Part shown: one piece after another, positions 1 to 64,000 of the stretch
Layout: each line of letters starts with the position of its first letter
Position numbering within the stretch: position 1 is the stretch's first letter
Source: Omnitrophica bacterium GWA2_41_15
GTDB taxonomy: Bacteria; Omnitrophota; Gorgyraeia; Gygaellales; UBA12090
Direction of reading: 5' to 3'
Assembly (NCBI GenBank): GCA_919902675.1
Contig: CAKKRH010000001.1
Location: forward strand, 3-64,002
DNA length: 64,000 bases
Translations under genes and position numbers: made by a program
Notes under the pieces: model-generated
What the model was told of the DNA's origin: nothing
The model's database searches: none
The model's input: the letters and a program-made list of their open reading frames with translations, nothing else

Positions 1-1
1 G

Positions 2-457
2 GTTGCCTCTACCAGTGGAAATACCGCGGACAGGCTCTTTGAGCTGGCTAAGGCCGAAAAATTTAATATTATCGTGGTTACTCATGATGAAGGAAAAACG
101 GACGAGGAGCGCAGATTTAATGAAGATATCCGCAGAAAACTTCTGGCTAACAATATTACGGTGTATACCCATAATCAGAGCTTTATTTTCCTGCGCAAGG
201 TGATTAGTAAGCTTTTTGGCAGATTTGGCTTTCCCCGCTGGTATGGCCATTTAAGAAAAGCCAAAGAACAATACGGCAGCGGGATAAAGGTTTGTTATAT
301 CATCGCGCAGATGTTGATCGAGGGAAAGGTGTTAAGAGATGCTAAGGTAGTGGCGATTGCCGGTAGTAAAAGCGGGGCGGATAGCTGTGGGATATTTTCC
401 GTTAAGCCGGGTAATAAATGGCCGGTTTTAGAGGAGGTTATTCTAAATCGTTTATAG
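2..457 (+). CDS. pyruvate kinase C-terminal (alpha/beta) domain-like protein, 5' end outside window
   Basis: Frame 2 is open from the window edge (VASTSGNTADRLFELAKAEKFNIIVVTHDEG...). The track ORF 74..457 is only the GTG-internal part. VASTSG, VVTH and AIAGSKSGADS segments resemble stand-alone PK_C-like proteins. Confidence 0.55.
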   Translation, partial: VASTSGNTADRLFELAKAEKFNIIVVTHDEGKTDEERRFNEDIRRKLLANNITVYTHNQSFIFLRKVISKLFGRFGFPRWYGHLRKAKEQYGSGIKVCYIIAQMLIEGKVLRDAKVVAIAGSKSGADSCGIFSVKPGNKWPVLEEVILNRL

Positions 458-469
458 GAGGTTAAAACT

Positions 470-1102
470 ATGTGCGGAATTACGACAAAATGGAAGCAGG
501 CATTTTATGATGAGGTGGAGCCGATAAAGTTAAAAGATCCGCTCGCGGTATTCTTGGGGGCAATTAATGAGAATGAGGAGTTTATTTTTACCTATGAAGA
601 TGCGGTGAAGCTGGCCGGACACTCCTGCCCGGCAGTATCCGGGGCCTATAAGGTTACCGAAAAGGCGCTCAAGGCGCTCTACGGCAGTGAAATCCCAATC
701 AGGGGCGGAATCAGTGTCAAGGTTTTAGGCAGTATAGATAACGGGGCTAACGGGCCTATATCTCAAGTAATCAGCCTGATTACCGGAGCGGCTCCGGAAA
801 CCGGCTTTGCCGGCCTGGGTAATAGTTTTGTCCGTAAGAATAAGCTGATTTTTGATGAGCAGAATGAAGAGGCCAATGCCTTTATTTTTAGCCGGGATGA
901 CAATGGAAAATCAGTGAAGGTAACCTACCATCCGGAGAATGTCCCGGGAGATGAAGATATGCACAATCTTTTTACCAAATGCGTTGTGGGCACTGCCAAT
1001 GAGAAACAGAAAGAGAAATTCAAAGAAATGTGGCAGAAGCGGGTGAAGTGCGTCTTATTTGAAGAGGCAAAAGGCCTCTTTGACATTGAGAAGCTGAATT
1101 AA
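470..1102 (+). CDS. FmdE-like domain protein (hypothetical)
   Basis: 210-aa ORF with a GHSCPAVSGAY motif resembling the GHxCPG core of FmdE-family proteins. RBS GGAGG lies upstream. Confidence 0.35.
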   Translation: MCGITTKWKQAFYDEVEPIKLKDPLAVFLGAINENEEFIFTYEDAVKLAGHSCPAVSGAYKVTEKALKALYGSEIPIRGGISVKVLGSIDNGANGPISQVISLITGAAPETGFAGLGNSFVRKNKLIFDEQNEEANAFIFSRDDNGKSVKVTYHPENVPGDEDMHNLFTKCVVGTANEKQKEKFKEMWQKRVKCVLFEEAKGLFDIEKLN

Positions 1103-1104
1103 CA

Positions 1105-1479
1105 ATGAGTTGGAGCTGTCAGTATGAGGTTAAAGGTTCTTGTAAAAGGTTAAAACGGGATTGCCGGCCGGGGATGAAGGGCTGTGTCCTGGATCAAAAG
1201 GCGGAGTTTATCAGTTTTGAAACAGATGAAAAGGAGGTGCAGGCTATGGCGGAAAAAGTAGAAATCCTGGATTTGCGGCAGATGCCGCCGTTTCAGAGGC
1301 ATGAAAAGATATTCCAGACCTGGGACGCCTTAAAGCCCGGTGAGGCCTTAAAAATTATCAATGACCACGACCCCAAGCCATTATGGTATCAGTTTGAGGT
1401 GGAATATAAGGATAAGTATGCCTGGGAGTACGAACAGAAAGGCCCCAAGGATTGGATTGTAAAAATAAGCAAGAAATAA
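1105..1479 (+). CDS. DUF2249-like protein with Cys-rich N-terminus
   Basis: C-terminal DLRQMPPFQRHEKIFQTWDALKPGEALKIINDHDPKPLWYQFE matches the remembered DUF2249 pattern. The N-terminus carries 5 Cys. Confidence 0.5.
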   Translation: MSWSCQYEVKGSCKRLKRDCRPGMKGCVLDQKAEFISFETDEKEVQAMAEKVEILDLRQMPPFQRHEKIFQTWDALKPGEALKIINDHDPKPLWYQFEVEYKDKYAWEYEQKGPKDWIVKISKK

Positions 1480-2288
1480 GGTCGGCACTGGGCGCGTTTT
1501 ACTCCGCTGTCCCTAAACAGCACGGGGCCTGGATAGTGCTTATTGCCTGTTTTATCATCGGTTCCTGCGCGGGGGTAAGGTTTGGCCTGGAGTCAGTGAT
1601 TCTTTTGGTTTCGGTTATTGCCGCTTTCCTGGCCAGAGCCGCTCTGGGCCTGGGTTTGAGTCTTCCTGGAGAAGAAAAGGAAAGAAAAGGCTTGATTGCC
1701 TGGGTTATGTTTTACTCCGGGATGCTTTTGGTAAGCGGGATCTGGCTGGTAGCAGGGTATAAGCTATGGATTCTGGGGCTTATGGGTATTATCGGCTTGG
1801 GCCTGGCGGCATTTAGCCTGGTTTTAGAGAAAGTTAAAAAGGATATGACCCTATCAGGACAAATCATCAATATCATTGGACTTAGCTTGACTGCCCCGGC
1901 CGCGGAATATTGCGCCTCAGGTTCGTATTCGCCAAACACGCTTGGGGTATGGCTGGTCTGTGTTCTTTTTTTTCTGGGAAGCGTATTCTATGTGCGCTTT
2001 CTGGTGAGAAGGCGCCTTGAAGTAGCAGGGAAATTCGGCCAACGGCTGCGGGCAGGTTTTACTTCTCTGGTCTTTCATTTAAGCGCGTTGCTTGCGGTAA
2101 CGGCTTTAAGTAAATTTAGGGTGATTCCGTTATCCGCCCCGCTTGCCCTTGTTCCGGCCGCCTCTAAGGCGTTATGGCCGATAATCCGGCGCAGCCGAAA
2201 TTCCTATCCGGTCAAGCATATCGGCCGCTTAGAGCTTATCCATACCCTGGTTTTTTCGATTATTACGGTATTGGTTTTCACGGATTAA
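1452..2288 (+). CDS. YwiC-like polytopic membrane protein
   Basis: Multi-TM ORF with a PKQHGAWIVL N-terminal motif typical of YwiC-like proteins. The true start is probably downstream of the annotated overlap. Confidence 0.4.
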   Translation: MDCKNKQEIRSALGAFYSAVPKQHGAWIVLIACFIIGSCAGVRFGLESVILLVSVIAAFLARAALGLGLSLPGEEKERKGLIAWVMFYSGMLLVSGIWLVAGYKLWILGLMGIIGLGLAAFSLVLEKVKKDMTLSGQIINIIGLSLTAPAAEYCASGSYSPNTLGVWLVCVLFFLGSVFYVRFLVRRRLEVAGKFGQRLRAGFTSLVFHLSALLAVTALSKFRVIPLSAPLALVPAASKALWPIIRRSRNSYPVKHIGRLELIHTLVFSIITVLVFTD

Positions 2289-2309
2289 TAACAGAAAAGG
2301 AAGGCAAAA

Positions 2310-3515
2310 GTGAAACGTATAAATTTTGACCATCTGGCAGCCAGTCCGATCTTACCTGAGGTTCGAGAGGCGATGCTGCCATTTTTAGGCGGGGATTTCG
2401 GTAATCCTTTAAGCCGGCATTTCTTCGGGGAAAGGCCCAGAAAAGCCTTAGAAGAAGCCCGCGCCTCTACCGCCGGATTGATTAACGCGGCTTCGCCGGA
2501 AGAAATTATCTTTACCAGCTGCGGCAGTGAGTCTAATAATCTGGCAATTAAAGGCGCCTCAGGCGCCTGCGCCAAAAAAGGAAAGCATATTATTGCCAGC
2601 CCTATTGAGCATCACTCGGTGAGCCACCCATTAAAAAACCTGGAAAAGCAGGGTTACCGCATTTCCTGGCTTAAACCCGATGAAAAGGGCGGCATTAACC
2701 CGCGGGAGGCGTTATCCTTTATTAAGGAAGATACCATTTTAATTACCGTAACTTCCGCCTCAAACGAAATCGGGACCCTGGAGCCGATTAAGGAAATCGG
2801 CCGTATCGCCAGGGAAAAGGGGGTTGTTTTTCATACTGACGCGGTGGCCTGCGCCGGGCAGATACCCTTGGATGTTAAAGAGCTGAATGTGGACCTCTTG
2901 AGTCTGGCCGGAAATGTCTTTTACGGGCCATTAGGTTCCGGAGCCTTATATATAAGGAAGGGGGTAAGGATAGCGCCTCTAATAGAAGGTGGAATTCAGG
3001 AACGGTCCTTAAGGGCGGGGACGCATAATCTGGCCAACCTGGCAGGGATGGGTGTCGCGGCCAGGTTGGCCAAGGAAGAACTGCCTGAGCGCCAAAGACA
3101 TTTACTTAGCTTAAGAGAAAGGCTTATCACCGGAGTCTTGGAAAAGGTGCCTGATTGTTTTTTGACCGGAGAAAGGGATAGGCGCCTTCCCGGCCACGCC
3201 AGCTTCTGCGTTAAGTTTATTGAAGGAGAATCAATCCTTTTGCATTTGAATATGTTGGGCCTTGCCGCGACCAGCGGCTCAACCTGCTCATCGGAGGCGC
3301 TTAAGGTTTCCTCGGTCTTAGAGGCTATCGGGGTTGATCCTATCTGGGCCCAAGGTTCGCTGGTTTTTAGTTTAGGCATAGACAATACTCCGGAAGATAT
3401 AGAGGTGTTCTTGAAGGAGTTTCCCGGGGTAATTCAGAATTTACGGCTGATGTCGCCTTTGTTTGGCGAAGACATAGAGAAATTTCGCCAAATGAAGCAT
3501 CATCATGAACATTAA
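2310..3515 (+). CDS. cysteine desulfurase (NifS/IscS class V aminotransferase)
   Basis: 401 aa with end-to-end resemblance to NifS/IscS (FTSCGSESNN, SPIEHHSV, ATSGSTCSS active-site Cys loop). Confidence 0.85.
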   Translation: MKRINFDHLAASPILPEVREAMLPFLGGDFGNPLSRHFFGERPRKALEEARASTAGLINAASPEEIIFTSCGSESNNLAIKGASGACAKKGKHIIASPIEHHSVSHPLKNLEKQGYRISWLKPDEKGGINPREALSFIKEDTILITVTSASNEIGTLEPIKEIGRIAREKGVVFHTDAVACAGQIPLDVKELNVDLLSLAGNVFYGPLGSGALYIRKGVRIAPLIEGGIQERSLRAGTHNLANLAGMGVAARLAKEELPERQRHLLSLRERLITGVLEKVPDCFLTGERDRRLPGHASFCVKFIEGESILLHLNMLGLAATSGSTCSSEALKVSSVLEAIGVDPIWAQGSLVFSLGIDNTPEDIEVFLKEFPGVIQNLRLMSPLFGEDIEKFRQMKHHHEH

Positions 3516-3547
3516 CATATCGGCAGGTTAAAAGGAGGGTTAAGATA

Positions 3548-3766
3548 ATGAAAGAAAAAGTAGAAAAGGCTTTGGAGAGCATTCGCCCGGCTTTACAGGC
3601 AGACGGGGGAGATATACAATTAGTAAGCATTGAAGATGGAGTGGTTAAGGTGCGCCTTGAGGGTGCCTGCGGAGTCTGCCCTATGTCCAGCATGACTATG
3701 AGCCAGGGGGTGGAGCAGGCGGTGAAGAAGGCAGTGCCGGAAATAAAAAAGGTCATCGCGGTTTAA
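3548..3766 (+). CDS. NifU C-terminal domain (Nfu-type) Fe-S scaffold/carrier
   Basis: 72 aa with RPALQADGGD and GACGVCPMS (CxxC) motifs. Confidence 0.8.
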   Translation: MKEKVEKALESIRPALQADGGDIQLVSIEDGVVKVRLEGACGVCPMSSMTMSQGVEQAVKKAVPEIKKVIAV

Positions 3767-3814
3767 CCTGCCGGGGTAAACTCGCCGCAAGGAAAACAAA
3801 AATAAAAAATTTTC

Positions 3815-3872
3815 TTGACAAGTAATTATAGTGTGTTATTCTATTATTGATAACAGTAACTATTATTAATAA
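3815..3872 (+). promoter_or_regulatory. sigma70-like promoter plus two TTATTNATAA palindromes (candidate Fur/PerR operator)
   Basis: TTGACA 3815-3820, 16-nt spacer, TGtTATTCT extended -10 ending at 3842. TTATTGATAA at 3844-3853 and the perfect palindrome TTATTAATAA at 3863-3872 lie just before the fur-family start. Confidence 0.4.
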
Positions 3873-3873
3873 G

Positions 3874-4284
3874 ATGAAGACAAAAACCATAAGAAGAAAC
3901 ACGAGGCAAAGGCAGGTCATATTGGATGAGCTCTGTAAGGTCAAGACTCATCCCAGCGCGGATACCCTTTTTAAGATGGTCAGGAAGAAAATTCCCGATA
4001 TCAGCTACGGAACGGTATACCGCAACCTGAATCTGCTCAAGGAAGAAAATAAGGTATTGGAACTCAGCTTCGGCAAGCACAGCTGTCGTTATGACGGCAC
4101 AGTCAAAGAACACTTTCATTTCTTTTGCCTGGAATGTAAGAATGTTTTTGATGTGGAGGAAGCCGACATAGGGCAATTGGATAGAAAGATAGCTGATAAG
4201 ATGAATTTTAGGGTGGAGTATCACCGCTTGGAGTTTTTTGGATACTGCGATAGTTGCAAGGCCAAGGCAGCCGCGCGTATTTAA
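3874..4284 (+). CDS. Fur family transcriptional repressor (PerR-like by context)
   Basis: RNTRQRQVILDEL, HPSADTLF and two CxxC pairs (CLECK, CDSCK). ATG 3874 is preferred over the track TTG 3847. Confidence 0.8.
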   Translation: MKTKTIRRNTRQRQVILDELCKVKTHPSADTLFKMVRKKIPDISYGTVYRNLNLLKEENKVLELSFGKHSCRYDGTVKEHFHFFCLECKNVFDVEEADIGQLDRKIADKMNFRVEYHRLEFFGYCDSCKAKAAARI

Positions 4285-4314
4285 GGGAGCTTGAAAGAGA
4301 AAGGAGCTTGTGTA

Positions 4315-4533
4315 ATGGTAAAAGTGAAAACCTTTACTAATGAATTAAAGATTTTCCGCGCGATTAATGAGTTGAATGAATTGGATAAAAAGGCCAATGA
4401 TTTTATTAGAGAAAATAGTATCAAAAAGGTGATATCGGTAAGCGATACCTGCACGACTGATGATACCGGAGCGACTATCGGGATTATCCGGACGGTTGCG
4501 TATGAGGAAAATATTAAAGGGAGAAAACAATAG
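4315..4533 (+). CDS. small hypothetical protein (Cse60-like)
   Basis: MVKVKTF... ORF with AAAGGAG RBS. Loose resemblance to small Cse60/DUF2758-type proteins. Confidence 0.35.
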   Translation: MVKVKTFTNELKIFRAINELNELDKKANDFIRENSIKKVISVSDTCTTDDTGATIGIIRTVAYEENIKGRKQ

Positions 4534-4544
4534 GAGGAATAAAA

Positions 4545-5159
4545 ATGGAAGAGATAAAAGTTTTAAGCATAGGGCAGAAGGTTCCGGATTTTGAGATAAA
4601 CGTCTATTTCACCGAGAAAAAAGATTTTGGAAAGATAAGGTTTTCCGATATCTCCAAGAAAGGGAATTGGCTTGTTCTTTTCTTTTATCCGGCCGACTAC
4701 ACCTTTGTCTGCCCAACGGAGCTGGCCGATGCGGGCAGTATATATCCGGAGCTTAAAAAAGAGGGTATTGAGCTGGTTTCTATCTCTACCGATACCCATT
4801 TTGTGCATTATGCCTGGACAGGTTCAGAAAAACTTCTTGCGGATATAAAATATCCGATGGGCTCTGACCCTACCCATAACCTTTCCAGGGCTTTCGGGGT
4901 TTATGATGAGGAATCCGGCCTTTCTTTAAGAGGGACATTTATAATTGATCCCGACGGAAGACTTTTGGCCAGCGAGGTCAATTATTTCCCGGTGGGCAGG
5001 AATGCCGATGAGTTGTTAAGGAAAATCAAGGCCTTTAAGTATGTGCGGGAGAACCCGGCTAATGTTTGCCCGGCTAAATGGAGCCCGGGAAAGAAAACTT
5101 TAACTCCAGGCAAAGACTTAGTCGGCAAGGTCGGTGAAAGACTGGCCGCGGGAGTCTAG
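4545..5159 (+). CDS. peroxiredoxin (AhpC/Prx1-type 2-Cys)
   Basis: FFYPADYTFVCPTELA peroxidatic Cys motif and a C-terminal VCPAKW resolving Cys. Confidence 0.9.
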   Translation: MEEIKVLSIGQKVPDFEINVYFTEKKDFGKIRFSDISKKGNWLVLFFYPADYTFVCPTELADAGSIYPELKKEGIELVSISTDTHFVHYAWTGSEKLLADIKYPMGSDPTHNLSRAFGVYDEESGLSLRGTFIIDPDGRLLASEVNYFPVGRNADELLRKIKAFKYVRENPANVCPAKWSPGKKTLTPGKDLVGKVGERLAAGV

Positions 5160-5162
5160 TTA

Positions 5163-5218
5163 GTTTGCGGTTCACAGTCGACAGTTCAGAGTTGATGGTT
5201 GATAGTTCGCGGATAGCG
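5163..5218. repeat. degenerate heptanucleotide tandem array (8 units, GTTNANN type)
   Basis: GTTTGCG GTTCACA GTCGACA GTTCAGA GTTGATG GTTGATA GTTCGCG GATAGCG read directly after the peroxiredoxin stop. Confidence 0.7.
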
Positions 5219-5255
5219 GCGAAAAGAATTACTATTCGCGCGTGATTTAAATATT

Positions 5256-5311
5256 ATTTTGACAATGGGCTGGCTACGCGCTTAAGCCATGGTTGGCCCA
5301 TTGTCAAAATT
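5256..5311. promoter_or_regulatory. 15-bp perfect inverted repeat with 26-nt spacer, each arm containing TTGACA
   Basis: ATTTTGACAATGGGC (5256-5270) and GCCCATTGTCAAAAT (5297-5311). An inner TGGCT/AGCCA pairing is also present. Confidence 0.5.
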
Positions 5312-5322
5312 ATGAGGGTAAA

Positions 5323-5706
5323 ATGTTAAAAAGATTCTTTTTATATGTATTTCGCTGGCAATTAAGCACGCCAATATTATGGCTGGTAGTGCATAAACTG
5401 GGTGTAGGCTTAAGTGCCACTATTATTGCCAATTTGATCGGCGCGGGGATATTTTTCTGGGTGGATATATTTATTTTTGGCGGCCGTAAGAGCAAGAAAT
5501 CCGAAGGTATTGAGCTTTGGCATCTTAAGGAGGACGGCCGTTGCGGGGCTTGCGGAAAAAAAGACAGCCTTTGGCGTCTGGTAAAGACCGCCAACTATGA
5601 CCGCAGCGGCTCTAAGGCTGTTTTCTTGTGCCCGGATTGTTCTCGGGAAAAACTCGCCGAGTTAAAAAATAAGGGCATAGAAACAGCTTACCAGCAGGCG
5701 AGGTAA
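5323..5706 (+). CDS. hypothetical membrane protein with C-terminal zinc ribbon
   Basis: MLKRFFLYVF... with two predicted TM helices, then CGACG...CPDC. ATG 5323 with GAGGG RBS is preferred over track start 5293, which lies inside the inverted repeat. Confidence 0.45.
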   Translation: MLKRFFLYVFRWQLSTPILWLVVHKLGVGLSATIIANLIGAGIFFWVDIFIFGGRKSKKSEGIELWHLKEDGRCGACGKKDSLWRLVKTANYDRSGSKAVFLCPDCSREKLAELKNKGIETAYQQAR

Positions 5707-5708
5707 AG

Positions 5709-5948
5709 ATGAATAATGATTTTACTTGTTCGCTGTTAGTAGATACAAGCGGATTAGGGCTAAAGAAGCAGGAAGAAATTATTTCAGACAGGGTTAAATC
5801 CATGAACAGCGGAGAGAGTATCTGTTTTATTACCGATAACCGGGATTTCTCCGCCACAATCTCTTTTTTGTGTAAGGATATCAATGCCGGATTATCTGGA
5901 TTCACCGAATACGGCGATATGTATATGTTTGTTCTGGGTAAGCACTGA
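5709..5948 (+). CDS. hypothetical small protein
   Basis: 79-aa ORF translationally adjacent to the previous gene. No confident family. Confidence 0.3.
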   Translation: MNNDFTCSLLVDTSGLGLKKQEEIISDRVKSMNSGESICFITDNRDFSATISFLCKDINAGLSGFTEYGDMYMFVLGKH

Positions 5949-5975
5949 CTATAAGTAACGGTTTTTACCGTTGAT

Positions 5976-6749
5976 TTGGCCTTAAATTCTGCTATACTTA
6001 AATCTATGGTAGAAAAGACCCAAAGCTCGGTAGCCTCCCGGCTTAAATCCTGGCATGGGGAGGCCTGGCATACGCCCAAAGGAAGAATAATCCGGGATAT
6101 AGTCTATGCCCTGGACGCGGGTCTGGTTACTACGGTCTCTTTTGTGGCCGGGGCCTCGGCCTCTTTAGCGGTAAGAGAGAAGATAATCCTGGCTGGATTA
6201 ATCCAGATAGCTTCTGGCGTTTTGGCGATATTTTTCGGAGCGTATATTTCCACCAAGGCCCAGAAGCATTTTTTTGAAAGCCAGATTGAAAGAGAAAAGA
6301 AAGAAATAGAGGAAATGCCTCAGAAGGAAACCGCTGAAGTCAGGGAGATTTTCAGCGAAATGGGTTTTACTACAGAAGAGCAGGAAATCGCGGTTAAAAG
6401 GATTACTTCAGACAAGAAGCGCTGGCTTAAGTTTATGATTCAGGAAGAAATAGGTATTAGTCCGGAAAGCATTGATAATCCCCTGGAAATAGGTTTTGTT
6501 TCCAGCGTGTCTTTTTTTCTGGGAACGCTTCCGGCAATCGCGCCATTTTTTTTGGTAAATAATGTGTCTCTGGCCTTGTCCTTATCCGCGGTTTCGGTGC
6601 TTTTGTTTCTTTTTATCCTGGGAGCTGGGAAGACTAAATTCACTAAGGCGCATTGGTTTCTAAGCGGAATAGAAACTTTATTTCTCGGGGCCATATCCTG
6701 CGGCGCTGGGTTTTTATTGGGAAAGATTGCCGTCGCCTATTTCCATTAA
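5976..6749 (+). CDS. VIT1/CCC1 family iron (Fe2+/Mn2+) transporter
   Basis: DIVYALDAGLVTTVSFVAGAS N-terminal block, a central acidic helix region and C-terminal TM helices typical of VIT family. Confidence 0.7.
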   Translation: MALNSAILKSMVEKTQSSVASRLKSWHGEAWHTPKGRIIRDIVYALDAGLVTTVSFVAGASASLAVREKIILAGLIQIASGVLAIFFGAYISTKAQKHFFESQIEREKKEIEEMPQKETAEVREIFSEMGFTTEEQEIAVKRITSDKKRWLKFMIQEEIGISPESIDNPLEIGFVSSVSFFLGTLPAIAPFFLVNNVSLALSLSAVSVLLFLFILGAGKTKFTKAHWFLSGIETLFLGAISCGAGFLLGKIAVAYFH

Positions 6750-6795
6750 CTGTAACCGGAATTCCTCTCTTTGAGGCCGCGCGAGAACTTAAGAA

Positions 6796-7647
6796 ATGGA
6801 TAGAAAAATAACCTTTAAAGGCAATTCTTTAACTCTGGTTGGAAGAGGCATTAAGGCCGGCAATGCCGCTCCTTATTTCAGGGTAGTTGCCCAGGACTTA
6901 AAAGAGATTGGCCTCTCGGATTTTAGGAGCAAGGTTAAGCTTATTACCAGCTTTCCTTCAATAGATACCCCGGTGTGCGACCTGCAGGTTAAAGAGTTTA
7001 ATAGGAGGGCTGTGGGGCTGTCTTCGGATATCGTGATTATGGGAATAAGTAAAGACTTGCCTTTTGCCCAGGCCAGATTCTGCCAGGCCAATGATATTAA
7101 GAATATCTTAACTTTCTCGGATTATAAGTTTTCCTCTTTTGGCATTAATTATGGACTGCTGATAAAAGAGCTTAATCTTTTAGCCAGGGCGATAATTATC
7201 GTTGATAAAAATGACGTTCTCCGCTATATCCAAATAGTTGAAGAATTAACCACTGCCCCGGATTATAACGATGCCTTAAATAATTTAGAGCTGGTATTTA
7301 AAAACCCTCAAGGTGAAATTCAGACAGAACTTCCCGCTAAATGTAAGGCCTGCGAGGCAGGCGTCCCGGCTTTGGTCAAAGAAAAAATCGAAAAACTGCT
7401 GGCTAAATATCGGGGATGGGAGCTGATTGAGGATAAAAGAATAGTCAAAGAGTTTAAATTCAAGGATTTTACGGAAGCCAAGTATTTCCTGGATTTAGTT
7501 TCGGTTATCGCCCAAGAGCAAGGGCATCATCCCAATCTAACCTTAATTTACAACAAGCTTAAAATCACTCTAACCACCCATAGCTCAGGCGGCTTGACCG
7601 AAAACGATTTTATAATGGCTAAGATTATCGATGAGCTCCAAGGATGA
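6796..7647 (+). CDS. tpx: thiol peroxidase (Tpx) fused to pterin-4a-carbinolamine dehydratase (PCD/DCoH) domain
   Basis: Residues 1-165 align by eye with E. coli Tpx (SFPSIDTPVC, DLPFAQARFC, TTAPDYNDAL). Residues ~190-283 carry the PCD signature (GWEL...FKFKDFTEAKYFLDLV...GHHPNLTLIYNKLKITLTTH). Confidence 0.85.
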   Translation: MDRKITFKGNSLTLVGRGIKAGNAAPYFRVVAQDLKEIGLSDFRSKVKLITSFPSIDTPVCDLQVKEFNRRAVGLSSDIVIMGISKDLPFAQARFCQANDIKNILTFSDYKFSSFGINYGLLIKELNLLARAIIIVDKNDVLRYIQIVEELTTAPDYNDALNNLELVFKNPQGEIQTELPAKCKACEAGVPALVKEKIEKLLAKYRGWELIEDKRIVKEFKFKDFTEAKYFLDLVSVIAQEQGHHPNLTLIYNKLKITLTTHSSGGLTENDFIMAKIIDELQG

Positions 7648-7648
7648 T

Positions 7649-8158
7649 ATGAAAAAAGCGGCCGTATTAGTCGAAGACCAGTATCAGGTGCTGGAGGTCT
7701 GGTATCCTTATTTACGCCTGCGCGAAGAAGGCATAGAAACTGTCTTAGCCGGCACTGGCGCAAAAAAAGAATATAAGAGCAAGGAAGGCTATCCGGTTCA
7801 AGAGGATGTTCCTATAGATAAGATAAAGGTTGAGGATTTTAGCGCTGTGATTATTCCCGGAGGCTATGCCCCGGATATCCTGCGCCGTTATCCCAAGATA
7901 AATAGCTTTGTCCGGGATATGGATAGGACTGGGAAGATAGTGGCTTCCATTTGTCACGGCGGCTGGGTTTTGGCTTCCGCCGGAATACTAAAAGGAAGGA
8001 AGATAACCGCTTTCTCGGCCATCAAAGATGATATGGTCAACGCCGGAGCTGAGTTCTTTGACAGGGAAGTGGTGGTTGACGGGAATCTGATTACCTCGCG
8101 CAATCCCTATGACTTGCCAGCTTTCTGCCGGGAAATCATCAGAAAGATGAAAACTTAA
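7649..8158 (+). CDS. DJ-1/PfpI family protein
   Basis: AVIIPGG, the ICHGGWVLASAGIL nucleophile elbow, and TSRNPYDLPAF. Confidence 0.85.
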   Translation: MKKAAVLVEDQYQVLEVWYPYLRLREEGIETVLAGTGAKKEYKSKEGYPVQEDVPIDKIKVEDFSAVIIPGGYAPDILRRYPKINSFVRDMDRTGKIVASICHGGWVLASAGILKGRKITAFSAIKDDMVNAGAEFFDREVVVDGNLITSRNPYDLPAFCREIIRKMKT

Positions 8159-8171
8159 GGAGGGTTTACCT

Positions 8172-8585
8172 ATGGTCTGGATGGAATGGACTCAGGAATA
8201 CAGCGTTAATATCGCGGGAATAGATGATCAGCATAAAAAACTTATCGGGATTATTAATGAAGTTCACGAGGCTCTCTCTATTGAAGGCAGTAAAAAAGAG
8301 GCAATCAACAAAGTAATTAATGAGCTCTATGATTATACTAAATATCATTTTAGCGCCGAAGAAGAATTGATGCGTAAATTTTCTTACCCTCAGTATATCA
8401 ATCATAAATCAGCCCATGACAATTTTATAATGAAAGTAGTGGAGTTTCAGGATGAATTTCGTAAGGGGCGCATCCTGGTTTTGAACGTGGAGTTAAGCCA
8501 GTTCTTGAGGGATTGGCTGTTTAACCATATCTTAACCGTGGATAAGCTTTATTCGTCATTTTTTAACCAGCAGGGGGTCAAATAA
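8172..8585 (+). CDS. hemerythrin (bacteriohemerythrin)
   Basis: EWTQEYSVNIAGIDDQHKKL, HFSAEEELM, H...H and WLFNHI iron-ligand pattern. Confidence 0.85.
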   Translation: MVWMEWTQEYSVNIAGIDDQHKKLIGIINEVHEALSIEGSKKEAINKVINELYDYTKYHFSAEEELMRKFSYPQYINHKSAHDNFIMKVVEFQDEFRKGRILVLNVELSQFLRDWLFNHILTVDKLYSSFFNQQGVK

Positions 8586-8779
8586 TGAGCGCCTCAGATG
8601 CCGCAAAACAGGAATTAGCGCTTAAGCTCAGCCAATTGGAAGAGTTTAAGAAAAAACTGCCTTCCTACAAAGACAGGCAGTGCGGGGTGATTAAGCATAA
8701 TGACAGCGTGGAGCTGTGGGAGAAAATAGAGGAGTTGGAGGCGGAGATTGAAGATTTGAAACATAAGGAGGATAAATAA
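8585..8779 (+). CDS. hypothetical coiled-coil protein
   Basis: 64-aa charged ORF, start overlapping the hemerythrin stop. No family recognised. Confidence 0.3.
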   Translation: MSASDAAKQELALKLSQLEEFKKKLPSYKDRQCGVIKHNDSVELWEKIEELEAEIEDLKHKEDK

Positions 8780-8780
8780 T

Positions 8781-9176
8781 ATGGCAGAATTAAAAGAGTT
8801 GTATCAGAGCGCGGATTGGAAGAAGGAAAAGCATGTCCCGGTGATTGAGGCACCGCCAAAAGCAAAAAAAGGCGAGTGGATCGCGCTTACCGTAAGCGTA
8901 GGCAAGGAAATTCCCCATCCCAATACCACCGCCCACCATATCCGCTGGATAGAGGTGTATTTCCAGGCCAAGGGAGAAAAGTTCCCATATCAAGTGGCCA
9001 GGGCCGAATTTGTGGCTCACGGCGAGTCAGCCCAGGGCGCGGATACCAGCACTATATTTACTCATCCGGAAGCCGTTTTTAAGTTTAAGAGCGATAAGCC
9101 CGGTACTATTTTTACCTCTTCCTATTGCAATATTCACGGCCTATGGCAAGGCGCCAAAGATATTGAAATAGAATAG
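8781..9176 (+). CDS. superoxide reductase (1Fe-SOR / neelaredoxin type)
   Basis: EKHVPVIE, HPNTTAHHIRWIE, CNIHGLW ligand motifs. Confidence 0.85.
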   Translation: MAELKELYQSADWKKEKHVPVIEAPPKAKKGEWIALTVSVGKEIPHPNTTAHHIRWIEVYFQAKGEKFPYQVARAEFVAHGESAQGADTSTIFTHPEAVFKFKSDKPGTIFTSSYCNIHGLWQGAKDIEIE

Positions 9177-9189
9177 GTTACGGTTAAAA

Positions 9190-9252
9190 TTAGGGACACA
9201 CCCCATTTTCTCAGAAGCAAAACAAAAAAAGGGATGTGTCCCTAATTATTTC
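9190..9252 (+). terminator. long hairpin, probable terminator of the stress operon
   Basis: TTAGGGACACA (9190-9200) pairs with TGTGTCCCTAA (9235-9245). The stem extends through CCC/GGG and T/A runs and is followed by TTATTTCT. Confidence 0.5.
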
Positions 9253-9290
9253 TGCGTCCTTCCTCAAGTTAGGAAGTTATATGAAAAAAC

Positions 9291-9318
9291 TTGACAATTT
9301 TTGGATATATATTATACT
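9291..9318 (+). promoter_or_regulatory. sigma70-like promoter
   Basis: TTGACA 9291-9296, 16-nt spacer, TATACT 9313-9318. It lies about 190 nt upstream of the 982-aa ORF. Confidence 0.45.
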
Positions 9319-9505
9319 TTATATAATAATTTAAAATCATCTGTTTATGGCTGATTTATTTTTTGCTGAATAAGGTTCAGCGAAATGCCACGGAAATACT
9401 CCAGCCGGATTTGATTTTTTCTGCCTTAGGCAGGAGAGGTTAAGTCCGGCGTTTTATTTGTGTAAAGCGTAATATGCAATCTGAAGAATTCAGGAGGGAC
9501 TTAAG

Positions 9506-12454
9506 ATGATCCGTAAAATAATTAATTTAATCTTAATCTTGGGGTTGTTGTTCCAGCAGACAGGTTTCAGCTATGCCGCCGGAGAGCTGAACATAGCCAA
9601 TTACCTTAGCCAGGCGCGTAGCGCGATAGTCACGCCGGACCAATTCCGCCCTCCGCAGTTAAGGTTTATCTCCTATGACACTAAAAGCAACGATTTCAAG
9701 CTATTTTTAGACTCCCCAGCTCCTGAACTCCTAAACTCCCAAAACCCTTTGAACTCTCCAACTCCCAAACTTAACGACTCTACCCAGGAACTCTTTAACT
9801 ACTTCCTGACCGGTCTGGCCTTACCCAATGACACCTTCTGGGTGAACCTAAGGCCGGATGCCCCGGATAATATCATAGACCCGCTTTTAGAGAAGACTGA
9901 GATCGGTAAAATCTTCTTAGAGGCCGACCTGCAGTTAAAGAAGGACACCGCAAGCTACACCTCGCCCCAGAACCCGCAAGGCAGACAATATTGGGATAAG
10001 CTGTATAAGAAGGCCGGAGAGTTGTTTGGTAGTGAGAACATCACCATCCCCACCATCACCCGGCCCTGGATAGTGCCTAATGAAGTGATTGTGAGAGAGA
10101 CCGAGGATTCGGCGTATATCTACAAAGCCACCCTCAAAGTGATGCTGGAAGAGGACTATCTAAAAAACTATCAGCAATCCAATCCAAACCACCAACCTCT
10201 AACCTCCAACTATAGTTTCTCCGGCCCCAGGATGAAAGAGTTGAATCAGTATTCCACCCAGCTGATCAAGGAAACTATTATTCCTCAACTGACCAAAGAG
10301 GTCAATTCCTCAAAGAGATACGCCAAGCTAAGGCAGGTCTATTATTCCTTAGTCCTTTCCCGCTGGTTTAAGCAGAAATACAGTCGCGGGTCTGCGGTCT
10401 CGGGTCCCCAGTCAGCAGGACAAGATACTTCTTATGTCAAGCTTATAAATTCCAGGGATTTAACTAATCTTGCTTCCCATGAGCCTTGTGATAAGCAGGC
10501 CTACTTCCAGGCCTACCAGAAGTCCTTTAAAGACGGGGAATATAATCTCCAAGAGACCCTACCCACCCCCATCGGCCAGAGTATCCGCAGTTATGTCAGC
10601 GGAGGGATAGTTGCGAGCCCTATAACTTTTGCAGGGATAAATGCGGAAGAGAATATTGGAGTAACAAAGGCATTGACTGGCCAACCTCCGGCCACTACCG
10701 CCTCGCCGCTGGATATTGACGAGATAGTAAAAAATATTGGCGATATGTTTACAGGAAGAGGACTTAGAACAGCAAACCTTCTTGGCGTGAAATATCCGGA
10801 AAAACTTTCTGAAGAAATAAAAGTACTTATTAAAGACTATTATGCCAACCCCGATGATGCTGTTAAATTTAGCAAGGCAAGTAAGGCATTGAGGGAAGTT
10901 GTTAAAGTAGAAGGATATGATCAAGAGTCTAAGGAAATAATAGAAAAAGGAATAACATGGTCGATAATCGCTACTGGCGAATTAGTGAATTATTATCAGA
11001 AAAGTATCCCTCTGGGCTTAGAACTCATTTCAAAGTTAGAGGGTACATTAGATAAAAAAATTATATTTACAACTCAAAAAGGGCGTGAAGCATATAAAGA
11101 TGAATTTGGTAATGCTCAACGAGAACTTAAAAAGTATGTGGCGGTTGAGAAGGCGGGGGGATTTCTAGAAGAAATTATGGATAGAGGGGAGGACATATAT
11201 ATTTTAAAATATAAATTTATGGAAGCAGAAGCTAAATTTTCCGCCGGCTCGCCGCTGAATGGCGAAGCGTTAGAAGTTGAATTAGTAAAATTACCAAAGA
11301 CCGAAAAACTGCTAAGCGATTTAATCAAAATTTTCTCTAAGGTGGATAAGAGCGCTCAATTGGGACCTCAAATAGCTATTTTAATAGCAGAGATGCTCAC
11401 AGAGAGTGGGGTGACTCCCTTTCCCGGTGAAAGTCCTAATGTATATTTAATGCGCGGAGCTGTTATGAAATCCGTAACCACTTTTTTTTCTAGCAAAAAA
11501 TTATACAATTTATATTCCAAGGATAGATTTTCTATAACAGAAGTCTTAGATAAGATTAAAGAAGGGCTACTGTTAGAAAAGTCGACAAATATTCCAGGGA
11601 GAAAGATATCAGAGGAAACTAAAAAGTACATCATTGCGCTCATAGATTTATATATTGAGGCAGTAGATAATGCAAAAAATGCTATTGAGAAGCAAGGAGA
11701 AACTTCCGTCGCCTCGCCACTGACATTAGAAAAAATGAAAAGTATAGTTTTTGAACAGGCGGGCATTCTTAAGGACCAATATAGTTCTTCCAATAACGAA
11801 AGAAATGAAATTGAAAATATGGTTGCAAATGTCCCGAACATGAGAACAAAAAAAGAATTGAAGGAATTTGTGCTTACTGAGATGATTTCCGGTATAAACA
11901 GTTACATAAAAAAAAGAAATTCAGAAAGCGAAGAGGAATTGCGATCAAGAAACTTTGAGGCTTATAAAGAAATCTATCGTAAAGTAATGTTATTGATTTC
12001 AGTGAAGGAAGCATTGGTATTATTAACTAAAGGATATGCTAATCATTCTGGCGCAGCCTCGCCGGCTAAAGGAGTTTCTTCGTCTCTACAGACAAAACGC
12101 GGCGGTATTGACTTTACCGATCGGGCTTTGCAGATTAAGCTGGAGCGGGTGGGGAGCTTTGCGGATTTAAAAATGATGTTGCCGGGGATAAGCAATGTGG
12201 AGGCAATTGACCTGGATAATGAGTTTAAGCAGATCCAGGCGATGGTTAGCTCTAGCATTCGTCCTTCGGATACCCGGATCCTGGAATTCGCCGCGGCCTG
12301 CTATTACCGGGGCGAGTTTGACTACAGGCTCACCCAGGTAAGCTCCTGTATCAAAGCGGCCCACCTTGCCGATGAGCTCTTGGGCCGGGAAAGCTCGCAG
12401 GCCCTGCGCCTGGCCACCATACTGCCGGACGCGCCGTATGGTGGAAGAATTTGA
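9506..12454 (+). CDS. large secreted protein of unknown function
   Basis: 982-aa ORF with a signal peptide (MIRKIINLILILGLLFQQTGFSYAAG) and GGAGGG RBS. It has low-complexity P/N/S tracts, a K/E-rich AT-rich middle and a GGIDF-containing C-terminal domain. Confidence 0.6.
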   Translation: MIRKIINLILILGLLFQQTGFSYAAGELNIANYLSQARSAIVTPDQFRPPQLRFISYDTKSNDFKLFLDSPAPELLNSQNPLNSPTPKLNDSTQELFNYFLTGLALPNDTFWVNLRPDAPDNIIDPLLEKTEIGKIFLEADLQLKKDTASYTSPQNPQGRQYWDKLYKKAGELFGSENITIPTITRPWIVPNEVIVRETEDSAYIYKATLKVMLEEDYLKNYQQSNPNHQPLTSNYSFSGPRMKELNQYSTQLIKETIIPQLTKEVNSSKRYAKLRQVYYSLVLSRWFKQKYSRGSAVSGPQSAGQDTSYVKLINSRDLTNLASHEPCDKQAYFQAYQKSFKDGEYNLQETLPTPIGQSIRSYVSGGIVASPITFAGINAEENIGVTKALTGQPPATTASPLDIDEIVKNIGDMFTGRGLRTANLLGVKYPEKLSEEIKVLIKDYYANPDDAVKFSKASKALREVVKVEGYDQESKEIIEKGITWSIIATGELVNYYQKSIPLGLELISKLEGTLDKKIIFTTQKGREAYKDEFGNAQRELKKYVAVEKAGGFLEEIMDRGEDIYILKYKFMEAEAKFSAGSPLNGEALEVELVKLPKTEKLLSDLIKIFSKVDKSAQLGPQIAILIAEMLTESGVTPFPGESPNVYLMRGAVMKSVTTFFSSKKLYNLYSKDRFSITEVLDKIKEGLLLEKSTNIPGRKISEETKKYIIALIDLYIEAVDNAKNAIEKQGETSVASPLTLEKMKSIVFEQAGILKDQYSSSNNERNEIENMVANVPNMRTKKELKEFVLTEMISGINSYIKKRNSESEEELRSRNFEAYKEIYRKVMLLISVKEALVLLTKGYANHSGAASPAKGVSSSLQTKRGGIDFTDRALQIKLERVGSFADLKMMLPGISNVEAIDLDNEFKQIQAMVSSSIRPSDTRILEFAAACYYRGEFDYRLTQVSSCIKAAHLADELLGRESSQALRLATILPDAPYGGRI

Positions 12455-12488
12455 ATTAGAATGGAATTAGAAAGTTAGATATTCCAAC

Positions 12489-12517
12489 TTGACATACTTT
12501 CTAACTTATGGTATATT
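12489..12517 (+). promoter_or_regulatory. sigma70-like promoter
   Basis: TTGACA 12489-12494, 17-nt spacer, TATATT 12512-12517. Confidence 0.5.
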
Positions 12518-12538
12518 TGTCTTGGAGGTGAAGCAATA

Positions 12539-12802
12539 ATGACAATCACAAAGCTTAAAGCAAAGAATCAGTTAACTATTCCCAGCGCGATAGTCAGGCG
12601 CCTGCGTTTAAAGCCGCAGGAGTTGTTCGCGATAGACATAGAGGATAATTTCATAAAATTAATCCCGGTTAAAATGGAACCGCGTTATACCGCGGAGGAA
12701 TTGAGAGCCGTTGATAATATCGTAAGCAAGGAAAAGGGCAGGGCCAAGGTTTTAAGCCCGGGAAAAGACTTTTCCGGATACATTAAGAAAATTGCCGGAT
12801 GA
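12539..12802 (+). CDS. AbrB/MazE/SpoVT-type antitoxin
   Basis: N-terminal KAKNQLTIPSAIVRRLRLKPQELF swapped-hairpin motif. 4-nt ATGA overlap with the downstream toxin. Confidence 0.7.
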   Translation: MTITKLKAKNQLTIPSAIVRRLRLKPQELFAIDIEDNFIKLIPVKMEPRYTAEELRAVDNIVSKEKGRAKVLSPGKDFSGYIKKIAG

Positions 12803-13080
12803 AGAGAGTCTTAATACTGCCGTCTTTTGAGCGTTCGCTTAAAAGATTGACTCCCAAAGATAGAAATAAACTTTCGCGCAGTCTTGAGGCCTTTAACTCT
12901 TTTCTGTTTTCCGGCGACCTTCCTCCAGGATTAGGATTCAAAAAAATAAACCATGATAAGTATGAGTTTAGAGTTGACATAAGGTTGAGGGTTATTGTGA
13001 AGGCGGAAAACGACGATTATTGTTTGGTATTGGTTGGAAATCATAACGAGGTAAAAATGTATTTGCGTGATTTTAGATAA
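12799..13080 (+). CDS. RelE/ParE (YafQ-like) superfamily toxin
   Basis: 93 aa with FERSLKRLTPKDRNKL, KYEFRVDIRLRVI and LVGNHNEV, typical of RelE/ParE-fold toxins. Confidence 0.65.
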   Translation: MKRVLILPSFERSLKRLTPKDRNKLSRSLEAFNSFLFSGDLPPGLGFKKINHDKYEFRVDIRLRVIVKAENDDYCLVLVGNHNEVKMYLRDFR

Positions 13081-13088
13081 GAATTTTC

Positions 13089-13116
13089 TTGACATATTTT
13101 TTTTGTCTTGTATACT
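13089..13116 (+). promoter_or_regulatory. sigma70-like promoter of the sulfur cluster
   Basis: TTGACA 13089-13094, 16-nt spacer, TATACT 13111-13116. Confidence 0.5.
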
Positions 13117-13143
13117 CTACTATGTTAATGGAGATTATAGATT

Positions 13144-13584
13144 ATGCGGATAACTTATAGAGGGGATTATGCCCTGCGGGCGGTGCTGGATTTGGCAGCG
13201 CATTATAACCAGGGGGTGGTAACTATCCACCAGCTGGCCAAGAGGGCGGACGCCCCGGTGAAGTTTCTGGAGCAGGTGCTCTTGGACCTGAAGAAAGGAG
13301 GGTTTGTTGAGAGTAAGCGCGGCACAAACGGAGGGTATCTTTTATCCCGGCATCCTAAAAATATAAAGATGGGCGAGGTGGTCAGGTTCATAGATGGGCC
13401 GATTGAGCCGATTGCCTGTGTTGAGGAGCGCTATTCCGGCTGTAAGAGCATGCCGGCGTGTGTGTTAAGGAAGGTGTGCAAGGAGGTGGCCGTGGCTACC
13501 TCTAATATAGTGGATAAGGTAACATTTGAGGATTTAGCCAGCCAGGCCAAAACAGGGAAAAAGGAAGCGGTGTATTCTATTTAA
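13144..13584 (+). CDS. Rrf2 family transcriptional regulator (IscR/CymR-like, Cys-cluster type)
   Basis: MRITYRGDYALRAVLDLA wHTH N-terminus, GGYLLSR, and a CVEERYSGCKSMPAC cysteine triad. Confidence 0.85.
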   Translation: MRITYRGDYALRAVLDLAAHYNQGVVTIHQLAKRADAPVKFLEQVLLDLKKGGFVESKRGTNGGYLLSRHPKNIKMGEVVRFIDGPIEPIACVEERYSGCKSMPACVLRKVCKEVAVATSNIVDKVTFEDLASQAKTGKKEAVYSI

Positions 13585-13599
13585 GGAGGAGAAAGAGAA

Positions 13600-14334
13600 A
13601 TGAGTCTGTTGAACAATAAAGATGATTTAAAGGATTTGGTGGAAAAACTTAATTTTAAGGAGAAGGTGGATAGGTCGCTTGAGCTGATCAAAGAGGCATA
13701 TCAGAAATACGGCGATAGTATGGTAGTGGCTAACAGCTTAGGCAAGGATTCGGTCTGCGTCTGGGATTTGGCAATGAAGGTCAGCCCGAAAATCCGGGGG
13801 TTTATTGTTACTACCCGTTTTAAGCCGGCAGAGACCATCAAATTTATGAATGATGAAGTCCGTAAGTACCCCCAGCTTAAAATTTATAAGAATGATGTCA
13901 AAATTGCCGATAAGCTTTATGAGACCGATCCGGATAAATGCTGCGATCTTTTAAAAGTGGAGCCGGTCAGCCGGGCCATTGAGGAGATGCAGGTCAAATG
14001 CTGGGTTACCGGACTGCGCTGCACTGAGGGCCGCACCCGCACCGATTATAAAGAAGTTGAGGAGCGGGATAAGGGCCTGGTTAAACTTAATCCTATACTA
14101 ATTTGGAAGGAAAGAGAAGTCTGGCAGTATCTGGCAATTTACGGAGTCAGGGTTAATCTTTTATACGCCGAGGGATACCGTTCCTTAGGCTGTGCCCCTT
14201 GCACCAAGATTACCAGCGACGATAACGAACGGGCCGGACGCTGGCTGGGCACCAGTAAATGCGGCGGAGAATGCGGAATACACACCCGCCCCTTAAAGAA
14301 GGTGCGTTCAGATGACGCTTTGCAGTTAATATAA
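13600..14334 (+). CDS. cysH: phosphoadenosine/adenosine phosphosulfate reductase (CysH family)
   Basis: PP-loop-like SLGKDSVCV, LGCAPCT, and a C-terminal ECGIH catalytic motif. Confidence 0.8.
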   Translation: MSLLNNKDDLKDLVEKLNFKEKVDRSLELIKEAYQKYGDSMVVANSLGKDSVCVWDLAMKVSPKIRGFIVTTRFKPAETIKFMNDEVRKYPQLKIYKNDVKIADKLYETDPDKCCDLLKVEPVSRAIEEMQVKCWVTGLRCTEGRTRTDYKEVEERDKGLVKLNPILIWKEREVWQYLAIYGVRVNLLYAEGYRSLGCAPCTKITSDDNERAGRWLGTSKCGGECGIHTRPLKKVRSDDALQLI

Positions 14335-14342
14335 CGATTGAT

Positions 14343-15185
14343 ATGGGTTTAAAAGTTGAAAACCTGAGCAAGTCTTTCTGGCGTAAAGATGTGGGGAATA
14401 TCCCCGTCCTTGAGGATGTTAGTTTTGAGCTTAAGGACGGGGAATTTGCCTGCGTGCTTGGGCCTTCAGGGTGCGGTAAATCCACCCTGCTCAATATTGC
14501 CGGGGGCCTGGTTAAGCCGGATAAGGGCAGTGTCTGTGTTGACGGTTCCCGCGTGAGCGAACCCTCGCCGGAGCGGGTGATTATTTTTCAGGAGCCCACG
14601 CTTTTTCCCTGGATGACGGTTCTTGAGAATGTGCTTTTTGCTTTAAAGACTAAACCGATCAAGAAGCCGGATAAACAGGATATTGCCATTTCTTTCTTAA
14701 GGAAGGTGCACCTGGGGAAGTTTATTAACGCCCATCCCCATGAGCTTTCCGCGGGAATGAAACAGCGGGTGGCTATTGCCCGGGCCCTGGCCATGGAGCC
14801 GAAAATACTGCTTATGGATGAGCCGCTCAGTCTGGTTGATGACCAGACCCGTTTTATGCTTCACTATGAAATCCAGCAGATTTTTAAAGAGACCAAAAAG
14901 ACTGTTTTGTTTGTTACCAGTTCGGTGGAAGAGGCAGTATGCCTGGCGGATAGATTATTTGTTTTTTCCGCCCGGCCGGGAAAGATTTTATTTGAACAAA
15001 AAATAGGCTTTTCTCATCCCAGGAGAGAAACCGATCCCCAGTTGGTATTCTTGCAGGATAACATCAGCACTATATTGGAGAGAGAATTTGAAAAGACAGC
15101 CAAAGAGGAGATGGACATTGAATACGTTCTTACGAAGAGCGGCGTTTTGGTTCCTTTTGATCGTAATCTGGGAAGCAATATTTAG
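14343..15185 (+). CDS. ABC transporter ATP-binding protein (NitT/TauT, sulfonate/nitrate/taurine type)
   Basis: Walker A GPSGCGKST, signature LSAGMKQR, Walker B LLMDEP. Confidence 0.85.
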   Translation: MGLKVENLSKSFWRKDVGNIPVLEDVSFELKDGEFACVLGPSGCGKSTLLNIAGGLVKPDKGSVCVDGSRVSEPSPERVIIFQEPTLFPWMTVLENVLFALKTKPIKKPDKQDIAISFLRKVHLGKFINAHPHELSAGMKQRVAIARALAMEPKILLMDEPLSLVDDQTRFMLHYEIQQIFKETKKTVLFVTSSVEEAVCLADRLFVFSARPGKILFEQKIGFSHPRRETDPQLVFLQDNISTILEREFEKTAKEEMDIEYVLTKSGVLVPFDRNLGSNI

Positions 15186-15873
15186 GTTTAACGTATTTCC
15201 GGCCCGTAATTTTCCTTCCTTGTGTATGGTATTGGGAAAATTCGCCGAAGGATTTATCTCCGGAGAATATTTATTATCCCTTAAGACCAGCCTGTTGAGA
15301 ATCGGTATCGGATACAGCCTGGCAATTATTTTAGGTATTTTCTTAGGGTTAGCCATGGGCCTGGTGAAGTTTATTGACGAGGGTGTAAGCGGGATACTCC
15401 TGGGCCTGCAGTCAATGGGACACGCGGCCTGGGTGCCTTTCGCGGTTTTATTCTTTGGGGAAAATGAACTGGCGGTTATTTTTATTGTCCAGATAAGCGC
15501 GATGATTGTAATTACCCTGAATACCGAAAGCGGGATAAAGTTTGTTTCACCCCAGCTCATAAACCAGGCGCGCATCAGCGGGATAAAGGGGGTAAGCCTG
15601 TTTCGGGAGGTGGTGTTGCCGGCGGCAGTGCCTTCAATAATTACCGGGATGCGCTTAGGCTGGGCTTTTTCCTGGCGGGGATTGGTTACGGCGGAGATTT
15701 TGGTTTCGGGCTTGGGTATCGGCCACATCCTTATGCGGGCCAAGGAGCAGAAAGATATGGCCTATGTTATGGCGACAATGCTTTTGATTGCCTCTATTTC
15801 TATTATTGTGGACAATCTGATTTTTAAGAACCTAGAGAACAGCGTGCGTCGGCGCTGGGGAATAGCAAAGTAA
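15088..15873 (+). CDS. ABC transporter permease (SsuC/TauC-like)
   Basis: Six-TM BPD-transporter-like ORF. The track start overlaps the ATPase by 98 nt. A TTG at about 15118 behind AGGAGA is a more likely start. Confidence 0.75.
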   Translation: MKRQPKRRWTLNTFLRRAAFWFLLIVIWEAIFRFNVFPARNFPSLCMVLGKFAEGFISGEYLLSLKTSLLRIGIGYSLAIILGIFLGLAMGLVKFIDEGVSGILLGLQSMGHAAWVPFAVLFFGENELAVIFIVQISAMIVITLNTESGIKFVSPQLINQARISGIKGVSLFREVVLPAAVPSIITGMRLGWAFSWRGLVTAEILVSGLGIGHILMRAKEQKDMAYVMATMLLIASISIIVDNLIFKNLENSVRRRWGIAK

Positions 15874-15875
15874 AC

Positions 15876-15903
15876 CCAAAATCAAAATGCGAAAATCAAA
15901 ATT
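15876..15903. repeat. heptanucleotide array (CAAAATN x4)
   Basis: CCAAAAT CAAAATG CGAAAAT CAAAATT spanning the permease/JAMM junction and the first JAMM codons. Confidence 0.55.
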
Positions 15904-16306
15904 ATGGGTAAAAAGGGAGATTTACGATGAGCTTCTCCGGCACTGTCTGAGAGAGCCGGCAAAGGAGTCCTGCGGCATACTGGCCGGCCGCTCCGGCAGG
16001 ATAGAGAGGATTTTTCCCTTAGCCAATATCTCTGATACTCCCAAACTTTGTTATATGATTGACCCTAAGGAACAACTTTCAGTTTTTAAGGAACTGCGCG
16101 AGGATAATTTGGAGTTAACAGCGATATATCACTCCCATGTGGATGTTCAGGCTTACCCGTCAAAAAAAGATGTGGAGCTGGCTTTTTATCCGGAGAGTTC
16201 TTATGTTATAATTTCCCTAAGCAAACAAAAACCGCCTGAGACGCGCTCCTTTAGGATCATCGAGGGCAAGATTGAGGAAGAAGAATTAGAAATAGTTAGT
16301 AATTGA
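15887..16306 (+). CDS. JAMM/MPN+ (Mov34) metalloprotease, Mec/QbsD/HcyD-like
   Basis: ESCGIL (catalytic Glu) and HSHVDVQAYPSKKD (HxHx7Sx2D JAMM motif). Confidence 0.8.
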   Translation: MRKSKLWVKREIYDELLRHCLREPAKESCGILAGRSGRIERIFPLANISDTPKLCYMIDPKEQLSVFKELREDNLELTAIYHSHVDVQAYPSKKDVELAFYPESSYVIISLSKQKPPETRSFRIIEGKIEEEELEIVSN

Positions 16307-16309
16307 TTT

Positions 16310-17326
16310 ATGTATAAATTAAAGAGACTACGCGTGAGTAAAGCAATGAGAGATTTGACGGCTCAAGTCAACTTGGGCATTCACAATCTGGTTATGCCTT
16401 ATTTTGTCCGCGAGGGCAAAAAGATAAGACAGCCCATAGAGGCGATGCCCGGGGTTTTTCGTTTTTCGCGGGATGAATTATTGAAAGAAGTTGAACAGTT
16501 AAGGCTTGCCGGTGTCCATTCGCTTATCCTCTTTGGCCTGCCCGGGGAAAAAGATGATGCCGGTCTAAAGGCCTATTCTGAAAACGGGGTTATTCAAAAA
16601 GCGGTCCGGGCCTTAAAGAAAAATTTTGGCGATGAACTGGCAATAATTACCGATGTCTGTTTGTGCGGCTATACTAAGCATGGGCATTGCGGCATCTTAA
16701 AAAGGCAAAAGGCAAAAGGCAAAAGGCAAAAAGAATTTTCTATTGATAATGATGAGACGCTAAAGGTTTTGGTTAAGATTGCCCTTTCTCACGCCCGGGC
16801 TGGGGCGGATATTGTGGCTCCCAGCAGTATGATGGACGGCCAGGTTCAGGCCATTCGCCAAGAGCTGGATAAAAATGGTTTTAGCGAAACCGCGATTATG
16901 GGCTATTCCGCTAAGTTTGCCTCTAACTTTTACGGGCCTTTCAGGGAGGCCGCCGGTTCCGGGATGAAATTCGGTGATCGAAAAAGCTATCAAATGGACT
17001 TTAGAAATTCGGATGAGGCTTTAAGGGAAATTGAGGCGGATATTCAGGAAGGCGCGGATATACTGATGGTCAAGCCGGCGCTGGCCTATCTGGATATAAT
17101 CGCTAAAGCCAAAGAAAGATTCGCCGTTCCTTTAGCCGCGTTTAATGTCAGCGGGGAGTATAGTATGGTAAAAACATACTGTAAGTCCACAGTCCACAGT
17201 CCACAGTCCACAGGAATAGAAAAAGAGCTGGCTTTGGAGATTTTGACCGCGATAAAAAGAGCCGGCGCAGACATAATTATTACTTATTACGCGAAAGAAG
17301 CGGCTGGATGGCTGAAGAAAACCTAA
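16310..17326 (+). CDS. hemB: porphobilinogen synthase (delta-aminolevulinate dehydratase)
   Basis: CLCGYTKHGHCG zinc site, ADIVAPSSMMDGQV, VKPA active-site Lys, NVSGEYSM, KRAGADIIITYYA. Confidence 0.9.
   Translation: MYKLKRLRVSKAMRDLTAQVNLGIHNLVMPYFVREGKKIRQPIEAMPGVFRFSRDELLKEVEQLRLAGVHSLILFGLPGEKDDAGLKAYSENGVIQKAVRALKKNFGDELAIITDVCLCGYTKHGHCGILKRQKAKGKRQKEFSIDNDETLKVLVKIALSHARAGADIVAPSSMMDGQVQAIRQELDKNGFSETAIMGYSAKFASNFYGPFREAAGSGMKFGDRKSYQMDFRNSDEALREIEADIQEGADILMVKPALAYLDIIAKAKERFAVPLAAFNVSGEYSMVKTYCKSTVHSPQSTGIEKELALEILTAIKRAGADIIITYYAKEAAGWLKKT
16704..16731 (+). repeat. (GGCAAAA)x4 heptanucleotide array inside hemB
   Basis: GGC recurs at 16704, 16711, 16718 and 16725. The array is translated as KRQKAKGKRQK directly after the HGHCGIL zinc-site motif. 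Confidence 0.85.
17184..17212 (+). repeat. (AGTCCAC)x4 heptanucleotide array inside hemB
   Basis: GTCCACA at 17185, 17192, 17199 and 17206. The array is translated as KSTVHSPQST between NVSGEYSMVK and EKELALEIL. Confidence 0.85.
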
Positions 17327-18546
17327 CAAACTACAAATTACAAACTACAAACTACCACCTTTTTCGCGAAGCAAAAAAGGTTATCCCCGGCGGAGTAAAT
17401 AGCCCGGTGCGCTCGTTTAAGGCGGTGGGAGGCGCTCCGGTTTTTATCAAAAAGGCCTCCGGCTCAAAATTTCTCGCTGAAGACGGTAAAACCTATATAG
17501 ATTACTGTATGTCCTGGGGGGCGTTATTATTAGGCCATGCTCACTCTGAGGTTGTATCCGGGGTAAAAAAGGCGGTTGAAAAAGGCACCAGCTACGGCGC
17601 GGCTACCAAGGCCGAGACCGAATTCGCCAAGATTATTACTCGAGCCATTCCTTCCTGCGAGCTGGCGCGTTTGGTCTCATCAGGTACTGAAGCGGCGATG
17701 TCGGCAATCCGGGTTGCCCGGGGTTATACCAGGAAAAATAAAATCATTAAGTTTAAGGAATGTTATCACGGCCACAGCGATTATTTCTTATCGGGAAAAA
17801 GCGCCGGCATCCCGGAAAATATAAGCCGGGATGTCTATAGTCTTGATTATAATAACTTAGAGCAAGCGGAAGAAGCCTTAGAAAAAGATAAGGATATTGC
17901 CTGCGTGATTGTTGAACCGATCGCGGCCAATACCGGTTTGATCCTGCCTTTAAAAAGTTTCTTAGAAGGCCTGCGCAAGCTGACCTTAAAGCATAAAGCC
18001 CTGCTTATTTTTGATGAGGTGATTACCGGCTTTCGTTTTTGTTTTGGAGGCGTCCAGAATATCTTTGGGATTATCCCGGATTTGACCTGTTTAGGCAAGA
18101 TTATTGGCGGGGGTTTTCCTTTGGCCTGCTTTGGGGGAAAAAAAGAAATTATGCGCCACCTTGCTCCACTGGGAAGCGTTTATCAGGCCGGCACATTATC
18201 CGGAAACCCGGTCGCGGTCCAGGCCGGGCTTAAAACTTTAGAAATTATCAAAAAGCCCGGTTTTTATAAAAGGCTCAATGAAAAAGCCGGGTCTTTTTAT
18301 AAAAAAATAGACGGAATAATTGAAAATAAGAAAACGAATATTGTCTTAAACCGTTTTGGGGCGATGTTTCATTTCAGTTTTAAAGATAAAAAACAGTTCA
18401 GCGGATTTTTTCATAATCTATTAGCCCAAGGGATTTATCTTTCGCCGGCAGGCGATGAGGTGTGTTTTGTCTCGGCGGCGCATACGGATAAAGATTTTGA
18501 AATAACTTTAAAAGCATTGAATCATTTAAAAGAGAGGTTGGTATGA
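17308..18546 (+). CDS. hemL: glutamate-1-semialdehyde 2,1-aminomutase
   Basis: LFREAKKVIPGGVNSPVRSF, FDEVITGFR, LGKIIGGGFP (PLP Lys). Confidence 0.9.
   Translation: MAEENLTNYKLQTTNYHLFREAKKVIPGGVNSPVRSFKAVGGAPVFIKKASGSKFLAEDGKTYIDYCMSWGALLLGHAHSEVVSGVKKAVEKGTSYGAATKAETEFAKIITRAIPSCELARLVSSGTEAAMSAIRVARGYTRKNKIIKFKECYHGHSDYFLSGKSAGIPENISRDVYSLDYNNLEQAEEALEKDKDIACVIVEPIAANTGLILPLKSFLEGLRKLTLKHKALLIFDEVITGFRFCFGGVQNIFGIIPDLTCLGKIIGGGFPLACFGGKKEIMRHLAPLGSVYQAGTLSGNPVAVQAGLKTLEIIKKPGFYKRLNEKAGSFYKKIDGIIENKKTNIVLNRFGAMFHFSFKDKKQFSGFFHNLLAQGIYLSPAGDEVCFVSAAHTDKDFEITLKALNHLKERLV
17327..17354 (+). repeat. (CAAAYTA)x4 heptanucleotide array at hemB stop / hemL N-terminus
   Basis: CAAACTA CAAATTA CAAACTA CAAACTA, translated as the NLTNYKLQTTNYH extension of HemL. 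Confidence 0.8.
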
Positions 18547-18803
18547 TTACTATCGTCCTTAACGGAAAGAAAGAAGAATTGGAAAAAGAATTGACGGTTT
18601 TGGAATTATTAAAGAAGAAAAATATCCGCCCGGAAGTGGTGACAGTGGAATTAAACGAGAAAATCCTTGGCCGTCAGGAATTTGAGCAGACAATTATCCG
18701 GAATAATGATAAAATAGAGTTTGTTTATTTTATGGGAGGCGGCGGTTCGACTCAGCTGCCTTCGGCAGTTTTGCTCACCGTTGTAGAGTCGAAGGAGAGG
18801 TGA
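18543..18803 (+). CDS. ThiS-like sulfur-carrier (ubiquitin-fold) protein with 18-aa extension after the GG motif
   Basis: 68-aa ThiS-like core ending FVYFMGGGG, followed by STQLPSAVLLTVVESKER. ATGA overlap with hemL. Confidence 0.65.
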   Translation: MITIVLNGKKEELEKELTVLELLKKKNIRPEVVTVELNEKILGRQEFEQTIIRNNDKIEFVYFMGGGGSTQLPSAVLLTVVESKER

Positions 18804-18804
18804 T

Positions 18805-19737
18805 ATGCCATTTTCAGATAAAGTTGCCAATAATGTCTTAGAGCTTATTTGTAATACCCCGATTATCCGGCTTAACCGCTTGCCGGATAAGGATTCGGCG
18901 GTTATCTATGCCAAGTTAGAACAGTTTAATCCCGGAGGCTCGGTTAAAGACCGGATATGTTTGTCTATGATCCAGGAAGCTGAAAAAGAAGGCCTGCTTA
19001 AAAGCGGCTCAACCATAATTGAGCCGACCTCCGGTAACACCGGCATAGGCCTGGCAATGGTGGGAGCGGTAAAGGGTTGCCGGGTAATTCTGACTATGCC
19101 TGAGACTATGTCTATAGAGAGGATATATATCCTGAAATCTTTGGGCGCGGAAGTAGTGCTTACCCCGGGGATAGAGGGAATGAGCGGGGCAATCAAAAAG
19201 GCGGAGGAGCTTCTGAAGAATACCCCGAATAGCTTTATGCCGCAGCAATTTAAGAACAAGGCTAATCCCAAAATACACCGCGAAACCACCGCCAGGGAAA
19301 TCTTGAATGTTCTGGGAAATAAAATAGACGCCTTTGTATGCGGCGTAGGCACCGGCGGGACTATTACCGGTGTGGGGGAGGCCTTAAAAGAAAAGAATCC
19401 TAGGATAAGAGTTATCGCGGTTGAACCGGAGGCCTCGGCGGTCCTTTCCGGAGAAAAGCCGGGCGCGCATAAAATCCAGGGGATAGGCGCGGGATTTGTT
19501 CCTGAGATATTAAACCGCGAAGTTATTGACCGGATTATCAAGGTTTCAGATAACGATGCTTTTAAGACGGCCAGAAGATTAGCCAAAGAAGAAGGATTAT
19601 TCGTGGGGTTATCCAGCGGGGCCGCGGCCTGGGCCGCCTTAAAAATAGCCCAGGACTTAGGAAAAAATAAAACCGTAGTTACCATATTTCCGGATACCGG
19701 GGAAAGATACGGGAGTATGCAGCAATACTTTGAGTGA
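18805..19737 (+). CDS. cysK: cysteine synthase (O-acetylserine/O-phosphoserine sulfhydrylase, CysK/CysM family)
   Basis: NPGGSVKDR PLP-Lys motif, TSGNTG, GVGTGGTITG. Confidence 0.9.
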   Translation: MPFSDKVANNVLELICNTPIIRLNRLPDKDSAVIYAKLEQFNPGGSVKDRICLSMIQEAEKEGLLKSGSTIIEPTSGNTGIGLAMVGAVKGCRVILTMPETMSIERIYILKSLGAEVVLTPGIEGMSGAIKKAEELLKNTPNSFMPQQFKNKANPKIHRETTAREILNVLGNKIDAFVCGVGTGGTITGVGEALKEKNPRIRVIAVEPEASAVLSGEKPGAHKIQGIGAGFVPEILNREVIDRIIKVSDNDAFKTARRLAKEEGLFVGLSSGAAAWAALKIAQDLGKNKTVVTIFPDTGERYGSMQQYFE

Positions 19738-19744
19738 GAATAAA

Positions 19745-22102
19745 ATGTTTAAACTGCCTAACGAAGTAAAAGAGAGCATAAAAAATTACCGTAGTTCTTT
19801 GGAAGACCTGCTTAGCGGAAAAATCAGCCCGGCGCGCTTTACCGGCGTGCGGGTGCCCTGGGGGCTTTACAGCCATCGCGGGGGCAAGGTCTTTATGAGC
19901 CGCGTCCGGATTCCCGCAGGGCAGGTCAGCGCCGAACAGCTTAAGGCCATCGCGCGCTGCGCCCGCGCCTATGGGAATGGGATCACTCATATCACCACCA
20001 GGCAGGATATCCAAATCCATGAAGTAAAGATTGAAGATACGATTAAGGTTATTGAGTATCTGAAGGATTTTGAGCTTTCTCCCCGGGGCGGAGGAAGCAA
20101 TACCGTGAGGAATGTTACCGCTTGTGTTTTCTCCGGGATATGTCCGGATGAGGTCTTTGATACCGCCGGATACGCCATTTCTCTCACTGAATACCTTCTG
20201 GCCCAGGACAGTTCCTTTAACCTGCCGCGTAAATTCAAGGTTGCTTTCTCCGGATGCGCTAAGGACTGCGCGGCGATAGTGGTTAATGATGTCGGACTCT
20301 TAGCTAAAATAAAAGACGGGCAAAAAGGTTTTCAGGTTTTTGTCGGCGGAGGAATGGGCGCGGAGTCGCTTACCGGGCATCTCTTGGAGGAGTTTATCTC
20401 CGAGGCTGAGTTAGGTTATTGCGTCAGCGCCGTCAAAAATGTGTATTCCAAGCAAGGCGACCGCCGGAATAAGCACCATAACCGCTTAAGGTTTTTGATT
20501 AAAGATAACGGTATGGATGTTTTTAAGAAATGGTATCAGGAGGAGTTAAGAGTATTGAAAGAGGCCGAATACATCAACTTGAGGAATATTGAACCGGCGT
20601 CTCCTCAAGTCTCTGGCGGGGATATCCCTAAGGTGGAGGATAAAGACTTTAATGAATTTATAAAATACAATCTTATTGAACAGAAACAAAGCGGTTTAGT
20701 GATTGTGGAATTAAGGATTCCCCGGGGTGACCTTCCCGCGGATAGGCTGGAGAAAATCGCCGCGTTGGAAAATTATTTTCCCGGCCTGGAATACCGGGCT
20801 TCCCAGAATCAAAATCTTTGCCTTTGTAATATCCGAAAGTCCGATACCCATGAGTTGTTTTTAAAGCTGAAAGATATTTTAGAGGATTTTATCTATCCGG
20901 ACAGCCTCCAGGATGTGGTCTGCTGTAAGGGCGCGCTTACCTGTAATCTCGGCCTATGTAATTCACCGGCTTTGACCGAGGAGCTGGAGAAGCTGATAAG
21001 AGATAATTTTATCGCAAAGGCAGTGCTGAAAAAGATAAATATCAAGATAAACGGCTGTCCTAATGCCTGCGGCCAGCATCCCCTGGGGCTTATTTCCCTG
21101 CACGGAATGGTGCGCCGGGTAGGCGGGCATCCGGTTCCCTTTTATAAACTGCTTTTAGGAGGCAGGAAAGGCATTACCCTGACCCGCCTGGCTAAAGACA
21201 CCAAACTGATGATACCGGCTAAGAACTTGTTATTGTTCTTTAAGGACTTCCTGGATAAAATAAACAGCCAGATTGATGAAAATACGGATATCTATAGTTA
21301 TTTTGATGAACAGGCGGAAAGCGCGGCCAGAGAGATTACCCAGCGCTACGGCTATGTTCCGGCTTATTCGGAGAATAAGGATTATTACATTGATTGGGGC
21401 AGAAGCGAAGAGTTTTCCCTGGAGGGTATGGGGCCGGGTGAGTGCGGCTCAGGGGTTATGGATATGATTGATACGGATTTAAGCGATGCCAAAATTCATC
21501 TGGAAGCCGCGCGCGAAGATAATTATTCTGTCCAGGAAATAAAGAAGGCTTTATTCTTCAGCGCCCGGGCCCTTTTGGTGGTGCGCGGAGCTGACCCCCG
21601 GGATGAATTAAGCGCCTTAAATGATTTTGTGGAAAAGTTTGTCCGGGCAGGATTGGCTGATGGCAAATTTTCCCGGCTTAAAGAAGTATATGTCTCTTTA
21701 TCTGAAGGCCTAAGCCCTAAAGAGAAGGAAGAGAAATTTTTATACGCCCAGGAATATCTGGAACACATAAAAGAAGTATATAAAAATATGGACCCCCAGT
21801 TTAATTTTCCTAAATATTCCGCCCCTGTCTCTCAACAGGAGGTAAAAGTAGAAGTTGAGCCATCGGAAGTTAAATCTCCGGTTTTGGATTTAAAGGGGGT
21901 ACGTTGCCCGATGAATTATGTCCAGGCGAAATTATACTTAGAGAATATCAAGATCGGCGAGACGGTTGAGATATGTTTAGACGAGGGTGAGCCGATCCAG
22001 AATGTCCCGGTCAGCCTTAAAAACGACGGCCAGGAGATCTTAGGGATTACAAGAATAGAGAATTATTATAAGGTGCTGGTAAAAAAATTAGTTGATAGTT
22101 GA
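19745..22102 (+). CDS. assimilatory-type sulfite reductase (NIR_SIR siroheme/4Fe-4S) fused to C-terminal TusA/SirA-like domain
   Basis: TACVFSGIC...SGCAKDC and CCKGALTCNLGLC...NGCPNAC cluster motifs. C-terminal LDLKGVRCPMNYVQAKL...GETVEICLDEGEP is TusA-like. ATG 19745 is preferred over track GTG 19730. Confidence 0.75.
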   Translation: MFKLPNEVKESIKNYRSSLEDLLSGKISPARFTGVRVPWGLYSHRGGKVFMSRVRIPAGQVSAEQLKAIARCARAYGNGITHITTRQDIQIHEVKIEDTIKVIEYLKDFELSPRGGGSNTVRNVTACVFSGICPDEVFDTAGYAISLTEYLLAQDSSFNLPRKFKVAFSGCAKDCAAIVVNDVGLLAKIKDGQKGFQVFVGGGMGAESLTGHLLEEFISEAELGYCVSAVKNVYSKQGDRRNKHHNRLRFLIKDNGMDVFKKWYQEELRVLKEAEYINLRNIEPASPQVSGGDIPKVEDKDFNEFIKYNLIEQKQSGLVIVELRIPRGDLPADRLEKIAALENYFPGLEYRASQNQNLCLCNIRKSDTHELFLKLKDILEDFIYPDSLQDVVCCKGALTCNLGLCNSPALTEELEKLIRDNFIAKAVLKKINIKINGCPNACGQHPLGLISLHGMVRRVGGHPVPFYKLLLGGRKGITLTRLAKDTKLMIPAKNLLLFFKDFLDKINSQIDENTDIYSYFDEQAESAAREITQRYGYVPAYSENKDYYIDWGRSEEFSLEGMGPGECGSGVMDMIDTDLSDAKIHLEAAREDNYSVQEIKKALFFSARALLVVRGADPRDELSALNDFVEKFVRAGLADGKFSRLKEVYVSLSEGLSPKEKEEKFLYAQEYLEHIKEVYKNMDPQFNFPKYSAPVSQQEVKVEVEPSEVKSPVLDLKGVRCPMNYVQAKLYLENIKIGETVEICLDEGEPIQNVPVSLKNDGQEILGITRIENYYKVLVKKLVDS

Positions 22103-22117
22103 TAGTTTATGGTTTAT
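22090..22117. repeat. heptanucleotide array (GTTGATA GTTGATA GTTTATG GTTTATA)
   Basis: Read directly across the sulfite reductase stop codon. Confidence 0.75.
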
Positions 22118-22144
22118 AGCAAACCTAAACTAAAGGAGCAGGCT

Positions 22145-23419
22145 ATGAGCTATGTGTTAGGTTTAAAATGCCGGGAATGTGGCCGGGAATACCCTAAGGA
22201 TGTTTTGTTTGTCTGCGAGTATTGCTTTGGCTCTTTAGAAGTAAATTATGATTACAAAGCTATCAAGAAAAACCTGACCAAAGAAACTCTCTTGGGCCGT
22301 CCCAAAAATATGTGGCGCTATAAGGAGCTCCTGCCCATTGATAAAGACCCGGCAGTCGGGCTAGATTCAGGATATACTCCTTTGATTAAGGCGAATAATT
22401 TGGCCAGGGTTTTGGGAGTGAGAGAGCTTTATCTCAAAGACGATTCCGTAAATCATCCAACCTTGTCTTTTAAAGACAGGGTGGTCTCCGTGGCTATCTC
22501 CAAGGCCAGGGAATTTGGTTTTGACACCGTGGCCTGCGCCTCAACCGGCAATCTGGCTAATTCCGTCTCGGCCCAGGCCGCATCCTGCGGGCTAAAGGCT
22601 TATATTTTTATTCCGGCTGACCTGGAAACAGGTAAGGTGGTAGCCTCGCAGATTTATAATCCCAACCTTATCGGTATTGAAGGAAACTATGATGAGGTTA
22701 ACCGTCTTTGTTCGGAGATTGCCTCCAGATACCGCTGGGCCTTTGTGAACATCAATATCCGTCCCTTTTACGCCGAGGGCTCCAAGTCAATGGGGTATGA
22801 GATTGCCGAGCAATTGGATTGGAAATTGCCCAAACATATTGTGGTGCCGTCAGCAGGCGGCTCGTTGATTACTAAGCTTTGGAAGAGCTTTAAGGAATTG
22901 AAAGAGCTGGGATTTCTGGAGAAGGCGGATACTAAGGTTTACTGCGCCCAGGGCCAGGGCTGCGCCCCGATAGTTACCGCGATCAAGGAAAAGTCCGAGG
23001 TAATTCGGCCGGTTAAGCCCAAGACTATTGCCAAGAGCCTGGCGATCGGAAATCCCGCCGACGGATATTATGCCGTAGACACGGTGAGAAAATCCGGCGG
23101 TTTTGCTGAGGAGGCCTCTGACGAAGAAATTGTAGAGGCAATAAAATTATTAGCCAAAACCGAAGGAATTTTCACCGAGACCGCCGGAGGGGTTACTTTG
23201 GCGGCAGCCAAGAAGCTAATCGAGCAGGGGATTATTCCTAAAGACGAGTCAATTGTCATCTGCATTACCGGAAACGGCCTTAAGACCCTGGAAGTGGTTA
23301 CTAAGTCTTTGCCCAGGCTGGTGAAAATCAAACCAAACTTAGCCAGTTTTGAAGAGCATATTAAAAACGGCGCGCACCAGAAGATTTCCGAGAACAAGGT
23401 TATTGAGTATTATATTTAA
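22145..23419 (+). CDS. threonine synthase-like PLP enzyme with N-terminal zinc ribbon (MetM-like candidate)
   Basis: CRECG...CEYC zinc ribbon, HPTLSFKDR PLP-Lys motif, ASTGNLANS. ATG 22145 behind AAGGAG is preferred over track start 22109, which lies in the heptad array. Confidence 0.8.
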   Translation: MSYVLGLKCRECGREYPKDVLFVCEYCFGSLEVNYDYKAIKKNLTKETLLGRPKNMWRYKELLPIDKDPAVGLDSGYTPLIKANNLARVLGVRELYLKDDSVNHPTLSFKDRVVSVAISKAREFGFDTVACASTGNLANSVSAQAASCGLKAYIFIPADLETGKVVASQIYNPNLIGIEGNYDEVNRLCSEIASRYRWAFVNINIRPFYAEGSKSMGYEIAEQLDWKLPKHIVVPSAGGSLITKLWKSFKELKELGFLEKADTKVYCAQGQGCAPIVTAIKEKSEVIRPVKPKTIAKSLAIGNPADGYYAVDTVRKSGGFAEEASDEEIVEAIKLLAKTEGIFTETAGGVTLAAAKKLIEQGIIPKDESIVICITGNGLKTLEVVTKSLPRLVKIKPNLASFEEHIKNGAHQKISENKVIEYYI

Positions 23420-23430
23420 GGAGGAAAGAA

Positions 23431-23718
23431 ATGATGGCAAAAGTTAAGGTGAGGATTCCGGCGCCCCTGCAGAAGATTACCCAGAATAAACAGGAGGTAA
23501 TTGCTGAGGCAAAGAATATCAAAGAGCTGATTCTGGATTTAGAGAAACAGTTTCCGGGGATGAAAGACCGCCTGCTGGATGAAAGCGGGAAGATTCGGCG
23601 TTTTATTAATTTCTATGTTAATGATGAGGATATTCGTTTTCTGAAACAGGACGAAACCCAGTTAGTTGAGGGAAGTGAAGTTTCCATAATTCCCGCTATT
23701 GCCGGCGGCCTAAAATAG
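23431..23718 (+). CDS. MoaD/CysO-like sulfur-carrier protein with GG followed by 2 extra residues (LK)
   Basis: 95-aa beta-grasp-like ORF ending SIIPAIAGG-LK. GGAGG RBS. Confidence 0.65.
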   Translation: MMAKVKVRIPAPLQKITQNKQEVIAEAKNIKELILDLEKQFPGMKDRLLDESGKIRRFINFYVNDEDIRFLKQDETQLVEGSEVSIIPAIAGGLK

Positions 23719-23740
23719 TTTATAACTAAGAGGAAAAAAG

Positions 23741-24565
23741 ATGGCGTTAACTAATGAGCAGATTGACCGGTATTCCCGGCAGATAATTTTACCAAATGTC
23801 GGGGGTAAGGGCCAGGATAAGATTCTTAAAAGCAAAGTTTTGGTTATCGGAACCGGCGGCCTGGGGGCGCCCTGCAGTTTTTATCTGGCCGCCGCCGGGG
23901 TGGGAAAAATCGGTTTAGTGGATTCGGATAAGGTTGAGTTGAATAACCTGCAAAGACAGATTGTGCATACTACTTTGGATGTAGGCATACCCAAGGTTGA
24001 ATCCGGGAAGAAACGGTTGAACGCCTTAAATCCGGATACCGAGGTAGTTACCTATAATTTAAGGTTAGATTCCGGTAATATTCTGGATGTGATTAAAGAT
24101 TACGATATCGTGGTGGACGGCTCGGATAATTTCCCCACCCGTTATTTAGTCAATGATGCCTGCGTGATTGCTAAAAAACCTTTAGTGCATGCCGGAATTT
24201 TTCGTTACGACGGCCAGATTATGACTATCCTGCCGGGGAAAGGCCCTTGTTACCGCTGCCTGTTCCCGGAGCCGCCTCCGGCCGGGGCTGTGCCCAGTTG
24301 TCAGGAGGGAGGGATACTCGGGGCAGTGGCCGGGGTTTTGGGAGTGCTCCAGGCCAATGAGGCCCTGAAATTTATCCTGCAAAGCGGAGAGCTTTTATCC
24401 GGAAGGCTGTTGATATTTAACGCCTCAGATGCTTCTTTTAGGACAGTTAAAGTGCCTAAGGATAAAGATTGTCCGGTTTGCTCAGAACATCCCACAGTTA
24501 CCAAATTAATTGATTATCAGGAATTCTGCAGTTTGAAGCAGAATAAGGATTGCAGTATAAAATAG
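23741..24565 (+). CDS. ThiF/MoeB/HesA family E1-like adenylyltransferase (no rhodanese domain)
   Basis: RYSRQIILPNVG, GTGGLGAP nucleotide loop, DNFPTRY, CYRC and CPVC zinc pairs. Confidence 0.85.
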   Translation: MALTNEQIDRYSRQIILPNVGGKGQDKILKSKVLVIGTGGLGAPCSFYLAAAGVGKIGLVDSDKVELNNLQRQIVHTTLDVGIPKVESGKKRLNALNPDTEVVTYNLRLDSGNILDVIKDYDIVVDGSDNFPTRYLVNDACVIAKKPLVHAGIFRYDGQIMTILPGKGPCYRCLFPEPPPAGAVPSCQEGGILGAVAGVLGVLQANEALKFILQSGELLSGRLLIFNASDASFRTVKVPKDKDCPVCSEHPTVTKLIDYQEFCSLKQNKDCSIK

Positions 24566-24571
24566 GAGATA

Positions 24572-24814
24572 ATGATGGCAAAAAGAATAATAAAGCTTAC
24601 TTTCCCCAAGGATCTGATTAAAGAACCTTTAACCTTCACTATGGCTAAGAAATATAATATTATGCCCAATATCCGCCGGGCCAAGGTTACCGAGAGCGTG
24701 GGGGAGCTGGTTCTGGAGTTAGACGGCCAGGAGCAGGATTTGGATAAGGGCGTTGAGTTTTTGAAGAAGTCAGGGGTAATTGTGGAATCTATCGTCGGAG
24801 ATGTAATCGGGTAG
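24572..24814 (+). CDS. NIL domain protein
   Basis: 80 aa. The IIKLTFPKDLIKEPLTFTMAKKYNIMPNIRRAKV pattern resembles the NIL domain of MetN C-termini and methanogen homocysteine-synthesis partners. Confidence 0.6.
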   Translation: MMAKRIIKLTFPKDLIKEPLTFTMAKKYNIMPNIRRAKVTESVGELVLELDGQEQDLDKGVEFLKKSGVIVESIVGDVIG

Positions 24815-24837
24815 GGGCGAACGGACCTTCGCCCCTA
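24812..24837 (+). terminator. GC-rich hairpin at operon end
   Basis: TAGGGGCGAA cggacc TTCGCCCCTA, a 10-bp perfect stem that includes the stop codon. No T-run follows. Confidence 0.4.
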
Positions 24838-24852
24838 GCGTGAATTACTAAA

Positions 24853-25575
24853 ATGAATCTATACGGCAGAAATTCGATTTTTGAGCGTTTAAAGATAAAT
24901 CCTAAAAGCATAAAAAGGATACTTCTTGAAGAGGGTAAAGATTTAAGCAGTATCAGGCGCCTCTCTAAGTCTAATGGTATCCCTTTTAATTGTTTTCCTC
25001 AAGCCAGATTTGATAAGTTCTCCCGGAATATCCGTTCCCAGGGCGTGATTGCCGAAGTGGAGGAATTTCAATATGCCAACCTGGAGGATATACTTGATCC
25101 GGAAAAAGTAAAGCCCCCAATCATCTTATTTCTGGATAACCTAAACGACCCGCAAAATTTAGGGGCGATACTGCGAACCTGCGGCTGTTTTGGAGGATTC
25201 GCGGTAGTGCTTCCTAAACATGATTCGGTGGAGGTAACTGAGGCGGCTTTAAGGGTAGCCTCCGGCACGGAAAATTATGTTCCGGTGGCCAAGGTTAACG
25301 GTTTATTGCCGGCAGTTATTTTGGCCAAGGAGCGCGGTTTTTGGATTGGCGGGGCGATGACCACCGGAGGCCAGGACATTGCCTCAGTCAGATTAAACTT
25401 TCCCTTAGGCCTGATAATCGGCTCCGAGGCCAAAGGCATCCGGCAGTCTTTGACCAAGGAGTTGGATTTCGGGCTTTCCATCCCTATGCACACCGGAGGC
25501 TTGTCCTTTAACGCCGCCACAGCCGCCGCGATATTCGCTTACGAAGCCATACGCCAGAAAAGAAAACAAAGTTAA
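24853..25575 (+). CDS. rlmB: SpoU/TrmH family RNA 2'-O-methyltransferase (RlmB-like)
   Basis: LDNLNDPQNLGAILRTC, IIGSEAKGI, LSFNAATAAAI motifs. Confidence 0.8.
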   Translation: MNLYGRNSIFERLKINPKSIKRILLEEGKDLSSIRRLSKSNGIPFNCFPQARFDKFSRNIRSQGVIAEVEEFQYANLEDILDPEKVKPPIILFLDNLNDPQNLGAILRTCGCFGGFAVVLPKHDSVEVTEAALRVASGTENYVPVAKVNGLLPAVILAKERGFWIGGAMTTGGQDIASVRLNFPLGLIIGSEAKGIRQSLTKELDFGLSIPMHTGGLSFNAATAAAIFAYEAIRQKRKQS

Positions 25576-25639
25576 TCCGTCGGCACCACCATCTTAGCGC
25601 TTCCGCTGTTTTTATTATTAGATTATATGCAAATGTAGC

Positions 25640-25657
25640 GGTGCGATTTATCGCACC
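25640..25657. repeat. small hairpin repeat TGTAGCGG-YGCGATTTATCGCRC (copy 1)
   Basis: GGTGCGA ttta TCGCACC. A near-identical copy lies at 38198-38213. Confidence 0.6.
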
Positions 25658-25675
25658 CCACGAGCGGATTCTCAA

Positions 25676-26734
25676 ATGAAAAGCGAAGTCTATTTTATCC
25701 CGCTTAATTCTAAAGATATCCGGGAAAGAGTTTCGGCTTTAGAGAAACTCAATGACCGGCTCAGCCCGTTTTTAACCTATAAAAAAGATGAGCTGGTCCC
25801 GGTCAAGCTTACTATCGGGGATTCAACCTGCGTCTATAATATCAATCCCCAATTAGTTAAGGTAATCAGCGCGGGAATAAAAAAACGCTCCGCCAAGCCC
25901 TTTATTTTTGACACCTCGGTTATCTACAGCGGCAGGCGCCAGAATGCCTTTGACCATCTCACCTTGGCCCAAGACAAAGGATTTGGTTATGTTAAGGCGG
26001 GCGCGCCCTTTATAATTGCCGACGGCCTCCTGGGCCAGGACGGACGAGTTTATGAAACCGGTTCCCCGATTATCCCCAAGATTAAGGTCCCTTCCTTTGT
26101 GGGAATGTTGGACAGCCTGGTGGTCTTGACCCATGCCACCGGGCATATCGTTTCCGTATACGGAGGAGCGATCAAGAATGTGGCGATGGGGATGTCCTGC
26201 CGGGCCACTAAGCAACTTCAACATTCTTCGCTTAAACCCAGTGTCATCGCGAAAAAATGCTCCTCCTGCGGCTGTTGTATCGCCGTCTGCCCGGCCGGAG
26301 CCATTACCTATGATAAGGACAATAAGGCCCTGATAAACCAGGGGCTTTGCGTAGGCTGTGCCGAGTGTATCTGCGCCTGTAATTTTGACGCGGTCTACAT
26401 CAACTGGAAAGAAGACCCCCGCGTATTCTGCCGCCGGATGGCTGATACCGCCAAAACTATCCTCTCTAAATTCAAAAACAAAATCTTTATCACCTTCGCC
26501 CTGGATATCACCAAAGAATGCGACTGCATATCCACCAAAGATGAGAAAATGATTTCCCAGGATATCGGAATTTTGGCCTCTACCGATATCTTAAGCCTGG
26601 ATAAGGCAGTGGTAGACTTGATCAATCAGGACCAGCACCGCCATTTCAAAGACGCCGGGGTATACGAAGATATGTTCAGCTACGCCTCATCCCAAGGGCT
26701 GGGAAATTTAGAATATAACCTGATAAAAGTATAA
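25676..26734 (+). CDS. DUF362 domain protein with inserted 2x[4Fe-4S] ferredoxin motif
   Basis: N-terminal VYFIPL...VPVKLTIGD DUF362-like pattern. CSSCGCCIAVCP and CVGCAECICAC ferredoxin motifs. Confidence 0.65.
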   Translation: MKSEVYFIPLNSKDIRERVSALEKLNDRLSPFLTYKKDELVPVKLTIGDSTCVYNINPQLVKVISAGIKKRSAKPFIFDTSVIYSGRRQNAFDHLTLAQDKGFGYVKAGAPFIIADGLLGQDGRVYETGSPIIPKIKVPSFVGMLDSLVVLTHATGHIVSVYGGAIKNVAMGMSCRATKQLQHSSLKPSVIAKKCSSCGCCIAVCPAGAITYDKDNKALINQGLCVGCAECICACNFDAVYINWKEDPRVFCRRMADTAKTILSKFKNKIFITFALDITKECDCISTKDEKMISQDIGILASTDILSLDKAVVDLINQDQHRHFKDAGVYEDMFSYASSQGLGNLEYNLIKV

Positions 26735-26792
26735 GTGTCTTTTGTTCGTAGATAGGTTGGGTAGCCGGTTAATGGGATAACGGAAGATCTCA

Positions 26793-26862
26793 CTTTGGAT
26801 AGGCGGGACATTCTTGTCGTGCCGCCGTCGGGGCGGGGTTAGAAAACCCCATCTATCCAAAG
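26793..26862. repeat. Y-shaped double-hairpin repeat element (copy A, degenerate)
   Basis: CTTTGGATAG...CTATCCAAAG outer stem enclosing GGCGGGAC/GTC..GCCGCC and GGGGTT/AACCCC hairpins. Homologous to 42604-42666. Confidence 0.7.
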
Positions 26863-26909
26863 TCTCTCGTAGTAACTTTTACCCCATTTCTATGTTAGAG
26901 AAAATAGTA

Positions 26910-26954
26910 TTGACAGCAGTTTCTATTTTTGTTATATTGCTCCACAAAAGGAGC
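26910..26954 (+). promoter_or_regulatory. sigma70-like promoter plus small dyad
   Basis: TTGACA 26910-26915, 17-nt spacer, TATATT 26933-26938. GCTCC-N6-GGAGC dyad at 26939-26954. Confidence 0.5.
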
Positions 26955-26975
26955 ACGAGTTTAATTTATTGAGCA

Positions 26976-27542
26976 ATGATCAATCCATATCTTATTTCTA
27001 CTAATCATCAGAAAGTTTTAAGCTTCTTCGTCCTTCATCCGGGCGCGTCTTTTTATGAGAGGGAAATCGCGCGTAAGAGCGGCTTGAGCCCAAGTTCAAC
27101 CCACTATGTTTTGACGCGTCTTTATCGGGCGGGCGTGATTAACCGAAATCAAAATGGCCGGATGTATTTTTATTTTGTTGATGCGACAAACCCTTATCTT
27201 AAAGAGTTTAAGGGCTTGGCTAATTTGCTTTTAATTGAGCCTTTGGTGGAAAAGTTGAAAGGATTAAGCCATAAAATAGTCCTCTTTGGCAGCTGGGCAG
27301 AGGGAAGCGATAATAAGGATAGCGATATAGATCTATTTATTGTCAGTTTTGAAAAAGAAAAGGCGCTATCAGTAATCAATAAATTCTCTTATTCCGCTAA
27401 ACTCTGTAATCGCAAGGTCCAGCCGATTATCAAGTCTCCGGAAGAGCTTTTAAGAAAAGGTAAAGAAAAAAGCGTATTCTTTGAGCAAGTAGAGAAAGGG
27501 AAAGTCCTCTGGGAAAGGGAGATTAATGACGATATCCTTTAA
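26976..27542 (+). CDS. wHTH-fused minimal nucleotidyltransferase (MNT-type antitoxin)
   Basis: N-terminal wHTH (YEREIARKSGLSPSSTHYVLTRL) followed by the GSWAEGSDNKDSDIDLFIV NTase motif. Confidence 0.7.
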   Translation: MINPYLISTNHQKVLSFFVLHPGASFYEREIARKSGLSPSSTHYVLTRLYRAGVINRNQNGRMYFYFVDATNPYLKEFKGLANLLLIEPLVEKLKGLSHKIVLFGSWAEGSDNKDSDIDLFIVSFEKEKALSVINKFSYSAKLCNRKVQPIIKSPEELLRKGKEKSVFFEQVEKGKVLWEREINDDIL

Positions 27543-27966
27543 AGATTGCCTGGAGAAGAAAAGGATTTTTCGTTTTGAACCGGCAAAACAATTAGTCGAC
27601 TTTGAAATTAAAGACGCGGAAAGTGATTTGCGCTCTGCCCAGGAAGAATTCTCGGCATCCGGCTTTAAATGGGCCACCATCAAGGGTTATTATTCTATGT
27701 TTCACTGCGCGCGGGCGTTACTTTATTCTCGCGGCTATCGCGAGAAGGGCCATTATTGTCTTTACCTGGCGCTAAAGGAATTTTTCGTCCAAGAGAAAAA
27801 ATTAGACCCTAAGTTAGCCGAGGACTTTAATAATTCTATGATTCTTCGAGAAGACGCTGATTACCGGAGACATTTTTCCCGGGAGGGAGCTCAAGCGGTC
27901 ATTGAAAGCGCTAAGATATTCCTCAAAGCCGCGAAAGCGATACTTCCGAAAAAGGAAGGGAAATAA
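27526..27966 (+). CDS. HEPN domain protein (toxin partner of MNT)
   Basis: HEPN-like helices and an REDADYRR (RxxxxH-like region) motif. 17-nt overlap with the NTase gene. Confidence 0.7.
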   Translation: MTISFKDCLEKKRIFRFEPAKQLVDFEIKDAESDLRSAQEEFSASGFKWATIKGYYSMFHCARALLYSRGYREKGHYCLYLALKEFFVQEKKLDPKLAEDFNNSMILREDADYRRHFSREGAQAVIESAKIFLKAAKAILPKKEGK

Positions 27967-28237
27967 CGCGTCCGCAATTATTCTTGCCACGGCAATGCTC
28001 CGACTAATTTTTTCTCGTTTCATTAACGCGATTCTTTGATATTTAAGCATTGGCAACTCTTTTCCACCGCTATTATAGCAGATTAAGAATAATGTAGGAA
28101 TAATGGGGTCAGAGTGAATCTAGGATGACAGAATCGTGAGAGAAATGGAGAGAATGCTTAAAAATTAGGCTTAATCTCCTTGATGGGTGTGTACCCGGGG
28201 GAAAATTACTAATTGCTAGAAAGGTAAAAATAATATT

Positions 28238-29104
28238 ATGATACAACTTTTGATGGGAATCATAATTCTTGCAATTGGTGCTGTCTGTATGTGGATGGGT
28301 GGAAAAATGGCTGAAAAAGGTTTGGAGAAATTGTGCAATCAGACTAAAACTATTGAGCACGCGAATGAATCGATAGGATTTGACATAAAAGCAAAAAGGT
28401 CAGAAATTGAAGATAATACAGCAATGGACAACAAAATAGGTTTTAAAGTAAAAATGGAAGATTCCACTTTTAAAAGAAATACTTCAAAAGGCACTCTAAC
28501 TGATAAAAAAGGACAAGCAACAGAAACTAAGAATATGGAGATAGTAAAAACAAATAATCAAAATGACAAAAAGGGCAAAATAATCGGAAACTTAATAATA
28601 AATTGTAATGTTGGAGTTAGTGGCAGTTTTGACGATACTGAAATAAAGCATAACTTAACCGATAGTGATGTGTTAAATAAAAAAAGTGTAGTAGAAAAAA
28701 TTAATATTTTAGACAACAATTTGTTAAATTTTGAGAAAATAAAAGATAGTAAATCAATATTCGAGCAATCTAGTTTTTATCAGACTACTTCCGAAAGCTA
28801 TGGAGCCTATGGAGAATGGGAAAAAGCTATAACTTATGCCTATAAATCGTTTGAGTTGTATCTTAAAATCCCATTAGGAGATAACCCATTCATTAAAACA
28901 GAAAAAGATAAAGAGGATGCCGCCTTATTTCTATGTGCAAAGCTTAACTTTTATGCAAATACTGTTAGAAAAGAGAGCGGCAAAAATTACATTTATTTTT
29001 TAAATGAATTACTAAAATTAGCAAAAAGAAATAACAGTACCAAAGGAATAAAAATATTGGAAGAAAGAATAGCTTTAGAAAAATCGGGAGATTTAAAAAA
29101 ATAA
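28238..29104 (+). CDS. hypothetical membrane-anchored protein, AT-rich gene
   Basis: 288-aa ORF with one N-terminal TM helix and a K/N/I-rich composition. The DNA is visibly more AT-rich than its surroundings. Confidence 0.45.
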   Translation: MIQLLMGIIILAIGAVCMWMGGKMAEKGLEKLCNQTKTIEHANESIGFDIKAKRSEIEDNTAMDNKIGFKVKMEDSTFKRNTSKGTLTDKKGQATETKNMEIVKTNNQNDKKGKIIGNLIINCNVGVSGSFDDTEIKHNLTDSDVLNKKSVVEKINILDNNLLNFEKIKDSKSIFEQSSFYQTTSESYGAYGEWEKAITYAYKSFELYLKIPLGDNPFIKTEKDKEDAALFLCAKLNFYANTVRKESGKNYIYFLNELLKLAKRNNSTKGIKILEERIALEKSGDLKK

Positions 29105-29234
29105 GAGTTATGGAGTTATCCCCTGGACGTTAGACATCAATTGACAGCGTGCCAAGATAAGCTCTTTGTAAACTAATTGAATAGAAGGTATCTGTAATTT
29201 AACAGTGCACTAGTATGGCTAGTGATTAGGGCGG

Positions 29235-30575
29235 TTAAGAAGTGAAGGTGAAATCTTTGATATAAAGGCTTGGGGCGTAGATTGAACCTAAGGTTTCTAA
29301 GTGGTCGGCAATGAGTTTTCTTTCCTTGGAGATATGTGTAATCCGCGAGAAGGCTTCAAGTATGCATTCGGTAAAGCGCATATCTTTCAGGGCGGACTTT
29401 ATTTTCCCTTCTTCAATCAGAAACGTCCCGTCGCGGGTCATCCCGGTCATCAGTGCCCGCGGGGTATCCAGAAAGCCGTTGATATAGTGAAAACGGGTGA
29501 TCAGGATTGCTTTCTTGGTTGATTTTATTATCTTTTCTTCAGGCAGTGTTCCGCCTTCCATCACCAGATTCTGCCCCAAGGGACCGTCAACATCATCGGG
29601 AAAGTTGGCGTGGCCGCTGGATCTGGTTTTGAGAATCTTCGCGTAATAGCTGTCGCGTAAGGGTTGTCCGGCAATGCCTTTTTTAATCAGGTATGTTTTC
29701 TCGCGGCTTAGGCCTTCAAAATCAAAAGGCAGAATAAAGGTATTCTTGTCCTTACCGTAATCATAAATACTTACGCGATTTCCGCAGACGCGTTTTCCCG
29801 CCTTATTATAGAGAAAGCTGGTTTCTCCGGCTACGGATTTGGCCCCAAAGCCGATATAATTAAGCCAATGAACAAGCTCTGCCACCGCCGCCGGCTCTAA
29901 AATTACGTCGTAACGGCCCGGCTCAAGGCCCGTCTTTTTAAGCCCCAAGAGGCATTTTTTAATCGCTCTCCCGGCAATTTCCTCAGGCCTTAATTTTTCA
30001 ATATCATAATCCGTGTTCCCGGCGTAGGCGCTTGATTCTCCTCGCGCGGCGATAAGCTTTATCCCGGCAAAGGAATAATCCTGATAATTCATTTTTCCTT
30101 CCGGCGAGATAACTGCCAGCTGGGTGAGGCCGTTATGAAAATTACCCGAAAAACTTACTTTCATATTTTCTGCGCCGGTAAATATTTTCCGCAGTATTTT
30201 CGCGCGCTCGGCGCTTGAGGCGCGGACGGTTTTTTTAAAATTGACTCCGGTTAATGCCTTAAGCGGTTTAAATGAAACAATAGCCTTATTTTCCCGAATG
30301 TCTATTTTTATCTTTGCCATATGCAGGGCCTTTTTAAAGGTTTCTTTAAGGTTTTGCTCATCCAGGGAATTGGTTGAGGCCAGCCCCATACGGCCGTCTA
30401 AAAGCACCTTGAAATAGATAATTTGATTTTCATCGCTTAGGTGCTGGTGGATTTGCGAGTTGGCGAAACGGCTTACCTCAAGGCCGGCGCGAAAGTATAC
30501 CACCCCGACTTTATCCGCTTCTTTGGTTTTTGTAAAGGGCTTTAATCTTCTCTTAAGATATTCTGGAGTAATCAT
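29235..30575 (-). CDS. pmbA: TldE/PmbA family metallopeptidase subunit
   Basis: 446 aa of PmbA_TldD family architecture. 4-nt overlap with upstream tldD on the minus strand. Confidence 0.8.
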   Translation of the reverse strand: MITPEYLKRRLKPFTKTKEADKVGVVYFRAGLEVSRFANSQIHQHLSDENQIIYFKVLLDGRMGLASTNSLDEQNLKETFKKALHMAKIKIDIRENKAIVSFKPLKALTGVNFKKTVRASSAERAKILRKIFTGAENMKVSFSGNFHNGLTQLAVISPEGKMNYQDYSFAGIKLIAARGESSAYAGNTDYDIEKLRPEEIAGRAIKKCLLGLKKTGLEPGRYDVILEPAAVAELVHWLNYIGFGAKSVAGETSFLYNKAGKRVCGNRVSIYDYGKDKNTFILPFDFEGLSREKTYLIKKGIAGQPLRDSYYAKILKTRSSGHANFPDDVDGPLGQNLVMEGGTLPEEKIIKSTKKAILITRFHYINGFLDTPRALMTGMTRDGTFLIEEGKIKSALKDMRFTECILEAFSRITHISKERKLIADHLETLGSIYAPSLYIKDFTFTS

Positions 30576-32053
30576 CGTTTTATCCCCACGGTGATTTTCT
30601 CAAAACGAGCCGGGCTGGTAAGGTGCCCGACATGCATTGCCTGGCCGGGCTCGCCCTTGCCGCAGGTGGGGATTCCCCAGAGATACGCGGAGTCCTTATT
30701 CGCCACGCCGCTGCAGTTATTCCAGAAATAGGCGGTTGTGGAAGCATATACCGGATTTTTGTAGGCGCGGCCTAATTTTCCGTTTTTGATTTCCCAGGCG
30801 ATCTCGGTGCCGAATTGAAAGTTCAGGCGCAGGTCATCAATACTCCAGCTTTTGTTGGTGCATAGGTATAGGCCGTTCTTGGTATCGGCGATGAGTTCAA
30901 AAAGGCTGGGCCTGCCCGGCTCTAAGTTTATATTGGTCATTCGGATGAGAGGGATATGGTTCCATGAGTCAGCGCGCATACAGCCGTTGCTTTCCTCTTT
31001 AACGGCAAGAGCGGTTTCTCTGGAAGTAAGATAGCCGCAAAATATGCCCTGTTTGACCAGTTCTATTTTTTGGGCCTTTATCCCTTCGTCATCATAGGCA
31101 AAGCTTCCCACTCCGCCGGGCAGGGTCGCGTCAGCGTTGATATTTACGTGTTTTGAGCCATAGCGGAATTTGCCGTATTTTTCTATAGTTAAGAAACTCC
31201 CCCCGGCATAACTAAGTTCAGCGCCGAGCACGCGGTCTAATTCTACCGGGTGTCCGCAGGATTCATGGACTTGGAGCGCTGTTTGGTAGCTGTCTAATAT
31301 AATAGTGTTTTTACCCACAGGGCAATCGGGGGCGCCTAAAAGCATAATTGCCTCATCGCGCGCGCGCGGGGCGTTTGCGGGGAAATTAAGCTCTTTGATG
31401 TATTCATAGCCTGACTGACGAATCTGCGAGTGGTGTGAAATGGGAAAGGAACGCTTTTGTATATGAGATCCTTCAGAGGCAGTTACTTCAAAAAAACCGC
31501 CGCTTTCAATAACGGATTGCTCAATTTCCGAGCCTTCGGTATTCACGAAGAATTTATCGGTTTTATAGAAATCAAGGGTAGACTGAGCGAATTTTATTTT
31601 TGGCGATTGCAGGAGTATCTCATTGGCGCGGAAGAGATAATGTAGTTTAGTTTCGGCTGAGACCTCAAAGGGGTTTATTTCATAATTAGAGGCATGGCTT
31701 ATGTGTGATGCCGGATGTGAGGGGAATACGGCTTTTATTTTATTGACAGTGCTTGAGGCCCGGGCAATCTCAAGGGCGAGTTTTATGTTTTTTTCAATTT
31801 CTTTCTCGCTAAAGACGCTCCCGCAGGCAAAGCCCCAGGCGCCGTTATAGAGCGCGCGGATGCCGTAGCCTTCGTCAATATGATGGGAGAGGTTTTCCAC
31901 GCTCCGGTTAAATACCGAGATGTTCTCATGCTGTTTTCTTACCCAGCGGATGTCCGCGTAGAGAGCGCCCTTTGATTTAAGTTTATGTATCATCGCGCGC
32001 AGGATGTTTTTCTTCATACGCGCTACTATAACACCCCGGGGAGCGCGCCGCAA
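30572..32053 (-). CDS. tldD: TldD family metallopeptidase
   Basis: HESCGHPVELDR metal-binding motif and GGSF, GxC motifs. The start may be the internal MKKNIL near 32017. Confidence 0.85.
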   Translation of the reverse strand: MRRAPRGVIVARMKKNILRAMIHKLKSKGALYADIRWVRKQHENISVFNRSVENLSHHIDEGYGIRALYNGAWGFACGSVFSEKEIEKNIKLALEIARASSTVNKIKAVFPSHPASHISHASNYEINPFEVSAETKLHYLFRANEILLQSPKIKFAQSTLDFYKTDKFFVNTEGSEIEQSVIESGGFFEVTASEGSHIQKRSFPISHHSQIRQSGYEYIKELNFPANAPRARDEAIMLLGAPDCPVGKNTIILDSYQTALQVHESCGHPVELDRVLGAELSYAGGSFLTIEKYGKFRYGSKHVNINADATLPGGVGSFAYDDEGIKAQKIELVKQGIFCGYLTSRETALAVKEESNGCMRADSWNHIPLIRMTNINLEPGRPSLFELIADTKNGLYLCTNKSWSIDDLRLNFQFGTEIAWEIKNGKLGRAYKNPVYASTTAYFWNNCSGVANKDSAYLWGIPTCGKGEPGQAMHVGHLTSPARFEKITVGIKR

Positions 32054-32095
32054 TAGATTTTGCGTTTTTTAAGGTTGTATATTATAATATTTCCT

Positions 32096-33496
32096 ATGAG
32101 AAAGCAGATAGTTCAAAAGCTAAGCCGCTATTTTAATTCCCTCAAGGCGCGAGAAATAAGGGACCTTTCGCTGGCCCTTAATCAGGAAATCCGGCGCCTG
32201 AATATCCACTATTTGAATGACTCAGGAAGCAAGCGCGACATCAAATTGGTGCTTCGGCCCTGGTTTATTAAACCTAAAGAGCTTGCCTTCTTTCACCGGC
32301 TTATCTATGCCTTTAAGGCGGCTAACCATAAGCTTTTCGCGCTGTATCTTGCCGATGCGAGGATCCGGGAAATAATGCCTTTACGGCGCCAGGAATGGAA
32401 GTGGTTTCAGCTGATTAATAAGCGCAGGCTCCAGAGGCATCAGGTGGTTTTTGGCAGGTGGGATACCAATGTCTCTTTTGATGAGCGGGAGAATATTACC
32501 GATATAAAATTCTTGGAAACCAACACCGTGGGAATCGGTGGGATTCATTATATCCCCGTGGTTTCTGAGGCCATAAAGAAGCTTTTAAAAACAGGCTTTG
32601 AGAAAACCATACATCCGTATTCTTTGAGATTTCAGGCAGACCCCAGGCAGCTTTTGGCCGAAGAAATCAAGCTTCATGCCCGGCGCATCGGCAGAAAGGG
32701 CCTTAATGTGGCATTCCTGGAAAACCGCGACTACGCCGGAGGCACGGTTGAAATCCCGGAGCTAAGCAAATATTTCCTAAAGTTAGGAATTAACGCCCTT
32801 GCCGCTGACCCCCGCCAGTTACACCTTAAAGGAAAGGAAATTTATTGCCGCGATACAAGAATAGACATAATGTATCGGGATTCGGAACTGCAGGAGTTAA
32901 TTGATATAGAAAGAAAAGGCCACAATATGGAGGTGCTTAAGCAGGCCTTTATCAATAATCAGGTTATTTCCTCCATAGAAGGAGAGCTTGACCACAAGAG
33001 CGGATTTGAGATATTCAGCTCTCCGGAATTTTCGCGCCTTTTTACCGCTCAGGAAAGGGCCTTGTTTAAAAAATACATCCCCTGGACTCGCCTTTTAAAA
33101 GATAGGAAAACCACGGATACCCAGTCGCGCATAGTTGACCTTGTGCCTTATGTGATAAAGCATAAAGACGCCCTGACTATTAAGCCCAACCGCGCCTACG
33201 GCGGGAAAGGGGTGGTTATCGGCCACACGGTGAGCAAGAATAAATGGCAGGAGTATATCGTCAAGGCCTTATCCGCCAGGGATGAGTATGTAGCGCAGAG
33301 CTTTGTCAACATCCGCGAAGAAACATTTCCCTGGTTTACTCCGGATGGCCGCGTAGCCTTTGATAAGTTTTATTCGGTTTCAGGTTTTGTGGTCAATCAT
33401 CATTCCACCGCGGTCTTAGGCAGGTTCTCTAAAGAGATGGTAGTAAACGTGGCCCGTAAAGGCGGGATTATCCCGACATTGGTGCTTGAGGCATGA
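32096..33496 (+). CDS. ATP-grasp-like protein (circularly permuted ATP-grasp / glutathionylspermidine-synthase-like), putative amide ligase
   Basis: FGRWDTNVSF...IKFLETNTVGIGG resembles the R-x-D...LE-x-N core of pre-ATP-grasp ligases. C-terminal KPNRAYGGKGVVIG is also consistent. This is a remembered motif only. Confidence 0.4.
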   Translation: MRKQIVQKLSRYFNSLKAREIRDLSLALNQEIRRLNIHYLNDSGSKRDIKLVLRPWFIKPKELAFFHRLIYAFKAANHKLFALYLADARIREIMPLRRQEWKWFQLINKRRLQRHQVVFGRWDTNVSFDERENITDIKFLETNTVGIGGIHYIPVVSEAIKKLLKTGFEKTIHPYSLRFQADPRQLLAEEIKLHARRIGRKGLNVAFLENRDYAGGTVEIPELSKYFLKLGINALAADPRQLHLKGKEIYCRDTRIDIMYRDSELQELIDIERKGHNMEVLKQAFINNQVISSIEGELDHKSGFEIFSSPEFSRLFTAQERALFKKYIPWTRLLKDRKTTDTQSRIVDLVPYVIKHKDALTIKPNRAYGGKGVVIGHTVSKNKWQEYIVKALSARDEYVAQSFVNIREETFPWFTPDGRVAFDKFYSVSGFVVNHHSTAVLGRFSKEMVVNVARKGGIIPTLVLEA

Positions 33497-33559
33497 TATC
33501 GTCTAGCACATCCGGCGCATAATCTTGTTGCAAAGAGGAATAAATTATGACGAATCTCC

Positions 33560-33640
33560 TTGACAAATCTGAATAAATATTGTATATTTTAATACAGATA
33601 GTTGTATAATAACATACAATAGATTGTATATATAAATTTG
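33560..33640 (+). promoter_or_regulatory. sigma70-like promoter followed by TTGTATA repeats
   Basis: TTGACA 33560-33565, 17-nt spacer, TATATT 33583-33588. TTGTATA occurs three times downstream, plus the inverted ATACAA. Confidence 0.45.
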
Positions 33641-33648
33641 CAGGCGAG

Positions 33649-34221
33649 ATGGAATACCGCATTGATAAAGATGGGCTGTTGAATAGGTTGAGCGCCTGGA
33701 ATGATTATCTTAAAAGAAGGGTGCGCCTAATTGCCTGCGGAGGCACCGCCCTTACTCTGCTTAATATAAAGGATTCTACTAAAGATATTGATCTGCTTGT
33801 CCCTGATATCAAGGAATACGAATATTTAGTAAAGGTTTTAAAACAATTAGGTCATAAGCCAGTCAGCGGCTGGGGTTTGAGCCGGGATGACGGATTTATC
33901 TTTGACTTATTCAGAGGCAAGGTAATCCATACTACGGAGTTATTGGATTCGCCGTTAAAGAAGGATAAGTATATCCCAATTAAGGAGTTTAGCCGTATTT
34001 ATTTAGGCGTCTTGAATTGCTATGATTTAATCATCAGTAAATTATTCAGGGCAACAGCGGTTGACCTTGAAGATTGCCTGCTTTTATTTAAAAACAGGCA
34101 TAGGGAAATAAGCCTGGACTATTTAGAGAGCCGCTTCTATGAAACTGCTTCTTATGATGTTTCTGAGGATAGGGTTATTAAAAACTGGAAGCATTTCTTG
34201 AAACTTATTAAAAAAGAGTAA
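33649..34221 (+). CDS. nucleotidyltransferase-fold protein (DUF6036-like)
   Basis: IACGGTALTLLNIKDSTKDIDLLV resembles a GG...DxD NTase-fold motif. Confidence 0.45.
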   Translation: MEYRIDKDGLLNRLSAWNDYLKRRVRLIACGGTALTLLNIKDSTKDIDLLVPDIKEYEYLVKVLKQLGHKPVSGWGLSRDDGFIFDLFRGKVIHTTELLDSPLKKDKYIPIKEFSRIYLGVLNCYDLIISKLFRATAVDLEDCLLLFKNRHREISLDYLESRFYETASYDVSEDRVIKNWKHFLKLIKKE

Positions 34222-34230
34222 ATAAAGCGA

Positions 34231-34902
34231 TTGATGAGCGAAAATCTTCTTAAGGAGTTGAGTGAATTAGGATTCCCTTTATTTAAAAGGGAAGAAAAGT
34301 CCCGCGCTGACTCTGTTTTGGCGCGCCTTGCCAAAAGTGGCGATTCCCGGCTCTGGGAGGGTTTTCCAGTGGTTTTGGCCAATAGCGTTGAAAAAGGCCT
34401 GCTTAATTACGAAAATGTCCTGCGTCAACTTAAACGAGCTTCTGATAAGTCAAAACTCAACGCCTTATTGGCAATGTCTTTGGCATTATATGAGGTTTTG
34501 GGTTTAAAATTTTCCTGGACAAAAAAGCTGTTAAATTCACTTTCCCCCCGGGAAAAGAAAGATTTTGATGATTTTAAAGAGAATCTGAAACGCGATTGCC
34601 TATTTACGGTTGCCGGGAGGGAAATGTCTGTCCAGCGGCTCAAAACAACTTTTAGTAATTATTTCTGGAAAAACCAAAGCGGCCTCAATGAATTGCTTTT
34701 GGTAAAGGAAGAATTAGGAGTGGAATACGCGTTATCCCAGGTATTTTCGCCGAAACAAAAAGAATTGTTTTTAAAGAAGTTAAAGAGCGAGAAGCTTACC
34801 AAGACAGAAAAAGAATACTTTTCCCGCTCGGTAAAAAAGAAGGCTCTGGCATTAGCCAATCCCGAACTGCACCGCCTTGCGCGAAAACTATTAGAAGCCT
34901 AA
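34231..34902 (+). CDS. hypothetical protein (partner of NTase-fold gene)
   Basis: 223-aa helical K/E-rich ORF 10 nt after the NTase gene. No family recognised. Confidence 0.35.
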   Translation: MMSENLLKELSELGFPLFKREEKSRADSVLARLAKSGDSRLWEGFPVVLANSVEKGLLNYENVLRQLKRASDKSKLNALLAMSLALYEVLGLKFSWTKKLLNSLSPREKKDFDDFKENLKRDCLFTVAGREMSVQRLKTTFSNYFWKNQSGLNELLLVKEELGVEYALSQVFSPKQKELFLKKLKSEKLTKTEKEYFSRSVKKKALALANPELHRLARKLLEA

Positions 34903-35077
34903 TGAAAAATAGGGGTTAGCGTAAATTCAGGTTGGCAGAATTGTGTGGGGAATGGAGAGAAGGCTTAGAAAACAGGTTGTGCCTCCATATCCTGATTGTT
35001 TTGACTCTGAGAATTATTGAAAGAAGCGAGAAAAATGTTTAGCGATCAATATGAAAATTCAATAAGATGTATTTTCC

Positions 35078-35305
35078 TTGATGCCGAATCAGCATAAGAA
35101 CCACAGGGTTAATCATTTGCGTGGTATTATAGCCGCGCGCAAGGGGTTTCGCTTTATGAGAGTGAATTGGAACAAGGTATATGTAGGGAAAGTATCGAAG
35201 AATGATGAGGGTTTCGCCAGGATGTCCCCGGCAGAAATGGTCTCTTTTATGTGGGAGCTTACGGCGGAAGTCTGGTCACTAAGAAAATCGCCTTATGTTG
35301 AATGA
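35078..35305 (+). CDS. small hypothetical protein (possible remnant)
   Basis: ORF ending ...FARMSPAEMVSFMWELTAEVWSLRKSPYVE. Its stop overlaps the fragment that follows (ATGTTGAATGA). Confidence 0.25.
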   Translation: MMPNQHKNHRVNHLRGIIAARKGFRFMRVNWNKVYVGKVSKNDEGFARMSPAEMVSFMWELTAEVWSLRKSPYVE

Positions 35306-35387
35306 AGACTACAAAGAGATATTACAAACCTTATTAAGCAATAAGGCGAAATTCCTCGTTGCCGTCCCGCCGTTTTTGTATGTTCTG
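35295..35387 (+). pseudogene. 5' fragment of a nucleotidyltransferase-type gene
   Basis: MLNEDYKEILQTLLSNKAKFLVAV looks like the N-terminus of small NTase proteins, but the frame ends after 30 codons. Confidence 0.35.
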
Positions 35388-35439
35388 CGGTAGTTGTGGG
35401 CAGGAAAGATATTATGAACGCGCCAAAACAGGGACAGCG

Positions 35440-36132
35440 ATGATTGCTTTTCTTAATTTAATTTTTTTGTTTATCTTAACACCTTCATTTATTTTTGCCC
35501 AAGAGCAGCAGATTGGGGGAAAAATTATTGAACACAATCTGCTCGATAATAAATATTTCTTGTCGACCCCTGAAAATTATATGCAAAATCACGGCCAACA
35601 AGACAAATATCCTTTAATTATAGGTCTGCATGGTTTTGGCGGACAGGCAAAAGGTTTTTTGTCTTTATGGTTTTATCCGGCCAAAGGAAGGGGATATTTT
35701 ATCGCGTGTCCCCAAATAGAGTATCGAACAGACAGGCGTTTAAATGAGAATTTTGTAAAGGATATGTTAAATCAAATAACAAAGGAATACCCTATAGATC
35801 AGCGTAGGATATTTCTAACAGGACATTCAGCGGGGGCACACTTTTCTTATTATTTATATTTAAAGAATTCCCTTTTATTTACGGCGAGCGCCCCTGTCAG
35901 CGGTATGTTGAGGGATTGGGTTGTTCCTTATATGCATAACGCAAAAGGTTTAAAGTTTTATCTTATCCAAGGCACAAAAGATAGCACTAATACAATGTCA
36001 GAGTTTGAAGGAACGTTATCTATATTAAAGGCAAATAAGGCGGATGTGATTTATGAAACATACGAAGGCGGCCATGAATATCCAAGGAATATAAGCGATA
36101 AAATTATTGATTGGTTTGATACATTTAAATGA
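35440..36132 (+). CDS. secreted alpha/beta hydrolase (esterase/dienelactone-hydrolase-like)
   Basis: Signal peptide MIAFLNLIFLFILTPSFIFAQ, GLHGFGG oxyanion region, and the TGHSAGA nucleophile elbow. Confidence 0.65.
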   Translation: MIAFLNLIFLFILTPSFIFAQEQQIGGKIIEHNLLDNKYFLSTPENYMQNHGQQDKYPLIIGLHGFGGQAKGFLSLWFYPAKGRGYFIACPQIEYRTDRRLNENFVKDMLNQITKEYPIDQRRIFLTGHSAGAHFSYYLYLKNSLLFTASAPVSGMLRDWVVPYMHNAKGLKFYLIQGTKDSTNTMSEFEGTLSILKANKADVIYETYEGGHEYPRNISDKIIDWFDTFK

Positions 36133-36171
36133 AAAGATATTATTGGTTCACTACTTTGAAACGCGCGAGGT

Positions 36172-36888
36172 ATGAAAGATTTTGAGGTTATTTTTGGTAT
36201 TCCTAAGCAAGAAGTAAAAAAGACCTGCGTGTTGATGCCTTTTCTCTTAAAAGAGGCCTTGAGGGAATTTAAGATAGGCCGTTTTTCAAGAGGAAAATTA
36301 TACGGCGCGGGTAATGGCCGGGATTTTACTCTAATTCATAGCGGTCCGGGTCCGGCTTTGACCGGGGATGTTGTATTGTATTTGAAAGATGCTGGCTGTA
36401 AAAACCTGATTCTCTTTGGTTCCTGCGGATTATTGGCAGAGAATAACGGCCTGGGTATAGGAAGTTTAGTCAGCCCGTCAAAGGTCTATTCTTTAGAAAG
36501 TTTCAGCCGGATGCTGGCTAACCAGGATATTGCTTCGGATGTTTATTATCCGGATAAAAAACTCTTAGAGGATTGGATTTCTGCCGCCGGAAGCTCAATA
36601 AAACAAATAACCTGCGCCACAGTCTCTTCCTTGAAATTAGAGGAGGAAAGAAAAGACATCTGGCTTAATCAGGGCATAGAGGCAGTGGATATGGAGTGTT
36701 CCGCCTTTTTTTCCGCCGCCAGCCACAGCGGCCTTAAGGCTATGGCTGTTTTCTATGTTACCGATATAATTGGGGTTAAGCCTTTCTATCAGGAGATAGG
36801 ATTAAAAGATAAAGCTAAAATCTCTCTGGCCAGAAAGATGGCCGCTGGTCTCTTATGCAAGTTTATTCAAGAGAATCTTCTCGCCTAA
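36172..36888 (+). CDS. nucleoside phosphorylase superfamily (PNP_UDP_1) protein
   Basis: HSGPGPALTGDVV, FGSCGLL, VDMECSAFF motifs resemble MTA/SAH nucleosidase and purine phosphorylase folds. Confidence 0.55.
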   Translation: MKDFEVIFGIPKQEVKKTCVLMPFLLKEALREFKIGRFSRGKLYGAGNGRDFTLIHSGPGPALTGDVVLYLKDAGCKNLILFGSCGLLAENNGLGIGSLVSPSKVYSLESFSRMLANQDIASDVYYPDKKLLEDWISAAGSSIKQITCATVSSLKLEEERKDIWLNQGIEAVDMECSAFFSAASHSGLKAMAVFYVTDIIGVKPFYQEIGLKDKAKISLARKMAAGLLCKFIQENLLA

Positions 36889-38195
36889 AGTCCGCCGAGG
36901 CATTGGTAAGAGAGAATTTCCCGCGATTCGGGGTGAACAAGAAACAGGAAATCACCCGCCTGCTTTATGAAATCTCCAAGCGCGAAGGGATTTTGCCGGT
37001 GGAGATCCTTGGGCCGCAAGATTTATCCGCGTCTTACCCGTGGATTAAGAAAACCCTCTTACAACGTCGTTATCCCTTAACTTATCAGGATCAGCCCAGC
37101 CTAAAAACCTATCTGCCTAAGCTCCGATTCCAGGCCTATCCGCTCAATAGCACTTTAGCGAAGAATAAAAAGTTTTATCCAAAAAAAGTTTTTATAGAGA
37201 AGTCGGTTATTTCCTCAGCCCTGGCCGCAAGGTTTAAGGGTTTTTTCCCTAAGGCTGATTTTGAGGAGATAGGGTCATTCAAAGAATACCGGGCGCAGAA
37301 TAAGGATTCCGGGATAGCCGATTACAATAAAAGACAGGAAACGGTCTTTATCGTCCGGGAAAACTACGACTTCTTCAAGAAATGCCCCTGCACCAAGTGC
37401 GCCTCGGCCTGCGGCTATCATATTTTTAACCTGGGCTTCGGCTGTATCTATGAATGCGTTTATTGTTACCTCCAGGAATACACCAATACCCCGGGGATAA
37501 TCCTGCCGGCGAATATCGGGGATTTTTTTAACGCCTTTAACGCTTATAAGAAAGAAGGTATGCGTATCGGAAGCGGCGAGTTTACCGATTCTCTGGCTTT
37601 GGACAGCTGGACCGGATATTCCCTTGAGCTGATAGATTTTTTCAATAAACACCCCCAGGTTACTTTTGAATTTAAGACCAAGAGCATAGAAATAGATAAC
37701 CTGCTTAGAACAAAACATGCCGGCAATATCGTAGTTTCCTGGTCGCTGAATCCCCAGAGGGTGATTGATGAGAACGAGTTTTTCTCCTCATCGCTTGAGG
37801 AAAGGCTGGCGGCGGCAAAAAGGTGTGTCGCCCGCGGATACAAAGTGGGTTTTCATTTTGATCCGATTATTTATTTCTCCGGCTGGCAGGATGAATACGC
37901 GCGGTTGATGGAGTCCTTATTTGCCGGGATAAAACCAAAAGATATTGCCTGGATAAGCTTAGGCACCTTGCGCTTTCGTCCGGAATTAAAGACGGTGATA
38001 GAGAGCCGTTTTCCGAATAATAAAATCCTTGATGAAGAGCTTTTATTGGGGTATGATAATAAATTAAGGTATTCGGATAAGATACGTTATAGCGTATATA
38101 GCTATATGATTAGCGCCATACGCGGTTATTCAAATGATATTGAACTGTACCTGTGTATGGAAGACAAAAATATGCGTTTGGATTTTAATTTGTAG
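36855..38195 (+). CDS. spore-photoproduct-lyase family radical SAM protein with about 105-aa N-terminal extension
   Basis: GCIYECVYCYLQ (CxxxCxxC). FYPKKVFIEKSV matches the usual SPL-family N-terminus but sits about 105 aa into the ORF. Confidence 0.65.
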   Translation: MQVYSRESSRLKSAEALVRENFPRFGVNKKQEITRLLYEISKREGILPVEILGPQDLSASYPWIKKTLLQRRYPLTYQDQPSLKTYLPKLRFQAYPLNSTLAKNKKFYPKKVFIEKSVISSALAARFKGFFPKADFEEIGSFKEYRAQNKDSGIADYNKRQETVFIVRENYDFFKKCPCTKCASACGYHIFNLGFGCIYECVYCYLQEYTNTPGIILPANIGDFFNAFNAYKKEGMRIGSGEFTDSLALDSWTGYSLELIDFFNKHPQVTFEFKTKSIEIDNLLRTKHAGNIVVSWSLNPQRVIDENEFFSSSLEERLAAAKRCVARGYKVGFHFDPIIYFSGWQDEYARLMESLFAGIKPKDIAWISLGTLRFRPELKTVIESRFPNNKILDEELLLGYDNKLRYSDKIRYSVYSYMISAIRGYSNDIELYLCMEDKNMRLDFNL

Positions 38196-38197
38196 CG

Positions 38198-38213
38198 GCG
38201 CGATTTATCGCGC
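38198..38213. repeat. small hairpin repeat TGTAGCGG-YGCGATTTATCGCRC (copy 2)
   Basis: GCGCGA ttta TCGCGC. It differs from copy 1 by a paired T-A to C-G change in the stem. Confidence 0.6.
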
Positions 38214-38224
38214 GGGGAGGCGAT

Positions 38225-38446
38225 ATGCGAGATAAGGTTTTAAAAGCGTTAGAAAAGGTAAAAACAATGCTTTCCGCCGACGGTGGTTCCGCCGAGCTGG
38301 TGGATGTAACTGCCGACGGCATAGTCAAGATAAGGCTGACCGGAGCCTGCGGGGGATGTCCGATGAGTTCAATGACCCTGAAGATGGGCGTGGAGCGGAT
38401 AATCAAGCAGGAAGTTCCGGAAGTAAAGAGCGTGGTGGCGGTTTAG
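38225..38446 (+). CDS. NifU C-terminal domain (Nfu-type) protein, second copy
   Basis: LSADGGSAELV and GACGGCPMS. Paralog of 3548..3766. Confidence 0.8.
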   Translation: MRDKVLKALEKVKTMLSADGGSAELVDVTADGIVKIRLTGACGGCPMSSMTLKMGVERIIKQEVPEVKSVVAV

Positions 38447-38623
38447 CCTATTCTTAAAATTGTCAGTTAATACTATAACCCCATATCTTAAGATAATTTT
38501 TTGTTATCAATGAGGTGTGGGGTTATTTTGTTAAAAAGAAGAATAGTGCTGTTTGCGCGTAATCATTTTATTAGATAAAATCAGAGAGGTATTTCTGTTA
38601 TAGGTTGAGGGGAGGCAGGGGAT

Positions 38624-39928
38624 ATGTTAAATAAAAGCGTTTTTGGATTTATGACGGTAGTTTTATCGTTAGGTATAGTTATTACTACTCCGGGAAAAAG
38701 TCCGGCTCAAGGTAATTCGCCGCCTAAATTATTCGATGCCGTTAAAGAGGATGTTAATAATCAGCCGACAAGTAAGGATAATCTGCAGGCGCGCCATCAT
38801 GTTTTGAGAATTTTATCCGGGATTCTTCTTAAGGAAACCGGCAGGGAGGACTTTGATAAGGTTTTTTCCCGGGAGAAAAATGATAAAATTATGGCCCTTA
38901 GCGAAGCCGGTAATTTTAAAGAGGCGGGAGAAATGATTGATTCCGCGCTCTTAGGATTATGCCGGTTAGGGGAAAAGACCTGGCTTGCGGATATCCGCAA
39001 GGTTAGTTTTGTGAGCCTGGAGGGGGTGAAAGTGGTTGGCTATCTTTTTATTCCCCCAAAACCGGTAAAAGCGGCTTTTATCTTTGGTCATGGGGGTTTC
39101 GGCTATAAGGAGAATTGGATTGACCTGATCAGGGAGATATCAAACAAGGCAAATGTTTACGCCTTGGCCATAGATTTCCAGGGCTGTGGCGAAAGCCAGG
39201 GTTATACCAAATGGCAGGGCCGGATCAAGGATTTCAGTTACGCGATAGATTATTTAGAAAAGGAATTCGGATTAACTAAGTTCGCTGTCGGCGGACACAG
39301 CGGCGGCGGGGCGTATCCGGCGGCCTGCGCGGCAATTAACGATGTCAGGATCTCGGCGCTTACGCTTTGGGATTGTCCCTTTGATTTCTACGATATGCAT
39401 ATAATTGAAGGGGCAACGGATCCCGGAGGAAATCCGGCTCCGCTGGTAGAGAGGACATATCTGGCGAATAAAGATAAAATATTGGTTCCCACAGAGGTCT
39501 TTAAATTCAGGGATATCCCCGGGCATTTAAACGAAATCTATGATGAGATTGAGGGAATTCTTAAAAACTACCGCCACCCCGCCAAGATGCTCGGGGAAGC
39601 CCAGAAGAAAAGGAAATTGGCGGTCTTACATATCATTGCCGAGGATGTGCTTAAGCCGATAGGGGATAATCGTATGGGCGAAACCTATTTTCTTCCTTTT
39701 GAAGATACCCAAGGAAGCCGTAAGCGTTTTCTGAACCGTCCTCTGGCGTTTTTTGCTTCCGGACTTTTTAATCGTCCGCAAGGGGCATGGAAGGAGTGGG
39801 AGGCGGATTTGTCTGAGCCGAAAAAATTTGTGATTATTGAGAACACCACCCACGGCTTTGAACCTCCGGGGAGAAACCAGGCCATAGAAGAAACCATATC
39901 CTGGCTTAAGCTTTATCTGGCTGCTTAG
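38624..39928 (+). CDS. secreted alpha/beta hydrolase
   Basis: Signal peptide, GHGGFG oxyanion region, and the GGHSGGG nucleophile elbow. Confidence 0.6.
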   Translation: MLNKSVFGFMTVVLSLGIVITTPGKSPAQGNSPPKLFDAVKEDVNNQPTSKDNLQARHHVLRILSGILLKETGREDFDKVFSREKNDKIMALSEAGNFKEAGEMIDSALLGLCRLGEKTWLADIRKVSFVSLEGVKVVGYLFIPPKPVKAAFIFGHGGFGYKENWIDLIREISNKANVYALAIDFQGCGESQGYTKWQGRIKDFSYAIDYLEKEFGLTKFAVGGHSGGGAYPAACAAINDVRISALTLWDCPFDFYDMHIIEGATDPGGNPAPLVERTYLANKDKILVPTEVFKFRDIPGHLNEIYDEIEGILKNYRHPAKMLGEAQKKRKLAVLHIIAEDVLKPIGDNRMGETYFLPFEDTQGSRKRFLNRPLAFFASGLFNRPQGAWKEWEADLSEPKKFVIIENTTHGFEPPGRNQAIEETISWLKLYLAA

Positions 39929-39968
39929 AAATTAGGTAAAATCATACATGTCCAAATTATGACATTGT

Positions 39969-40076
39969 CTCCGACGGGAATGCTATTTTGAGATTCGATT
40001 TTTAAAGTGTCATTGCGAGGCACGAAGTGCCGAAGCAATCCCGTCGGAGAGATTGCTTCGCTTCGCTCGCAATGAC
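39969..40076. repeat. nested inverted-repeat element (GTCATTGCGAG...CTCGCAATGAC type)
   Basis: CTCCGACGGGA/TCCCGTCGGAG (39969-79 / 40040-50), GTCATTGCGAG/CTCGCAATGAC (40009-19 / 40066-76), GAAGCAATC/GATTGCTTC (40032-40 / 40051-59). Confidence 0.65.
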
Positions 40077-40106
40077 GCTAATTTGGACAGCAATGAGGTA
40101 AAATCT

Positions 40107-40628
40107 ATGGAAGTTAAGATTGTCCGCAGTCCCAGGCGCAGGAGAACCGTCAGCGCCAGGTTGGTAAAGGATGTGCTTCTGGTGAATGCCCCGGTATTTA
40201 TGCCTGAGGCGCGTCTGGAAAAGATGGTGGCTAATTTTAAGGAGAGATTTCAGCGTAAAAGGCTGAAAGATGAGTTAAGCCGGAAGGAAAATTTGATCTC
40301 CGTTGCTCAAAGACTGAATGAGAAGTATTTTGAGAATAAGCTGAGTGTCAAGGTGATAGAGTATTCTATTAACCAGAACAGCAAATTTGGCTGCTGTAAT
40401 TACCGGACAGGGCATATCCGCATCTCGCATAGGTTGAGCCTGATGCCGGCCTGGGTGCGGGACTATGTGATAGTCCATGAGATGGCTCATCTGATTGAGC
40501 CGAATCACAGCCAGTCCTTCTGGGATATTGTGAAGCGCTACGAACTCTATGAAAGGGCCAAAGGCTATCTTATGGCTGTGGGGTTAGAGCGCGAGGGCCA
40601 GCCCGATGACGATTTAAACGATGAGTGA
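40107..40628 (+). CDS. M48/YgjP-like (DUF45) metallopeptidase
   Basis: VIVHEMAHLIEPNHSQSFW HExxH motif. ATG 40107 behind GAGG is preferred, because the track N-terminus MLRFARNDA... is translated repeat. Confidence 0.75.
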   Translation: MEVKIVRSPRRRRTVSARLVKDVLLVNAPVFMPEARLEKMVANFKERFQRKRLKDELSRKENLISVAQRLNEKYFENKLSVKVIEYSINQNSKFGCCNYRTGHIRISHRLSLMPAWVRDYVIVHEMAHLIEPNHSQSFWDIVKRYELYERAKGYLMAVGLEREGQPDDDLNDE

Positions 40629-41037
40629 TTTTGGGGTAAGCCTGGAAAAAGAAGACGCCTTGCGTCAAAAGATGGCCCGTTTAGGCATTCACAAACAGGA
40701 CATTATTGAGAGTTTTATTCGCTCCAAGGGCCCGGGCGGGCAGAATGTGAATAAGACCTCAACCTGCGTATACCTGAAACATATCCCCACCGGCACAGAA
40801 GTAAAGTGCCAAAAAGAAAGGACCCAGGTTTTAAACCGCTATATCGCCCGCAAGATTCTGGTAAATAAGATTGAAACTCTGGTCTTGGGAAAATTATCCG
40901 AAGAGCAAAAGCGTATTGAAAAACTACGCCGTCAGAAGCGCAAGCGTTCAAAAAGGGCCAAGATAAAAGTGCTGGAGGCCAAGCGCAGGCAGGGCCAGAT
41001 AAAGGCCCTGCGCGCCCCGGTGCGGGAGATTGGATGA
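40621..41037 (+). CDS. RF-1 domain protein (ArfB-like peptidyl-tRNA hydrolase / release-factor-like)
   Basis: SKGPGGQNVNKTST GGQ motif and a basic C-terminal tail. Confidence 0.75.
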   Translation: MSDFGVSLEKEDALRQKMARLGIHKQDIIESFIRSKGPGGQNVNKTSTCVYLKHIPTGTEVKCQKERTQVLNRYIARKILVNKIETLVLGKLSEEQKRIEKLRRQKRKRSKRAKIKVLEAKRRQGQIKALRAPVREIG

Positions 41038-41054
41038 ATAAGAATCCGGAATTG

Positions 41055-41063
41055 TGGTATAAT
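41055..41063 (+). promoter_or_regulatory. extended -10 promoter element
   Basis: TGgTATAAT (TG at 41055-56, TATAAT at 41058-63), about 60 nt upstream of azoR. Confidence 0.4.
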
Positions 41064-41121
41064 ATTTTAAAAGTAAATCGAAATAAGGTATATACGGGAA
41101 TAAAAGTCCAGGAGGCGGAAT

Positions 41122-41751
41122 ATGAAAAAGTTATTACATATCGTTGCCACTCCCAGGGGTGAGGACTCTCGGACTCTTAAGGTAAGCAGGGTCTTTTTAG
41201 AGGCCTTTATCAGAAAGAATCCCGATTGCGAAATTGACGAATTGAATCTGGCCGCGGAAAATCTTTCCAGCCTTAGCCTGAAGATGATTTCCGGTAAATA
41301 CGTTTTATTGGGCGGCAAAGAACTGGATGATAAGCTCAAAGAGGCCTGGAAGCCCATTGAGCGCCAGATCGAGCGTTTTTTGTCCGCTGAGGGATACTTG
41401 ATCAGCGCCCCGATGTGGAATTTTAGCATTCCCTATTCCTTAAAGCACTATATTGACCTGATTATCCAGCCAAAATATCTCTTTCGCTATACGGACAAAG
41501 GTGTTGAGGGTTTAGCCAAAAATAAAAAGATGGCGGTCATCACCAGCCGGGGAGGCGACTACAGCCCGGGGAGCGCTTTTAACAGTTATGATTTTCAGGA
41601 GCCGTATCTGCGCGCCGTATTCGGATTTGTGGGGATAAGCGATATTACCTTTATCAATGCCCAGCCGATGGACGCGTTAGGTGTAGAGGCGCAAAATGAA
41701 AAGATTGAGCAAGCTAAAGCATTAGCCGGAAAAATGGCGGAAGGTTTTTAA
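41122..41751 (+). CDS. azoR: FMN-dependent NADH-azoreductase
   Basis: MKKLLHIVATPRGEDS, ISAPMWNFSIP, ITSRGG motifs. Confidence 0.8.
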   Translation: MKKLLHIVATPRGEDSRTLKVSRVFLEAFIRKNPDCEIDELNLAAENLSSLSLKMISGKYVLLGGKELDDKLKEAWKPIERQIERFLSAEGYLISAPMWNFSIPYSLKHYIDLIIQPKYLFRYTDKGVEGLAKNKKMAVITSRGGDYSPGSAFNSYDFQEPYLRAVFGFVGISDITFINAQPMDALGVEAQNEKIEQAKALAGKMAEGF

Positions 41752-41910
41752 CCCGGAATTTGCAATAGTAATGGCATTCGCCGCCAAATAAGGGCGCATC
41801 TTCGTCAGAAAAAAGCGCTTACATACTAAAAGTATGCGCGCACTTTTTTCTGCCAAATCTGCATCCTTCTTTGGAGTCTCGGTGCCGCATTCCTATTGCA
41901 AAATCCGGGT
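41751..41910. repeat. 160-bp imperfect palindrome (MITE-like / long hairpin)
   Basis: ACCCGGAATTTGCAATAG at the left end pairs with CTATTGCAAAATCCGGGT at the right end. Inner CAGAAAAAAG...CTTTTTTCTG and the centre AGTATG region continue the dyad. Confidence 0.65.
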
Positions 41911-41929
41911 TTAACGAAAGGAGACAAAA

Positions 41930-42544
41930 ATGCAGGATGAAATGGATATTTTAAAAGAGGTGGGAACCATTGCCGCGGCCCACGGCGGAATCGCCCTGTC
42001 CGAGATTTTGGATAGAAGGATAAATCTGATTATCCCCTCGGTGGATATGGTTTCCTGCTCCCAGATGTCTAACAAATTAGGCAAGGGAAAATTAGGTATC
42101 GCGGTCATCTTTAAACTGCTTACCGGACTTAAAGGGGACGCGGTGTTTATTTTGGATGAGCAAAATGCCTTTAAACTGATAAGTATGTCTCATAAAACTA
42201 AAAATGACGAGAGAAGCCCGGCTGTCCTTACTGAGGTAGGCTTATCAACGCTGAAGGAAATAGGTAACATTGTTACCGGCGCCTACTTAAGCGCCATAGG
42301 CATAATGCTTAAGAAGGTGATCTTGACCTATCCTCCGACTCTGATTTCGGGAACCGTGGATGAGGTTTTTAATTTAGCCCTTTCTTCTTCAAAATCCGAC
42401 GATTACGCCCTGCTTATTGAGGCGATATTTGAAGAAGAGAATGAAAAGATAGAAGGCGGATTTTACCTGATAATATCCCAGGAATCCGCCGGGGATATTA
42501 AGAAGGCCTGCAAGCAAATGTTGGAAGACATAAACAAGAAGTAA
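41930..42544 (+). CDS. CheC/CheX-like chemotaxis phosphatase family protein
   Basis: DILKEVGTIAAAHGGIALSEIL and LKEIGNIVTGAYLSAI duplicated CheC-type motifs. Confidence 0.5.
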   Translation: MQDEMDILKEVGTIAAAHGGIALSEILDRRINLIIPSVDMVSCSQMSNKLGKGKLGIAVIFKLLTGLKGDAVFILDEQNAFKLISMSHKTKNDERSPAVLTEVGLSTLKEIGNIVTGAYLSAIGIMLKKVILTYPPTLISGTVDEVFNLALSSSKSDDYALLIEAIFEEENEKIEGGFYLIISQESAGDIKKACKQMLEDINKK

Positions 42545-42603
42545 ATCTTTAGCGCTCAAGAGGTAATACGTCAGTCATCGGGGGTATTTTTCTTCTCTGA
42601 TTC

Positions 42604-42666
42604 GGATAGGCGGGACATTCTTGTCCCGCCAGCTTCGGAGGCGGGGTTGGAAAACCCCGCCTATCC
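42604..42666. repeat. Y-shaped double-hairpin repeat element (copy B, intact)
   Basis: GGATA/TATCC outer stem, GGCGGGAC-attctt-GTCCCGCC, linker AGCTTCGGA, GGCGGGGTT-ggaa-AACCCCGCC. Confidence 0.75.
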
Positions 42667-42726
42667 AGAATTTTACAATGATTTTCCCCTATTCACTGAC
42701 CGGTTACCTCAAGAGGCAGATTTTAC

Positions 42727-42756
42727 TTGACATAGGGTGGGGGGGTATGGTATATT
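42727..42756 (+). promoter_or_regulatory. sigma70-like promoter with G-tract candidate CsoR operator in the spacer
   Basis: TTGACA 42727-42732, spacer TAGGGTGGGGGGTATGG, TATATT 42751-42756. The G-rich ...GGGGGGTAT resembles remembered CsoR operator cores. Confidence 0.45.
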
Positions 42757-42801
42757 TGAGTTAGGGAGTTCGGGGAGTTTAAGAGTTAGAGGGTTAAGCA
42801 G

Positions 42802-43086
42802 ATGGCCGCTAAAACTACACATATAGAGCAGATCGCTTTTTTAAAGAAGATAGAGGGGCAGGTGCGCGGGGTGCAGAAGATGATTGAGGAGGGGCGCTAC
42901 TGCGTGGATATTATTACCCAGGTGCATTCGGTCATTGGCGCGCTTTACCGGGTGGAAGACCAGATACTTAAGAAGCATCTTGACCACTGCGTGGCCAATG
43001 CCCTGAAAGGAAGTTCCGAAAAAGAAAAACAGGAAAAAATCAATGAGATTATGGAGTTGATTTCCAGGTTCAGGAAAACCGGATAA
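42802..43086 (+). CDS. csoR: CsoR/RcnR family metal-sensing repressor
   Basis: RYCVDIITQVHSVIGAL and LDHC give the C-H-C ligand pattern. Confidence 0.8.
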   Translation: MAAKTTHIEQIAFLKKIEGQVRGVQKMIEEGRYCVDIITQVHSVIGALYRVEDQILKKHLDHCVANALKGSSEKEKQEKINEIMELISRFRKTG

Positions 43087-43090
43087 GAAA

Positions 43091-44401
43091 ATGCAAAAGT
43101 CAAAAGTCAAAAGTCAAAATGGCAAGTCAAAAATAAAAATCGGTAAAACAATTCTAACGTGGGGCCTATTAGTGTGGGCATTAATGCTTGGAGTTGGAAT
43201 TAACGCCGTTTATCCGCAAGATGAGGTATTGAATTTAGATATGCTGATCAAGGAGGCCGAGGCCAATAATCCCGAAATCCTGGCCGCCAAGAAGCGCTTG
43301 GAGGCGGCTAAGGCCCGCATTCCCCAGGCCAAGGCCTGGGAAGACCCTAAAGTCGGTATCTCTGTAGAAAAGATACCCAAGGGAAGCCTAAAATTAGACC
43401 GGACCATGGCTGAGGACAGGATGCTTTCGGTGTCTCAAGCCTTTCCTTTATCCGGGAGGCTTTCTCTGAAAGGTAAGATTGCGGTGGTTGAATCCCAGAT
43501 ATCCGCCAGCGAATATAAAGGAATAGAGCTTGAGGTCATTAATGAAGTGAAAAAGGCCTATTATAGCCTGTTTCTGAATTATGAGGAGAGCGAGTTAAAG
43601 AAAAACAGCGTCCAACTGCTTGAAGATTCCTCCCGGGTCGCCGAAGCCAAGTACGGCTTGGGCAAGCTTGGGCAGGGTGAGGTTCTGAAACTGCATTTAG
43701 AGATAGCCAGGATGAATAATGATATAGCCAGCCTTAAAGAGGAAAGAAAGGCCCAAGAGACTGAATTAAATACCTTGTTAAACCGGCCCGCGCAGGCGCC
43801 CCTGGGATTGTTTGTCTTAGAAGAAGACGCATCCTTTAAGGCGGATATGGAGGCCTTTTATCAGCTGGCCCTTAAAAACCAGCCGGAACTATCAACCTTT
43901 GCTTATGCCATAGAGAAAAATCAATACGCTAAGAAGCTGGCTAAGAGGAGCGCATTCCCGGATTTGATGGCCGAGATAGGCTTGAGGGGGATAACTGCCG
44001 GGGGCATAGGCCCCTGGGATTTGGCTATGGCAATAAGCTTGCCTTTTTGGTTCTGGACCAAACAGCGCTATGAGATAAAAGAGGCGGTATTTAATCTGGA
44101 GGAGGCTAAGAGCGCCTATGAGGCGATGCGCAATAAGATGTTTGCCCAGGTGAGGGATATTGTCAGTAAAATAGAGATTGCCAAAAATAAAATGAACCTC
44201 TCTAAAACCAATCTTATGCCCATATTAGAAAGTTCTATCTCTTCATCCCTGGCCGCCTTTAGGGCGGGAAGATATGATTTTATGATGCTGATAGATAACG
44301 AAAGGATGTATATTGAGGCCAAGTTGGACTATTACCGCGCGCTGGCGGAATATCACATCAATCTGGCGGACTTGGAAAGGGCTACAGGAGGAAAAATATG
44401 A
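43091..44401 (+). CDS. TolC/CusC-type outer membrane efflux protein
   Basis: 436 aa with duplicated OEP-type coiled-coil repeats. The N-terminus MQKSKVKSQNGKSK is encoded by a (CAAAAGT)n heptad array at 43094-43121. Confidence 0.8.
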   Translation: MQKSKVKSQNGKSKIKIGKTILTWGLLVWALMLGVGINAVYPQDEVLNLDMLIKEAEANNPEILAAKKRLEAAKARIPQAKAWEDPKVGISVEKIPKGSLKLDRTMAEDRMLSVSQAFPLSGRLSLKGKIAVVESQISASEYKGIELEVINEVKKAYYSLFLNYEESELKKNSVQLLEDSSRVAEAKYGLGKLGQGEVLKLHLEIARMNNDIASLKEERKAQETELNTLLNRPAQAPLGLFVLEEDASFKADMEAFYQLALKNQPELSTFAYAIEKNQYAKKLAKRSAFPDLMAEIGLRGITAGGIGPWDLAMAISLPFWFWTKQRYEIKEAVFNLEEAKSAYEAMRNKMFAQVRDIVSKIEIAKNKMNLSKTNLMPILESSISSSLAAFRAGRYDFMMLIDNERMYIEAKLDYYRALAEYHINLADLERATGGKI

Positions 44402-45648
44402 TACCGAGGATTTTCTTTATAATATCTTTATCATTTCTCATTTCTAATTTCTCATTCTTCATTCCTTATTCTTTTTCCCAGCACGAAGCTCATCAAAAGC
44501 AGGAGAAGCCGGTATATTACTGCCCGATGCATCCTTCCTATACCTCGGATAAACCCGGAGACTGCCCTATTTGCAATATGAAACTTGTTCTTAAAGAGGA
44601 GGTTCGGGAAAAGGCCAAGGAAGATTCTTCTCTAACAGCTAAAGGCGGATTAAGCCCGGCTAAGGAAAAGGATTTGCAGGAGGTCTGTGTTGAACACAAC
44701 TGCACGATGGAAGGCTGTCCGATGCATGTGCGGGTGAATATCAAGCCCGGAGAAAGGCTGATTTGTCCGGTCTGCGGTGAGGTGATTTCTACAGCCGCGG
44801 GTAAGGTGGTAGAAATCGGCAAGGCCTCGGTAAGGCCGTTTCGTCCGGTAATGGTCAGCGCTAAAAAACAGCAGTTAATCGGGGTCCGGACCGAGGAAGT
44901 TAAAAGAATGCCTTTATCTAAAACTATCCGGGCCGCCGGCAGGATAGCCTATGATCCGGAGCTGGCTATTGCCCAGGAGGAATTTATCCAGGCCTTAAAA
45001 AATGAAGAAAATCTAAAAAGTTCATCGCTCGCGGAAAGGGCCGAGAGCCTGACCGGGGCCTCCCGGCGCAGGCTTAAGCTTTTAGGGATGAGTGATGAAC
45101 AGATTGATACAATTAAAGAAAAAAAGAGCGCCCAAACTAACCTTTATCTGCCGGAGAAAGGGGAAAACCTTTGGGCTTATTTATCTATTTATGAATATGA
45201 GATAGGCATGATTAAAATAGGCCTACCGGTGGAGATTGAGGCGGTGGCCTATCCGGGAGAGATGTTTAAGGGAGAAGTAGTGGCTATAAGCCCGGTCCTG
45301 GATGCCGTAAGCCGCACCAATCAAGCGCGGGTGGAGATTAAAGACCCGGCAGGTAAACTTAAGCCGGAGATGTTTGTTAATGCCCAAATCCAGGCGGACT
45401 TAGGCGTAAAAATAGCGCTTAAGGATTCCGCGGTCATTGATACCGGATTAAGGAAGATTGTCTATTTGTCTTTAGAGGATGATACCCTGGAGGCCAGGGA
45501 GGTGCGCCTGGGCCAGAAGGTAGAGGATTATTATGAGGTCCTTGAGGGTTTAGAGGAAGGGGATATTGTGGTAACCAGCGGTAATTTCCTGATTGATTCG
45601 GAGAGTAAACTCAAGTCGGCATTAGAGGGCGCACAGCATAAACATTAA
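44398..45648 (+). CDS. RND efflux periplasmic adaptor (CusB-like) with N-terminal metal-binding zinc-ribbon modules
   Basis: YYCPMHPSYTSDKPGDCPICNMKL and CPMH...CPVCG modules, followed by HlyD/MFP barrel-sandwich sequence. Confidence 0.8.
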   Translation: MIPRIFFIISLSFLISNFSFFIPYSFSQHEAHQKQEKPVYYCPMHPSYTSDKPGDCPICNMKLVLKEEVREKAKEDSSLTAKGGLSPAKEKDLQEVCVEHNCTMEGCPMHVRVNIKPGERLICPVCGEVISTAAGKVVEIGKASVRPFRPVMVSAKKQQLIGVRTEEVKRMPLSKTIRAAGRIAYDPELAIAQEEFIQALKNEENLKSSSLAERAESLTGASRRRLKLLGMSDEQIDTIKEKKSAQTNLYLPEKGENLWAYLSIYEYEIGMIKIGLPVEIEAVAYPGEMFKGEVVAISPVLDAVSRTNQARVEIKDPAGKLKPEMFVNAQIQADLGVKIALKDSAVIDTGLRKIVYLSLEDDTLEAREVRLGQKVEDYYEVLEGLEEGDIVVTSGNFLIDSESKLKSALEGAQHKH

Positions 45649-48600
45649 TGAGAAGCTTTATTGAAAAGGTCATAGAATATTGCGCCAGGAATAAGTTTAT
45701 TGTCTTTATTCTGGCAACAGCCGCGGTCCTGGCCGGGGTTTTGGCTTTAAAGAGCCTGCCTTTGGATGCCCTGCCTGACCTTTCAGATACCCAGGTAATC
45801 ATTTATTCCCGTTGGGACCGCTCCCCGGATATCCTGGAGGACCAGGTAACCTATCCGATAGTAACCGCCTTATTGGGCGCGCCTAAGGTCAAGGCCATCC
45901 GGGGATTTTCGGATTTCGGCTATTCCTATGTGTATGTCATTTTCCAGGATGGAACCGATATCTATTGGGCCAGGAGCCGGGTCTTAGAGTATCTTTCTAA
46001 AATCACCTCTCGTCTTCCCGAGGGGGTGCGCACGGAATTGGGCCCGGATGCCACTGGTGTGGGCTGGGTCTTTCAATACGCCTTGGTGGATGAAACCGGC
46101 CAGAACTCTTTAGCTGACCTGCGCACTTTCCAGGATTGGTACCTGCGTTATTACCTGCAAAGCGTTCCGGGCGTGGCGGAGGTAGCCACTGTGGGCGGGT
46201 TCCTCCGGCAGTATCAGGTTAATATTGACCCCAACAAACTCCTGATTTACAACATTCCCATTACCGAGGTGGCAGAGGCCATTCGTAAAGGCAATAATGA
46301 TGTGGGCGGCCGGTTATTGGAATTTTCCGGGACTGAATATATGGTTCGGGGCCGGGGCTATGCCAAATCGGTTAAAGACCTGGAAGAAATTGTAGTAGGA
46401 GTGGATGCCAAAAGTGGAATTCCTATTTTGGTAAAGAATATCGCCAGCGTTTCCTTAGGCCCGGATATCCGCCGGGGAGTGGCGGAATTAGACGGCAAAG
46501 GGGACTGCGTAGGCGGGATTGTGGTAATGCGCCACGGTGAAAGCGCCTTAGCAGTGATTAAAAGAGTCAAAGAAAAACTGAAAGAAATAGAGCCGGCGCT
46601 GCCTGCCGGAGTAAAGATTGTTACCGCCTATGACCGCACTGAGTTGATCAATAAATCAATTGATACTATCAGTGAGGTCTTGATTGAGGATTTCCTGATT
46701 GTCGGGGCGATGATTATCTTTTTCCTCCTGCATATTCCCTCGGCAATGATGCCGATAATACTTCTCCCCGCGGGAGCCTTGATTGCCTTTATCCCGATGC
46801 TGGGGATGCGCCTGACTGTGAATATTATGTCCATAATGGGCATAGTCCTGGCTATCGGGGATATGGTGGATGTGGGGGTGGTTTTGGTTGAAAATGTCCA
46901 TTCCAAGTTATGCGACCTGCGGGACGGGAAAATCAGCGGTGAGCGCGCTCAAATTATGATTGAGGCGATGAAAGAGGTGGGCCCGCCGATATTTTCATCG
47001 CTGATGGTTACGGTTATCGGTTTTCTTCCCCTTTTTAGTTTGGTCGGCCAGGAAGGCCGGCTCTTTCGGCCAATGGCCGCGACCCAGATATTTTCGGTTT
47101 TCTTCGGGGCAGTGCTTTCAATTACTTTGATCCCGGCCTTGATTATGGTATTTTTGCGTAAGACTAAACCCCGATCATTGGAGGAACATTTTGCCTCGCG
47201 TTTCTTAACCAAATGCCATAAAAGAGTTCTTGCCTGGGCATTCAGGGGGCGTAAGGCGGTGATTTTGATATTAATTGTCCTCCTGGCTGTAACTGTCCCG
47301 GTTTTTATGAAATTAGGCTCGGAGTTTATGCCGCCTTTATACGAAGGAAGTATTCTTTATATGCCTACTACACTTCCGGGGCTGTCGGTTACCGAGGCCT
47401 CTAAACTGCTCCAGGCCCAGGATAAGATCTTAAAGAGTTTCCCGGAGGTAGAAAGGGTCTTTGGTAAGGCTGGACGGGCCGAGACCTCTACTGACCCGGC
47501 TCCTTTTTCAATGATGGAGACCACGGTAATACTTAAACCAAAAAGTGAGTGGAGAAAGGTTCCGCTGTTTGGGAAAACTCTGCCTTTTCTTAAACGGCCG
47601 ATGAGCTTTGAAGAGTTGACTTCCGATATGGATGCCCAAATGCAGTTTCCCGGCTCAACCAATGCCTGGACTATGCCGATTAAGGCCCGGATTGATATGT
47701 TGACTACCGGGGTGCGCACCCCGGTAGGGATAAAAATCTTCGGCGCGGACTTAAAAGAGATTGAGAAGACCGGCGAGCATATTGAAATGGTTTTAAAAGA
47801 TGTCCCGGGCACCCGTAGTATCTACGCCGAGCGCACTGCCGGAGGATACTTTGTGGATTTTGACTTAAAGCGGGAGCAGTTGGCCCGTTACGGCTTGAGC
47901 ATAGAGGAAGCCGAAATGGTGATAATGTCGGCAGTGGGGGGAGAAAATATCACTACTATCATTGCCGGCCGGGAGCGCTATCCGGTAAACCTGCGTTATG
48001 CCCGGGAACTGCGCGATGACTTGGATAAGTTAAGGCGGGTGTTAGTCCCCACCAAAAGCGGAGCCCAGGTGCCTTTAGAGCAATTGGCGGATATCAAGGT
48101 AAGCTTAGGCCCGTCAATGATCCGCAATGAAAATGGGATGCTTTCCGGATATGTCTATGTGGATATGGCCGGCCGGGACATTGGCAGTTATGTCAAGGAT
48201 GCCAAAAAGGCGGTGCGGGAAAAGGTGAAACTGCCTCCCGGATATTCCCTGGCCTGGAGCGGGCAGTATGAATATATGGAGCGGGTCCGGCAAAGATTGA
48301 CTATTTTTATTCCGGCCACACTTTTGATTATTTTTCTTTTATATTATTTTAATTTCAAGTCGGTTATTTCCACGGTTTTTATTATGCTGGCGATGCCTTT
48401 TACCGCTATTGGAGCGGCCTGGAGCATCAGGCTTTTGGGTTTTAATAAATCCATCGCCGTCTATGCCGGGATGATGGAGGTTATCGGCATAGGCGCGGCC
48501 TTATGCGCTCTTGTTGTTACCTTTATTACCGCCGCCTATGACAAACGCAAAAATGAGGGTAAAATTAAGGCTAAAGAAGATATTTACGCGGCCATTATCG

Positions 48601-48827
48601 AAGGGGCTTCCCGGGCCCTTCGTCCGGCAATGATGACCTGCTCCGCGGATATCCTGGGGCTTATGCCGGCAATGTGGGCCAGCGGCATCGGCGGGGAGTT
48701 CTTAAAGCGTTATACCACCCCAATAATTTTTGGGCTGGTTACGGCCTTAGCCTTATCTTTGATTGTGATACCGGTTTTTTATGTAATCTGGAAGGTGGAT
48801 TTCGCGAGGAGAGATGTTAATGGCTAA
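45648..48827 (+). CDS. cusA: CusA/CzcA family heavy-metal efflux RND pump
   Basis: 1059 aa with a 12-TM RND architecture and N-terminus IEKVIEYCARNKFIVF...LPDLSDTQVII, typical of the HME-RND family. Confidence 0.9.
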   Translation: MRSFIEKVIEYCARNKFIVFILATAAVLAGVLALKSLPLDALPDLSDTQVIIYSRWDRSPDILEDQVTYPIVTALLGAPKVKAIRGFSDFGYSYVYVIFQDGTDIYWARSRVLEYLSKITSRLPEGVRTELGPDATGVGWVFQYALVDETGQNSLADLRTFQDWYLRYYLQSVPGVAEVATVGGFLRQYQVNIDPNKLLIYNIPITEVAEAIRKGNNDVGGRLLEFSGTEYMVRGRGYAKSVKDLEEIVVGVDAKSGIPILVKNIASVSLGPDIRRGVAELDGKGDCVGGIVVMRHGESALAVIKRVKEKLKEIEPALPAGVKIVTAYDRTELINKSIDTISEVLIEDFLIVGAMIIFFLLHIPSAMMPIILLPAGALIAFIPMLGMRLTVNIMSIMGIVLAIGDMVDVGVVLVENVHSKLCDLRDGKISGERAQIMIEAMKEVGPPIFSSLMVTVIGFLPLFSLVGQEGRLFRPMAATQIFSVFFGAVLSITLIPALIMVFLRKTKPRSLEEHFASRFLTKCHKRVLAWAFRGRKAVILILIVLLAVTVPVFMKLGSEFMPPLYEGSILYMPTTLPGLSVTEASKLLQAQDKILKSFPEVERVFGKAGRAETSTDPAPFSMMETTVILKPKSEWRKVPLFGKTLPFLKRPMSFEELTSDMDAQMQFPGSTNAWTMPIKARIDMLTTGVRTPVGIKIFGADLKEIEKTGEHIEMVLKDVPGTRSIYAERTAGGYFVDFDLKREQLARYGLSIEEAEMVIMSAVGGENITTIIAGRERYPVNLRYARELRDDLDKLRRVLVPTKSGAQVPLEQLADIKVSLGPSMIRNENGMLSGYVYVDMAGRDIGSYVKDAKKAVREKVKLPPGYSLAWSGQYEYMERVRQRLTIFIPATLLIIFLLYYFNFKSVISTVFIMLAMPFTAIGAAWSIRLLGFNKSIAVYAGMMEVIGIGAALCALVVTFITAAYDKRKNEGKIKAKEDIYAAIIEGASRALRPAMMTCSADILGLMPAMWASGIGGEFLKRYTTPIIFGLVTALALSLIVIPVFYVIWKVDFARRDVNG

Positions 48828-51528
48828 GGAGTGGTGGCATCTTAATATTAATGAGACAGCGCAAGCCTTAGGAGCGAATTCGTCTCTTGGGTTGGCAGCA
48901 TCTGAGGCTCAGACAAGGCTTCAGAAATTCGGCCCTAATCAACTGAAAGAGAAAAAGCCGATAAGCCCTTTGAGTATTTTCTTAAGCCAATTTCAGAATT
49001 TTATTGTCTGGATTTTAATTGCCGCGGCTTTGGTTTCCGGATTTCTTAAGGAATGGGTTGACGCGTGTGCCATTATTGTTATTGTTATTCTTAATGCTAT
49101 CTTAGGTTTTGTTCAGGAATACCGGGCGGAAAAGTCGCTTGCCGCGTTAAAAAAATTATCTTCGCCGGCTTCGAAGGTTATCAGGGACGGCCAGCACAAC
49201 ATTATTGCCTCGCAGGAGCTTGTTCCGGGAGATTTGATTGCCTTGGAGGCTGGGGATAATGTGCCGGCAGACAGCCGCATGGTCTGGCTTACGGCTAATT
49301 TTTCGGCCCAAGAGGCCAGCCTCACAGGAGAATCTACGCCGGTAGCAAAGATAAATGCTTCGTTAGAAGAAAAAGAAATCCCTCTGGCAGAGCGCGCCAA
49401 TATGGTCTATATGGGGACTTCAGTTGCCGCGGGTAAAGCCAGGGCGCTGGTTTGTGAAACCGGCATGCGGACAGAATTAGGCAAAATCGCCGGGATGATT
49501 CAGGATGTCCAGGAAGAGACCACGCCATTACAGAAAAAGTTAGAGGAGTTCGGGAAATGGATAGTTTACTTGTGTTTTATCCTGGTAGGCCTGGTATTTC
49601 TGTTAGAGTGGCTGCGCGGCGGAAAACTTATTGAGGTATTTCTTACCGCGGTAAGCCTGGCAGTCGCGGCTATACCCGAAGGGCTTCCAGCGGTAGTAAC
49701 CATTGCCTTAGCTCTTGGGGTTCAGCGGATGGTCAGGCGTCATACCCTTATTCGAAAACTGCCTTCAGTTGAAACCTTAGGCTGCACCACAGTGATTTGC
49801 TCGGATAAGACAGGCACGCTTACCAAGAATGAAATGACGGTGCAGGCGGTTTCCGCGGACAGCGCCTTATTTAAGGTAACCGGTGTCGGTTATGAACCAA
49901 AGGGAGAATTTTTATTTAATGAAAAGGCGGTGAATACGGCTGATTATCCCGGCTTACATACGGCGTTACGTTGCGCGGTATTGTGTAACGGCGCGGAACT
50001 ACAAAAGAATAATGGCAATTATAAAATTGTCGGTGACCCTACCGAAGGAGCGCTTTTGAGCGCGGCCGCGAAAGCCGGTTTATGGAAAGAAAAGCTTGAA
50101 GAAGAGTTTCCTTTCGCGCAAGAAATCCCTTTTGACTCAGAGCGCAAGAAAATGACCATCGTGCGAAAAGATAAAGAAAGGTTAGTTGCCTTTGTTAAAG
50201 GAGCTCCGGATATTTTGCTTGGTGATTGCGTGGCAATTGAAGAAAAAGGCAGCGTGCGCGCGCTTACCGAAGAGGATAGGAAAAAAATACTTTCCGTAAA
50301 CAGTGATTTGGCTGACTCCGCGCTGAGGGTTTTGGCAGTTGCCTATCGCAGGCTGGATACGCCGCCGCGAGCTTATGAGGCAGCGCTTATTGAGCGTGAG
50401 CTTACCTTCGCCGGATTGATTGCCATGATTGATCCTCCGAGAGAAGAAGTGAAAAAAGCGATTGCCGAATGCGCGCTGGCAGGGATAAAAAGCGTGATGA
50501 TTACCGGTGACCACAAGAATACCGCGGTAGCCATTGCTAAAGAATTAGGGTTCTTTAAAGAGGGTTCTTTGGCTTTGACCGGAGAAGAATTGGACAGGCT
50601 CAGTGATGAGCAGTTTGCCCAGGTGGTAGAGAGGATTCCTGTGTATGCCAGGGTTTCTCCTGAACATAAACTACGTATTGTCAGGGCCTGGCGCTCAAAA
50701 GGCGAAATCGCGGCCATGACCGGTGACGGCGTCAACGATGCCCCGGCGGTTAAAGAGGCGGACATTGGGGTGGCAATGGGGATTACCGGGACCGATGTAA
50801 CCAAAGAAGTATCGGATATGGTGATTACCGACGATAATTTTGCTTCAATCGTGGCGGCGGTAGAAGAGGGAAGGGGTATCTACGACAACATTAAGAAATT
50901 CGTGCACTATCTTTTATCCTGTAATGCCGGGGAAATACTGGTGATGTTTGTTTCTTCGCTGGTGGGGCTTCCTGTCCCGCTTTTACCTATCCATATCCTT
51001 TGGATTAACCTGGTTACCGACGGTTTTCCTGCCTTAGCCTTAGGAATTGATCCCGTAAGCCCGAATATTATGCAGAGGACTCCTCGTAAAATCAATGAAA
51101 AGGTGGTTACTAAACAGAGGGCATTTTTGATGCTCGCGCAAGGAGCGTTTATTGCCTTTTGCAGTTTATTGGCCTTTACCTTTGTGCTGTTTATTGAAAA
51201 AGAAGGCATTGAGCGGGCGCGCACCGCGGCATTCATTGTCCTTTCTTGTTCGCAACTATTCCATTCCTATAATTGCCGCAGTATCAGCGTATCATTGTTT
51301 AAAATAGGGATATTCACCAATAAAAAGCTTATCCTGGCCACCGGAGTATCGTTCTTCCTGCAGATGGCGGTGGTTTATGTTCCGTTCTTGCAGAAGGTAT
51401 TTAAAACCGAGGCCTTGGGTATATTTGATTGGGTTTTAGTGGTCGGCATTTCATCGTTTCCGCTTTGGGCGATGGAGGTAGTAAAGCTTATCAATAAAAA
51501 GAAAGATTTCTTAAAGGGGCTTTATTGA
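48814..51528 (+). CDS. P2-type (SERCA/PMCA-like) cation-transporting ATPase
   Basis: CSDKTGTLT, PEGLPAVVT, TGDGVNDAPA and a Cation_ATPase_N-like N-terminus. No HMA domain or CPx motif. 14-nt overlap with cusA. Confidence 0.85.
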   Translation: MLMAKEWWHLNINETAQALGANSSLGLAASEAQTRLQKFGPNQLKEKKPISPLSIFLSQFQNFIVWILIAAALVSGFLKEWVDACAIIVIVILNAILGFVQEYRAEKSLAALKKLSSPASKVIRDGQHNIIASQELVPGDLIALEAGDNVPADSRMVWLTANFSAQEASLTGESTPVAKINASLEEKEIPLAERANMVYMGTSVAAGKARALVCETGMRTELGKIAGMIQDVQEETTPLQKKLEEFGKWIVYLCFILVGLVFLLEWLRGGKLIEVFLTAVSLAVAAIPEGLPAVVTIALALGVQRMVRRHTLIRKLPSVETLGCTTVICSDKTGTLTKNEMTVQAVSADSALFKVTGVGYEPKGEFLFNEKAVNTADYPGLHTALRCAVLCNGAELQKNNGNYKIVGDPTEGALLSAAAKAGLWKEKLEEEFPFAQEIPFDSERKKMTIVRKDKERLVAFVKGAPDILLGDCVAIEEKGSVRALTEEDRKKILSVNSDLADSALRVLAVAYRRLDTPPRAYEAALIERELTFAGLIAMIDPPREEVKKAIAECALAGIKSVMITGDHKNTAVAIAKELGFFKEGSLALTGEELDRLSDEQFAQVVERIPVYARVSPEHKLRIVRAWRSKGEIAAMTGDGVNDAPAVKEADIGVAMGITGTDVTKEVSDMVITDDNFASIVAAVEEGRGIYDNIKKFVHYLLSCNAGEILVMFVSSLVGLPVPLLPIHILWINLVTDGFPALALGIDPVSPNIMQRTPRKINEKVVTKQRAFLMLAQGAFIAFCSLLAFTFVLFIEKEGIERARTAAFIVLSCSQLFHSYNCRSISVSLFKIGIFTNKKLILATGVSFFLQMAVVYVPFLQKVFKTEALGIFDWVLVVGISSFPLWAMEVVKLINKKKDFLKGLY

Positions 51529-51556
51529 ATAAAACCAAGAAATTGAGCGGGCATCT

Positions 51557-52852
51557 ATGATGAGTTTCACAGAAACAAAAACAATCGCGCTTTTAATCTT
51601 TATCACCGCGTATATCCTTTTTGTTTTCTTACCAAAGAAAAGAACGCTTATTGCTGTTATAGGCGCCTTGCTTTTGGTTTTGTTAGGGGTGATGAGCCCT
51701 AAGGAGGCATTTTTTGCCATTAATTGGAATGTGATGGGGATATTTGTAGGGACATTGGTAGTCGCGGATATTTTTATGGAAAGCCGCGTTCCCGCCTATA
51801 TCGCGGAGATAATCGTGGATAAGGCCAAGAATACCGCCTGGTCTATACTTCTGATTTGCGCGCTTGCCGGTTTTATCTCGGCGTTTGTGGAAAACGTGGC
51901 CACGGTCTTGATTGTCGCGCCTATCGCCTTATCCTTAGCCAAAAAACTAAAAATAAACCCGGCTAATATGATGATAGCTATTGCTATTTCCAGTAACTTG
52001 CAGGGATGCGCGACCTTAATCGGTGACCCACCCAGCATGCTCTTGGGCGGTTTTGCCAAGATGACCTTTTGGGATTTCTTTCTTTATAAAGGACGGCCCA
52101 GTATCTTTTTCGCGGTGGAGTTAGGGGCCATCACTTCTTTTTTTGTGTTATATTTTATTTTTAGGAACCTTAAGGAAAAAACTAAGCTTGTTCCGGTTGA
52201 AAAAGTGCGCTCATGGGTTCCTACAATACTTTTAGTAAGCCTCGTTGTCTTGCTGGCGCTGTCTTCTTTTCTTGACACGGGCTTTTCCTATGCCGCGGGC
52301 ATTATTTGTATGGTGTTTGGCATAATCGCAATCTTATGGGAAAAATTTATCAATAAGGGTTCTGTTATTGAGGGAATAAAGTCTTTGGACTGGGAAACTA
52401 CCTTGTTTTTAGCAGGGATTTTCATTTTGGTAGGCAGTATCAGTTCAACCGGATGGATTGAGGCTATCTCCGGTTTCCTCTCCGGGCAGATAGGGGAAAA
52501 TATATTCTTAGGCTATACCGTGATAGTCTTTATTTCAGTTTTACTTTCGGCTTTTATTGACAATGTTCCGTTTTTGGCGGCAATGCTGCCGGTGGCGGTA
52601 TCAATGTCCAATAAGCTTGGAATCAATCCATCGCTCTTTCTTTTTGGCCTGCTTATCGGAGCGAGCTTAGGTGGGAATATTACTCCAATTGGGGCATCAG
52701 CCAATATTGTTGCCTGCGGCCTGCTGAAAAAAGAAGGCTATGAGGTAAAATTTTCTCATTTTGTAAAAATAGGACTGCCTTTTACCCTGGCGGCAGTTAT
52801 CCCGGCTTATCTTTTGATATGGTTTGTTTGGAGCTCCCGCCTCGTAAGATAA
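51557..52852 (+). CDS. ArsB/NhaD (CitMHS/SLC13-like) permease
   Basis: 431-aa polytopic protein with internal duplication and motifs such as FVENVATVLIV and IDNVPF. Confidence 0.55.
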   Translation: MMSFTETKTIALLIFITAYILFVFLPKKRTLIAVIGALLLVLLGVMSPKEAFFAINWNVMGIFVGTLVVADIFMESRVPAYIAEIIVDKAKNTAWSILLICALAGFISAFVENVATVLIVAPIALSLAKKLKINPANMMIAIAISSNLQGCATLIGDPPSMLLGGFAKMTFWDFFLYKGRPSIFFAVELGAITSFFVLYFIFRNLKEKTKLVPVEKVRSWVPTILLVSLVVLLALSSFLDTGFSYAAGIICMVFGIIAILWEKFINKGSVIEGIKSLDWETTLFLAGIFILVGSISSTGWIEAISGFLSGQIGENIFLGYTVIVFISVLLSAFIDNVPFLAAMLPVAVSMSNKLGINPSLFLFGLLIGASLGGNITPIGASANIVACGLLKKEGYEVKFSHFVKIGLPFTLAAVIPAYLLIWFVWSSRLVR

Positions 52853-52924
52853 GGCAAAATTTTCTTCGATAAGTCCCTTCCTTAATTGGTACAGGAAGGA
52901 CTATCCTCTGGATAATTTTGCCTT
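52851..52924. other. composite hairpin after permease stop
   Basis: AAGGCAAAATT (52851-61) pairs with AATTTTGCCTT (52914-24). An inner GTCCCTTCCT/AGGAAGGAC hairpin is present. Confidence 0.5.
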
Positions 52925-52956
52925 ACTCGGCGGGATTAATTCGCAGACGCTTCGCT

Positions 52957-52993
52957 ATAACTTATATCGCACTTTTCGTGCGATATAAGTTAT
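52957..52993. promoter_or_regulatory. perfect 16-bp inverted repeat (N5 spacer) upstream of DUF1622 gene
   Basis: ATAACTTATATCGCAC ttttc GTGCGATATAAGTTAT, ending 23 nt before ATG 53017. Confidence 0.5.
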
Positions 52994-53016
52994 CTGCTCA
53001 TTAAGGAGGAAATAAA

Positions 53017-53352
53017 ATGGACATTTTCCATGCCCTTATTAATGCCATAGCTTTTAGTTTAAACATTATTGGCGCTTTAATTGTTCTGCGGGGCGTGGTA
53101 ATCGCGTTAGGAGAATTCTTAAAAAAAGAATTCTCCGGGAAAAAAGATGTCGTCGGGCTTCATGAGTCTATCCGTATTACCTTAGGCAGCTATCTGGTGT
53201 TGGCGTTAGAGTTTTTTATTGCCGGCGATATTATCAAAACCATTATTACTCCTACATGGGAAAGCTTGGCTGTCCTGGGGGCGATAGTGGTGATCAGGAC
53301 GATATTGAGTTATTTTCTAACTAAGGAGGTGAGAAAATATGGCGTGCAATAG
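53017..53352 (+). CDS. DUF1622-like small membrane protein
   Basis: 111 aa. LALEFFIAGDIIKTI and IVVIRTILSYFL match the remembered DUF1622 pattern. Confidence 0.5.
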   Translation: MDIFHALINAIAFSLNIIGALIVLRGVVIALGEFLKKEFSGKKDVVGLHESIRITLGSYLVLALEFFIAGDIIKTIITPTWESLAVLGAIVVIRTILSYFLTKEVRKYGVQ

Positions 53353-53405
53353 TATACGTTGGATGATCAGACCTGTGGCCCATTGCAAAGAGGGCTGTTA
53401 GCTTT

Positions 53406-53458
53406 GCCTCGCCATCCGTTAAATATGTCAATGTTTACGGATGGCGGGGCTGTTTTTT
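53406..53458 (+). terminator. intrinsic terminator
   Basis: GCCTCGCCATCCGT (53406-19) pairs with ACGGATGGCGGGGC (53437-50). The 14-bp stem has one G-U pair and is followed by TGTTTTTT. Confidence 0.7.
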
Positions 53459-53476
53459 AAAATAAGGAGGAGAGAG

Positions 53477-53860
53477 ATGAAAAGAATTGTTGCTTTTCAG
53501 GTAATAGGTATTTTTGTCTTGGCTTCGGCCGGCGTTTCCCAGGCGATGCCGCATTGCGGGATGGAGATGCGAATGGCCCAGGCTGAAGGTGTTAAAGAAA
53601 CCGCTGACATAACCCAAAAAGCGGTTGATGTTGGGAATAAGATTTGTCCGGTGGGAGGAGAAAAGATTGATGAGAAAATGAAGGCGACCTATGAATATGA
53701 AGGGAAAATCTATAACTTCTGCTGCGCGATGTGTATTGATGATTTTAAAAAAGATCCCCAAAAATACATCAAGAAAATAGAGGAAGAAAAAGCGAAAGAA
53801 CCAGCGGCAGAAAACACCCAGCACCGGCAGGAAGAAGGCCATGGCCATATACACGATTGA
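53477..53860 (+). CDS. secreted YHS/TRASH-domain metal-binding protein with His-rich tail
   Basis: Signal peptide MKRIVAFQVIGIFVLASAGVSQA, CPVGGEKI...YNFCCAMC YHS-like motif, C-terminal HRQEEGHGHIHD. ATG 53477 behind AGGAGG lies after the terminator. Confidence 0.65.
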   Translation: MKRIVAFQVIGIFVLASAGVSQAMPHCGMEMRMAQAEGVKETADITQKAVDVGNKICPVGGEKIDEKMKATYEYEGKIYNFCCAMCIDDFKKDPQKYIKKIEEEKAKEPAAENTQHRQEEGHGHIHD

Positions 53861-53881
53861 TTCTTGAAAGGAGACAGTTTG

Positions 53882-54928
53882 ATGAAGAGGATTATGTTGT
53901 TCTTTTTAGCCGCGGGTTTTATATGCAGCGCGGTATTTGCCCAGGATGTTGGCGCCTTAAGGACGGAAATTCATTCTAAACTCCGGGACAAGCGCTGTAA
54001 TATGCCTTTATCTGAGTGCAATTGCCCGGAGGCCAAAGAGATGAAGGGTTATATTGACGCCCTGCTGGAAACCGGGACGCCCAAGGATGAGATTTATTAC
54101 AAAGTGGCCAAGAAGTTTTCTTTGAAGACGATCCTGGATAAGGATGTAAAAAAAGAGATGGAAAAGCGATTAACTACTGAGGCTGGTTCAAAAATGCCAC
54201 AGATAGTTTTAGAAACTACCTCGTTTAACTTTGGTGAAGTGAATAAAACCCAAGGCAAGGTGAGCACGGTATTTAAACTACGGAATAAGGGAAGCGCGGA
54301 TTTGGTAATCACTAATCTTCGGGCCTCCTGCGTCTGCACCACTATTTCTTTAGCCGTGGATAAGCAAAAGAGCCCTTATTTTGACAATAAGGGCGCGCCC
54401 AAAGATTGGAAAATGGAATTAAAGCCGAATCAGGCCGGCGAGCTGGAGGTGGTCTTGGATTTGGCGCATAAAGCCATCAACGCGGGAGATTTGACCCGGG
54501 AAGTAGATATTATCAGTAACGACCCGTTATATCCTGAAACCTCAGTCAGGGTAGAGGCCAAGGTTATCGCTGTTGAAAATCCTCAAAAAAATGAAAATAC
54601 GCCTTTTTCCGGCAGTCTGGAAAATGGAGTAAGGGTTGTTGAGCTAAAAGCTTCTCAATATAAGTTCGCGCCTGACCCGATTGTAGTAAAAAAAGGCGAG
54701 CGGGTCCGTCTGGTGGCCAAGAGTTTAGATGTGGGTCATGGTATTTCCATCCCGGAATTTAACCTGAATCTGGCGATTCCCACCGGCAAAGAGTCCACAG
54801 GTGAGTTTATCGCGGATAAAGAAGGAACCTTTACCTCTTACTGCAGTGTCTACTGCGGCACCGGCCACGGCAAGATGCAAGGGAAGCTGATTGTGCTAGT
54901 GGGGTCAGACCCGGACAATAGACATTAA
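53882..54928 (+). CDS. secreted CcmH-like / DUF1573 / cupredoxin three-domain protein
   Basis: RCNMPLSECNCPEAKEMKGYI (CcmH-like), FNFGEVNK...NLRASCVCTT (DUF1573), H...CSVYCGTGHGKM (CuA-like Cx3Cx3Hx2M). Confidence 0.65.
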   Translation: MKRIMLFFLAAGFICSAVFAQDVGALRTEIHSKLRDKRCNMPLSECNCPEAKEMKGYIDALLETGTPKDEIYYKVAKKFSLKTILDKDVKKEMEKRLTTEAGSKMPQIVLETTSFNFGEVNKTQGKVSTVFKLRNKGSADLVITNLRASCVCTTISLAVDKQKSPYFDNKGAPKDWKMELKPNQAGELEVVLDLAHKAINAGDLTREVDIISNDPLYPETSVRVEAKVIAVENPQKNENTPFSGSLENGVRVVELKASQYKFAPDPIVVKKGERVRLVAKSLDVGHGISIPEFNLNLAIPTGKESTGEFIADKEGTFTSYCSVYCGTGHGKMQGKLIVLVGSDPDNRH

Positions 54929-55078
54929 GTAATGAAAGATTAAAAATAAATTTATAATATGCATAATTACCGTCGTTTTTGCCTAATGCCTTTATTGATA
55001 GGAAGTTACCGAATAATTAGGGCGTAATATGCGGTTATAATGGTGAGCGGGTAAAGAAACAAAAGCTTTAATTTTCTA

Positions 55079-55125
55079 TTGACAGATGAATAAAAATATT
55101 ATACAATTGAATAGTAATGCTATTC
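55079..55125 (+). promoter_or_regulatory. sigma70-like promoter plus small dyad
   Basis: TTGACA 55079-55084, 17-nt spacer, TACAAT 55102-55107. GAATAG-taatg-CTATTC dyad at 55109-55125. Confidence 0.5.
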
Positions 55126-55180
55126 AGCAGGCCAGCAGGCCGTGGTTTGGTTTCCAATAGCCAGAGCCGTTAGGAGTGTT

Positions 55181-55777
55181 ATGCTAAGCGCGATCATTTC
55201 TTCTAAAACTAAACGTAAGCTTTTAACCTTATTACTTACCAACCCTAAACGCAGATTTTATGTGAGGGAGATTTCCAGGGGCATTGAAGAAAACATCAAC
55301 TCTGTCCGGTGTGAGCTGAGGAAGCTGGCCTCTATTGGATTAGTATCTTCAGAAAAAGAGGCAAATCTATTGTATTATAAAATAAACCCGGGTTGCCCGC
55401 TTTATAAAGAGCTGAAGAATCTTATATACAAAACCGAAGCCTTCGGCCCATACCTTAAAGAAATATCAAATTTTTCTAAGGATATTCAGATCGCCTTTAT
55501 TTATGGCTCCACGGCTTATAACCAGGAGCGGGAAAAGAGCGATATTGATCTTTTTGTCCTGGGGGATACAGATGGAGAGAAACTCCATAGATATATCTTC
55601 GAACTTGAAGAGAAAATCGGTCGGGAGATCAATACTGTTTATATGACTCTTAGCGAATTTAAAGACAAAATCAAAAGAAAGAACGCGTTTTTAAAGAGAG
55701 TTCTTTCTGGAGAGAAGATATTCATAAGAGGAGATGAGGATGCTTTATCGGGAATTACTAAAGGAAAAGAAGATTAA
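55181..55777 (+). CDS. wHTH-fused minimal nucleotidyltransferase (MNT-type antitoxin), second copy
   Basis: FYVREISRGIEENINSVRCELRKL wHTH followed by the GSTAYNQEREKSDIDLFVLG NTase motif. Paralog of 26976..27542. Confidence 0.7.
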   Translation: MLSAIISSKTKRKLLTLLLTNPKRRFYVREISRGIEENINSVRCELRKLASIGLVSSEKEANLLYYKINPGCPLYKELKNLIYKTEAFGPYLKEISNFSKDIQIAFIYGSTAYNQEREKSDIDLFVLGDTDGEKLHRYIFELEEKIGREINTVYMTLSEFKDKIKRKNAFLKRVLSGEKIFIRGDEDALSGITKGKED

Positions 55778-56162
55778 AGTTCATCAAGCTTCACCTGAAG
55801 AAATTAAAGATATTATTGAAATAGCTGACAGGGATTTAAGTTTTGCTAAAGAAGCTATGGCGCATAATTGGGATTGGGCTTTTACTATTACTTATAACGC
55901 GGCTCTGAGTGCTTCACGGGCATATATGTATAAAATAGGTTATCGTCCATCGTCTGCCGAGAGCCATAAGACAGTATGGAGTTTTATGTTATTAGCTTTG
56001 CCTGAAGGTCAGCACGATCGTATCCATTTCTTTAATCATATGCGTGTCAAACGAAATAAGAATCTCTATGACCACGCAGGCCTTATCTCTGAGACAGAAG
56101 GCAAGCAGATAATTAATTCGGCTGAAAAACATATTGTGGTAATTAAAAAACTTCTCTTATAG
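55734..56162 (+). CDS. HEPN domain protein, second copy
   Basis: HEPN-like helical protein overlapping the NTase gene by 44 nt. RVKRNKNLY region. Confidence 0.65.
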   Translation: MRMLYRELLKEKKIKVHQASPEEIKDIIEIADRDLSFAKEAMAHNWDWAFTITYNAALSASRAYMYKIGYRPSSAESHKTVWSFMLLALPEGQHDRIHFFNHMRVKRNKNLYDHAGLISETEGKQIINSAEKHIVVIKKLLL

Positions 56163-56261
56163 AGTAAGCGGCCACATTTAGAGAATAGAGAGAATAGGAG
56201 AATAGGGGTCAGAGTGGTTTTATTGGCCGTCTCCTTTTCGCGTGATATATTGAGGATTTAA

Positions 56262-56855
56262 TTGTCAGTCCACGCCTTACAGAAACATTCTATATCAAAA
56301 AAAGAGATAAGCGTTTTGCCTCTCAAACATTATACCGGCTCTATCCATCTGATAGATTCGGACGCGAAGATGAGAGCGGCCGCGCGGTCTCTGGGCAGAG
56401 AGAAGGTCTTGGGTTTTGATACGGAGACCAGGCCCGCTTTTAAGAAGGGCGAATCTTATCCACCGTCTCTCATCCAGCTTGCCGCCGCGGACGGGGTATA
56501 CATATTCCAGATAAGGCGTATTAATTCTCATAAAGCGCTTGCCGGTATTTTGGCCGATCGGAATGTGCTGAAAGCCGGTATTGGAGTATCGGAGGATATA
56601 AAAAAACTGAACGATATATTGCCCTTTGAGCCGTCAGGTTTTATCGGATTGGCAGGCCTGGCGGCTAGGGCCGGAATAAAGAACGCGGGTATCCGCGGCC
56701 TGGCGGCACTGCTATTCGGTTTTAGGATATCCAAACAGACGCAGTGCTCCCGCTGGGACGCGCCGGCGCTTACGCGCGCGCAGATAGTTTACGCGGCTAC
56801 CGACGCCTGGATATGCAGAGAGATATATTTCGCCTTGTTCGAGAAAAAGGGGTAA
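56262..56855 (+). CDS. DEDD 3'-5' exonuclease domain protein (RNase D / WRN-exo-like)
   Basis: LGFDTETRP (ExoI), a NVLKAGIGVSEDIKKL (ExoII-like) region, and YAATDAW (ExoIII). Confidence 0.7.
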   Translation: MSVHALQKHSISKKEISVLPLKHYTGSIHLIDSDAKMRAAARSLGREKVLGFDTETRPAFKKGESYPPSLIQLAAADGVYIFQIRRINSHKALAGILADRNVLKAGIGVSEDIKKLNDILPFEPSGFIGLAGLAARAGIKNAGIRGLAALLFGFRISKQTQCSRWDAPALTRAQIVYAATDAWICREIYFALFEKKG

Positions 56856-56874
56856 GCCTTTGAAATCCGAAAAG

Positions 56875-56892
56875 ATTATTCTAAATATCTCC
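56875..56892 (+). repeat. 18-bp direct repeat identical to the copA 5' end (left copy)
   Basis: ATTATTCTAAATATCTCC, identical to 62932-62949. The flanks are also similar (GAAA.. before, CC.GGGA after). Confidence 0.75.
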
Positions 56893-56900
56893 TGGGAAAA

Positions 56901-57004
56901 GATAGGGTCAAACCTCAAAACTCCAAAATAGCCATTAACGCTGGAATTGGTAAGAGATTAGATAAATTGTAAGTTTGAGGTTTGACCTTATCAGTGACCC
57001 TATC
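56901..57004. other. nested inverted repeats adjacent to the left direct repeat
   Basis: GATAGGGTCA (56901-10) / TGACCCTATC (56995-57004), and GGTCAAACCTCAAA (56906-19) / TTTGAGGTTTGACC (56974-87). Confidence 0.6.
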
Positions 57005-57144
57005 AACATTCTATGAAATCCCAGACGCGAAGAATATCTATAACAATATGAGCAATAAAGAGATATTAAAAAAGAAGGTTTTTGTCCGTACTTTCGGCTG
57101 GCCAGTGGCAGGATTATAGTAATGCGATGAGGAGCTTGGCCGAG

Positions 57145-57714
57145 GCTATATTAGGCTAGAGGCGATAGATAAAAGGCTATAGGCGATAGGCAATGGGCTA
57201 TAGAAAAACCTATAGCCTCTCGCCTATAGCCTATAGCCTGGAGTGAAACTCATGGGCAAAGGGTTTGAGCAATTACAGGTTTGGCAGAAAGCGAAAGACA
57301 TTGCGGTTTTGATTTACAAGGTCACGGCTGATGGGAAAATCGCTAAGGACTTCAGCTTGCGCGATCAAATGCGGCGCTCGGCTATAAGCATAGCCAGCAA
57401 TATCGCTGAAGGCGACGAAAGAGATACAGACAAGAAATCGGTACGATTTTTCTTTATTGCAAAAGGTTCACTTGCGGAATTACGGACTCAGCTCAGGATC
57501 GCACTGGAAGTCAATTTCTTGGATAAAGATGAATTTGCCAAGATCAAACAGGATTGTTTGGAAATTGGCAAGATGTTGGGCGGATTAATAAAGCATAGAA
57601 TAGGCGATAGGCAATAGGCGATAGGACGGGAAAATCCTATAGGCTATGGCGTGATGTCTCTCGCTTTTTTTATTACCTATAGCCTATCGCCTCGCGTCTA
57701 TAGCCTAATATAGG
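57145..57714 (+). mobile_element. inverted-repeat-bounded four-helix-bundle gene module (rRNA-IVS-like)
   Basis: The left flank CTATATTAGGCTA..GGCGATAG is the reverse complement of the right flank CTATCGCC..TAGCCTAATATAG (57676-57714). ATAGGCN heptad arrays fill both flanks. Confidence 0.5.
57252..57617 (+). CDS. four-helix-bundle protein (23S rRNA intervening-sequence protein family)
   Basis: FEQLQVWQKAKDIAVLIYKV, RDQMRRSAISIASNIAEG, AKGSLAELRTQL. Confidence 0.75.
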   Translation: MGKGFEQLQVWQKAKDIAVLIYKVTADGKIAKDFSLRDQMRRSAISIASNIAEGDERDTDKKSVRFFFIAKGSLAELRTQLRIALEVNFLDKDEFAKIKQDCLEIGKMLGGLIKHRIGDRQ

Positions 57715-57780
57715 GTCGGGCGAGGCGCGGTTGTCAGTGATTGTGGTCAAAAAAATCGATGTCAATGTCAATTCAATCGA

Positions 57781-57856
57781 GGCAATAGGCGATAGGCTTT
57801 TGGCGATAGGATTAATAACCTATAGCCTATGACCTATCGCCTATTGCCTTTTTTAG
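57781..57856 (+). terminator. long heptad-built hairpin with T-run
   Basis: GGCAATAGGCGATAGG...CCTATCGCCTATTGCC (outer 16 bp perfect) followed by TTTTTT. Confidence 0.6.
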
Positions 57857-58006
57857 GCATCAATGGTCAAACTGGCTAAAATAAGCGCCCAGCGTCGGAA
57901 GACAGGCGATTTTAGGGGTGTTTTAGGGGCGTCTGGAGAGGTCAAAAATAGGCGTTTTGATGGACATCTATGGACATCATTTTGTCTACAGCGAGAGTGA
58001 TTATTC

Positions 58007-58090
58007 TTGACTCTCAGGCGTTTCATGGTAAAATGTCCACTAATTGGAAATGTCCACTAAATAGTGGACATTTAGGAGTAGTGGACATTT
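58007..58090 (+). promoter_or_regulatory. promoter plus four-copy 12-mer operator array
   Basis: TTGACT 58007-12, 16-nt spacer, TAAAAT 58029-34. AAATGTCCACTA at 58031 and 58048, with its complement TAGTGGACATTT at 58062 and 58079. Confidence 0.6.
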
Positions 58091-58093
58091 AAT

Positions 58094-58822
58094 ATGCCTT
58101 GGCTTTTCAGACAGTCAAGTAATGGATCGCATGAAGGAGTTACTACGATGAAAATACTTTCAGGAGATAAGGCGAACATAATCATTCGCGCCATGCTATC
58201 TCAACCCGATAGGAAATGGGTCGCTAGGGATTTCGAGAAAGAATTTGGCGTGGGACGCGCGCGCGCGGCAAAAGTACTATCAGAACTGCGCGCCAAGGGG
58301 TTTGTCGGAGGGGTTCGGTCTGGCAGGCTCGCGCATAGCATATTGCAAAATAAAGAAGAACTTCTTGAGGAATGGCTTAAAGTCTATAAGTTTGAGCTTA
58401 ACGAAGCCCATCTTTATTACTCAACCCGAGAGGATATTCTTCCCCGGCTAAAGGAATATTTTGCAGGGAAGAAAGATCCCAATCAATACGCCCTGACGCT
58501 TCATACCGGAGCCAATCTCATTACCAGCTACGTGAACACGCAGACAATATATTGTTACCTGCCGGTAGAGAATTTCAAGAGCGCTTCATTGGACCTGCGG
58601 CAGGTTCTTGATCTGAAGGAATTAAAAACGGGCGGCAATTTTTATTTAATAAACCCGTATTATAGAAGCGCCACTTTTTTCAATACTCAGATAATCAAAG
58701 GCTACAATGTTGTTTCGGATCTCCAGCTTTATTTGGATCTGTATCATTTCCCGCAGAGGGGCCGAGACCACGCCGAGTATTTACTTAAAACATTAAAAGA
58801 GGAAGGAAAACCAATTGCTTAA
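58094..58822 (+). CDS. wHTH protein, AbiEi-like antitoxin candidate
   Basis: wHTH region DFEKEFGVGRARAAKVLSELRAKGFV. Positioned upstream of, and overlapping, an NTase-fold gene. Confidence 0.5.
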   Translation: MPWLFRQSSNGSHEGVTTMKILSGDKANIIIRAMLSQPDRKWVARDFEKEFGVGRARAAKVLSELRAKGFVGGVRSGRLAHSILQNKEELLEEWLKVYKFELNEAHLYYSTREDILPRLKEYFAGKKDPNQYALTLHTGANLITSYVNTQTIYCYLPVENFKSASLDLRQVLDLKELKTGGNFYLINPYYRSATFFNTQIIKGYNVVSDLQLYLDLYHFPQRGRDHAEYLLKTLKEEGKPIA

Positions 58823-59606
58823 AGAATTCCCGGGAGAAAAACTCCTCATCAAAGTCATAGATGATCTGGCTGATTTTTTGCCGTATCTTGTTCTGGTAGG
58901 CGGTTGGGTGCCGTACATCTATGCCAGACATATGTGGAAAGACGTTCCCAATATGGCAGTGACTACTGGAGATATTGATTTTGGTGTCGGTGATCATGAT
59001 TTTAACGGCAAGGATACGGTTGCTTCTCGGGTGCAACGATTGGGATATGGAGAGCGCCACGTTTCAATGGATCGACCATATCCGTTCGTTCCTATTGCGA
59101 AAGACGCAACCGGTGAGACAAAAACCGAAGTTGAGTTTATAACTGACCCCAAGGTTTCCCGGAAAGTCATCAATAAAATCGTTGGCAAAGAGATCAAGAT
59201 CAATGAAATCCAGCATTTCAGTTTATTGCTTGGTTCTGTCATGCCGGTAAAAATGAACGGCAAAAGCATCCAGATACCGACAGAATCGATGTTTGTTTTT
59301 CATAAACTGTTGACGTTTGTGGATCGGGAAAATAAAGCTAAACTCAGGAAAGATCTTTATTACGTTTACTATATGATCAGATTCAGCCCGACAAAGGCAC
59401 AGCTTTGTGACGATGTGGTCGGCCTTATCAAAAAACTTAAAGAAGGCAAACAAGTCAAAGAGAATCTCAAAGAGTATTTTAGCAGTGTTGATTCAAAGGG
59501 GCCTTTATTTGTCGAACAGGAAAACGGCCCGGACGCTTATGTCGCGAATGTGAGAGAAGACGCGTTTGAGAAATTTAGCGACATTAGGCGAAGGGTTGAG
59601 GGATGA
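58815..59606 (+). CDS. nucleotidyltransferase-fold protein (GSU2403/AbiEii-like toxin candidate)
   Basis: LVLVGGWVPYIY and TGDIDFGVGD NTase motifs. 8-nt overlap with the upstream wHTH gene. Confidence 0.6.
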   Translation: MLKEFPGEKLLIKVIDDLADFLPYLVLVGGWVPYIYARHMWKDVPNMAVTTGDIDFGVGDHDFNGKDTVASRVQRLGYGERHVSMDRPYPFVPIAKDATGETKTEVEFITDPKVSRKVINKIVGKEIKINEIQHFSLLLGSVMPVKMNGKSIQIPTESMFVFHKLLTFVDRENKAKLRKDLYYVYYMIRFSPTKAQLCDDVVGLIKKLKEGKQVKENLKEYFSSVDSKGPLFVEQENGPDAYVANVREDAFEKFSDIRRRVEG

Positions 59607-59848
59607 AAACCTTCGCTATCGGCGACATCCACGGCGCCTATAAGGCGATGATGCAGTGCTTTGAGCGCTCAAAGTTCGATTATAAGAAAGACCGAACATT
59701 ACAACCAATTCATGTTTGCAATGTTTGGAATATCGATACCGGTGCTGGATGGTCAGGCAAGCTCACGATCATAGATGTTGATACAAAGGAATATTGGCAG
59801 TCGGATTTGACGCCGGACTTATACGGCGGAACGCCGGATAAATTATAA
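59603..59848 (+). pseudogene. internally deleted metallophosphoesterase (Ser/Thr phosphatase-like)
   Basis: N-terminal FAIGDIHG joins directly to C-terminal NIDTGAGWSGKLTIIDV. The GDxxDRG, GNHE and HGH blocks are absent, leaving 81 aa. Confidence 0.55.
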
Positions 59849-59884
59849 ATTGTGGCAGATTTTTTGAAATGAGGAGTATTTTTT

Positions 59885-60352
59885 ATGCCAATGATTAAAT
59901 GTACTGACGAGCAGGCTTATTTAATCGAATTATGTTTAGACACTATGTGCAGAGCCACTATGGGTCAATTAACGCATGTTATCGAATCTATGGAGCAGAT
60001 TAGGGGAAAATTATTTAAAGTGAAATGCCCGGATGGGGAGGTTAGGAGTTTTTATTCGCTTGGGACATACATTGAAGAGATGATAAAACCAATCCTTTTC
60101 CCGGAGCTGGCTTCTAACGCAAGCTACGGAGTCGGGCAAAAGGCCATTGGAAACGGGCAGGTGCTGTACGAGATGGTAAAGGTTTTGCAAAATTACAGAG
60201 CTGAAAAAGAGAATCATTCTAAGCACTCGGTTACTTGGCACAAACCTTTACATTACAGTAAAAAACCATTGATTGAGGTTATGAGCTTGCAAAACGAGAA
60301 GAAGCCGATTAAGCGGCGTGTCGCAGTTAAGGAGAAGAGCAGGAAGAAATAA
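59885..60352 (+). CDS. hypothetical protein
   Basis: 155-aa ORF with GAGGAG RBS and a basic C-terminal tail. No family recognised. Confidence 0.4.
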   Translation: MPMIKCTDEQAYLIELCLDTMCRATMGQLTHVIESMEQIRGKLFKVKCPDGEVRSFYSLGTYIEEMIKPILFPELASNASYGVGQKAIGNGQVLYEMVKVLQNYRAEKENHSKHSVTWHKPLHYSKKPLIEVMSLQNEKKPIKRRVAVKEKSRKK

Positions 60353-60401
60353 GCGGCTTTAGGCGAAACAGTTTTTTAAGCGAAGAACAGAGAAGAGAAG
60401 A

Positions 60402-60848
60402 ATGGCGAAGGAAAGAAAAATCACAGGTATAAGGTCTTGGCCGGAGGATGACAGGCCGAGAGAAAAACTCCTCAAAAAGGGCGCGGGAGCTTTGAGTAAT
60501 TCCGAGCTTCTGGCCATTCTTCTTCGCACCGGAACGCAGGGCACCAGCGCAATTGACCTCGCCCGCAAAATCTTAAAGAAATTCAGCACATTCCGCAATA
60601 TGGCCCACACCGACGCCCGGGACTGGAAAGAGTTCAAGGGTTTAGGCGGGGCCAAGATCGCCCATATTCAGGCCGCGCTTGAAATCGGGCGGCGCTATCG
60701 ACAGGACGATGTGTCCACCGGGAAGCAGAAAATCGCCTCTGCAAAAGATATTGTGGATATCGTCATGCCTCAGCTTCGGGACCTTAAATATCAAAAAATA
60801 TCAAAAGACGCTCTATATAATTCAAATATCAAAAGACGCTCTATATAA
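60402..60848 (+). pseudogene. radC: radC (UPF0758) truncated before the JAB/MPN domain
   Basis: RSWPEDDRPREKLLKKGAGALSNSELLAILLRTGTQG and HhH KGLGGAKIAHIQAALEIGRR are intact. Homology stops at MPQLRDLK (~60785), where the repeat tract begins. No HNHPSG motif is present. Confidence 0.7.
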
Positions 60849-60852
60849 TTCA
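60798..60852 (+). repeat. 28-nt tandem duplication of the left end of the 127-bp repeat
   Basis: ATATCAAAAGACGCTCTATATAATTCA at 60798-60824 and 60826-60852, with a further partial ATATCAAAA at about 60788. Confidence 0.8.
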
Positions 60853-60954
60853 TTGCGTTGCAATAGGTTGCAAAACAATTCCATGGAATACATAAAGTAT
60901 AATTGTTTTGTAATTCATTCAGCGTGATAAGGTTAGATAAAGCGTCTTGTGAGT
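60828..60954 (+). repeat. 127-bp perfect direct repeat, copy 1
   Basis: Identical base for base to 62253-62379. Internal dyads AAGACGCT/AGCGTCTT and CAAAACAATT/AATTGTTTTG. Confidence 0.9.
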
Positions 60955-60957
60955 GTA

Positions 60958-61063
60958 CGGGGTAAAGCTTCTGCCGCTCATAATGAGCAAGAGAACCTTT
61001 ACCCCGCGGCGGCTCGGACACGACAGCCGAAGGTCTTTATAAAGACCTTCGGCTGGCCGGTGG
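60958..61063 (+). repeat. hairpin element A (GGGGTAAAG stem plus 26-nt perfect palindrome)
   Basis: GGGGTAAAG (60959-67) / CTTTACCCC (60997-61005). CCGAAGGTCTTTATAAAGACCTTCGG at 61027-61052. A 51-bp core is identical to 62819-62869. Confidence 0.8.
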
Positions 61064-61176
61064 TTCCGTTTCCACAGGACTATGTTGTCTTTTCTGGAGT
61101 ACGCATATGAAGATGAGCTTAATAAGGTATCTACTTATATACCAAAAGGTTAATATAAATAGAATGGGATTAAGCT

Positions 61177-62184
61177 ATGAAAAATAAGATTACTGAAATA
61201 CCGTCAAAGGGCGAAATTATCATTTACCGGACCAAAGACAAGAAAATCCAGCTTGAAGTTAAATTGGAGCAGGAAACGGTTTGGCTTTCTCAGAAACAAA
61301 TTGCCGACTTGTTTATTAAAGATATCCGTACGATTAATGAGCATATACAAAACATATTCAAAGAAAAGGAGTTAAAGAAAAATTCAGTTATCCGGAATTT
61401 CCGGATAACTGCCGCTGATGGTAAAAGCTACGAGACAAATTTCTATAATCTCGATGTAATTATTTCAGTTGGGTACCGTATAAAATCCCAGAACGGCACA
61501 CGGTTCCGTATTTGGGCTACGAATGTACTAAGAAGGCATCTTATAGATGGCTATACATTGAATGAAAAGCGCTTAAAGGAGCAAACTCTAAAACTTCAGG
61601 CCTTGCAACGGGCAGTAAAGCTTATTGGCAGCATGAAGGATCGTAAACAACTTGAATATAAAGAGGCCATGGGATTGCTTGAAGTTATCAGCGATTATAA
61701 TTACGCACTAGGCCTCTTGGATGATTATGATTACAAGCGGCTCAAGGTGTCGCATACTTCTAAAGAAGAGAAATTCATATTAAGCCAGGAAGCCGCATTG
61801 AGGGCGGTTGAAAAGTTAAAAGAAAAAATTGGCTGCTCTGACCTTTTTGGCGTGATGCGCGATAAATCTTTTGAAAGCTCAATTTCTTCAATTTATCAGA
61901 CATTCAGTGGAAGGGACTTGTACCCAAGCGTTGAGGAGAAAGCGGCTAATCTTCTTTACTTTATTGTCAAGAACCATTCGTTTGTTGATGGTAATAAGCG
62001 GATCGCTGCCTCAATATTTTTATGGTTTTTAGGGAAAAATGGTATCTTGTATAAAGAAGATGGTTCAAAGCGCATTGCCGATAATGCTTTAGTCTCCTTG
62101 ACTTTAATAACTGCTGAAAGCAAGCCCAGCGAGCGCAACGTTATCGTTACTCTGGTTGTGAATCTGATAAACAGGAATAATTAA
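61177..62184 (+). CDS. RhuM-like N-terminal domain fused to Fic/Doc domain protein
   Basis: N-terminus ...ETVWLSQKQIADLF...NLDVIISVGYRIKS..GTRFRIWAT is RhuM-like. The C-terminal HSFVDGNKRIAA is the Fic/Doc HxFxDGNKR motif. Confidence 0.8.
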   Translation: MKNKITEIPSKGEIIIYRTKDKKIQLEVKLEQETVWLSQKQIADLFIKDIRTINEHIQNIFKEKELKKNSVIRNFRITAADGKSYETNFYNLDVIISVGYRIKSQNGTRFRIWATNVLRRHLIDGYTLNEKRLKEQTLKLQALQRAVKLIGSMKDRKQLEYKEAMGLLEVISDYNYALGLLDDYDYKRLKVSHTSKEEKFILSQEAALRAVEKLKEKIGCSDLFGVMRDKSFESSISSIYQTFSGRDLYPSVEEKAANLLYFIVKNHSFVDGNKRIAASIFLWFLGKNGILYKEDGSKRIADNALVSLTLITAESKPSERNVIVTLVVNLINRNN

Positions 62185-62252
62185 CAATAAGGACACAGTT
62201 CCAGTGTAATTATAGTTATCGTATAGATATAAAATAAAACGGCCCCAGTAAG

Positions 62253-62379
62253 ATCAAAAGACGCTCTATATAATTCATTGCGTTGCAATAGGTTGCAAAA
62301 CAATTCCATGGAATACATAAAGTATAATTGTTTTGTAATTCATTCAGCGTGATAAGGTTAGATAAAGCGTCTTGTGAGT
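62253..62379 (+). repeat. 127-bp perfect direct repeat, copy 2
   Basis: Identical to 60828-60954 and 1425 bp downstream of it. Confidence 0.9.
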
Positions 62380-62414
62380 TTCTTTTGTGAGTTAAGCGTC
62401 CTGAGGATATTTGC

Positions 62415-62669
62415 ATGACGCATCGGGCAGAGGACGCGGACCCAAATGTGCCTTGGAATTTCTGCGGACATGTCCATGAAAAATATAAGGTGAAACGATT
62501 AAGCGAGAATTCTTTGGTTGTGAATCTCTGCGTCAAGGTGTGGAATTATTATCCGGTTTCATTTGAAGAGATTGGTTCCGCTGTCTCCGCGTTCTTGAAG
62601 GAAGAAAAGAAAGCCTGTGCCCAAAGGGACAAACGGGACATGAACAGGACAAACGCGACAAAGGCGTAA
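62415..62669 (+). pseudogene. 3' fragment of a metallophosphoesterase gene
   Basis: FCGHVHEKYKV...VVNLCVKVWNYYPVSFEEI resembles the C-terminal third of calcineurin-like phosphoesterases. No N-terminal metal motifs are present. It starts just after repeat copy 2. Confidence 0.45.
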
Positions 62670-62731
62670 TTGGCTCAGATAAAAAGCTTATGAATGATTC
62701 TAACAAGGAAAGTAAAAATATATCCGAAGGC

Positions 62732-62787
62732 CAAACGTGCGGGCTGCCAAGTCCGGCTGCAAACGTGCGGGCTGCCAAGTCCGGCCG
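62732..62787 (+). repeat. 28-nt tandem direct repeat (2 units)
   Basis: CAAACGTGCGGGCTGCCAAGTCCGGCTG followed by the same unit with one T-to-C change. Confidence 0.8.
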
Positions 62788-62796
62788 CCAAGCATG

Positions 62797-62878
62797 CGGG
62801 GTAAAGCTTGCTGCTCAACCTTTACCCCGCGGCGGCTCGGACACGACAGCCGAAGGTCTTTATAAAGACTTTTGGCTG
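62797..62878 (+). repeat. hairpin element B (shorter copy of element A)
   Basis: GGGGTAAAG (62798-806) / CTTTACCCC (62820-28) with a 13-nt loop. The palindrome is degraded to ...AAAGACTTTTGG. Confidence 0.8.
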
Positions 62879-62922
62879 ACGAATGTCTGTGATTCGCCGG
62901 CAGGGGAAAATAGGATAGGTTG

Positions 62923-64000
62923 ATGGAAAGAATTATTCTAAATATCTCCGGGATGCATTGCGCTTCTTGCGCGGGGAATATTGAGGGCGCGCTGAAGAAT
63001 GCCGCAGGCGTCCAAGGTGCCCGGGTGAATTTTGCCTTGGAGAAGGCGGAGATTGAGTTTGATCCGCGGGTGTTAAGGGCCAAAGATGCCATTACCGTAA
63101 TAGAAAAGGCAGGGTATAAAGCCTTTATTCCCGAAGAAGGTATTGATCGGGAAAGGGAATCGCGGGAAAAAGAGGTCCGAAGCCTTAAAATACGTTTTAT
63201 TATTGCCGCTATTTTATCCGGAATTTTAATGTATGTGGCAATGGGGCATTGTCTGGGGTTGTGCCTGGCGCATTGTATCACCCAGAATAGCCCGCTTATC
63301 CAGTTTATCCTGGCCAGCGCCGTGCTGGCCGCGGGCGGGCAATTCTTCAGCCGGGGGCTAAGAGCGGTCTTTAAAAACCGCCAGGCCTCAATGGATACCC
63401 TGGTGGCATTAGGGGTAGGTAGCGCCTATCTTTACAGCGTATTTGTAAGCCTGGCTATTTGGAGAGGTAATGCCGCTTTCAGCTCAAATGACCTTTACTA
63501 TGAGGTGGCTGCTTTTTTGATTACCTTTATCCTCTTAGGTAAATACCTGGAGGCCATTACCAAACGCAAGACCTCTCAGGCCATTCGCAGGCTCTGGGGT
63601 CTGCGGCCAAAGACCGCCCTGGTGATCCAGCAGGGCCGGGAAATAGAGGCGCGGCTTGAGGATTTAAGGGTGGGCGATTTGATCGCGATTAAGCCCGGAG
63701 GGAGGATCCCGGTTGACGGTGAGATTATTGAAGGCTATTCCAGCGTGGATGAATCGGTGATAACCGGGGAGAGCATCCCGGTGGAAAAGAATGCCGGGGA
63801 CGCGGTGATTGCCGGATCTATCAATAAGCACGGGGCCTTTACCTTTAGGGCCCAAAAGGTAGGCCGGGAAACTACTCTCGCCCAAATCATAAAATTAGTG
63901 GAAGATGCCCAAATGTCCAAGGCCCCTATCCAGGAGCTGGCGGATAAAGTTGCCTCCATTTTTGTCCCGGTAGTCTTAGTCATTGCCTTTTTGGCCTTTT
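62923..64000 (+). CDS. copA: copper-translocating P1B-type ATPase, 3' end outside window
   Basis: Open frame from ATG 62923 to the window edge. HMA domain ILNISGMHCASCAGNIEGAL, and an actuator region DESVITGESIPVEK in frame at about 63745. Confidence 0.9.
   Translation, partial: MERIILNISGMHCASCAGNIEGALKNAAGVQGARVNFALEKAEIEFDPRVLRAKDAITVIEKAGYKAFIPEEGIDRERESREKEVRSLKIRFIIAAILSGILMYVAMGHCLGLCLAHCITQNSPLIQFILASAVLAAGGQFFSRGLRAVFKNRQASMDTLVALGVGSAYLYSVFVSLAIWRGNAAFSSNDLYYEVAAFLITFILLGKYLEAITKRKTSQAIRRLWGLRPKTALVIQQGREIEARLEDLRVGDLIAIKPGGRIPVDGEIIEGYSSVDESVITGESIPVEKNAGDAVIAGSINKHGAFTFRAQKVGRETTLAQIIKLVEDAQMSKAPIQELADKVASIFVPVVLVIAFLAF
62932..62949 (+). repeat. 18-bp direct repeat (right copy, inside copA codons 4-9)
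   Basis: ATTATTCTAAATATCTCC, identical to 56875-56892. Confidence 0.75.

What the first reader, a model, noticed from the sequence alone, without database searches (positions are those of the whole stretch)
19745..22102. Sulfite reductase fused to a TusA-like sulfur-relay domain, with Cys-cluster motifs in both halves
The 790-aa ORF has NIR_SIR-type motifs twice: TACVFSGIC...SGCAKDC and CCKGALTCNLGLC...NGCPNAC. It ends in a TusA/SirA-like domain (DLKGVRCPMNY). A covalently attached TusA suggests the reduced sulfur is handed on as a protein-bound species, not released as free sulfide. That would fit delivery to the adjacent E1-activated carriers. A helical region of about 170 aa lies between the reductase and TusA parts and has no family I recognise.
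Basis: partly seen in the sequence, partly recalled or inferred. Interest (0 to 1): 0.55.

Follow-up and report, generated by a model that had tools for sequence, protein, structure and literature searches.

The report
Sulfite reductase with tethered TusA sulfur carrier
This gene encodes a sulfite-reducing enzyme permanently joined, through a small helical domain, to a sulfur-carrier domain; the same fusion sits in several bacterial phyla beside the machinery that makes cysteine and homocysteine from protein-bound sulfur, so the reduced sulfur is probably handed on by the protein, which nobody has yet tested.

Summary
Window 19745-22102 (+) is one uninterrupted 785-aa gene with four parts:
- a NirA-type siroheme sulfite reductase core;
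- a divergent HEPN-like helical domain;
- a disordered linker;
- a TusA domain (Pfam E 3e-15).

It is not a frameshift or assembly join. The same architecture occurs in over 120 protein clusters and in MAGs of Omnitrophota, Planctomycetota, Desulfobacterota, Nitrospinota, Latescibacterota, Spirochaetota and Chitinivibrionales.

Across 89 diverse members, three things are invariant: the canonical active site, a Glu-Cys in a glycine-rich flexible loop (C567), and the TusA Cys-Pro (C721). The second, N-half four-Cys motif occurs only in a subset and lacks mirrored substrate-binding residues.

Of 34 loci with enough flank, 29 also carry an E1 (never with a rhodanese domain), 28 a ThiS-type carrier and 27 a JAB protease. 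No locus has a separate TusA.

Best reading: a tethered two-cysteine relay passes reduced sulfur to E1-activated carriers for thiocarboxylate-dependent cysteine and homocysteine synthesis. That step is inferred, not shown.

Iyer et al. (2006) already noted that a SirA (TusA-family) protein accompanies such operons. I found no paper describing the fusion, its middle domain or the retained N-half motif. I rate it a new variant of a known kind, of moderate interest.

The parts
19745..22102 (+). Whole gene: 785-aa sulfite reductase / HEPN-like / TusA fusion (stop included)
   Evidence: ORF and translation. Pfam domains. Same architecture in more than 120 clusters and in several phyla.
19874..20551 (+). 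N-terminal half of the reductase (NIR_SIR_ferr aa 44-107, NIR_SIR aa 119-269). It carries the substrate-binding residues R53, R55, R86, R122, R162, K163 and K165.
   Evidence: Pfam. All these residues are invariant, bar a few substitutions at R53/R55, in the 89 sequences aligned. 'LPRKFK' matches maize SiR and Mtb NirA, not the plant NiR 'PRKWN'.
20123..20269 (+). N-half CX5C...CX3C motif (C127, C133, C171, C175). Probably an extra Fe-S site retained from the ancestral duplication.
   Evidence: Codons verified. In register with the C-half motif. Present only in a subset of the family. Absent from the solved aSiR/NiR sequences shown.
20642..21334 (+). C-terminal half of the reductase (second NIR_SIR_ferr + NIR_SIR)
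   Evidence: Pfam reports two stretches of each family. PDB alignments reach query aa ~503. Foldseek: Mtb NirA 1zj8 at E 4.6e-33.
20924..21070 (+). Canonical [4Fe-4S]/siroheme ligand motif C394-X5-C400 ... C438-X3-C442, plus the extra conserved C405
   Evidence: The four ligands are invariant in all 89 sequences; C405 is conserved in most.
21362..21814 (+). Family-specific, divergent HEPN-like helical domain (aa ~540-690)
   Evidence: Pfam HEPN E 0.093. Domain model pLDDT 84.6. Best Foldseek PDB hits are HEPN proteins: 2hsb E 0.02, TM 0.65. hhalign against the window's own HEPN protein: 85.8% probability. Only 265 hits among 1.84 billion representatives, nearly all at the same position of ~770-800-aa proteins.
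21419..21454 (+). Glycine-rich flexible loop LEGMGPGECGSG with invariant E566-C567 (Cys codon 21443-21445)
   Evidence: E566 and C567 are invariant in all 89 sequences. pLDDT is below 50 in both models.
21815..21880 (+). Disordered linker that tethers TusA (aa 691-712)
Evidence: pLDDT below 50 for aa 695-710.
21881..22087 (+). TusA domain (aa 713-781) with invariant C721-P722 (Cys codon 21905-21907)
   Evidence: Pfam TusA E 3e-15, above gathering. Beta-alpha-beta-alpha-beta-beta fold in the model. Foldseek E. coli TusA 3lvj_C, TM 0.82. Cys-Pro present in every sequence that covers the position.
13600..14334 (+). PAPS/APS reductase (CysH-like), the likely supplier of sulfite
   Evidence: Pfam PAPS_reduct E 6e-39. 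NCBIfam phosphoadenylyl-sulfate reductase above cut-off. Found in 29 of 34 loci that carry the fusion.
15887..16306 (+). JAB/Mec-type metalloprotease, predicted to trim the carriers to their GG end
   Evidence: Pfam Prok-JAB E 1.4e-23. Found in 27 of 34 loci.
18543..18803 (+). ThiS-type sulfur carrier 1 (CysO/HcyS-like), with a GG end followed by a C-terminal tail
   Evidence: Pfam ThiS match ends at residue 67 of 86, inside the GGGG run. Orthologues end GGG+SVSN and GGGG+I. Found in 28 of 34 loci.
18805..19737 (+). Cysteine synthase (CysK/CysM family), immediately upstream of the fusion
   Evidence: Pfam PALP. NCBIfam cysK 452.6 bits, above cut-off. Found in 21 of 34 loci.
22109..23419 (+). 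Threonine-synthase-like PLP enzyme with an N-terminal Cys-rich zinc-ribbon-like segment. Candidate MetM-type thiocarboxylate-dependent homocysteine synthase.
   Evidence: Pfam PALP. NCBIfam threonine synthase models. A MoaD-like carrier and an E1 follow directly. GapMind notes that MetM is a ThrC homologue that is often misannotated. The assignment is an inference.
23431..23718 (+). ThiS/MoaD-type sulfur carrier 2 (MetO-like), ending ...AGG+LK
   Evidence: Pfam ThiS E 1.3e-15. Sequence.
23741..24565 (+). E1-like adenylyltransferase (ThiF/MoeB family), 274 aa, with no rhodanese domain
   Evidence: Pfam ThiF only. NCBIfam MoeB/UbaA-type hits. Found in 29 of 34 loci.

Best explanation
**What it is.** The gene encodes a ferredoxin-type, siroheme-[4Fe-4S] assimilatory sulfite reductase. 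Its C-terminus carries a built-in sulfur relay: a HEPN-like helical domain whose flexible glycine-rich loop holds an invariant Glu-Cys (C567), then a disordered tether, then a TusA domain with the invariant carrier cysteine (C721).

**Proposed pathway.**
1. Sulfite made by the neighbouring PAPS/APS reductase is reduced at the canonical C-half siroheme site.
2. The reduced sulfur is captured on the tethered cysteines as a persulfide instead of diffusing away.
3. TusA delivers it to ThiS/MoaD-type carriers that the rhodanese-less E1 has adenylated.
4. This gives carrier thiocarboxylates, which cysteine synthase and the MetM-like ThrC homologue (MetY in other phyla) use to make cysteine and homocysteine.
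5. The JAB protease matures the carriers.

**Two chemically plausible capture routes.**
- (a) A C567-C721 disulfide is opened by nascent sulfide to give C721-S-SH. After the persulfide attacks the acyl-adenylate, C567 resolves the acyl-disulfide, releases the thiocarboxylate and re-forms the disulfide. This cycle is redox-neutral and compatible with ordinary six-electron aSiR chemistry.
- (b) A DsrC-like interception of a partly reduced, zero-valent sulfur at the siroheme.

**Shown here:** domain architecture, invariant residues, conserved gene linkage.

**Inferred:** sulfite as substrate, persulfide loading, transfer to E1/carriers, and the role of C567.

**N-half motif.** The four-Cys motif in the N-half most likely binds an additional Fe-S cluster (electron relay or structural). 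It is probably not a second catalytic site.
For: **Architecture and fold.**

**Active site.** The canonical ligands and anion-binding residues are conserved throughout the family. That includes the SiR-type Lys165, where plant nitrite reductases have Asn.

**Candidate relay residues.** E566-C567 and C721-P722 are invariant in 89 sequences spanning about 27-95% identity and two subfamilies. Both cysteines sit on or next to predicted flexible elements: the loop and the linker have pLDDT below 50.

**Gene linkage across phyla.** Among 34 loci with flank: PAPS reductase 29, E1 29, ThiS 28, JAB 27, MetY 24, CysK/M 21. A Spirochaete operon of the other subfamily reads ThiS-MetY-ThiF-JAB-fusion-DUF2061-CysH-CysD-CysNC-siroheme genes-MnmA.

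**No alternative sulfur donor nearby.**
- The window's E1 (274 aa) and L047's (268 aa) have only the ThiF domain, with no rhodanese.
- No stand-alone TusA is present in the window or in 46 loci.
- None of the Pfam-scanned genes between 13.1 and 26.7 kb of the window, nor any called gene in L047, is a cysteine desulfurase.

**Literature.**
- Iyer et al. 2006 found that such operons 'always contain a SirA' while the E1 'always lacks' rhodanese. They also found that some actinobacteria fuse ThiS itself to sulfite reductase (PMC1779556).
- Cao et al. 2026 report zero-valent sulfur as the direct product of assimilatory sulfite reductases (PMC13188885).

**From established knowledge, not tested here.**
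- E. coli TusA carries a persulfide from IscS.
- Rhodanese-domain persulfides on MOCS3/Uba4 form thiocarboxylates via acyl-disulfides.
- ThiI uses a persulfide Cys plus a resolving Cys.
Against: - No biochemical data exist for any member of this family.
- From my own knowledge, not verified here (the paper is not held): free bisulfide sufficed in vitro to make HcyS and CysO thiocarboxylates in the W. succinogenes and M. tuberculosis systems. A relay is therefore not chemically required.
- The active site has aSiR traits (Arg122, CX5C). The Fsr structural paper takes these to imply a complete six-electron reduction without released intermediates (PMC10229431). This argues against route (b).
- The upstream cysteine synthase scores as an ordinary CysK, and CysK can use free sulfide.
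- The Nitrospinota-type members (L007, L008) keep both cysteines but have no carrier, E1 or JAB genes within the flank held, up to 10 kb. They lie divergent from glnA-amt-PII genes.
- Many of the 34 loci are related Planctomycetota, so the counts are not independent events.
Confidence: 0.55

Rival explanations
1. The enzyme is an ordinary sulfide-releasing sulfite reductase. The HEPN-like/TusA extension is only a docking, oligomerisation or redox-regulatory module, for example a C567-C721 disulfide switch or recruitment of E1/CysK so that free sulfide is used locally. It does not itself carry sulfur.
For: - The active site is fully aSiR-like. Such sites are thought to run to sulfide without intermediates (PMC10229431).
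- HEPN domains commonly dimerise (own knowledge).
- CysK is of the ordinary type.
- Bisulfide alone works in vitro in related pathways (own knowledge).
- The Nitrospinota-type members lack carrier genes nearby.
Against: - The invariance of exactly the TusA carrier Cys-Pro, and of a second Cys on a flexible loop, across very divergent members is what a chemical role predicts, not a docking role.
- Rhodanese is absent from both E1s scanned, and no other TusA was found in any of these operons. This matches the complementary pattern noted in 2006.
Confidence: 0.25
2. The function is on the input side. The TusA domain, like YeeD/TsuB, brings thiosulfate or sulfane sulfur to the enzyme. It would split thiosulfate into a Cys-persulfide plus sulfite, and the siroheme site would then reduce the sulfite.
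For: - The TusA domain also resembles YeeD in the YeeE-YeeD thiosulfate-uptake complex (Foldseek 8k1r).
- The window has an ABC importer of the nitrate/sulfonate/taurine type between cysH and the JAB gene.
- The window has no sulfate-activation genes.
Against: - No YeeE-like gene was seen in the annotated loci.
- PAPS reductase is the most conserved partner (29 of 34 loci). Full sulfate-activation genes accompany the fusion in L047 and an ATP sulfurylase in L049. This points to sulfate-derived sulfite.
- The YeeD matches are weak (TM 0.09 over the whole model).
Confidence: 0.08
3. It is a nitrite reductase (NirA), or a dual nitrite/sulfite reductase, and the TusA domain has a role unrelated to sulfur.
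For: - The best whole-protein sequence matches are plant ferredoxin-nitrite reductases and NCBIfam NirA models, all below their cut-offs.
- L007 and L008 lie next to glnA, amt and P-II genes.
Against: - SiR-type Lys165 ('PRKFK') is invariant, including in L007 and L008, where NiR has Asn.
- The structurally closest protein is Mtb NirA, which is a sulfite reductase (own knowledge).
- The operon context is sulfur assimilation in most loci.
- The nitrogen genes in L007 are divergently transcribed and about 0.9 kb away.
Confidence: 0.04
4. It is an artefact: two genes joined by a frameshift or a mis-assembly near 21.8 kb.
For: None found. The linker region is low-confidence in the model.
Against: - The reading frame is continuous.
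- Over 120 independent clusters and MAGs from several phyla have the same full-length architecture.
Confidence: 0.01

Closest known systems
Mycobacterium tuberculosis NirA/SirA ferredoxin-dependent sulfite reductase (PDB 1zj8), and plant ferredoxin sulfite/nitrite reductases (5h8v, 2akj, 3b0g)
   Same: Same two-half fold: Foldseek E 4.6e-33, target TM 0.77. Same C-half CX5C...CX3C ligands and the same Arg/Lys anion-binding residues, including the 'PRK(F/Y)K' lysines.
   Different: About 22-25% identity, and below every NCBIfam equivalog cut-off. The solved enzymes have no HEPN-like domain and no TusA. The sequences shown have no Cys at the four N-half positions.
Thiocarboxylate-dependent amino-acid pathways: W. 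succinogenes HcyS/HcyD/HcyF/MetY with Sir, M. tuberculosis CysO/CysM/Mec/MoeZ, Streptomyces MetM/MetO
   Same: Same gene set around the fusion: a GG-ended carrier with a tail, a JAB protease, an E1, a PLP sulfhydrylase (CysK/M, MetY or ThrC-like), and a sulfate-reduction gene (literature).
   Different: MoeZ carries its own rhodanese domain, whereas here the E1 lacks one and the only sulfurtransferase-type domain sits on the sulfite reductase. For the W. succinogenes system, my recollection is that bisulfide was used in vitro. I could not check whether its Sir carries TusA.
Type '4e' ThiS/MoaD-JAB-E1 sulfur-metabolism neighbourhoods of Iyer, Burroughs and Aravind 2006 (PMC1779556)
   Same: They describe E1 without rhodanese, SirA (TusA-family) always present, sulfite reductase and PAPS reductase in the same neighbourhood, and a predicted transfer of assimilated sulfur to the carrier.
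   Different: The text read lists SirA among the proteins encoded in the neighbourhood and reports no fusion of it to the reductase. The only fusion they comment on is ThiS-to-sulfite reductase in actinobacteria. The HEPN-like domain, the invariant loop Cys and the N-half motif are not mentioned there.
DsrAB-DsrC dissimilatory sulfite reductase with its cysteine-bearing sulfur carrier
   Same: A siroheme sulfite reductase working with a carrier that offers two conserved cysteines on flexible elements. Both halves (subunits) keep a cluster motif, but only one site is catalytic (PMC10229431).
   Different: Here the carrier has a TusA fold, not DsrC/TusE, and is covalently tethered. The active site has aSiR traits (Arg122, CX5C), not the DsrB-type CXnCCX3C. 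The context is biosynthetic, not respiratory.
E. coli TusA (IscS-TusA, PDB 3lvj) and YeeD/TsuB
   Same: Same fold (target TM 0.82) and the same Cys-Pro carrier motif.
   Different: It is a domain of a reductase, not a free protein. No cysteine desulfurase was found in the operons annotated.

Membership tests
Siroheme-[4Fe-4S] assimilatory sulfite/nitrite reductase (NirA/Sir type) | Two tandem halves, each NIR_SIR_ferr + NIR_SIR | tested here: met
   Pfam reports two stretches of each family, E 1.2e-48 and 1.7e-28. Internal repeat E 9e-6.
Siroheme-[4Fe-4S] assimilatory sulfite/nitrite reductase (NirA/Sir type) | CX5C...CX3C cluster/siroheme ligands in the C-terminal half | tested here: met
   C394, C400, C438 and C442 are invariant in 89 sequences.
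Siroheme-[4Fe-4S] assimilatory sulfite/nitrite reductase (NirA/Sir type) | Anion-binding Arg/Lys in the N-half, with the SiR-type second Lys in 'PRKxK' | tested here: met
   R86, R122, R162, K163 and K165 are invariant; R53 and R55 nearly so. The query reads 'PRKFK', as in maize SiR; tobacco NiR reads 'PRKWN'.
Siroheme-[4Fe-4S] assimilatory sulfite/nitrite reductase (NirA/Sir type) | Fold match to solved members | tested here: met
   Foldseek 1zj8 E 4.6e-33; plant NiR and SiR, E. coli SiRHP.
Siroheme-[4Fe-4S] assimilatory sulfite/nitrite reductase (NirA/Sir type) | Score above a curated equivalog cut-off (NirA, Sir, CysI) | tested here: not met
   The best score is 220 bits against a cut-off of 594 (NF007125). 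Every model is below its cut-off. The protein is therefore a member of the superfamily, not of any curated equivalog.
Siroheme-[4Fe-4S] assimilatory sulfite/nitrite reductase (NirA/Sir type) | Siroheme and Fe-S occupancy; six-electron sulfite reduction | not testable with these tools
   Needs purified protein.
TusA/SirA sulfurtransferase (PF01206) | Profile match above the gathering score | tested here: met
   56.3 bits against 28.6, covering profile positions 3-70 of 70.
TusA/SirA sulfurtransferase (PF01206) | Conserved carrier Cys (Cys-Pro) at the start of helix 1 | tested here: met
   C721-P722 are present in every sequence that covers the position.
TusA/SirA sulfurtransferase (PF01206) | Two-layer beta-alpha-beta-alpha-beta-beta fold | tested here: met
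   DSSP elements E713-715, H723-733, E740-746, H749-760, E764-771, E774-780. E. coli TusA 3lvj_C TM 0.82.
TusA/SirA sulfurtransferase (PF01206) | Accepts and donates a persulfide | not testable with these tools
   Needs mass spectrometry of the protein during turnover.
HEPN domain (PF05168) | Profile match above the gathering score | tested here: not met
   13.3 bits against 22, E 0.093.
HEPN domain (PF05168) | Rx4-6H catalytic motif | tested here: not met
   The invariant and near-invariant residues of the domain include no His. R608 is invariant among the 43 closer homologues, but no His follows it.
HEPN domain (PF05168) | HEPN helical-bundle fold | tested here: inconclusive
   The top Foldseek hits are HEPN proteins, but none reaches E 0.001 (best 2hsb E 0.02, TM 0.65). 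hhalign against a bona fide HEPN protein gives 85.8% probability. A profile search of PDB sequences gave only coiled-coil noise.
DsrAB/DsrC dissimilatory system | DsrB-type CXnCCX3C motif, and Thr in place of the aSiR Arg | tested here: not met
   The query has CX5C and an invariant Arg122. Criteria taken from PMC10229431.
DsrAB/DsrC dissimilatory system | DsrC/TusE-fold carrier with two Cys on its C-terminal arm | tested here: not met
   The carrier domain has a TusA fold. Two invariant Cys exist, but on separate elements.
Thiocarboxylate-dependent Cys/Hcy biosynthesis cluster (CysO/HcyS/MetO type) | Ubiquitin-like carrier ending in GG plus a removable tail | tested here: met
   The two carriers in the window end GGGG plus a tail, and GG+LK. 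Orthologues end GGG+SVSN and GGGG+I.
Thiocarboxylate-dependent Cys/Hcy biosynthesis cluster (CysO/HcyS/MetO type) | JAB protease, E1 adenylyltransferase and a PLP sulfhydrylase in one neighbourhood | tested here: met
.
Thiocarboxylate-dependent Cys/Hcy biosynthesis cluster (CysO/HcyS/MetO type) | Carrier thiocarboxylate is formed and used | not testable with these tools
   Needs reconstitution.

The most novel reading that the evidence does not exclude
This family may be an assimilatory sulfite reductase that does not release free sulfide at all. Like DsrAB with DsrC, it would hand a partly or fully reduced sulfur atom to its own tethered cysteine pair (C567 and C721), which would feed carrier thiocarboxylates and perhaps MnmA. 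The subfamily that includes this gene also keeps the ancestral cluster-binding motif in both halves. That would make it a surviving intermediate between the two-site ancestor (as in DsrAB and Fsr dimers) and modern one-site assimilatory enzymes.
Probability: 0.2. Interest if true: 0.8.

Novelty: new variant of a known kind. Interest (0 to 1): 0.55.

Why it matters
**The open question.** The physiological sulfur donor for CysO/HcyS/MetO-type thiocarboxylates is unsettled in organisms that build cysteine from sulfate. A cysteine desulfurase cannot be the net source of sulfur for making cysteine. Whether assimilatory sulfite reductases release sulfide or zero-valent sulfur is also now disputed (PMC13188885 versus the view in PMC10229431).

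**What this fusion offers.**
- A natural fusion that ties a persulfide-carrier domain to the reductase, across many phyla and always beside the carrier/E1 machinery, is a 'Rosetta stone' for a direct protein-to-protein hand-off.
- It gives a single polypeptide in which the hand-off can be tested with two point mutants.
- The retained N-half cluster motif bears on how one-site assimilatory enzymes evolved from a two-site ancestor.

**Limits.** The parts are all known families. The SirA association was predicted in 2006. Databases already hold hundreds of these proteins under generic names.

Tried and rejected
1. **Frameshift or assembly join at ~21.8 kb.** Rejected: the frame is continuous and the architecture recurs widely.
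2. **Two catalytic siroheme sites.** Rejected as the likely reading. C-half equivalents of R86, R122 and K165 are absent or not conserved, and the N-half Cys are missing in a whole subfamily.
3. **Co-variation of the N-half motif with the loop Cys.** A regex screen suggested it, but a proper alignment showed E566-C567 is invariant in both subfamilies.
4. **Nitrite reductase.** Made unlikely by SiR-type Lys165 and the gene context.
5. **A stand-alone TusA elsewhere in the window or loci.** None was found with a family-built HMM. A very divergent TusA could be missed.
6. **Sulfate-activation, MetY, MnmA or siroheme-synthase genes in the window.** None found by tblastn.
7. **Profile search of the middle domain against PDB sequences.** Only coiled-coil noise such as flagellar cap proteins and designed bundles.
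8. **Literature.** No paper describing a sulfite reductase-TusA fusion turned up. The W. succinogenes paper is not held. A search for the N226K nitrite-reductase work found nothing, and PMC9295563 had no residue discussion.
9. **Spatial relation of C567 and TusA to the active site.** Model coordinates are not exposed and the loop has pLDDT below 50, so no claim is made.

Full report
**1. The observation**

Window 19730/19745-22102 (+) is one open reading frame. It is 790 aa from a TTG and 785 aa from the ATG at 19745. Homologues begin MFKLP, which favours the ATG.

Pfam finds three families:
- NIR_SIR twice, E 1.2e-48.
- NIR_SIR_ferr twice, E 1.7e-28.
- TusA at aa 714-781, E 3e-15, 56 bits against a gathering score of 28.6.

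The two halves of the reductase align with each other (E 9e-6), with the CX5C and CX3C motifs in register.

- The TusA model hits well above threshold.
- There is no frameshift or join. More than 120 clusters at 90% identity have the same three Pfam families in ~770-790-aa proteins.
- Full-length copies occur in independent MAGs labelled Omnitrophota, Deltaproteobacteria, Nitrospinota, 'Nitrospirae' and many Planctomycetota, and a copy cut off by the contig end in Latescibacterota. They also occur in Spirochaetota and Chitinivibrionales.

The window itself is from an Omnitrophota bacterium, with 94% protein identity to L001.

**2. Anatomy**

*Reductase core (aa ~30-530).*
- The closest solved sequences are plant ferredoxin-nitrite reductases (E about 1e-37) and M. 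tuberculosis NirA.
- An AlphaFold2 model (mean pLDDT 87.5, pTM 0.76) superposes best on Mtb NirA 1zj8 (Foldseek E 4.6e-33), then on plant NiR, plant SiR and E. coli SiRHP.
- It falls below every NCBIfam equivalog cut-off. It is a member of the superfamily, not of a curated family.

*Conservation across 89 diverse sequences (loci plus 50%-identity representatives).*
- The canonical site is invariant: C394, C400, C438, C442, and R86, R122, R162, K163, K165. R53 and R55 are nearly invariant.
- K165 is the second lysine of 'LPRKFK'.
- Maize SiR has 'LPRKFK' and Mtb NirA has 'LPRKYK'.
- Tobacco NiR has 'LPRKWN', and the PDB holds an N226K mutant with K at that position.
- From my own knowledge, that mutant was made to mimic sulfite reductase.
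- Together with the gene context, this favours sulfite as the substrate for the whole family.

*The N-half motif.*
- C127, C133, C171 and C175 are invariant in the query's subfamily (Omnitrophota, Planctomycetota, Nitrospinota and others).
- They are replaced by Ser, Asp, Pro or Asn in a second subfamily, for example Spirochaete P0220 and Chitinivibrionales P0173.
- The C-half positions that would mirror R86, R122 and K165 are Gln, Gln and Asn in the query, and the mirror positions checked (390, 429, 430) vary across the family.
- I therefore read the N-half motif as an additional Fe-S site, serving as electron relay or structural element, possibly with a non-catalytic siroheme as in DsrA. I do not read it as a second active site.
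- It is still unusual. [quoted passage not shown]
- The solved sequences shown have no Cys at these positions.

*Middle region (aa ~540-690).*
- A separate model (pLDDT 84.6) is a helical bundle.
- All of its best PDB matches are HEPN proteins (2hsb E 0.02, TM 0.65; sacsin HEPN; TT1696), but none reaches E 0.001.
- Pfam gives a sub-threshold HEPN hit, E 0.093.
- A profile of 36 diverse members aligns with the window's own bona fide HEPN protein (27526-27966, Pfam E 9e-13) at 85.8% hhalign probability.
- There is no Rx4-6H motif.
- So it is a divergent, non-catalytic HEPN-like domain.
- It is essentially private to this fusion. Among 1.84 billion representatives, only 265 match at E <= 0.001, nearly all at positions ~530-700 of ~770-800-aa proteins or in fragments.

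*The loop and the tether.*
- Just before the bundle lies a glycine-rich loop (LEGMGPGECGSG) whose E566-C567 is invariant in all 89 sequences of both subfamilies. It is predicted flexible, with pLDDT below 50.
- A disordered linker (aa 695-710) then tethers TusA.
- The Cys-Pro of TusA (C721-P722) is likewise invariant, and its fold matches E. coli TusA at TM 0.82.

**3. Gene context**

The window reads, in order: Rrf2 regulator, PAPS/APS reductase, ABC importer, JAB protease, HemB, HemL, ThiS-type carrier (GG plus a tail), CysK/M, the fusion, ThrC-like PLP enzyme, MoaD-type carrier (GG+LK), E1 without rhodanese, and a NIL-domain protein.

In Planctomycetota, where the fusion is only 35-38% identical, the order is Rrf2, DUF2061, PAPS reductase, MetY, ThiS, E1, JAB, fusion, CysK/M, often followed by MnmA.

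A Spirochaete operon of the other subfamily reads ThiS, MetY, ThiF, JAB, fusion, DUF2061, CysH, CysD, CysNC, siroheme and tetrapyrrole genes, MnmA.

Counts over 34 loci with at least 4 kb of flank:

| Neighbour | Loci (of 34) |
|---|---|
| PAPS reductase | 29 |
| E1 | 29 |
| ThiS-type carrier | 28 |
| JAB protease | 27 |
| MetY | 24 |
| CysK/M | 21 |
| MnmA | 11 |

Many of these loci are related Planctomycetota, so the counts are not independent. The linkage nevertheless holds in four or more phyla and in both subfamilies.

Further points on context:
- The two E1s whose domains were scanned (window, L047) have only the ThiF domain.
- A TusA HMM built from the family finds no second TusA in the window or in any of 46 loci.
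- None of the genes whose domains were annotated is a cysteine desulfurase.
- This is the neighbourhood type in which Iyer, Burroughs and Aravind (2006) noted that the E1 'always lacks' rhodanese while a SirA (TusA-family) protein is 'always' present. They also noted that some actinobacteria fuse ThiS itself to sulfite reductase (PMC1779556).
- The ThrC-like gene followed by a carrier and an E1 resembles the MetM/MetO homocysteine route (Hasebe et al. 2024, as cited in the GapMind 2026 preprint). That assignment is inferred.

*Exception.* The Nitrospinota-type copies (L007, L008, 40% identity) keep every invariant residue. They have none of these neighbours and lie divergent from glnA-amt-PII genes.

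**4. How it most likely works**

*Shown:* the architecture, two invariant cysteines on or beside flexible elements, and the conserved linkage.

*Inferred:*
1. Sulfite is reduced at the C-half siroheme site.
2. The product is captured as a persulfide on the tethered cysteines.
3. TusA delivers it to the E1-adenylated carriers, taking the role that a rhodanese domain plays in MoeZ, MOCS3 and Uba4.

Two capture routes are chemically plausible:
- (a) Nascent sulfide opens a C567-C721 disulfide to give C721-S-SH. The persulfide attacks the carrier acyl-adenylate. C567 then resolves the acyl-disulfide, releases the thiocarboxylate and re-forms the disulfide. This is redox-neutral, compatible with ordinary six-electron chemistry, and analogous to the persulfide and resolving cysteines of ThiI (own knowledge).
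- (b) A DsrC-like interception of zero-valent sulfur at the siroheme. Cao et al. 2026 favour this: they report S0 as the direct product of assimilatory reductases and state that no DsrC-like carrier is known in assimilation (PMC13188885). The aSiR-type active-site traits (Arg122, CX5C) argue against it.

A logical point supports a relay fed by the reductase. These operons make cysteine, so a cysteine desulfurase cannot be the net sulfur source for the carriers.

I give the general relay model a confidence of 0.55. Section 5 gives the alternatives.

**5. Rival explanations**

| Rival | Confidence |
|---|---|
| The extension is only a docking, dimerisation or redox-switch module and free sulfide is the product. 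From my recollection, bisulfide suffices in vitro in related systems. | 0.25 |
| Input-side role: YeeD-like handling of thiosulfate | 0.08 |
| Nitrite reductase | 0.04 |
| Artefact | about 0 |

**6. Comparison with what is known, and novelty**

All the parts belong to known families, and the functional association was predicted in 2006. NCBI and JGI already label hundreds of these proteins ('sulfurtransferase TusA family protein', 'sulfite reductase (ferredoxin)').

I found no paper on any of the following:
- the covalent fusion;
- its private HEPN-like domain with the invariant Glu-Cys loop;
- the retention of the N-half cluster motif in an assimilatory-type enzyme.

No member appears to have been studied. 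Every named source I saw is a MAG.

I classify it as a new variant of a known kind, with interest 0.55. It is not a surprise in kind. It does offer a single-polypeptide test of two live questions: what donates sulfur to biosynthetic thiocarboxylates, and what assimilatory sulfite reductases really release.

**7. Limits**

- Substrate specificity rests on one discriminating residue plus gene context.
- The W. succinogenes paper could not be read.
- The genome scan was seeded with peptide patterns from this protein, so the taxonomic picture is biased towards close relatives.

Noticed in passing
L007:9992-12385 and L008:2971-5364: The Nitrospinota/'Nitrospirae' copies of the fusion (40% identity) keep all the invariant Cys. 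They have no carrier, E1, JAB, CysK or PAPS-reductase genes within the flank held (up to 10 kb). They lie divergent from a P-II / ammonium transporter / glutamine synthetase cluster, with DUF420 and TPR genes downstream. Their substrate and partners are unclear.
   Followed up: partly
L038:13117-14316; L047:21525-22352; 11 of 34 loci: MnmA (tRNA 2-thiouridine synthase) recurs at the end of the operon in Planctomycetota and in a Spirochaete. In E. coli MnmA is the end point of the TusA relay (own knowledge), so the tethered TusA might also serve tRNA thiolation.
   Followed up: partly
window 18543-18803: The ThiS-type carrier has a long tail of about 18 residues after its GG end. Orthologues in other phyla have tails of 1-4 residues. 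The tail would have to be removed by the JAB protease, and its length is unexplained.
   Followed up: partly
window 24572-24814; also L002:14058-14291 and L045:11790-12023: A stand-alone 80-aa NIL-domain protein follows the E1 gene in Omnitrophota and in a Latescibacterota MAG. NIL domains are otherwise known from MetN and from methanogen homocysteine-synthesis proteins (own knowledge). Its role here is unknown.
   Followed up: no
window 13600-15873: The PAPS/APS reductase is followed by an ABC ATPase and permease of the nitrate/sulfonate/taurine type. The best NCBIfam hits are SaoA and SaoP, both below cut-off. No binding-protein gene was identified. The 64-kb window has no ATP sulfurylase, CysDN or APS kinase, so the route to the activated sulfate or sulfite is not visible here.
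   Followed up: partly
window 25676-26734: A DUF362 protein with an inserted 4Fe-4S ferredoxin domain lies downstream of the cluster. It is conserved only in the closest relatives (L001, L006). It could be an electron-transfer partner, but nothing links it to the reductase.
   Followed up: no
window 26976-27966: A nucleotidyltransferase (with an N-terminal winged-helix domain) and a HEPN protein form an overlapping gene pair of the MNT-HEPN toxin-antitoxin type. The HEPN protein served as the comparator for the middle domain of the fusion.
   Followed up: partly
window 9506-12454: A 982-aa ORF with a hydrophobic N-terminus and no Pfam match at E <= 0.01.
   Followed up: no
window 12539-13080: A MazE/AbrB-type antitoxin gene overlaps a 93-aa ORF with no Pfam match. 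This is probably a small toxin-antitoxin pair just upstream of the Rrf2 regulator.
   Followed up: no
L038:6316-6537; L047:12354-12584; 20 of 34 loci: A small DUF2061 membrane protein is conserved next to the PAPS reductase or the fusion in Planctomycetota and a Spirochaete. It was not detected in the window.
   Followed up: no
proteins P0124, P0185, P0200, P0262 and others: Many proteins of 250-330 aa consist of the HEPN-like domain plus TusA, with about 60 residues in front. They may be fragments from short contigs, or genuinely split genes encoding the relay module on its own.
   Followed up: no

Follow-up and report, generated by a model that had tools for sequence, protein, structure and literature searches.

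A composite non-autonomous accessory island inserted in the 5' end of copA in a groundwater lineage of Omnitrophota

We found that the window, i.e., the whole 64,000-nucleotide stretch of DNA analysed, carries an accessory island of 6,057 bp, composite and non-autonomous, which was inserted a single time at codons 4-9 of native copA in an uncultured Omnitrophota lineage from Hainich groundwater. The island has exact boundaries, is bracketed by a duplication and leaves copA intact, and each of its flanks can be assigned to native or insert DNA; as genomic-island insertions go, it is clean yet fairly ordinary. As for its origin, conservative (att x att), Campbell-type integration of a circular DNA is the best-fitting mechanism, to which we assign a probability of roughly one half. 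The two junctions comprise the following elements:

56262 to 56855, + strand: 3'-5' exonuclease gene (DNA_pol_A_exo1, Pfam E = 1.2e-20), the conserved left flank
56849 to 56892, + strand: relic 5' end of native copA (RBS motif GGGGTAAGCC, TTG at 56860, 11 codons)
56875 to 56892, + strand: 18-bp direct repeat, left copy (56869-56895 when extended to 27 nt)
56898 to 57004, + strand: LH hairpin element, an inverted repeat forming the left end of the insert (fold z = -3.95)
62903 to 62931, + strand: insert-derived RBS and replacement copA start (RBS GGGGAAAATAGGATAGG, ATG at 62923, codons GAA AGA)
62923 to 64000, + strand, continuing past the window end: copA, encoding a P1B-type Cu ATPase (HMA, E1-E2_ATPase and Hydrolase domains)
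62932 to 62949, + strand: 18-bp direct repeat, right copy, copA codons 4-9 (62926-62952 when extended)

The direct repeat described in an earlier note on this DNA is real. The 18-mer ATTATTCTAAATATCTCC is present at exactly two sites of the window, and the same two remain the sole matches when up to two mismatches are permitted; the similarity extends to 24 of 27 positions. A chance repeat or an assembly artefact, for which the short repeat length is the sole argument, can be ruled out almost entirely: shuffles predict 0.02 matches, the island and its junction arrangement are 100% identical in three independent assemblies (short-read contigs of 81x and 99x and one long-read contig), and the boundaries coincide exactly with the break in the alignment to four empty-site relatives.

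In these four Omnitrophota relatives (L055, L068, L070 and L002) the exonuclease gene is directly followed by copA, as the earlier note would expect of an empty site, with just a 36-nt insert at the exo-copA junction of L002. The alignment of the window with L055 is unbroken over 56288-56895 and picks up again at 62926, with an overlap of 27 nt; L068 and L070 share the L055 junction. The exonuclease gene exhibits 86-93% nucleotide identity to relatives with copA immediately downstream. Relatives devoid of the segment do carry the 18-mer at the native copA start, exactly in L034, an uninterrupted copA start from the same aquifer, and with 2-4 synonymous differences in L055, L068, L070 and L023. 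Both copies in the window are identical, though orthologues vary at these sites, and each of the five relatives possesses a single copy of the 27-nt unit. Across strains the slot is empty or filled by an AAA_14/DUF4143 ATPase gene, a TA module or the window island.

At the left junction, the exonuclease stop codon TAA (56853-56855) is followed by the relic TTG at 56860. The relic reading frame (56860-56931, MKSEKIILNISWEKIGSNLKTPK*), which ends within insert DNA, had been recognized earlier as a mimic of the CopA N-terminus, and the native RBS and start in relatives bear this out: it matches positions 2-49 of a profile of native copA starts (E = 5e-11), aligns with L055 and with L023 (6687-6729), and retains the native RBS and start (TTG-KSEK, compared to TTG-KCEK in relatives). 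Upstream of the left copy, the flank GGGGTAAGCCTTTGAAATCCGAAAAG corresponds to native GGGGTCAGCCCTTGAAATGTGAAAAG. The nested inverted repeats noted at 56901-57004 proved genuine, with 26-nt arms that are 85% complementary. A 27-nt periodicity is also seen at this junction, where GAAAAGAT lies on either side of 19 nt; it is not expected under a simple att model.

At the right junction, copA begins with ATG at 62923 (MERIILNISGMHC...), and therefore the 18-mer encodes CopA residues 4-9. The gene (740 aa at full length in L057) shares 84% nucleotide and 87% amino acid identity with copA of L023, evenly along its length and with no mosaic 5' part, and is the native orthologue. The downstream flank of the right copy, GGGATGCATTGC, likewise matches native sequence, the profile overlap spanning positions 24-49. 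As proposed earlier, the element supplies a replacement start: the RBS, the ATG and two codons upstream of the right copy are insert-derived and have no counterpart in empty-site relatives, the alignments of L023, L055, L068 and L070 beginning at 62926. Expression of copA would proceed from this new start. The native upstream flank on the left and the native downstream flank on the right point to a crossover position inside the repeat.

According to the Campbell-type model, an 18-bp sequence mimicking the copA 5' end would have been present in the junction region of the circle, downstream of an RBS, an ATG and two codons belonging to the circle, and the attP junction expected in the circle is GGTTGATGGAAAGA-18mer-TGGGAAAAGATAGGG. 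Crossover within the 18-mer would leave the native RBS, TTG, KSEK and 18-mer as a dead relic beside the exonuclease gene (attL) and join the insert-borne start to the remainder of copA (attR), so that the copper pump would stay intact. The presumed recombinase would have worked in trans or been lost later. The island would subsequently have decayed, through internal deletion of the phosphoesterase gene, reduction of RadC to a stub and insertion of repeats, and the island-bearing allele would then have passed among diverged backbones via homologous recombination in the exonuclease/copA flanks.

Of the site-specific integration into the copA 5' end put forward in the earlier note, integration with a replacement start is supported by the empty sites and flank origins, while a site-specific recombinase is not. 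The segment was correctly said to retain no integrase: no recombinase was detected in the island ORFs by family search, and the wider search recommended at that time also gave none, either among 30 further window ORFs or when 69.6 kb were crudely scanned for motifs. Matches to the 18-mer in IMG/VR and a metagenome collection included no attP-type or circular junction, in a scan that may miss relevant samples because the long-read assembly of the window itself (L001) is absent from the matches. Inspection of the 18-mer revealed no obvious dyad symmetry such as tyrosine-recombinase core sites possess. Because the alternative occupants of the slot (the ATPase gene in L023-L025, and the occupant in L034) have different junctions without the 18-mer repeat, recombinase-mediated site-specific integration is something we only infer.

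A parallel is provided by the SXT/R391 ICEs, which insert in the 5' end of prfC via near-identical short sequences of element and chromosome (PMC2791158). The window island likewise sits in a conserved chromosomal gene, at the 5' end of the coding sequence, yet it differs in its host (Omnitrophota), target (copA) and size (6 kb against ~100 kb), lacks Int/Xis, conjugation genes and a detectable attP form, and is decayed, appearing to spread by flanking homologous recombination. Hochhut and Waldor reportedly described in 1999 an SXT core of ~17 bp, with the element bringing a new promoter and 5' codons and the gene staying functional.

Decay of the relic and transfer of the allele are both seen in a single low-coverage contig, L069, whose island and junction are 98-100% identical to the window on a backbone diverged by 9-14%. 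The difference is 14% in the cupredoxin gene and ~11% in the exonuclease gene as far as ~56700, beyond which it falls to 2-3%, and the upstream part of the relic is identical at 26 of 26 positions. The junction and island thus seem to have moved together, with a breakpoint inside the exonuclease gene. Exactly 27 nt are lost from the L069 relic, between the two GAAAAGAT repeats, which marks the relic as dispensable.

This loss of exactly one unit also suits an alternative in which duplication preceded insertion. Slippage would have duplicated 27 nt of the copA 5' end in tandem and in frame (GAAAAGATTATTCTAAATATCTCCGGG, 9 codons); the second unit would later have received foreign DNA, perhaps accompanied by an 8-bp duplication of the target GAAAAGAT, and the permissive slot would have accreted more DNA, the 18-mer repeat being a tandem-duplication remnant and not an att core. 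The left junction, ordered GAAAAGAT-TATTCTAAATATCTCCTGG-GAAAAGAT-AGGG, indeed amounts to 1.3 units of the 27-nt period, GAAAGAAT immediately precedes TATTC at the right junction, the slot clearly takes varied insertions, and the island has a mosaic make-up in which repeat insertions are nested. We nevertheless consider this course of events unlikely, as it requires that two rare events, independent of each other, struck the same few bases and that 3 substitutions followed, the unit boundaries show by inspection no microhomology for slippage, and a bare tandem-duplication allele was not found, the five uninterrupted copA starts having single units.

Even less probable is import of a linear donor fragment carrying the island with its own copA and a different start (MER...), by homologous recombination within copA and an illegitimate join at codon 11 of the resident copA, whereby the repeat would reflect mere similarity of two copA alleles. 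The unequal N-termini (MKSEK versus MER), the mobility of the island allele suggested by the L069 breakpoint and the synteny of L002, which breaks off just downstream of copA, are compatible with it. Yet from the 18-mer onward copA is evenly similar to that of L023, with no more-divergent 5' tract; 84-86% identical orthologues differ from the 18-mer at 2-3 sites (4 in the closer L070), and a donor with an unalignable start should not give an 18/18 match. Such import also merely shifts the origin of the arrangement to another genome.

Least credible of the three is transposition by a DDE-type element whose transposase and ends disappeared afterwards. Insertions of the IS1202 family are bordered by direct repeats, the target duplications, of 16-17 or 27-28 bp (bioRxiv 10.1101/2022.12.17.520857), close to the 18 (perfect) and 27 (24/27) positions found here, and a perfect 28/29-nt copy of the copA start also flanks the exonuclease gene in L002, a feature that fill-in or duplication explains more easily than attP mimicry does. 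However, neither candidate boundary bears terminal inverted repeats (by inspection and repeat search), the tested ORFs and the 69.6-kb motif scan yielded no transposase, the cargo is not IS-like, and an in-frame RBS and ATG at the insert edge would require luck plus selection.

The insertion also resembles integrase-less genomic islets and defence-TA hotspots in its fixed slot between conserved genes, strain-variable TA- and Fic-type cargo and transfer through flank recombination. It differs in lying inside a coding sequence, where 18 bp are cleanly duplicated and the start codon is replaced, outcomes that ordinary hotspot turnover does not yield. The contents are as follows:

57074 to 57108, + strand: degenerate third copy of the R-B end motif (69-77% identity between copies)
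57146 to 57860, + strand: four-helix-bundle gene (23S rRNA intervening-sequence protein, 57243-57617; PF05635 E = 2.4e-36; TIGR02436) within heptad-repeat arrays
58031 to 58090: 29-nt palindrome (inverted repeat) upstream of the AbiEi_2 gene
58094 to 58822, + strand: AbiEi_2-type antitoxin/regulator homologue (PF09952, 29.3 bits against a cut-off of 21)
58815 to 59606, + strand: NTP_transf_8 nucleotidyltransferase, the AbiEi_2 partner (PF12281 E = 2.6e-9)
59603 to 59848, + strand: 81-aa metallophosphoesterase remnant, third gene of the module (N-terminal 31 aa match ApaH/PrpE models)
59885 to 60352, + strand: 155-aa ORF, no assigned function
60402 to 60848, + strand: RadC N-terminal stub (UPF0758_N only, Pfam E = 1.5e-29), truncated by R copy 1
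60796 to 61063, + strand: R element copy 1 (28-nt tandem duplication, hairpins A and B1, 32-nt perfect palindrome; fold z = -9.7)
61177 to 62184, + strand: RhuM-N/Fic-DOC protein (PF13310 E = 1.6e-24; PF02661 E = 1.7e-11)
62249 to 62886, + strand: R element copy 2 (part A 62249-62379, part B 62801-62886, 421 nt between)

Family searches confirmed the contents named earlier (TA-like modules, truncated genes, repeats and a Fic/Doc gene), and the proposed decay is evident from remnants such as the phosphoesterase and the RadC stub, whose NCBIfam match covers profile positions 1-112 of 212. The heptad-repeat arrays pair as a long stem (fold z = -8.7). The 155-aa ORF gave no family match above its cut-off, and the exact protein was seen solely in identical context. 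The 421-nt gap of R copy 2 holds 28-nt tandem repeats (62730-62800) and an 84-aa ORF (62415-62669), which by eye resembles a phosphoesterase C-terminus and had no family match in the searches.

As in AbiE-type (type IV) TA systems, the AbiEi_2 gene overlaps a downstream nucleotidyltransferase gene, but the partner is NTP_transf_8, not AbiEii (PF08843), and intact relatives of the module comprise three genes, with a complete Metallophos gene (235 aa) at the equivalent position in L078-L087. Homologues of the NTP_transf_8 protein are named GSU2403 family by one source. LH, the AbiEi_2/NTP_transf_8/phosphoesterase-stub module and R-A recur together at an unrelated msrAB-adjacent locus; in L071 LH is present twice (87% identity), bracketing a related module beside msrAB. 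At the msrAB-adjacent locus LH again adjoins a host gene, yielding the identical tail GSNLKTPK*.

We found that the 18-mer ATTATTCTAAATATCTCC is present at 56875–56892 and 62932–62949, the sole matches in the 64-kb window with up to two mismatches allowed, against 0.02 expected from shuffled sequences; the repeat described in the earlier note is thus genuine, as are the nested inverted repeats adjoining its left copy. Similarity between the copies reaches 24 of 27 positions (56869–56895 versus 62926–62952) around a perfect 18/18 core, in which no dyad symmetry was seen on inspection. On the left, the exonuclease gene (exo; PF01612, 56262–56855) terminates with the TAA at 56853–56855, and a TTG at 56860 starts a relic reading frame (MKSEKIILNISWEKIGSNLKTPK, then a stop codon); the sequence GGGGTAAGCCTTTGAAATCCGAAAAG upstream of this copy represents the native ribosome-binding site (RBS), TTG and first codons. 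On the right, copA opens at ATG 62923 (MERIILNISGMHCASC...), and the 18-mer encodes residues 4–9. Native copA sequence follows it, and it is preceded by ...GGGGAAAATAGGATAGGTTG ATG GAA AGA, for which none of the empty sites has an equivalent. A profile built from native copA starts aligns to the window at 56847–56894 (profile positions 2–49) and again at 62926–62961 (positions 24–59).

The relatives share a metal cluster in which genes encoding an RND pump, a P-type ATPase, an ArsB-like permease, a YHS protein and a DUF1573-cupredoxin protein are followed by exo and copA. In four of these loci (L055, L068, L070 and L002) exo leads directly into copA without the island. The junction reads ...GGAAGGGGTCAGCCCTTGAAATGTGAAAAGATTATTTTAAATATTTCCGGGATGCATTGC in L055 and L068, the layout of L070 is the same, and L002 possesses just a 36-nt in-frame palindromic insert (TCCCGAC...GTCGGGA, 10633–10668) immediately past the copA TTG start. 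The alignment of the window with L055, which covers 56288–56895, breaks at 56895 and picks up again at 62926, with about 27 nt of L055 used twice. Orthologues differ from the 18-mer at two to four synonymous positions while the two window copies are identical, which points to a probable duplication event and not to convergence. In L034, a locus from the same aquifer and the sole related match among 28 in a metagenome scan for the 18-mer, the copA start is uninterrupted and the 18-mer exact. The proposal of the earlier note that a decayed, integrase-less island was inserted into the 5' end of copA and brought a replacement start is supported by the comparisons it had suggested, including that with empty-site relatives.

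The copA product is full length (740 aa) and combines an N-terminal HMA domain (PF00403) bearing GMxCxxC, where the sequence reads MERIILNISGMHCASC, with E1-E2 ATPase (PF00122) and hydrolase (PF00702) domains, as is characteristic of P1B-type copper ATPases (CopA). Since the insert-derived RBS and ATG-GAA-AGA lead in frame into the gene, copA is probably kept functional by element-supplied sequence. A foreign origin of copA was ruled out because the genes of L023, L055 and L068 are 84–86% identical to it at the nucleotide level, uniformly along the gene (for L023, 84% nt and 87% aa identity, even along the length); copA is thus the resident orthologue, not an import. Identity with the L002 protein is only 65%. 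The GGGGTCAG..CTTGA motif that lies upstream of copA does not recur in the window as a dispersed repeat.

The insert contains the following features (forward-strand coordinates of the window where given):

56893–62931, insert proper
56898–57004, LH, a hairpin of a family of about 95–110 nt (further copies at L071 1373–1482 and 5223–5332)
57146–57860, four-helix-bundle "23S rRNA intervening-sequence protein"/bAvd-like gene with heptad arrays
AbiEi_2 gene overlapping an NTP_transf_8 nucleotidyltransferase gene, then an 81-aa phosphoesterase remnant
155-aa ORF with no assigned function
RadC N-terminal stub, truncated by repeat R
RhuM-Fic/DOC gene between the two copies of R
60796–61063 and 62249–62886, the two copies of R

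The heptad arrays (AGGCGAT/CCTATAG) on both sides of the four-helix-bundle gene are complementary and form a long stem (z = -8.7). The structure resembles a ribosomal intervening sequence, but it is not located in an rRNA gene. The AbiEi_2 match scores 29.3 bits (Pfam cut-off 21). Canonical AbiE type IV toxin–antitoxin (TA) systems pair AbiEi with an AbiEii nucleotidyltransferase toxin (PF08843), whereas the partner here is PF12281 (NTP_transf_8); to judge from these domains, the two genes form a TA-like pair and not a canonical AbiE member. The same trio, with an intact Metallophos gene of 235 aa, is found in L078–L087 (e.g., L078 7325–9502), and AbiEi_2/NTP_transf_8/Metallophos represents a conserved three-gene module in these Omnitrophota-type contigs, where it forms part of a bigger defence-like island together with DUF6088, DUF6577, AbiEii, an AEP-TOTE helicase and RecQ. 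Elsewhere in the window, other nucleotidyltransferase-type TA-like genes were observed at 26976–27542 and 33649–34221 (wHTH+NTP_transf_2; DUF6036), and modules of this sort seem to abound in the genome.

Repeat R is an element of about 270 nt with three strong hairpins (fold z = -9.7) and without a match in Rfam. It includes a 32-nt perfect palindrome, CAGCCGAAGGTCTTTATAAAGACCTTCGGCTG (the R-B palindrome at 61024–61055). In its first copy, a 28-nt tandem duplication creates a promoter-like site in part R-A (TTCAAA-17-TATAAT); the second copy is interrupted by 421 nt and holds a 28-nt unit, GCCAAACGTGCGGGCTGCCAAGTCCGGCC, in 2.5 tandem copies (62730–62800). R-A is 98% conserved in other contigs (L071 3137–3274; L034 1450–1523), always adjoining a phosphoesterase gene fragment. 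In L071–L073, two LH copies in direct orientation, 3,850 nt apart, bracket AbiEi_2, NTP_transf_8, a phosphoesterase stub and R-A beside msrAB. The msrAB reading frame in these loci ends with the LH-encoded ...GSNLKTPK and a stop codon, and the relic ORF of the window has the same tail; LH may mark the end of a mobile unit. The island DNA shares nothing with the rest of the window and, in a set of compared loci that did not include L069 and L071–L073, is shared with L034 only. Both the LH and R structured repeat families and the AbiEi_2/NTP_transf_8/phosphoesterase module may merit description.

As expected of an integrative element, the segment is absent from close relatives with an uninterrupted target, and the direct repeats at both junctions consist of target sequence with native flanks outside. 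No recombinase gene was found within the element or at its edge: tyrosine and serine recombinases were not detected among the island ORFs (Pfam on all, NCBIfam on most). The wider search that the earlier note had recommended was equally negative, both in 30 further window ORFs and in a crude box-II/serine motif scan over 69.6 kb. Among 18-mer matches in IMG/VR and metagenome contigs there was no attP, only chance matches and L034 (the long-read assembly of the window, L001, was not among the matches), and scans of viral contigs for the 18-mer and for the LH, R-A and R-B cores gave chance matches or none. A tRNA-type att site was excluded because the entire window was scanned for tRNA genes, and 55000–64000 for Rfam families, without a match.

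The best explanation of these features is a single Campbell-type event, in which a non-autonomous circular element would have integrated across the 18-bp core; the element would have contributed the RBS, ATG and two codons to copA and would then have decayed and spread by flanking homologous recombination. This model explains why the two copies are perfectly identical, why native sequence gives way cleanly to foreign sequence where the repeat ends and why the replacement start is in frame. It predicts an attP junction of the form GGATAGGTTGATGGAAAGA-ATTATTCTAAATATCTCC-TGGGAAAAGATAGGGTC and, on the window backbone, a restored attB of the form GGGGTAAGCCTTTGAAATCCGAAAAG-18mer-GGGATGCATTGC. An SXT-type element reportedly supplies a new 5' end of prfC in a like manner. 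Of the site-specific integration put forward in the earlier note, the insertion, the att-like repeats and the replacement start thus stand; site-specific recombination itself we infer, as neither a recombinase nor an attP form was found. Both of these count against the model, as do the lack of dyad symmetry in the core, the different junctions used by other occupants of the slot, the 27-nt periodicity present at the left junction and the duplication around exo in L002 (see below). A 27-nt tandem duplication that came first, with the insertion later, is an unlikely origin of the two copies.

It is distinctly improbable that the junction was imported, through one-sided homologous recombination, from a donor whose copA start differed. 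Homologous recombination is suggested for the later history of the island by L069, a 2.4-kb contig of 2x coverage from another well. Its cupredoxin gene is 86% identical to that of the window, and its exo differs by about 11% up to approximately 56700 and by 2–3% thereafter. The upstream part of the relic is identical at 26 of 26 positions, four lineage-specific substitutions included, and the left 187 nt of the island are 98% identical. Because the change in divergence falls within exo while the relic and the left island end are nearly identical, the island allele was probably transferred from one diverged backbone to another through homologous recombination whose breakpoint lay in exo; the backbones concerned differ by about 10%. 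L069 is also devoid of exactly 27 nt (ATTATTCTAAATATCTCCTGGGAAAAG) between two GAAAAGAT repeats; in this single 2x contig, this looks like a slippage deletion that took out the 18-mer, a loss that a dispensable relic would be expected to tolerate.

Distinctly improbable, too, is the idea that the copA 5' end in this Omnitrophota clade is a reusable landing site for serial accretion, in which each event duplicates some 26–29 nt of the copA start, regenerates a working start and leaves a relic on the left, in an integron-like manner, with LH hairpin-bounded cassettes and no linked integrase. Two cases fit it. The 6-kb island duplicates profile positions 24–49, and exo in L002 is flanked by a copA-start duplication (9915–9943 and 10619–10709), of which the upstream copy is perfect over 28 of 29 nt (RBS and first codons; positions 4–32). 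A trace of the L002-type relic, ATAGGGGTCAG, is found at the matching place upstream of exo in the window (56200–56212). The L002 duplication hints at an earlier event of this kind, and its 28 perfect nt are easier to reconcile with fill-in or duplication than with mimicry of attP. The profile of copA starts detected no additional relic starts within the island, and the likeness of the LH left arm to a copA start was not significant (E = 11). Only if this reading were true would a new mechanism be revealed.

Transposition with a long target duplication is very unlikely, as the terminal inverted repeats and the transposase of such elements are lacking. Members of the IS1202 family make repeats of 5–6, 16–17 or 27–28 bp (bioRxiv 10.1101/2022.12.17.520857); the repeat here measures 18 bp if perfect, or 27 bp with three mismatches. 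Repeat analysis and inspection found no inverted repeats between the two island ends, so that terminal inverted repeats were rejected, and no transposase was found in the island, in 30 further window ORFs or in the motif scan of 69.6 kb. Integron arrays comprise an intI integrase with attI, and attC sites with R''/R' boxes (RYYYAAC/GTTRRRY) between cassettes. A cassette array was rejected, as no integrase was found and inspection showed no such boxes in the LH and R hairpins; the sole common feature is that all island genes have one orientation. A Xer/dif module was likewise rejected, the 18-mer having no 28-bp dif-like dyad (11-6-11, XerC/XerD arms) on inspection. The R-B palindrome is internal and not at the boundaries, and presumably unlike dif in its arm sequences. 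Chance or artefact has next to no likelihood as a source of the arrangement: independent short-read contigs covered 81x and 99x show it at 100% identity, and a 2.15-Mb long-read contig has it as well. These contigs all come from Hainich groundwater metagenomes.

The island is of a known kind: a genomic island or islet that sits at a hotspot and is flanked by att-like repeats. It is a clean, comparator-backed case of insertion into the 5' end of a coding sequence, that of a housekeeping gene for metal efflux, to which the insert would give a new translation start, in a phylum without cultured genetics. The exo/copA interval represents a small hotspot with at least five occupancy states within one aquifer. 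In L023, L024 and L025, an AAA_14/DUF4143 ATPase gene lies between exo and the copA RBS without a duplication. In L034, the slot holds a distantly related TA module together with 72 nt of R-A, and the join to native sequence lies 25 nt before the TTG of copA. The TA part matches the msrAB locus L071 at 99.7% identity. The L034 contig could represent the right-hand junction of the L069 genome, or else a low-coverage contig that is rearranged or chimeric.

The AAA_14/DUF4143 ATPase gene is solitary and occupies the exo/copA slot at L023 5343–6677 and L025 10679–12012; a frameshifted copy lies downstream of copA at L055 6237–7329. Since it is found in the slot in one lineage and downstream of copA in another, it is apparently mobile within the locus. 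Between the cupredoxin gene and exo lies a second variable slot, which holds a wHTH-nucleotidyltransferase/HEPN pair in the window (55142–56162), a DUF1016/YhcG PDDEXK nuclease gene in L002 (8819–9868) and nothing in L023 and L055. A third is located 3' of copA, as L057 encodes there a 1,444-aa ORF without a Pfam match (16491–20792, just past the window end), and the empty-site locus L055 has different genes (DUF3047 and others), followed by the shared nuo operon.

Follow-up and report, generated by a model that had tools for sequence, protein, structure and literature searches.

A 130-bp AT-rich palindromic repeat, possibly a MITE/ERIC-like element, at gene-truncation junctions in Omnitrophota accessory DNA

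The closest precedent for the repeat described here is the pair of identical AT-rich MITE-like direct repeats that flank an integron in Acinetobacter sp. NFM2 (Gillings et al., 2009; PMC3184786). As far as the element is outlined in PMC3184786, it is 439 bp long, with a 5-bp direct repeat at the outer limits. Other described elements include ERIC (∼127 bp) and, more generally, the ERIC/Correia/RUP-type MITEs (∼105–157 bp); at locus D of Xenorhabdus, ERIC copies are found in a plastic region together with truncated genes (PMC3184786). SPRITE, a ∼105-bp pneumococcal repeat, resembles a Rho-independent terminator and is biased to the 3' ends of genes (PMC3184786).

The window analysed here is a 64-kb stretch of DNA in which the initial annotation had reported identical 127-nt sequences at 60828–60954 and 62253–62379. 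These repeats are real and belong to a longer match of 130 nt with a single mismatch, at position 3 (60825–60954 versus 62250–62379). A 50-mer of this sequence, hereafter repeat A, occurs exactly twice in the window and was not found in any of 100 shuffles. Both copies, A1 and A2, lie in an accessory island of ∼6 kb enclosed by direct repeats of ∼24 nt, and none was found in the 55 kb of core genes. As had also been annotated, they flank a RhuM-Fic/Doc gene, which is the sole gene between them, and adjoin truncated forms of two genes, radC and one for a phosphoesterase. The proteins encoded next to A have their best matches in entries named Candidatus Omnitrophota. The features of the island are as follows:

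56869–56892, + strand: left copy of the island direct repeat, ∼24 nt, 18 nt exact
60402–60788, + strand: radC', a RadC-family 5' fragment (UPF0758_N, NCBIfam RadC)
60786–60823, + strand: left-end stutter of A, a 10-nt partial start followed by a 28-nt partial copy (repeat family D4)
60821–60849, + strand: sigma-70-like match TTCAAA-17-TATAAT (10/12 matches; a consensus match only)
60825–60954, + strand: A1, an AT-rich imperfect palindrome of 130 nt
60955–61058, + strand: repeat B, copy 1, two strong hairpins abutting A1 (−60.6 kcal/mol, z = −8.2)
61177–62184, + strand: RhuM-Fic/Doc gene, 335 aa (Pfam Virulence_RhuM and Fic; NCBIfam DOC_P1)
62250–62379, + strand: A2
62380–62403, + strand: right-end stutter TTCTTTTGTGAGTTAAGCGTCCTG, filling the gap between A2 and 'PE''
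62404–62669, + strand: 'PE'', a small metallophosphoesterase 3' fragment (codons ∼105–191; ATG-initiated ORF at 62415–62669)
62796–62881, + strand: repeat B, copy 2, immediately before copA (97% identity across 62 nt; hairpin 1 has an indel in its loop)
62926–62949: right copy of the island direct repeat, in the first codons of copA

An assembly artefact had been considered as a source of the duplication. Since the same layout is present in more than nine contigs from separate assemblies, short-read ones included, and recurs at 99.8% identity in a 2.15-Mb long-read contig (ENA ERZ1286166, contig_28), it is not an artefact. The suggestion of a recent duplication or recombination was borne out, as A1 and A2 are identical whereas other members of the family diverge by up to 20%. 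All + strand frames of A are closed, and the radC' ORF stops inside it; a protein search with the open minus-strand frame, run to fish for more copies, yielded no candidates. Nor did an nhmmer profile and a covariance model (R1) detect further or more diverged copies when run on the window and on some of the retrieved loci.

The internal dyad symmetry noted previously proved larger than claimed: the entire repeat folds as a single hairpin, with −41.4 kcal/mol (z = −6.5) as RNA and −21 kcal/mol (z = −5.8) as DNA, and the RNA hairpins of the remaining copies range from −29 to −42 kcal/mol. Its terminal inverted repeats, TCAAAAGACGCTCTATATAA / TTAGATAAAGCGTCTTGTGA, match at 17/21 positions, and a degenerate terminal-repeat pattern matches both ends of each copy. 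Both inverted repeats, an outer one of ∼20 bp and an inner one of ∼13 bp, are invariant, the former as judged on 4 distinct full copies, and the middle and the loop are variable. The TATAAT pointed out earlier is present within A and is not kept in the related copies, nor are other promoter-like hexamers conserved among them; the sigma-70-like match arises at a tandem-duplication junction, its motif is not conserved in the other copies, and promoter-like sites in the A1 region showed no excess over shuffles. A dif/Xer-like core in the loop (GGAATACATAA-AGTATA-...) was rejected, as it is not conserved among the other variants. REP/REPIN elements with RAYT consist of short GC-rich units that are spread in high numbers through extragenic space; A, by contrast, has 31.5% GC, and the 64 kb contain just two copies of it, neither outside the island.

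The possibility that the 127-mer is confined to this locus is contradicted by copies at 80–100% identity, in unrelated flanks, in 5 other contigs, all from Hainich groundwater, which together make up a small family. One of these loci, L014, carries two copies (82% identical to A and 89% to each other) around msrBA and a Fic gene that is non-homologous to the one in the window. Another, L027, overlaps L014 by 7 nt in the same ORF and frame and probably continues it, which would place three co-oriented copies of A within ∼5 kb. On sequence comparison, A is conserved far better than its neighbours: between L015 and the window, the left half of A has 98.6% identity and the adjacent nucleotidyltransferase only 40%. 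Half-copies are found in L015 (A positions 1–71, preceding copA) and L023 (positions 76–130), and in both the identity drops abruptly from ∼100% to none inside the hairpin loop. L009 could be a third case, with only the right half, but its status as a clean half-copy is uncertain as a very degenerate left arm may persist. Each of the 7 copies, spread over 6 loci, points the same way as the genes around it and lies 65–100 nt past the upstream stop codon, and the genes beside these copies are co-oriented accessory genes coding for Fic, AbiE/nucleotidyltransferase and Schlafen-like proteins. A is a discrete non-coding element of ∼130 bp whose ends are defined and whose gene contexts are unrelated.

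The degenerate terminal-repeat pattern retrieved no copy of A from 185,579 GTDB species representatives (only 5 chance 20-mers), so the family is narrow. Scans of IMG/VR gave 0 hits and then 2 single hits, neither of which was retrieved as a copy of A in a search with a covariance model. Neither of two gene families found next to A has it as a general companion, as the Omnitrophota Fic loci L038–L047 of the L014 type and the truncated radC loci L048–L052 are all without A.

The junctions between A and the adjoining genes are sharp. The truncation of radC at A1 was substantiated: its ORF matches only Pfam UPF0758_N and covers positions 1–112 of the 212 in the NCBIfam RadC profile, that is, the N-terminal HhH domain and ∼25 aa from the start of the JAB domain, and no JAB remainder or motif was found elsewhere in the window. 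Intact relatives run on as ...LRDLK|TEVF, and homology thus ends at 60788; the ORF as called extends to 60848, inside A. The left end of A is indeed tandemly duplicated at copy 1, with the 28-nt unit AAATATCAAAAGACGCTCTATATAATTC at 60796–60823 and 60824–60851, preceded by a 10-nt partial start of the same end (AAATATCAAA) at 60786–95; the stutter and radC have a 3-nt microhomology (AAA) in common. An independent 20-nt duplication of the left end is found in L027. The truncation of the phosphoesterase gene also stands, with two corrections to its earlier description: the gap to A2 is 24 nt, not 35 nt, and ∼54% of the gene is missing, not two-thirds. Its 84-aa ORF is not recognised by HMM libraries and aligns to the C-terminal ∼60 residues of Metallophos_2-type proteins of 160–200 aa; a related locus, L037, carries an intact 191-aa gene, DNA homology to which resumes at 62404. 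The right-end stutter in the gap is composed of re-copied pieces of the right end of A (TTGTGAGTT, AAGCGTC).

In three cases the truncation of a gene falls precisely on one of the outer ends of A, namely radC' (A1), 'PE'' (A2) and an ApaH-like phosphatase (L015), and the termini of A stutter at the left ends of A1 and of the L027 copy and at the right end of A2. Rearrangement breakpoints coincide with both outer ends of A and with its hairpin loop. Since 5' fragments of radC with cuts at many different positions are widespread where A is absent, at least the breakpoint in radC may stem from a hotspot unrelated to A.

Signatures of mobility were sought in and around these loci. For target-site duplications, boundary offsets of 0–15 nt and lengths of 2–9 nt were scanned in 5 full copies and in the A1...A2 composite, with only chance 2-nt matches. 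The heptamer AAATATC, considered as an insertion target, occurs 33 times in the window and was rejected as evidence. Tests of the 30 larger ORFs in the window revealed neither a transposase nor an IS with matching ends, and there was no recombinase between or near the copies and no integrase in the window or in the 10 kb downstream; a candidate recombinase beside the truncated radC of L052 was rejected as a minus-strand ORF without a Pfam hit. Empty-site, excision, gain or loss variants were not seen in any contig carrying the neighbouring proteins. L015 contains an uninterrupted join for the ∼24-nt direct repeat of the island.

With 130 nt and no transposase gene, A falls within the size range of MITEs (<200–400 bp) and, like them, has terminal inverted repeats, multiple contexts and a long stem-loop; flanking target-site duplications, a further MITE hallmark, are lacking. 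Several observations go against a MITE, namely the absence of a target-site duplication at any boundary, of single copies or of the composite; the strict co-orientation with genes, which random transposition does not predict; the clustering of copies in accessory islands; the lack of a matching IS or transposase among the ORFs tested, and of gain, loss or excision variants; and the lack of a GTDB copy alongside radC' fragments that are common without A. The related proposal of a small mobile unit carrying the Fic gene is supported in so far as L014 likewise has two copies around a non-homologous Fic gene plus msrBA, but is not borne out by the outer flanks, which are two different truncated genes, or by any target-site duplication, empty site or excision variant.

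We consider the best explanation, held with about as much doubt as confidence, to be that A, found in one lineage of uncultured bacteria from groundwater, is a non-autonomous palindromic element of the MITE/ERIC-like kind that recombination duplicates and spreads and that acts as a rearrangement hotspot. Elements of this kind are well known; the repeat family is new, but it does not represent a novel type of system. The two copies in the window would have arisen recently from one by recombination through A, possibly when a circle or segment bearing A-B-Fic integrated into a resident A, or alternatively by a replicative event, the product being a composite, cassette-like unit A-[B-Fic]-A. The palindrome would stall or break replication, and repair by illegitimate joining at microhomologies could then produce the gene truncations at the ends of A, the terminal stutters and the loop-broken half-copies. 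Transcribed with the upstream gene, A would probably also fold into a long hairpin at the 3' end, with a U-run after it. The mobilising enzyme would be encoded elsewhere or no longer exist.

Palindrome-mediated rearrangement, known from SbcCD and the human PATRR translocations, proceeds by cleavage of a hairpin or cruciform followed by end joining. It resembles the situation at A in having breakpoints at the tip of an AT-rich palindrome and small deletions and templated insertions at the junctions. It is, however, a process and not an element family, and does not explain the arrival of A in new contexts.

As far as the Acinetobacter repeats are described in the source cited above, they and A are alike in consisting of identical, AT-rich, strongly folding non-coding copies that bear terminal inverted repeats and are directly oriented around a cargo; the deletion of cargo ends at the fusion points and the possibility of homologous recombination between copies can be counted as further likenesses. 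By the same description, A differs in its length of 130 bp, the lack of a duplication, its two different truncated flanking genes and its single Fic cargo. With ERIC, Correia and RUP, A shares its size, an imperfect palindrome with terminal inverted repeats, an RNA stem-loop, intergenic location and a tie to plastic regions and truncated genes. [quoted passage not shown]

Integron attC sites are imperfect palindromes of 57–141 nt, and A could be conceived as an attC-like cassette site for a site-specific recombinase whose gene lies elsewhere and which would integrate and release cassettes of one or two genes, building co-oriented arrays, with hybrid half-sites where an array meets core genes; we regard this as unlikely. 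Like attC and CALIN arrays, in which palindromes lie between co-oriented, often toxin-antitoxin cassettes, A forms arrays of 2, probably 3, direct co-oriented copies spaced by 1.4–2.2 kb of accessory genes, its neighbouring sites are highly similar, and target-site duplications are absent. Two pairs of inverted repeats are conserved in its hairpin, GTTAGAT, a GTTRRRY box, is paired with ATGTAAC in L014 and L027, and the half-copies have the expected polarity, with a left half before copA in L015 and a right half upstream of cargo in L023 and possibly L009. In the window, however, the partner of GTTAGAT is ATATAAT, and the canonical R''/L''/L'/R' geometry is absent: the consensus fold has a 1–2-nt bulge followed by continuous pairing with candidate boxes 15–17 nt apart, so that the R/L box spacing and the unpaired central spacer are lacking, and by inspection inter-copy identity and pairing extend 16 nt past the putative R' box. 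Breakpoints lie at the hairpin tip and the outer ends in A versus G|TT in attC; those of the half-copies do not fall on one nucleotide (71|72, 75|76, earlier in L009), and the two halves have no common overlap region. Conservative site-specific recombination does not produce end stutters and truncated genes, no intI was found over the range searched, and contigs with the neighbouring proteins had no excision variants.

It is similarly doubtful that A is primarily an RNA module, that is, a long 3'-UTR hairpin serving as terminator, stabiliser or processing site, which is moved between gene modules only by homologous recombination and is not self-mobile. The initial suggestion of a structured RNA gene fared unevenly. 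Searches with Rfam 15, which includes no family for attC, gave no match at gathering thresholds across the window and none within A at E ≤ 5, the invariance of the stems leaves no compensatory covariation to be seen, and a consensus terminator scan makes no call. The very stable hairpin, the consistent co-orientation, the position shortly past the upstream stop codon, and an A-run before the right end with a T-run after it (5/7 copies) are compatible with a 3'-UTR or terminator-like role, for which SPRITE provides a precedent (PMC3184786), similar in size, terminator-resembling fold and placement at gene 3' ends. The stem of A is far longer than a terminator stem, any terminator role of A is putative and SPRITE, unlike A, is not reported at gene-truncation junctions. 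A constant folding advantage of the + strand (G-U) was rejected, being true only of the variant in the window. Taken alone, an RNA role leaves unexplained the sharp ends in unrelated contexts, the truncations, the stutters and the half-copies.

Quite improbable, in our view, is the broader proposal that A is the site of an integron-independent cassette system of Omnitrophota-like groundwater bacteria, with toxin/defence cassettes, exchange at the hairpin tip and an enzyme encoded elsewhere; the half-copies beside copA and possibly engB would then be hybrid sites at array ends. That A1 and A2 are attL/attR sites of an integrated Fic-carrying element, as initially suggested, or that their duplication is artefactual, has hardly any probability and is effectively refuted: a single toxin-type gene bracketed by two identical direct repeats would fit, but neither the stretch between the copies nor their vicinity contains a recombinase, two different truncated genes (radC' and 'PE'') form the flanks in place of one split target, the sequence is dispersed in other contexts, including single copies, half-copies and probably a row of three, and independent assemblies and the long-read contig give the same layout.

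On present evidence, A is an ordinary though neatly documented MITE-like repeat. Should the cassette-site reading be true, it would represent a second, non-integron cassette system. A provides a sequence-defined case of the shuffling and erosion of accessory modules (Fic, AbiE, phosphoesterase, radC) in a poorly studied uncultured phylum, and a single 130-bp palindrome found at the junctions is usable as a probe for plastic regions and strain variation in Hainich groundwater metagenomes.

Two copies of the AT-rich imperfect palindromic repeat A, alignable over 130 nt with a single mismatch and perfectly identical over 127 nt, start 1425 bp apart on either side of the RhuM-Fic/Doc gene. A 50-mer of A is found at exactly two places in the 64-kb window and in none of 100 shuffles, which upholds the identical 127-bp repeats described in the initial annotation. 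The coordinates show that A is interleaved with a second, hairpin-bearing repeat, B, in the order A-B-Fic-A-'PE''-B.

Features of the region (window coordinates)
60402 to ~60788: radC', 5' fragment of a RadC-family gene
60786-60823: stuttered partial copies of the A left end (10 nt, then 28 nt)
60825-60954: A1
60955-61058: repeat B1, two strong hairpins
61177-62184: RhuM-Fic/Doc gene
62250-62379: A2
62380-62403: 24 nt of re-copied A right-end pieces
62404-62669: 'PE'', 3' fragment of a small phosphoesterase gene
62732-62787: 28-nt tandem repeat
62796-62881: B2
from 62923: copA

Identical Fic, radC' and 'PE'' proteins are encoded on 6-9 contigs that stem from independent assemblies of groundwater from Hainich wells H52 and H51, and also on a 2.15-Mb contig of long-read style (ENA ERZ1286166), which matches the window collinearly over the whole region at 99.8% identity. 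This recurrence of the layout rules out an assembly artefact. Some short contigs stop exactly at repeat boundaries (L034 begins at 60828 and L003 ends 33 nt inside A2), as would be expected of a true repeat.

A search with a degenerate pattern covering both A termini gave only chance matches among 185,579 GTDB representative genomes and IMG/VR; among metagenome contigs, H41 and H43, both also Hainich wells, were the sole source of real copies. Neither a profile HMM nor a covariance model of A turned up additional copies, whether in the window or in the other loci so searched.

Copies of A outside the window
L014: two full copies (89% identity between them, 82% with A) on either side of msrBA plus a Fic gene
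L027: a single full copy, with a Schlafen/AlbA_2-like gene to one side and an HTH-nucleotidyltransferase gene to the other
L015: A positions 1-71 only, 98.6% identical; after an AbiEi/nucleotidyltransferase pair and a truncated ApaH-like phosphatase
L023: A positions 76-130 only, 100% identical
L009: well-conserved right half directly after engB; left arm, if present, very degenerate

The L014 and L027 contigs come from one sample and overlap by 7 nt in the same gene and reading frame, and therefore probably represent a single array of three co-oriented copies in ~5 kb. The Fic proteins of L014 and the window have the Fic motif alone in common. In L015, A is 98.6% identical whereas the nucleotidyltransferase is only 40% identical to that of the window; thus, the genes beside A do not share in its movement or homogenisation.

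The whole of A folds, on either strand, as a single long, imperfect hairpin (RNA, + strand, -41.4 kcal/mol, z = -6.5; DNA, -21 kcal/mol, z = -5.8). In the four distinct full copies, the outer inverted repeat AAAGACGCTCTAT.TAA / TTAGATAAAGCGTCTT, with termini matching at 17/21 positions, is invariant, as is the inner one, GCAAAACAATT / AATTGTTTYG; the variable parts are the loop (20-24 nt) and the middle segments. With invariant stems, covariation says essentially nothing on whether A is an RNA. The Rfam scan returned nothing matching A, and the folding advantage of the + strand is peculiar to the window variant, being absent or reversed in other copies. The internal TATAAT hexamers, although present as reported, are not conserved across copies. 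The tandem duplication of the left end at A1 was correctly recognized (10-nt and then 28-nt partial copies) and happens to create a promoter-like TTCAAA-17-TATAAT; the independent 20-nt left-end duplication of the L027 copy creates no such site.

An outer end of A coincides exactly with the point of truncation in three genes: radC' (A1), 'PE'' (A2) and the ApaH-like phosphatase of L015, which ends ...EQVFVH at A, as judged against the intact protein of the related locus L037. The radC' match is limited to the UPF0758 N-terminal domain and RadC profile positions 1-112 of 212, and no JAB remainder is found anywhere in the window, in agreement with the proposed truncation of radC at the first copy. 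Intact RadC relatives (88% identical) read on ...LRDLK-TEVFKV, so the radC' homology ends at 60788, where it overlaps the first stutter (a short re-copied piece of an A end) by a 3-nt microhomology (AAA). HMM libraries did not recognize 'PE'', which an exhaustive search aligned to Metallophos_2-type proteins of 160-200 aa, over their C-terminal ~60 residues. L037, whose DNA is 87% identical over the neighbouring AbiEi/nucleotidyltransferase pair, has this gene intact (191 aa), and homology to the window restarts at 62404. The initial annotation was thus right about the truncation at the second copy, but the gap is 24 nt, not 35 nt, and ~54% of the gene, not two-thirds, is missing. Terminal stutters are present at three junctions.

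RadC N-terminal fragments also occur without A. Dozens of them (102-180 aa, 75-94% identical; L048-L052, P0214-P0331), from Hainich contigs and from Candidatus Omnitrophota MAGs, in which they are widespread, are cut at many different residues. Rearrangement or integration thus appears to have used radC repeatedly as a boundary in this lineage, independently of A. Such fragments usually lie at contig ends and just downstream of AbiE-type toxin-antitoxin pairs, and four contigs all terminate 105 nt past the truncated radC. In L052, an ORF without a Pfam match (5578-5973, - strand) abuts truncated radC in a syntenic island and runs off the contig end. In L046 (3393-3800), from an Omnitrophica MAG, the small phosphoesterase gene of which 'PE'' is a fragment follows an L014-type Fic gene and is internally deleted. 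The right breakpoint of this deletion (TTC|GGATATTTGC) falls within 1 nt of the A2 junction of the window, which suggests a shared or reused breakpoint. A 30-codon radC remnant then follows, and the modules stand in an order that circularly permutes the radC'-Fic-'PE'' of the window.

A1 and A2 both lie inside a ~6-kb accessory island (about 56.9-62.9 kb) bounded by direct repeats of ~24 nt, 18 nt of them exact, that correspond to the first copA codons (56869-56892 and 62926-62949) and look like the att-type core of an integrated island. The related contig L015 has an uninterrupted exonuclease-3'-end/copA join, and its half-copy of A is joined, in the loop, to the exonuclease gene 3' end and copA start. 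No integrase was found within the island, and no island-free variant among contigs with the identical exonuclease protein. The island abounds in other long hairpins and eroded genes. A ~93-nt near-perfect hairpin (56901-56993; 19-bp stem GATAGGGTCAAACCTCAAA.../...TTTGAGGTTTGACCTTATC, -34 kcal/mol, z = -4.95) lies right at its beginning. Simple repeats AGGCGATAGGC/CCTATAGCC on both sides of a 23S-rRNA-IVP/bAvd-like gene (57243-57617, within 57150-57860) fold into long hairpins (e.g. 57174-57240, -45 kcal/mol). A 60-nt palindrome of AAATGTCCACTA units (58031-58090), directly upstream of the AbiEi-like gene and kept in L037 and L052, is likely the autoregulatory operator of the toxin-antitoxin pair. 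An 81-aa ORF (59603-59848) is an ApaH-like metallophosphatase (PE') that, compared with the intact 231-aa L037 gene, has lost 445 bp internally (breakpoint 59694/59696); in L015, A cuts the same gene at a different point. Repeat B, whose first copy directly adjoins A1, has two hairpins of great stability (-60.6 and -43.6 kcal/mol); B1 and B2 match at 97% over 62 nt, apart from an indel in one loop. A partial third copy is at ~57093-57108, and the distance from B to the gene downstream of it (Fic, copA or, for the partial copy, IVP) is 45-130 nt; no B was found in the other loci retrieved. Between the phosphoesterase fragment and B2 is the 28-nt tandem duplication (CAAACGTGCGGGCTGCCAAGTCCGGCTG x2), with a 14-nt repeat (GGACAAACGNGACA x2, 62627-62660) nearby.

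All seven copies of A (six loci) are co-oriented with their flanking genes, which are accessory or toxin-type; a T-run follows the right end in 5/7 copies, and the left end comes after an A-run. The two clear half-copies are broken within the loop, at 71|72 and 75|76, and have no stretch in common, which leaves no single nucleotide as the crossover point. Neither the 30 larger window ORFs nor the 10 kb downstream yielded an integrase or transposase.

We take A to represent a new family of palindromic, MITE/ERIC-like elements. Its terminal inverted repeats, small size, lack of coding capacity, multiple contexts and long stem-loop are those of bacterial MITEs as defined in PMC3184786, but A shows no target-site duplication under any boundary definition. 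The closest precedent for A1/A2 is an Acinetobacter integron that has its ends deleted at the fusions and is flanked by identical AT-rich MITE-like direct repeats; a plastic Xenorhabdus region with ERIC copies and truncated genes is also a near parallel (PMC3184786). In role and in its array-like placement, A is reminiscent of integron attC sites, but its box geometry is different, no integrase lies nearby and its breakpoints are of the wrong kind; it is unlikely that the strict co-orientation and array-like clustering reflect a cassette-type recombination system. The attL/attR reading fails: no recombinase was found between or beside the copies, the genes on each side differ and the sequence is dispersed to other contexts.

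The interpretation given in the initial annotation is upheld in part: the identity of A1 and A2, which it took to imply recent duplication or recombination, is best explained by a recent recombination event passing through A. If an A-B-Fic segment or circle had integrated into a resident A, the A-B-Fic-A-'PE''-B order would result exactly as seen; a replicative event would be an alternative route to two copies. The junction anatomy is best accounted for by palindrome-provoked breakage or fork stalling at A, after which repair by template-switching, microhomology-using joins would yield the truncations, terminal stutters and loop-broken half-copies. The co-orientation and T-run suggest that A may also be tolerated or selected as a putative 3' hairpin or terminator-like module.
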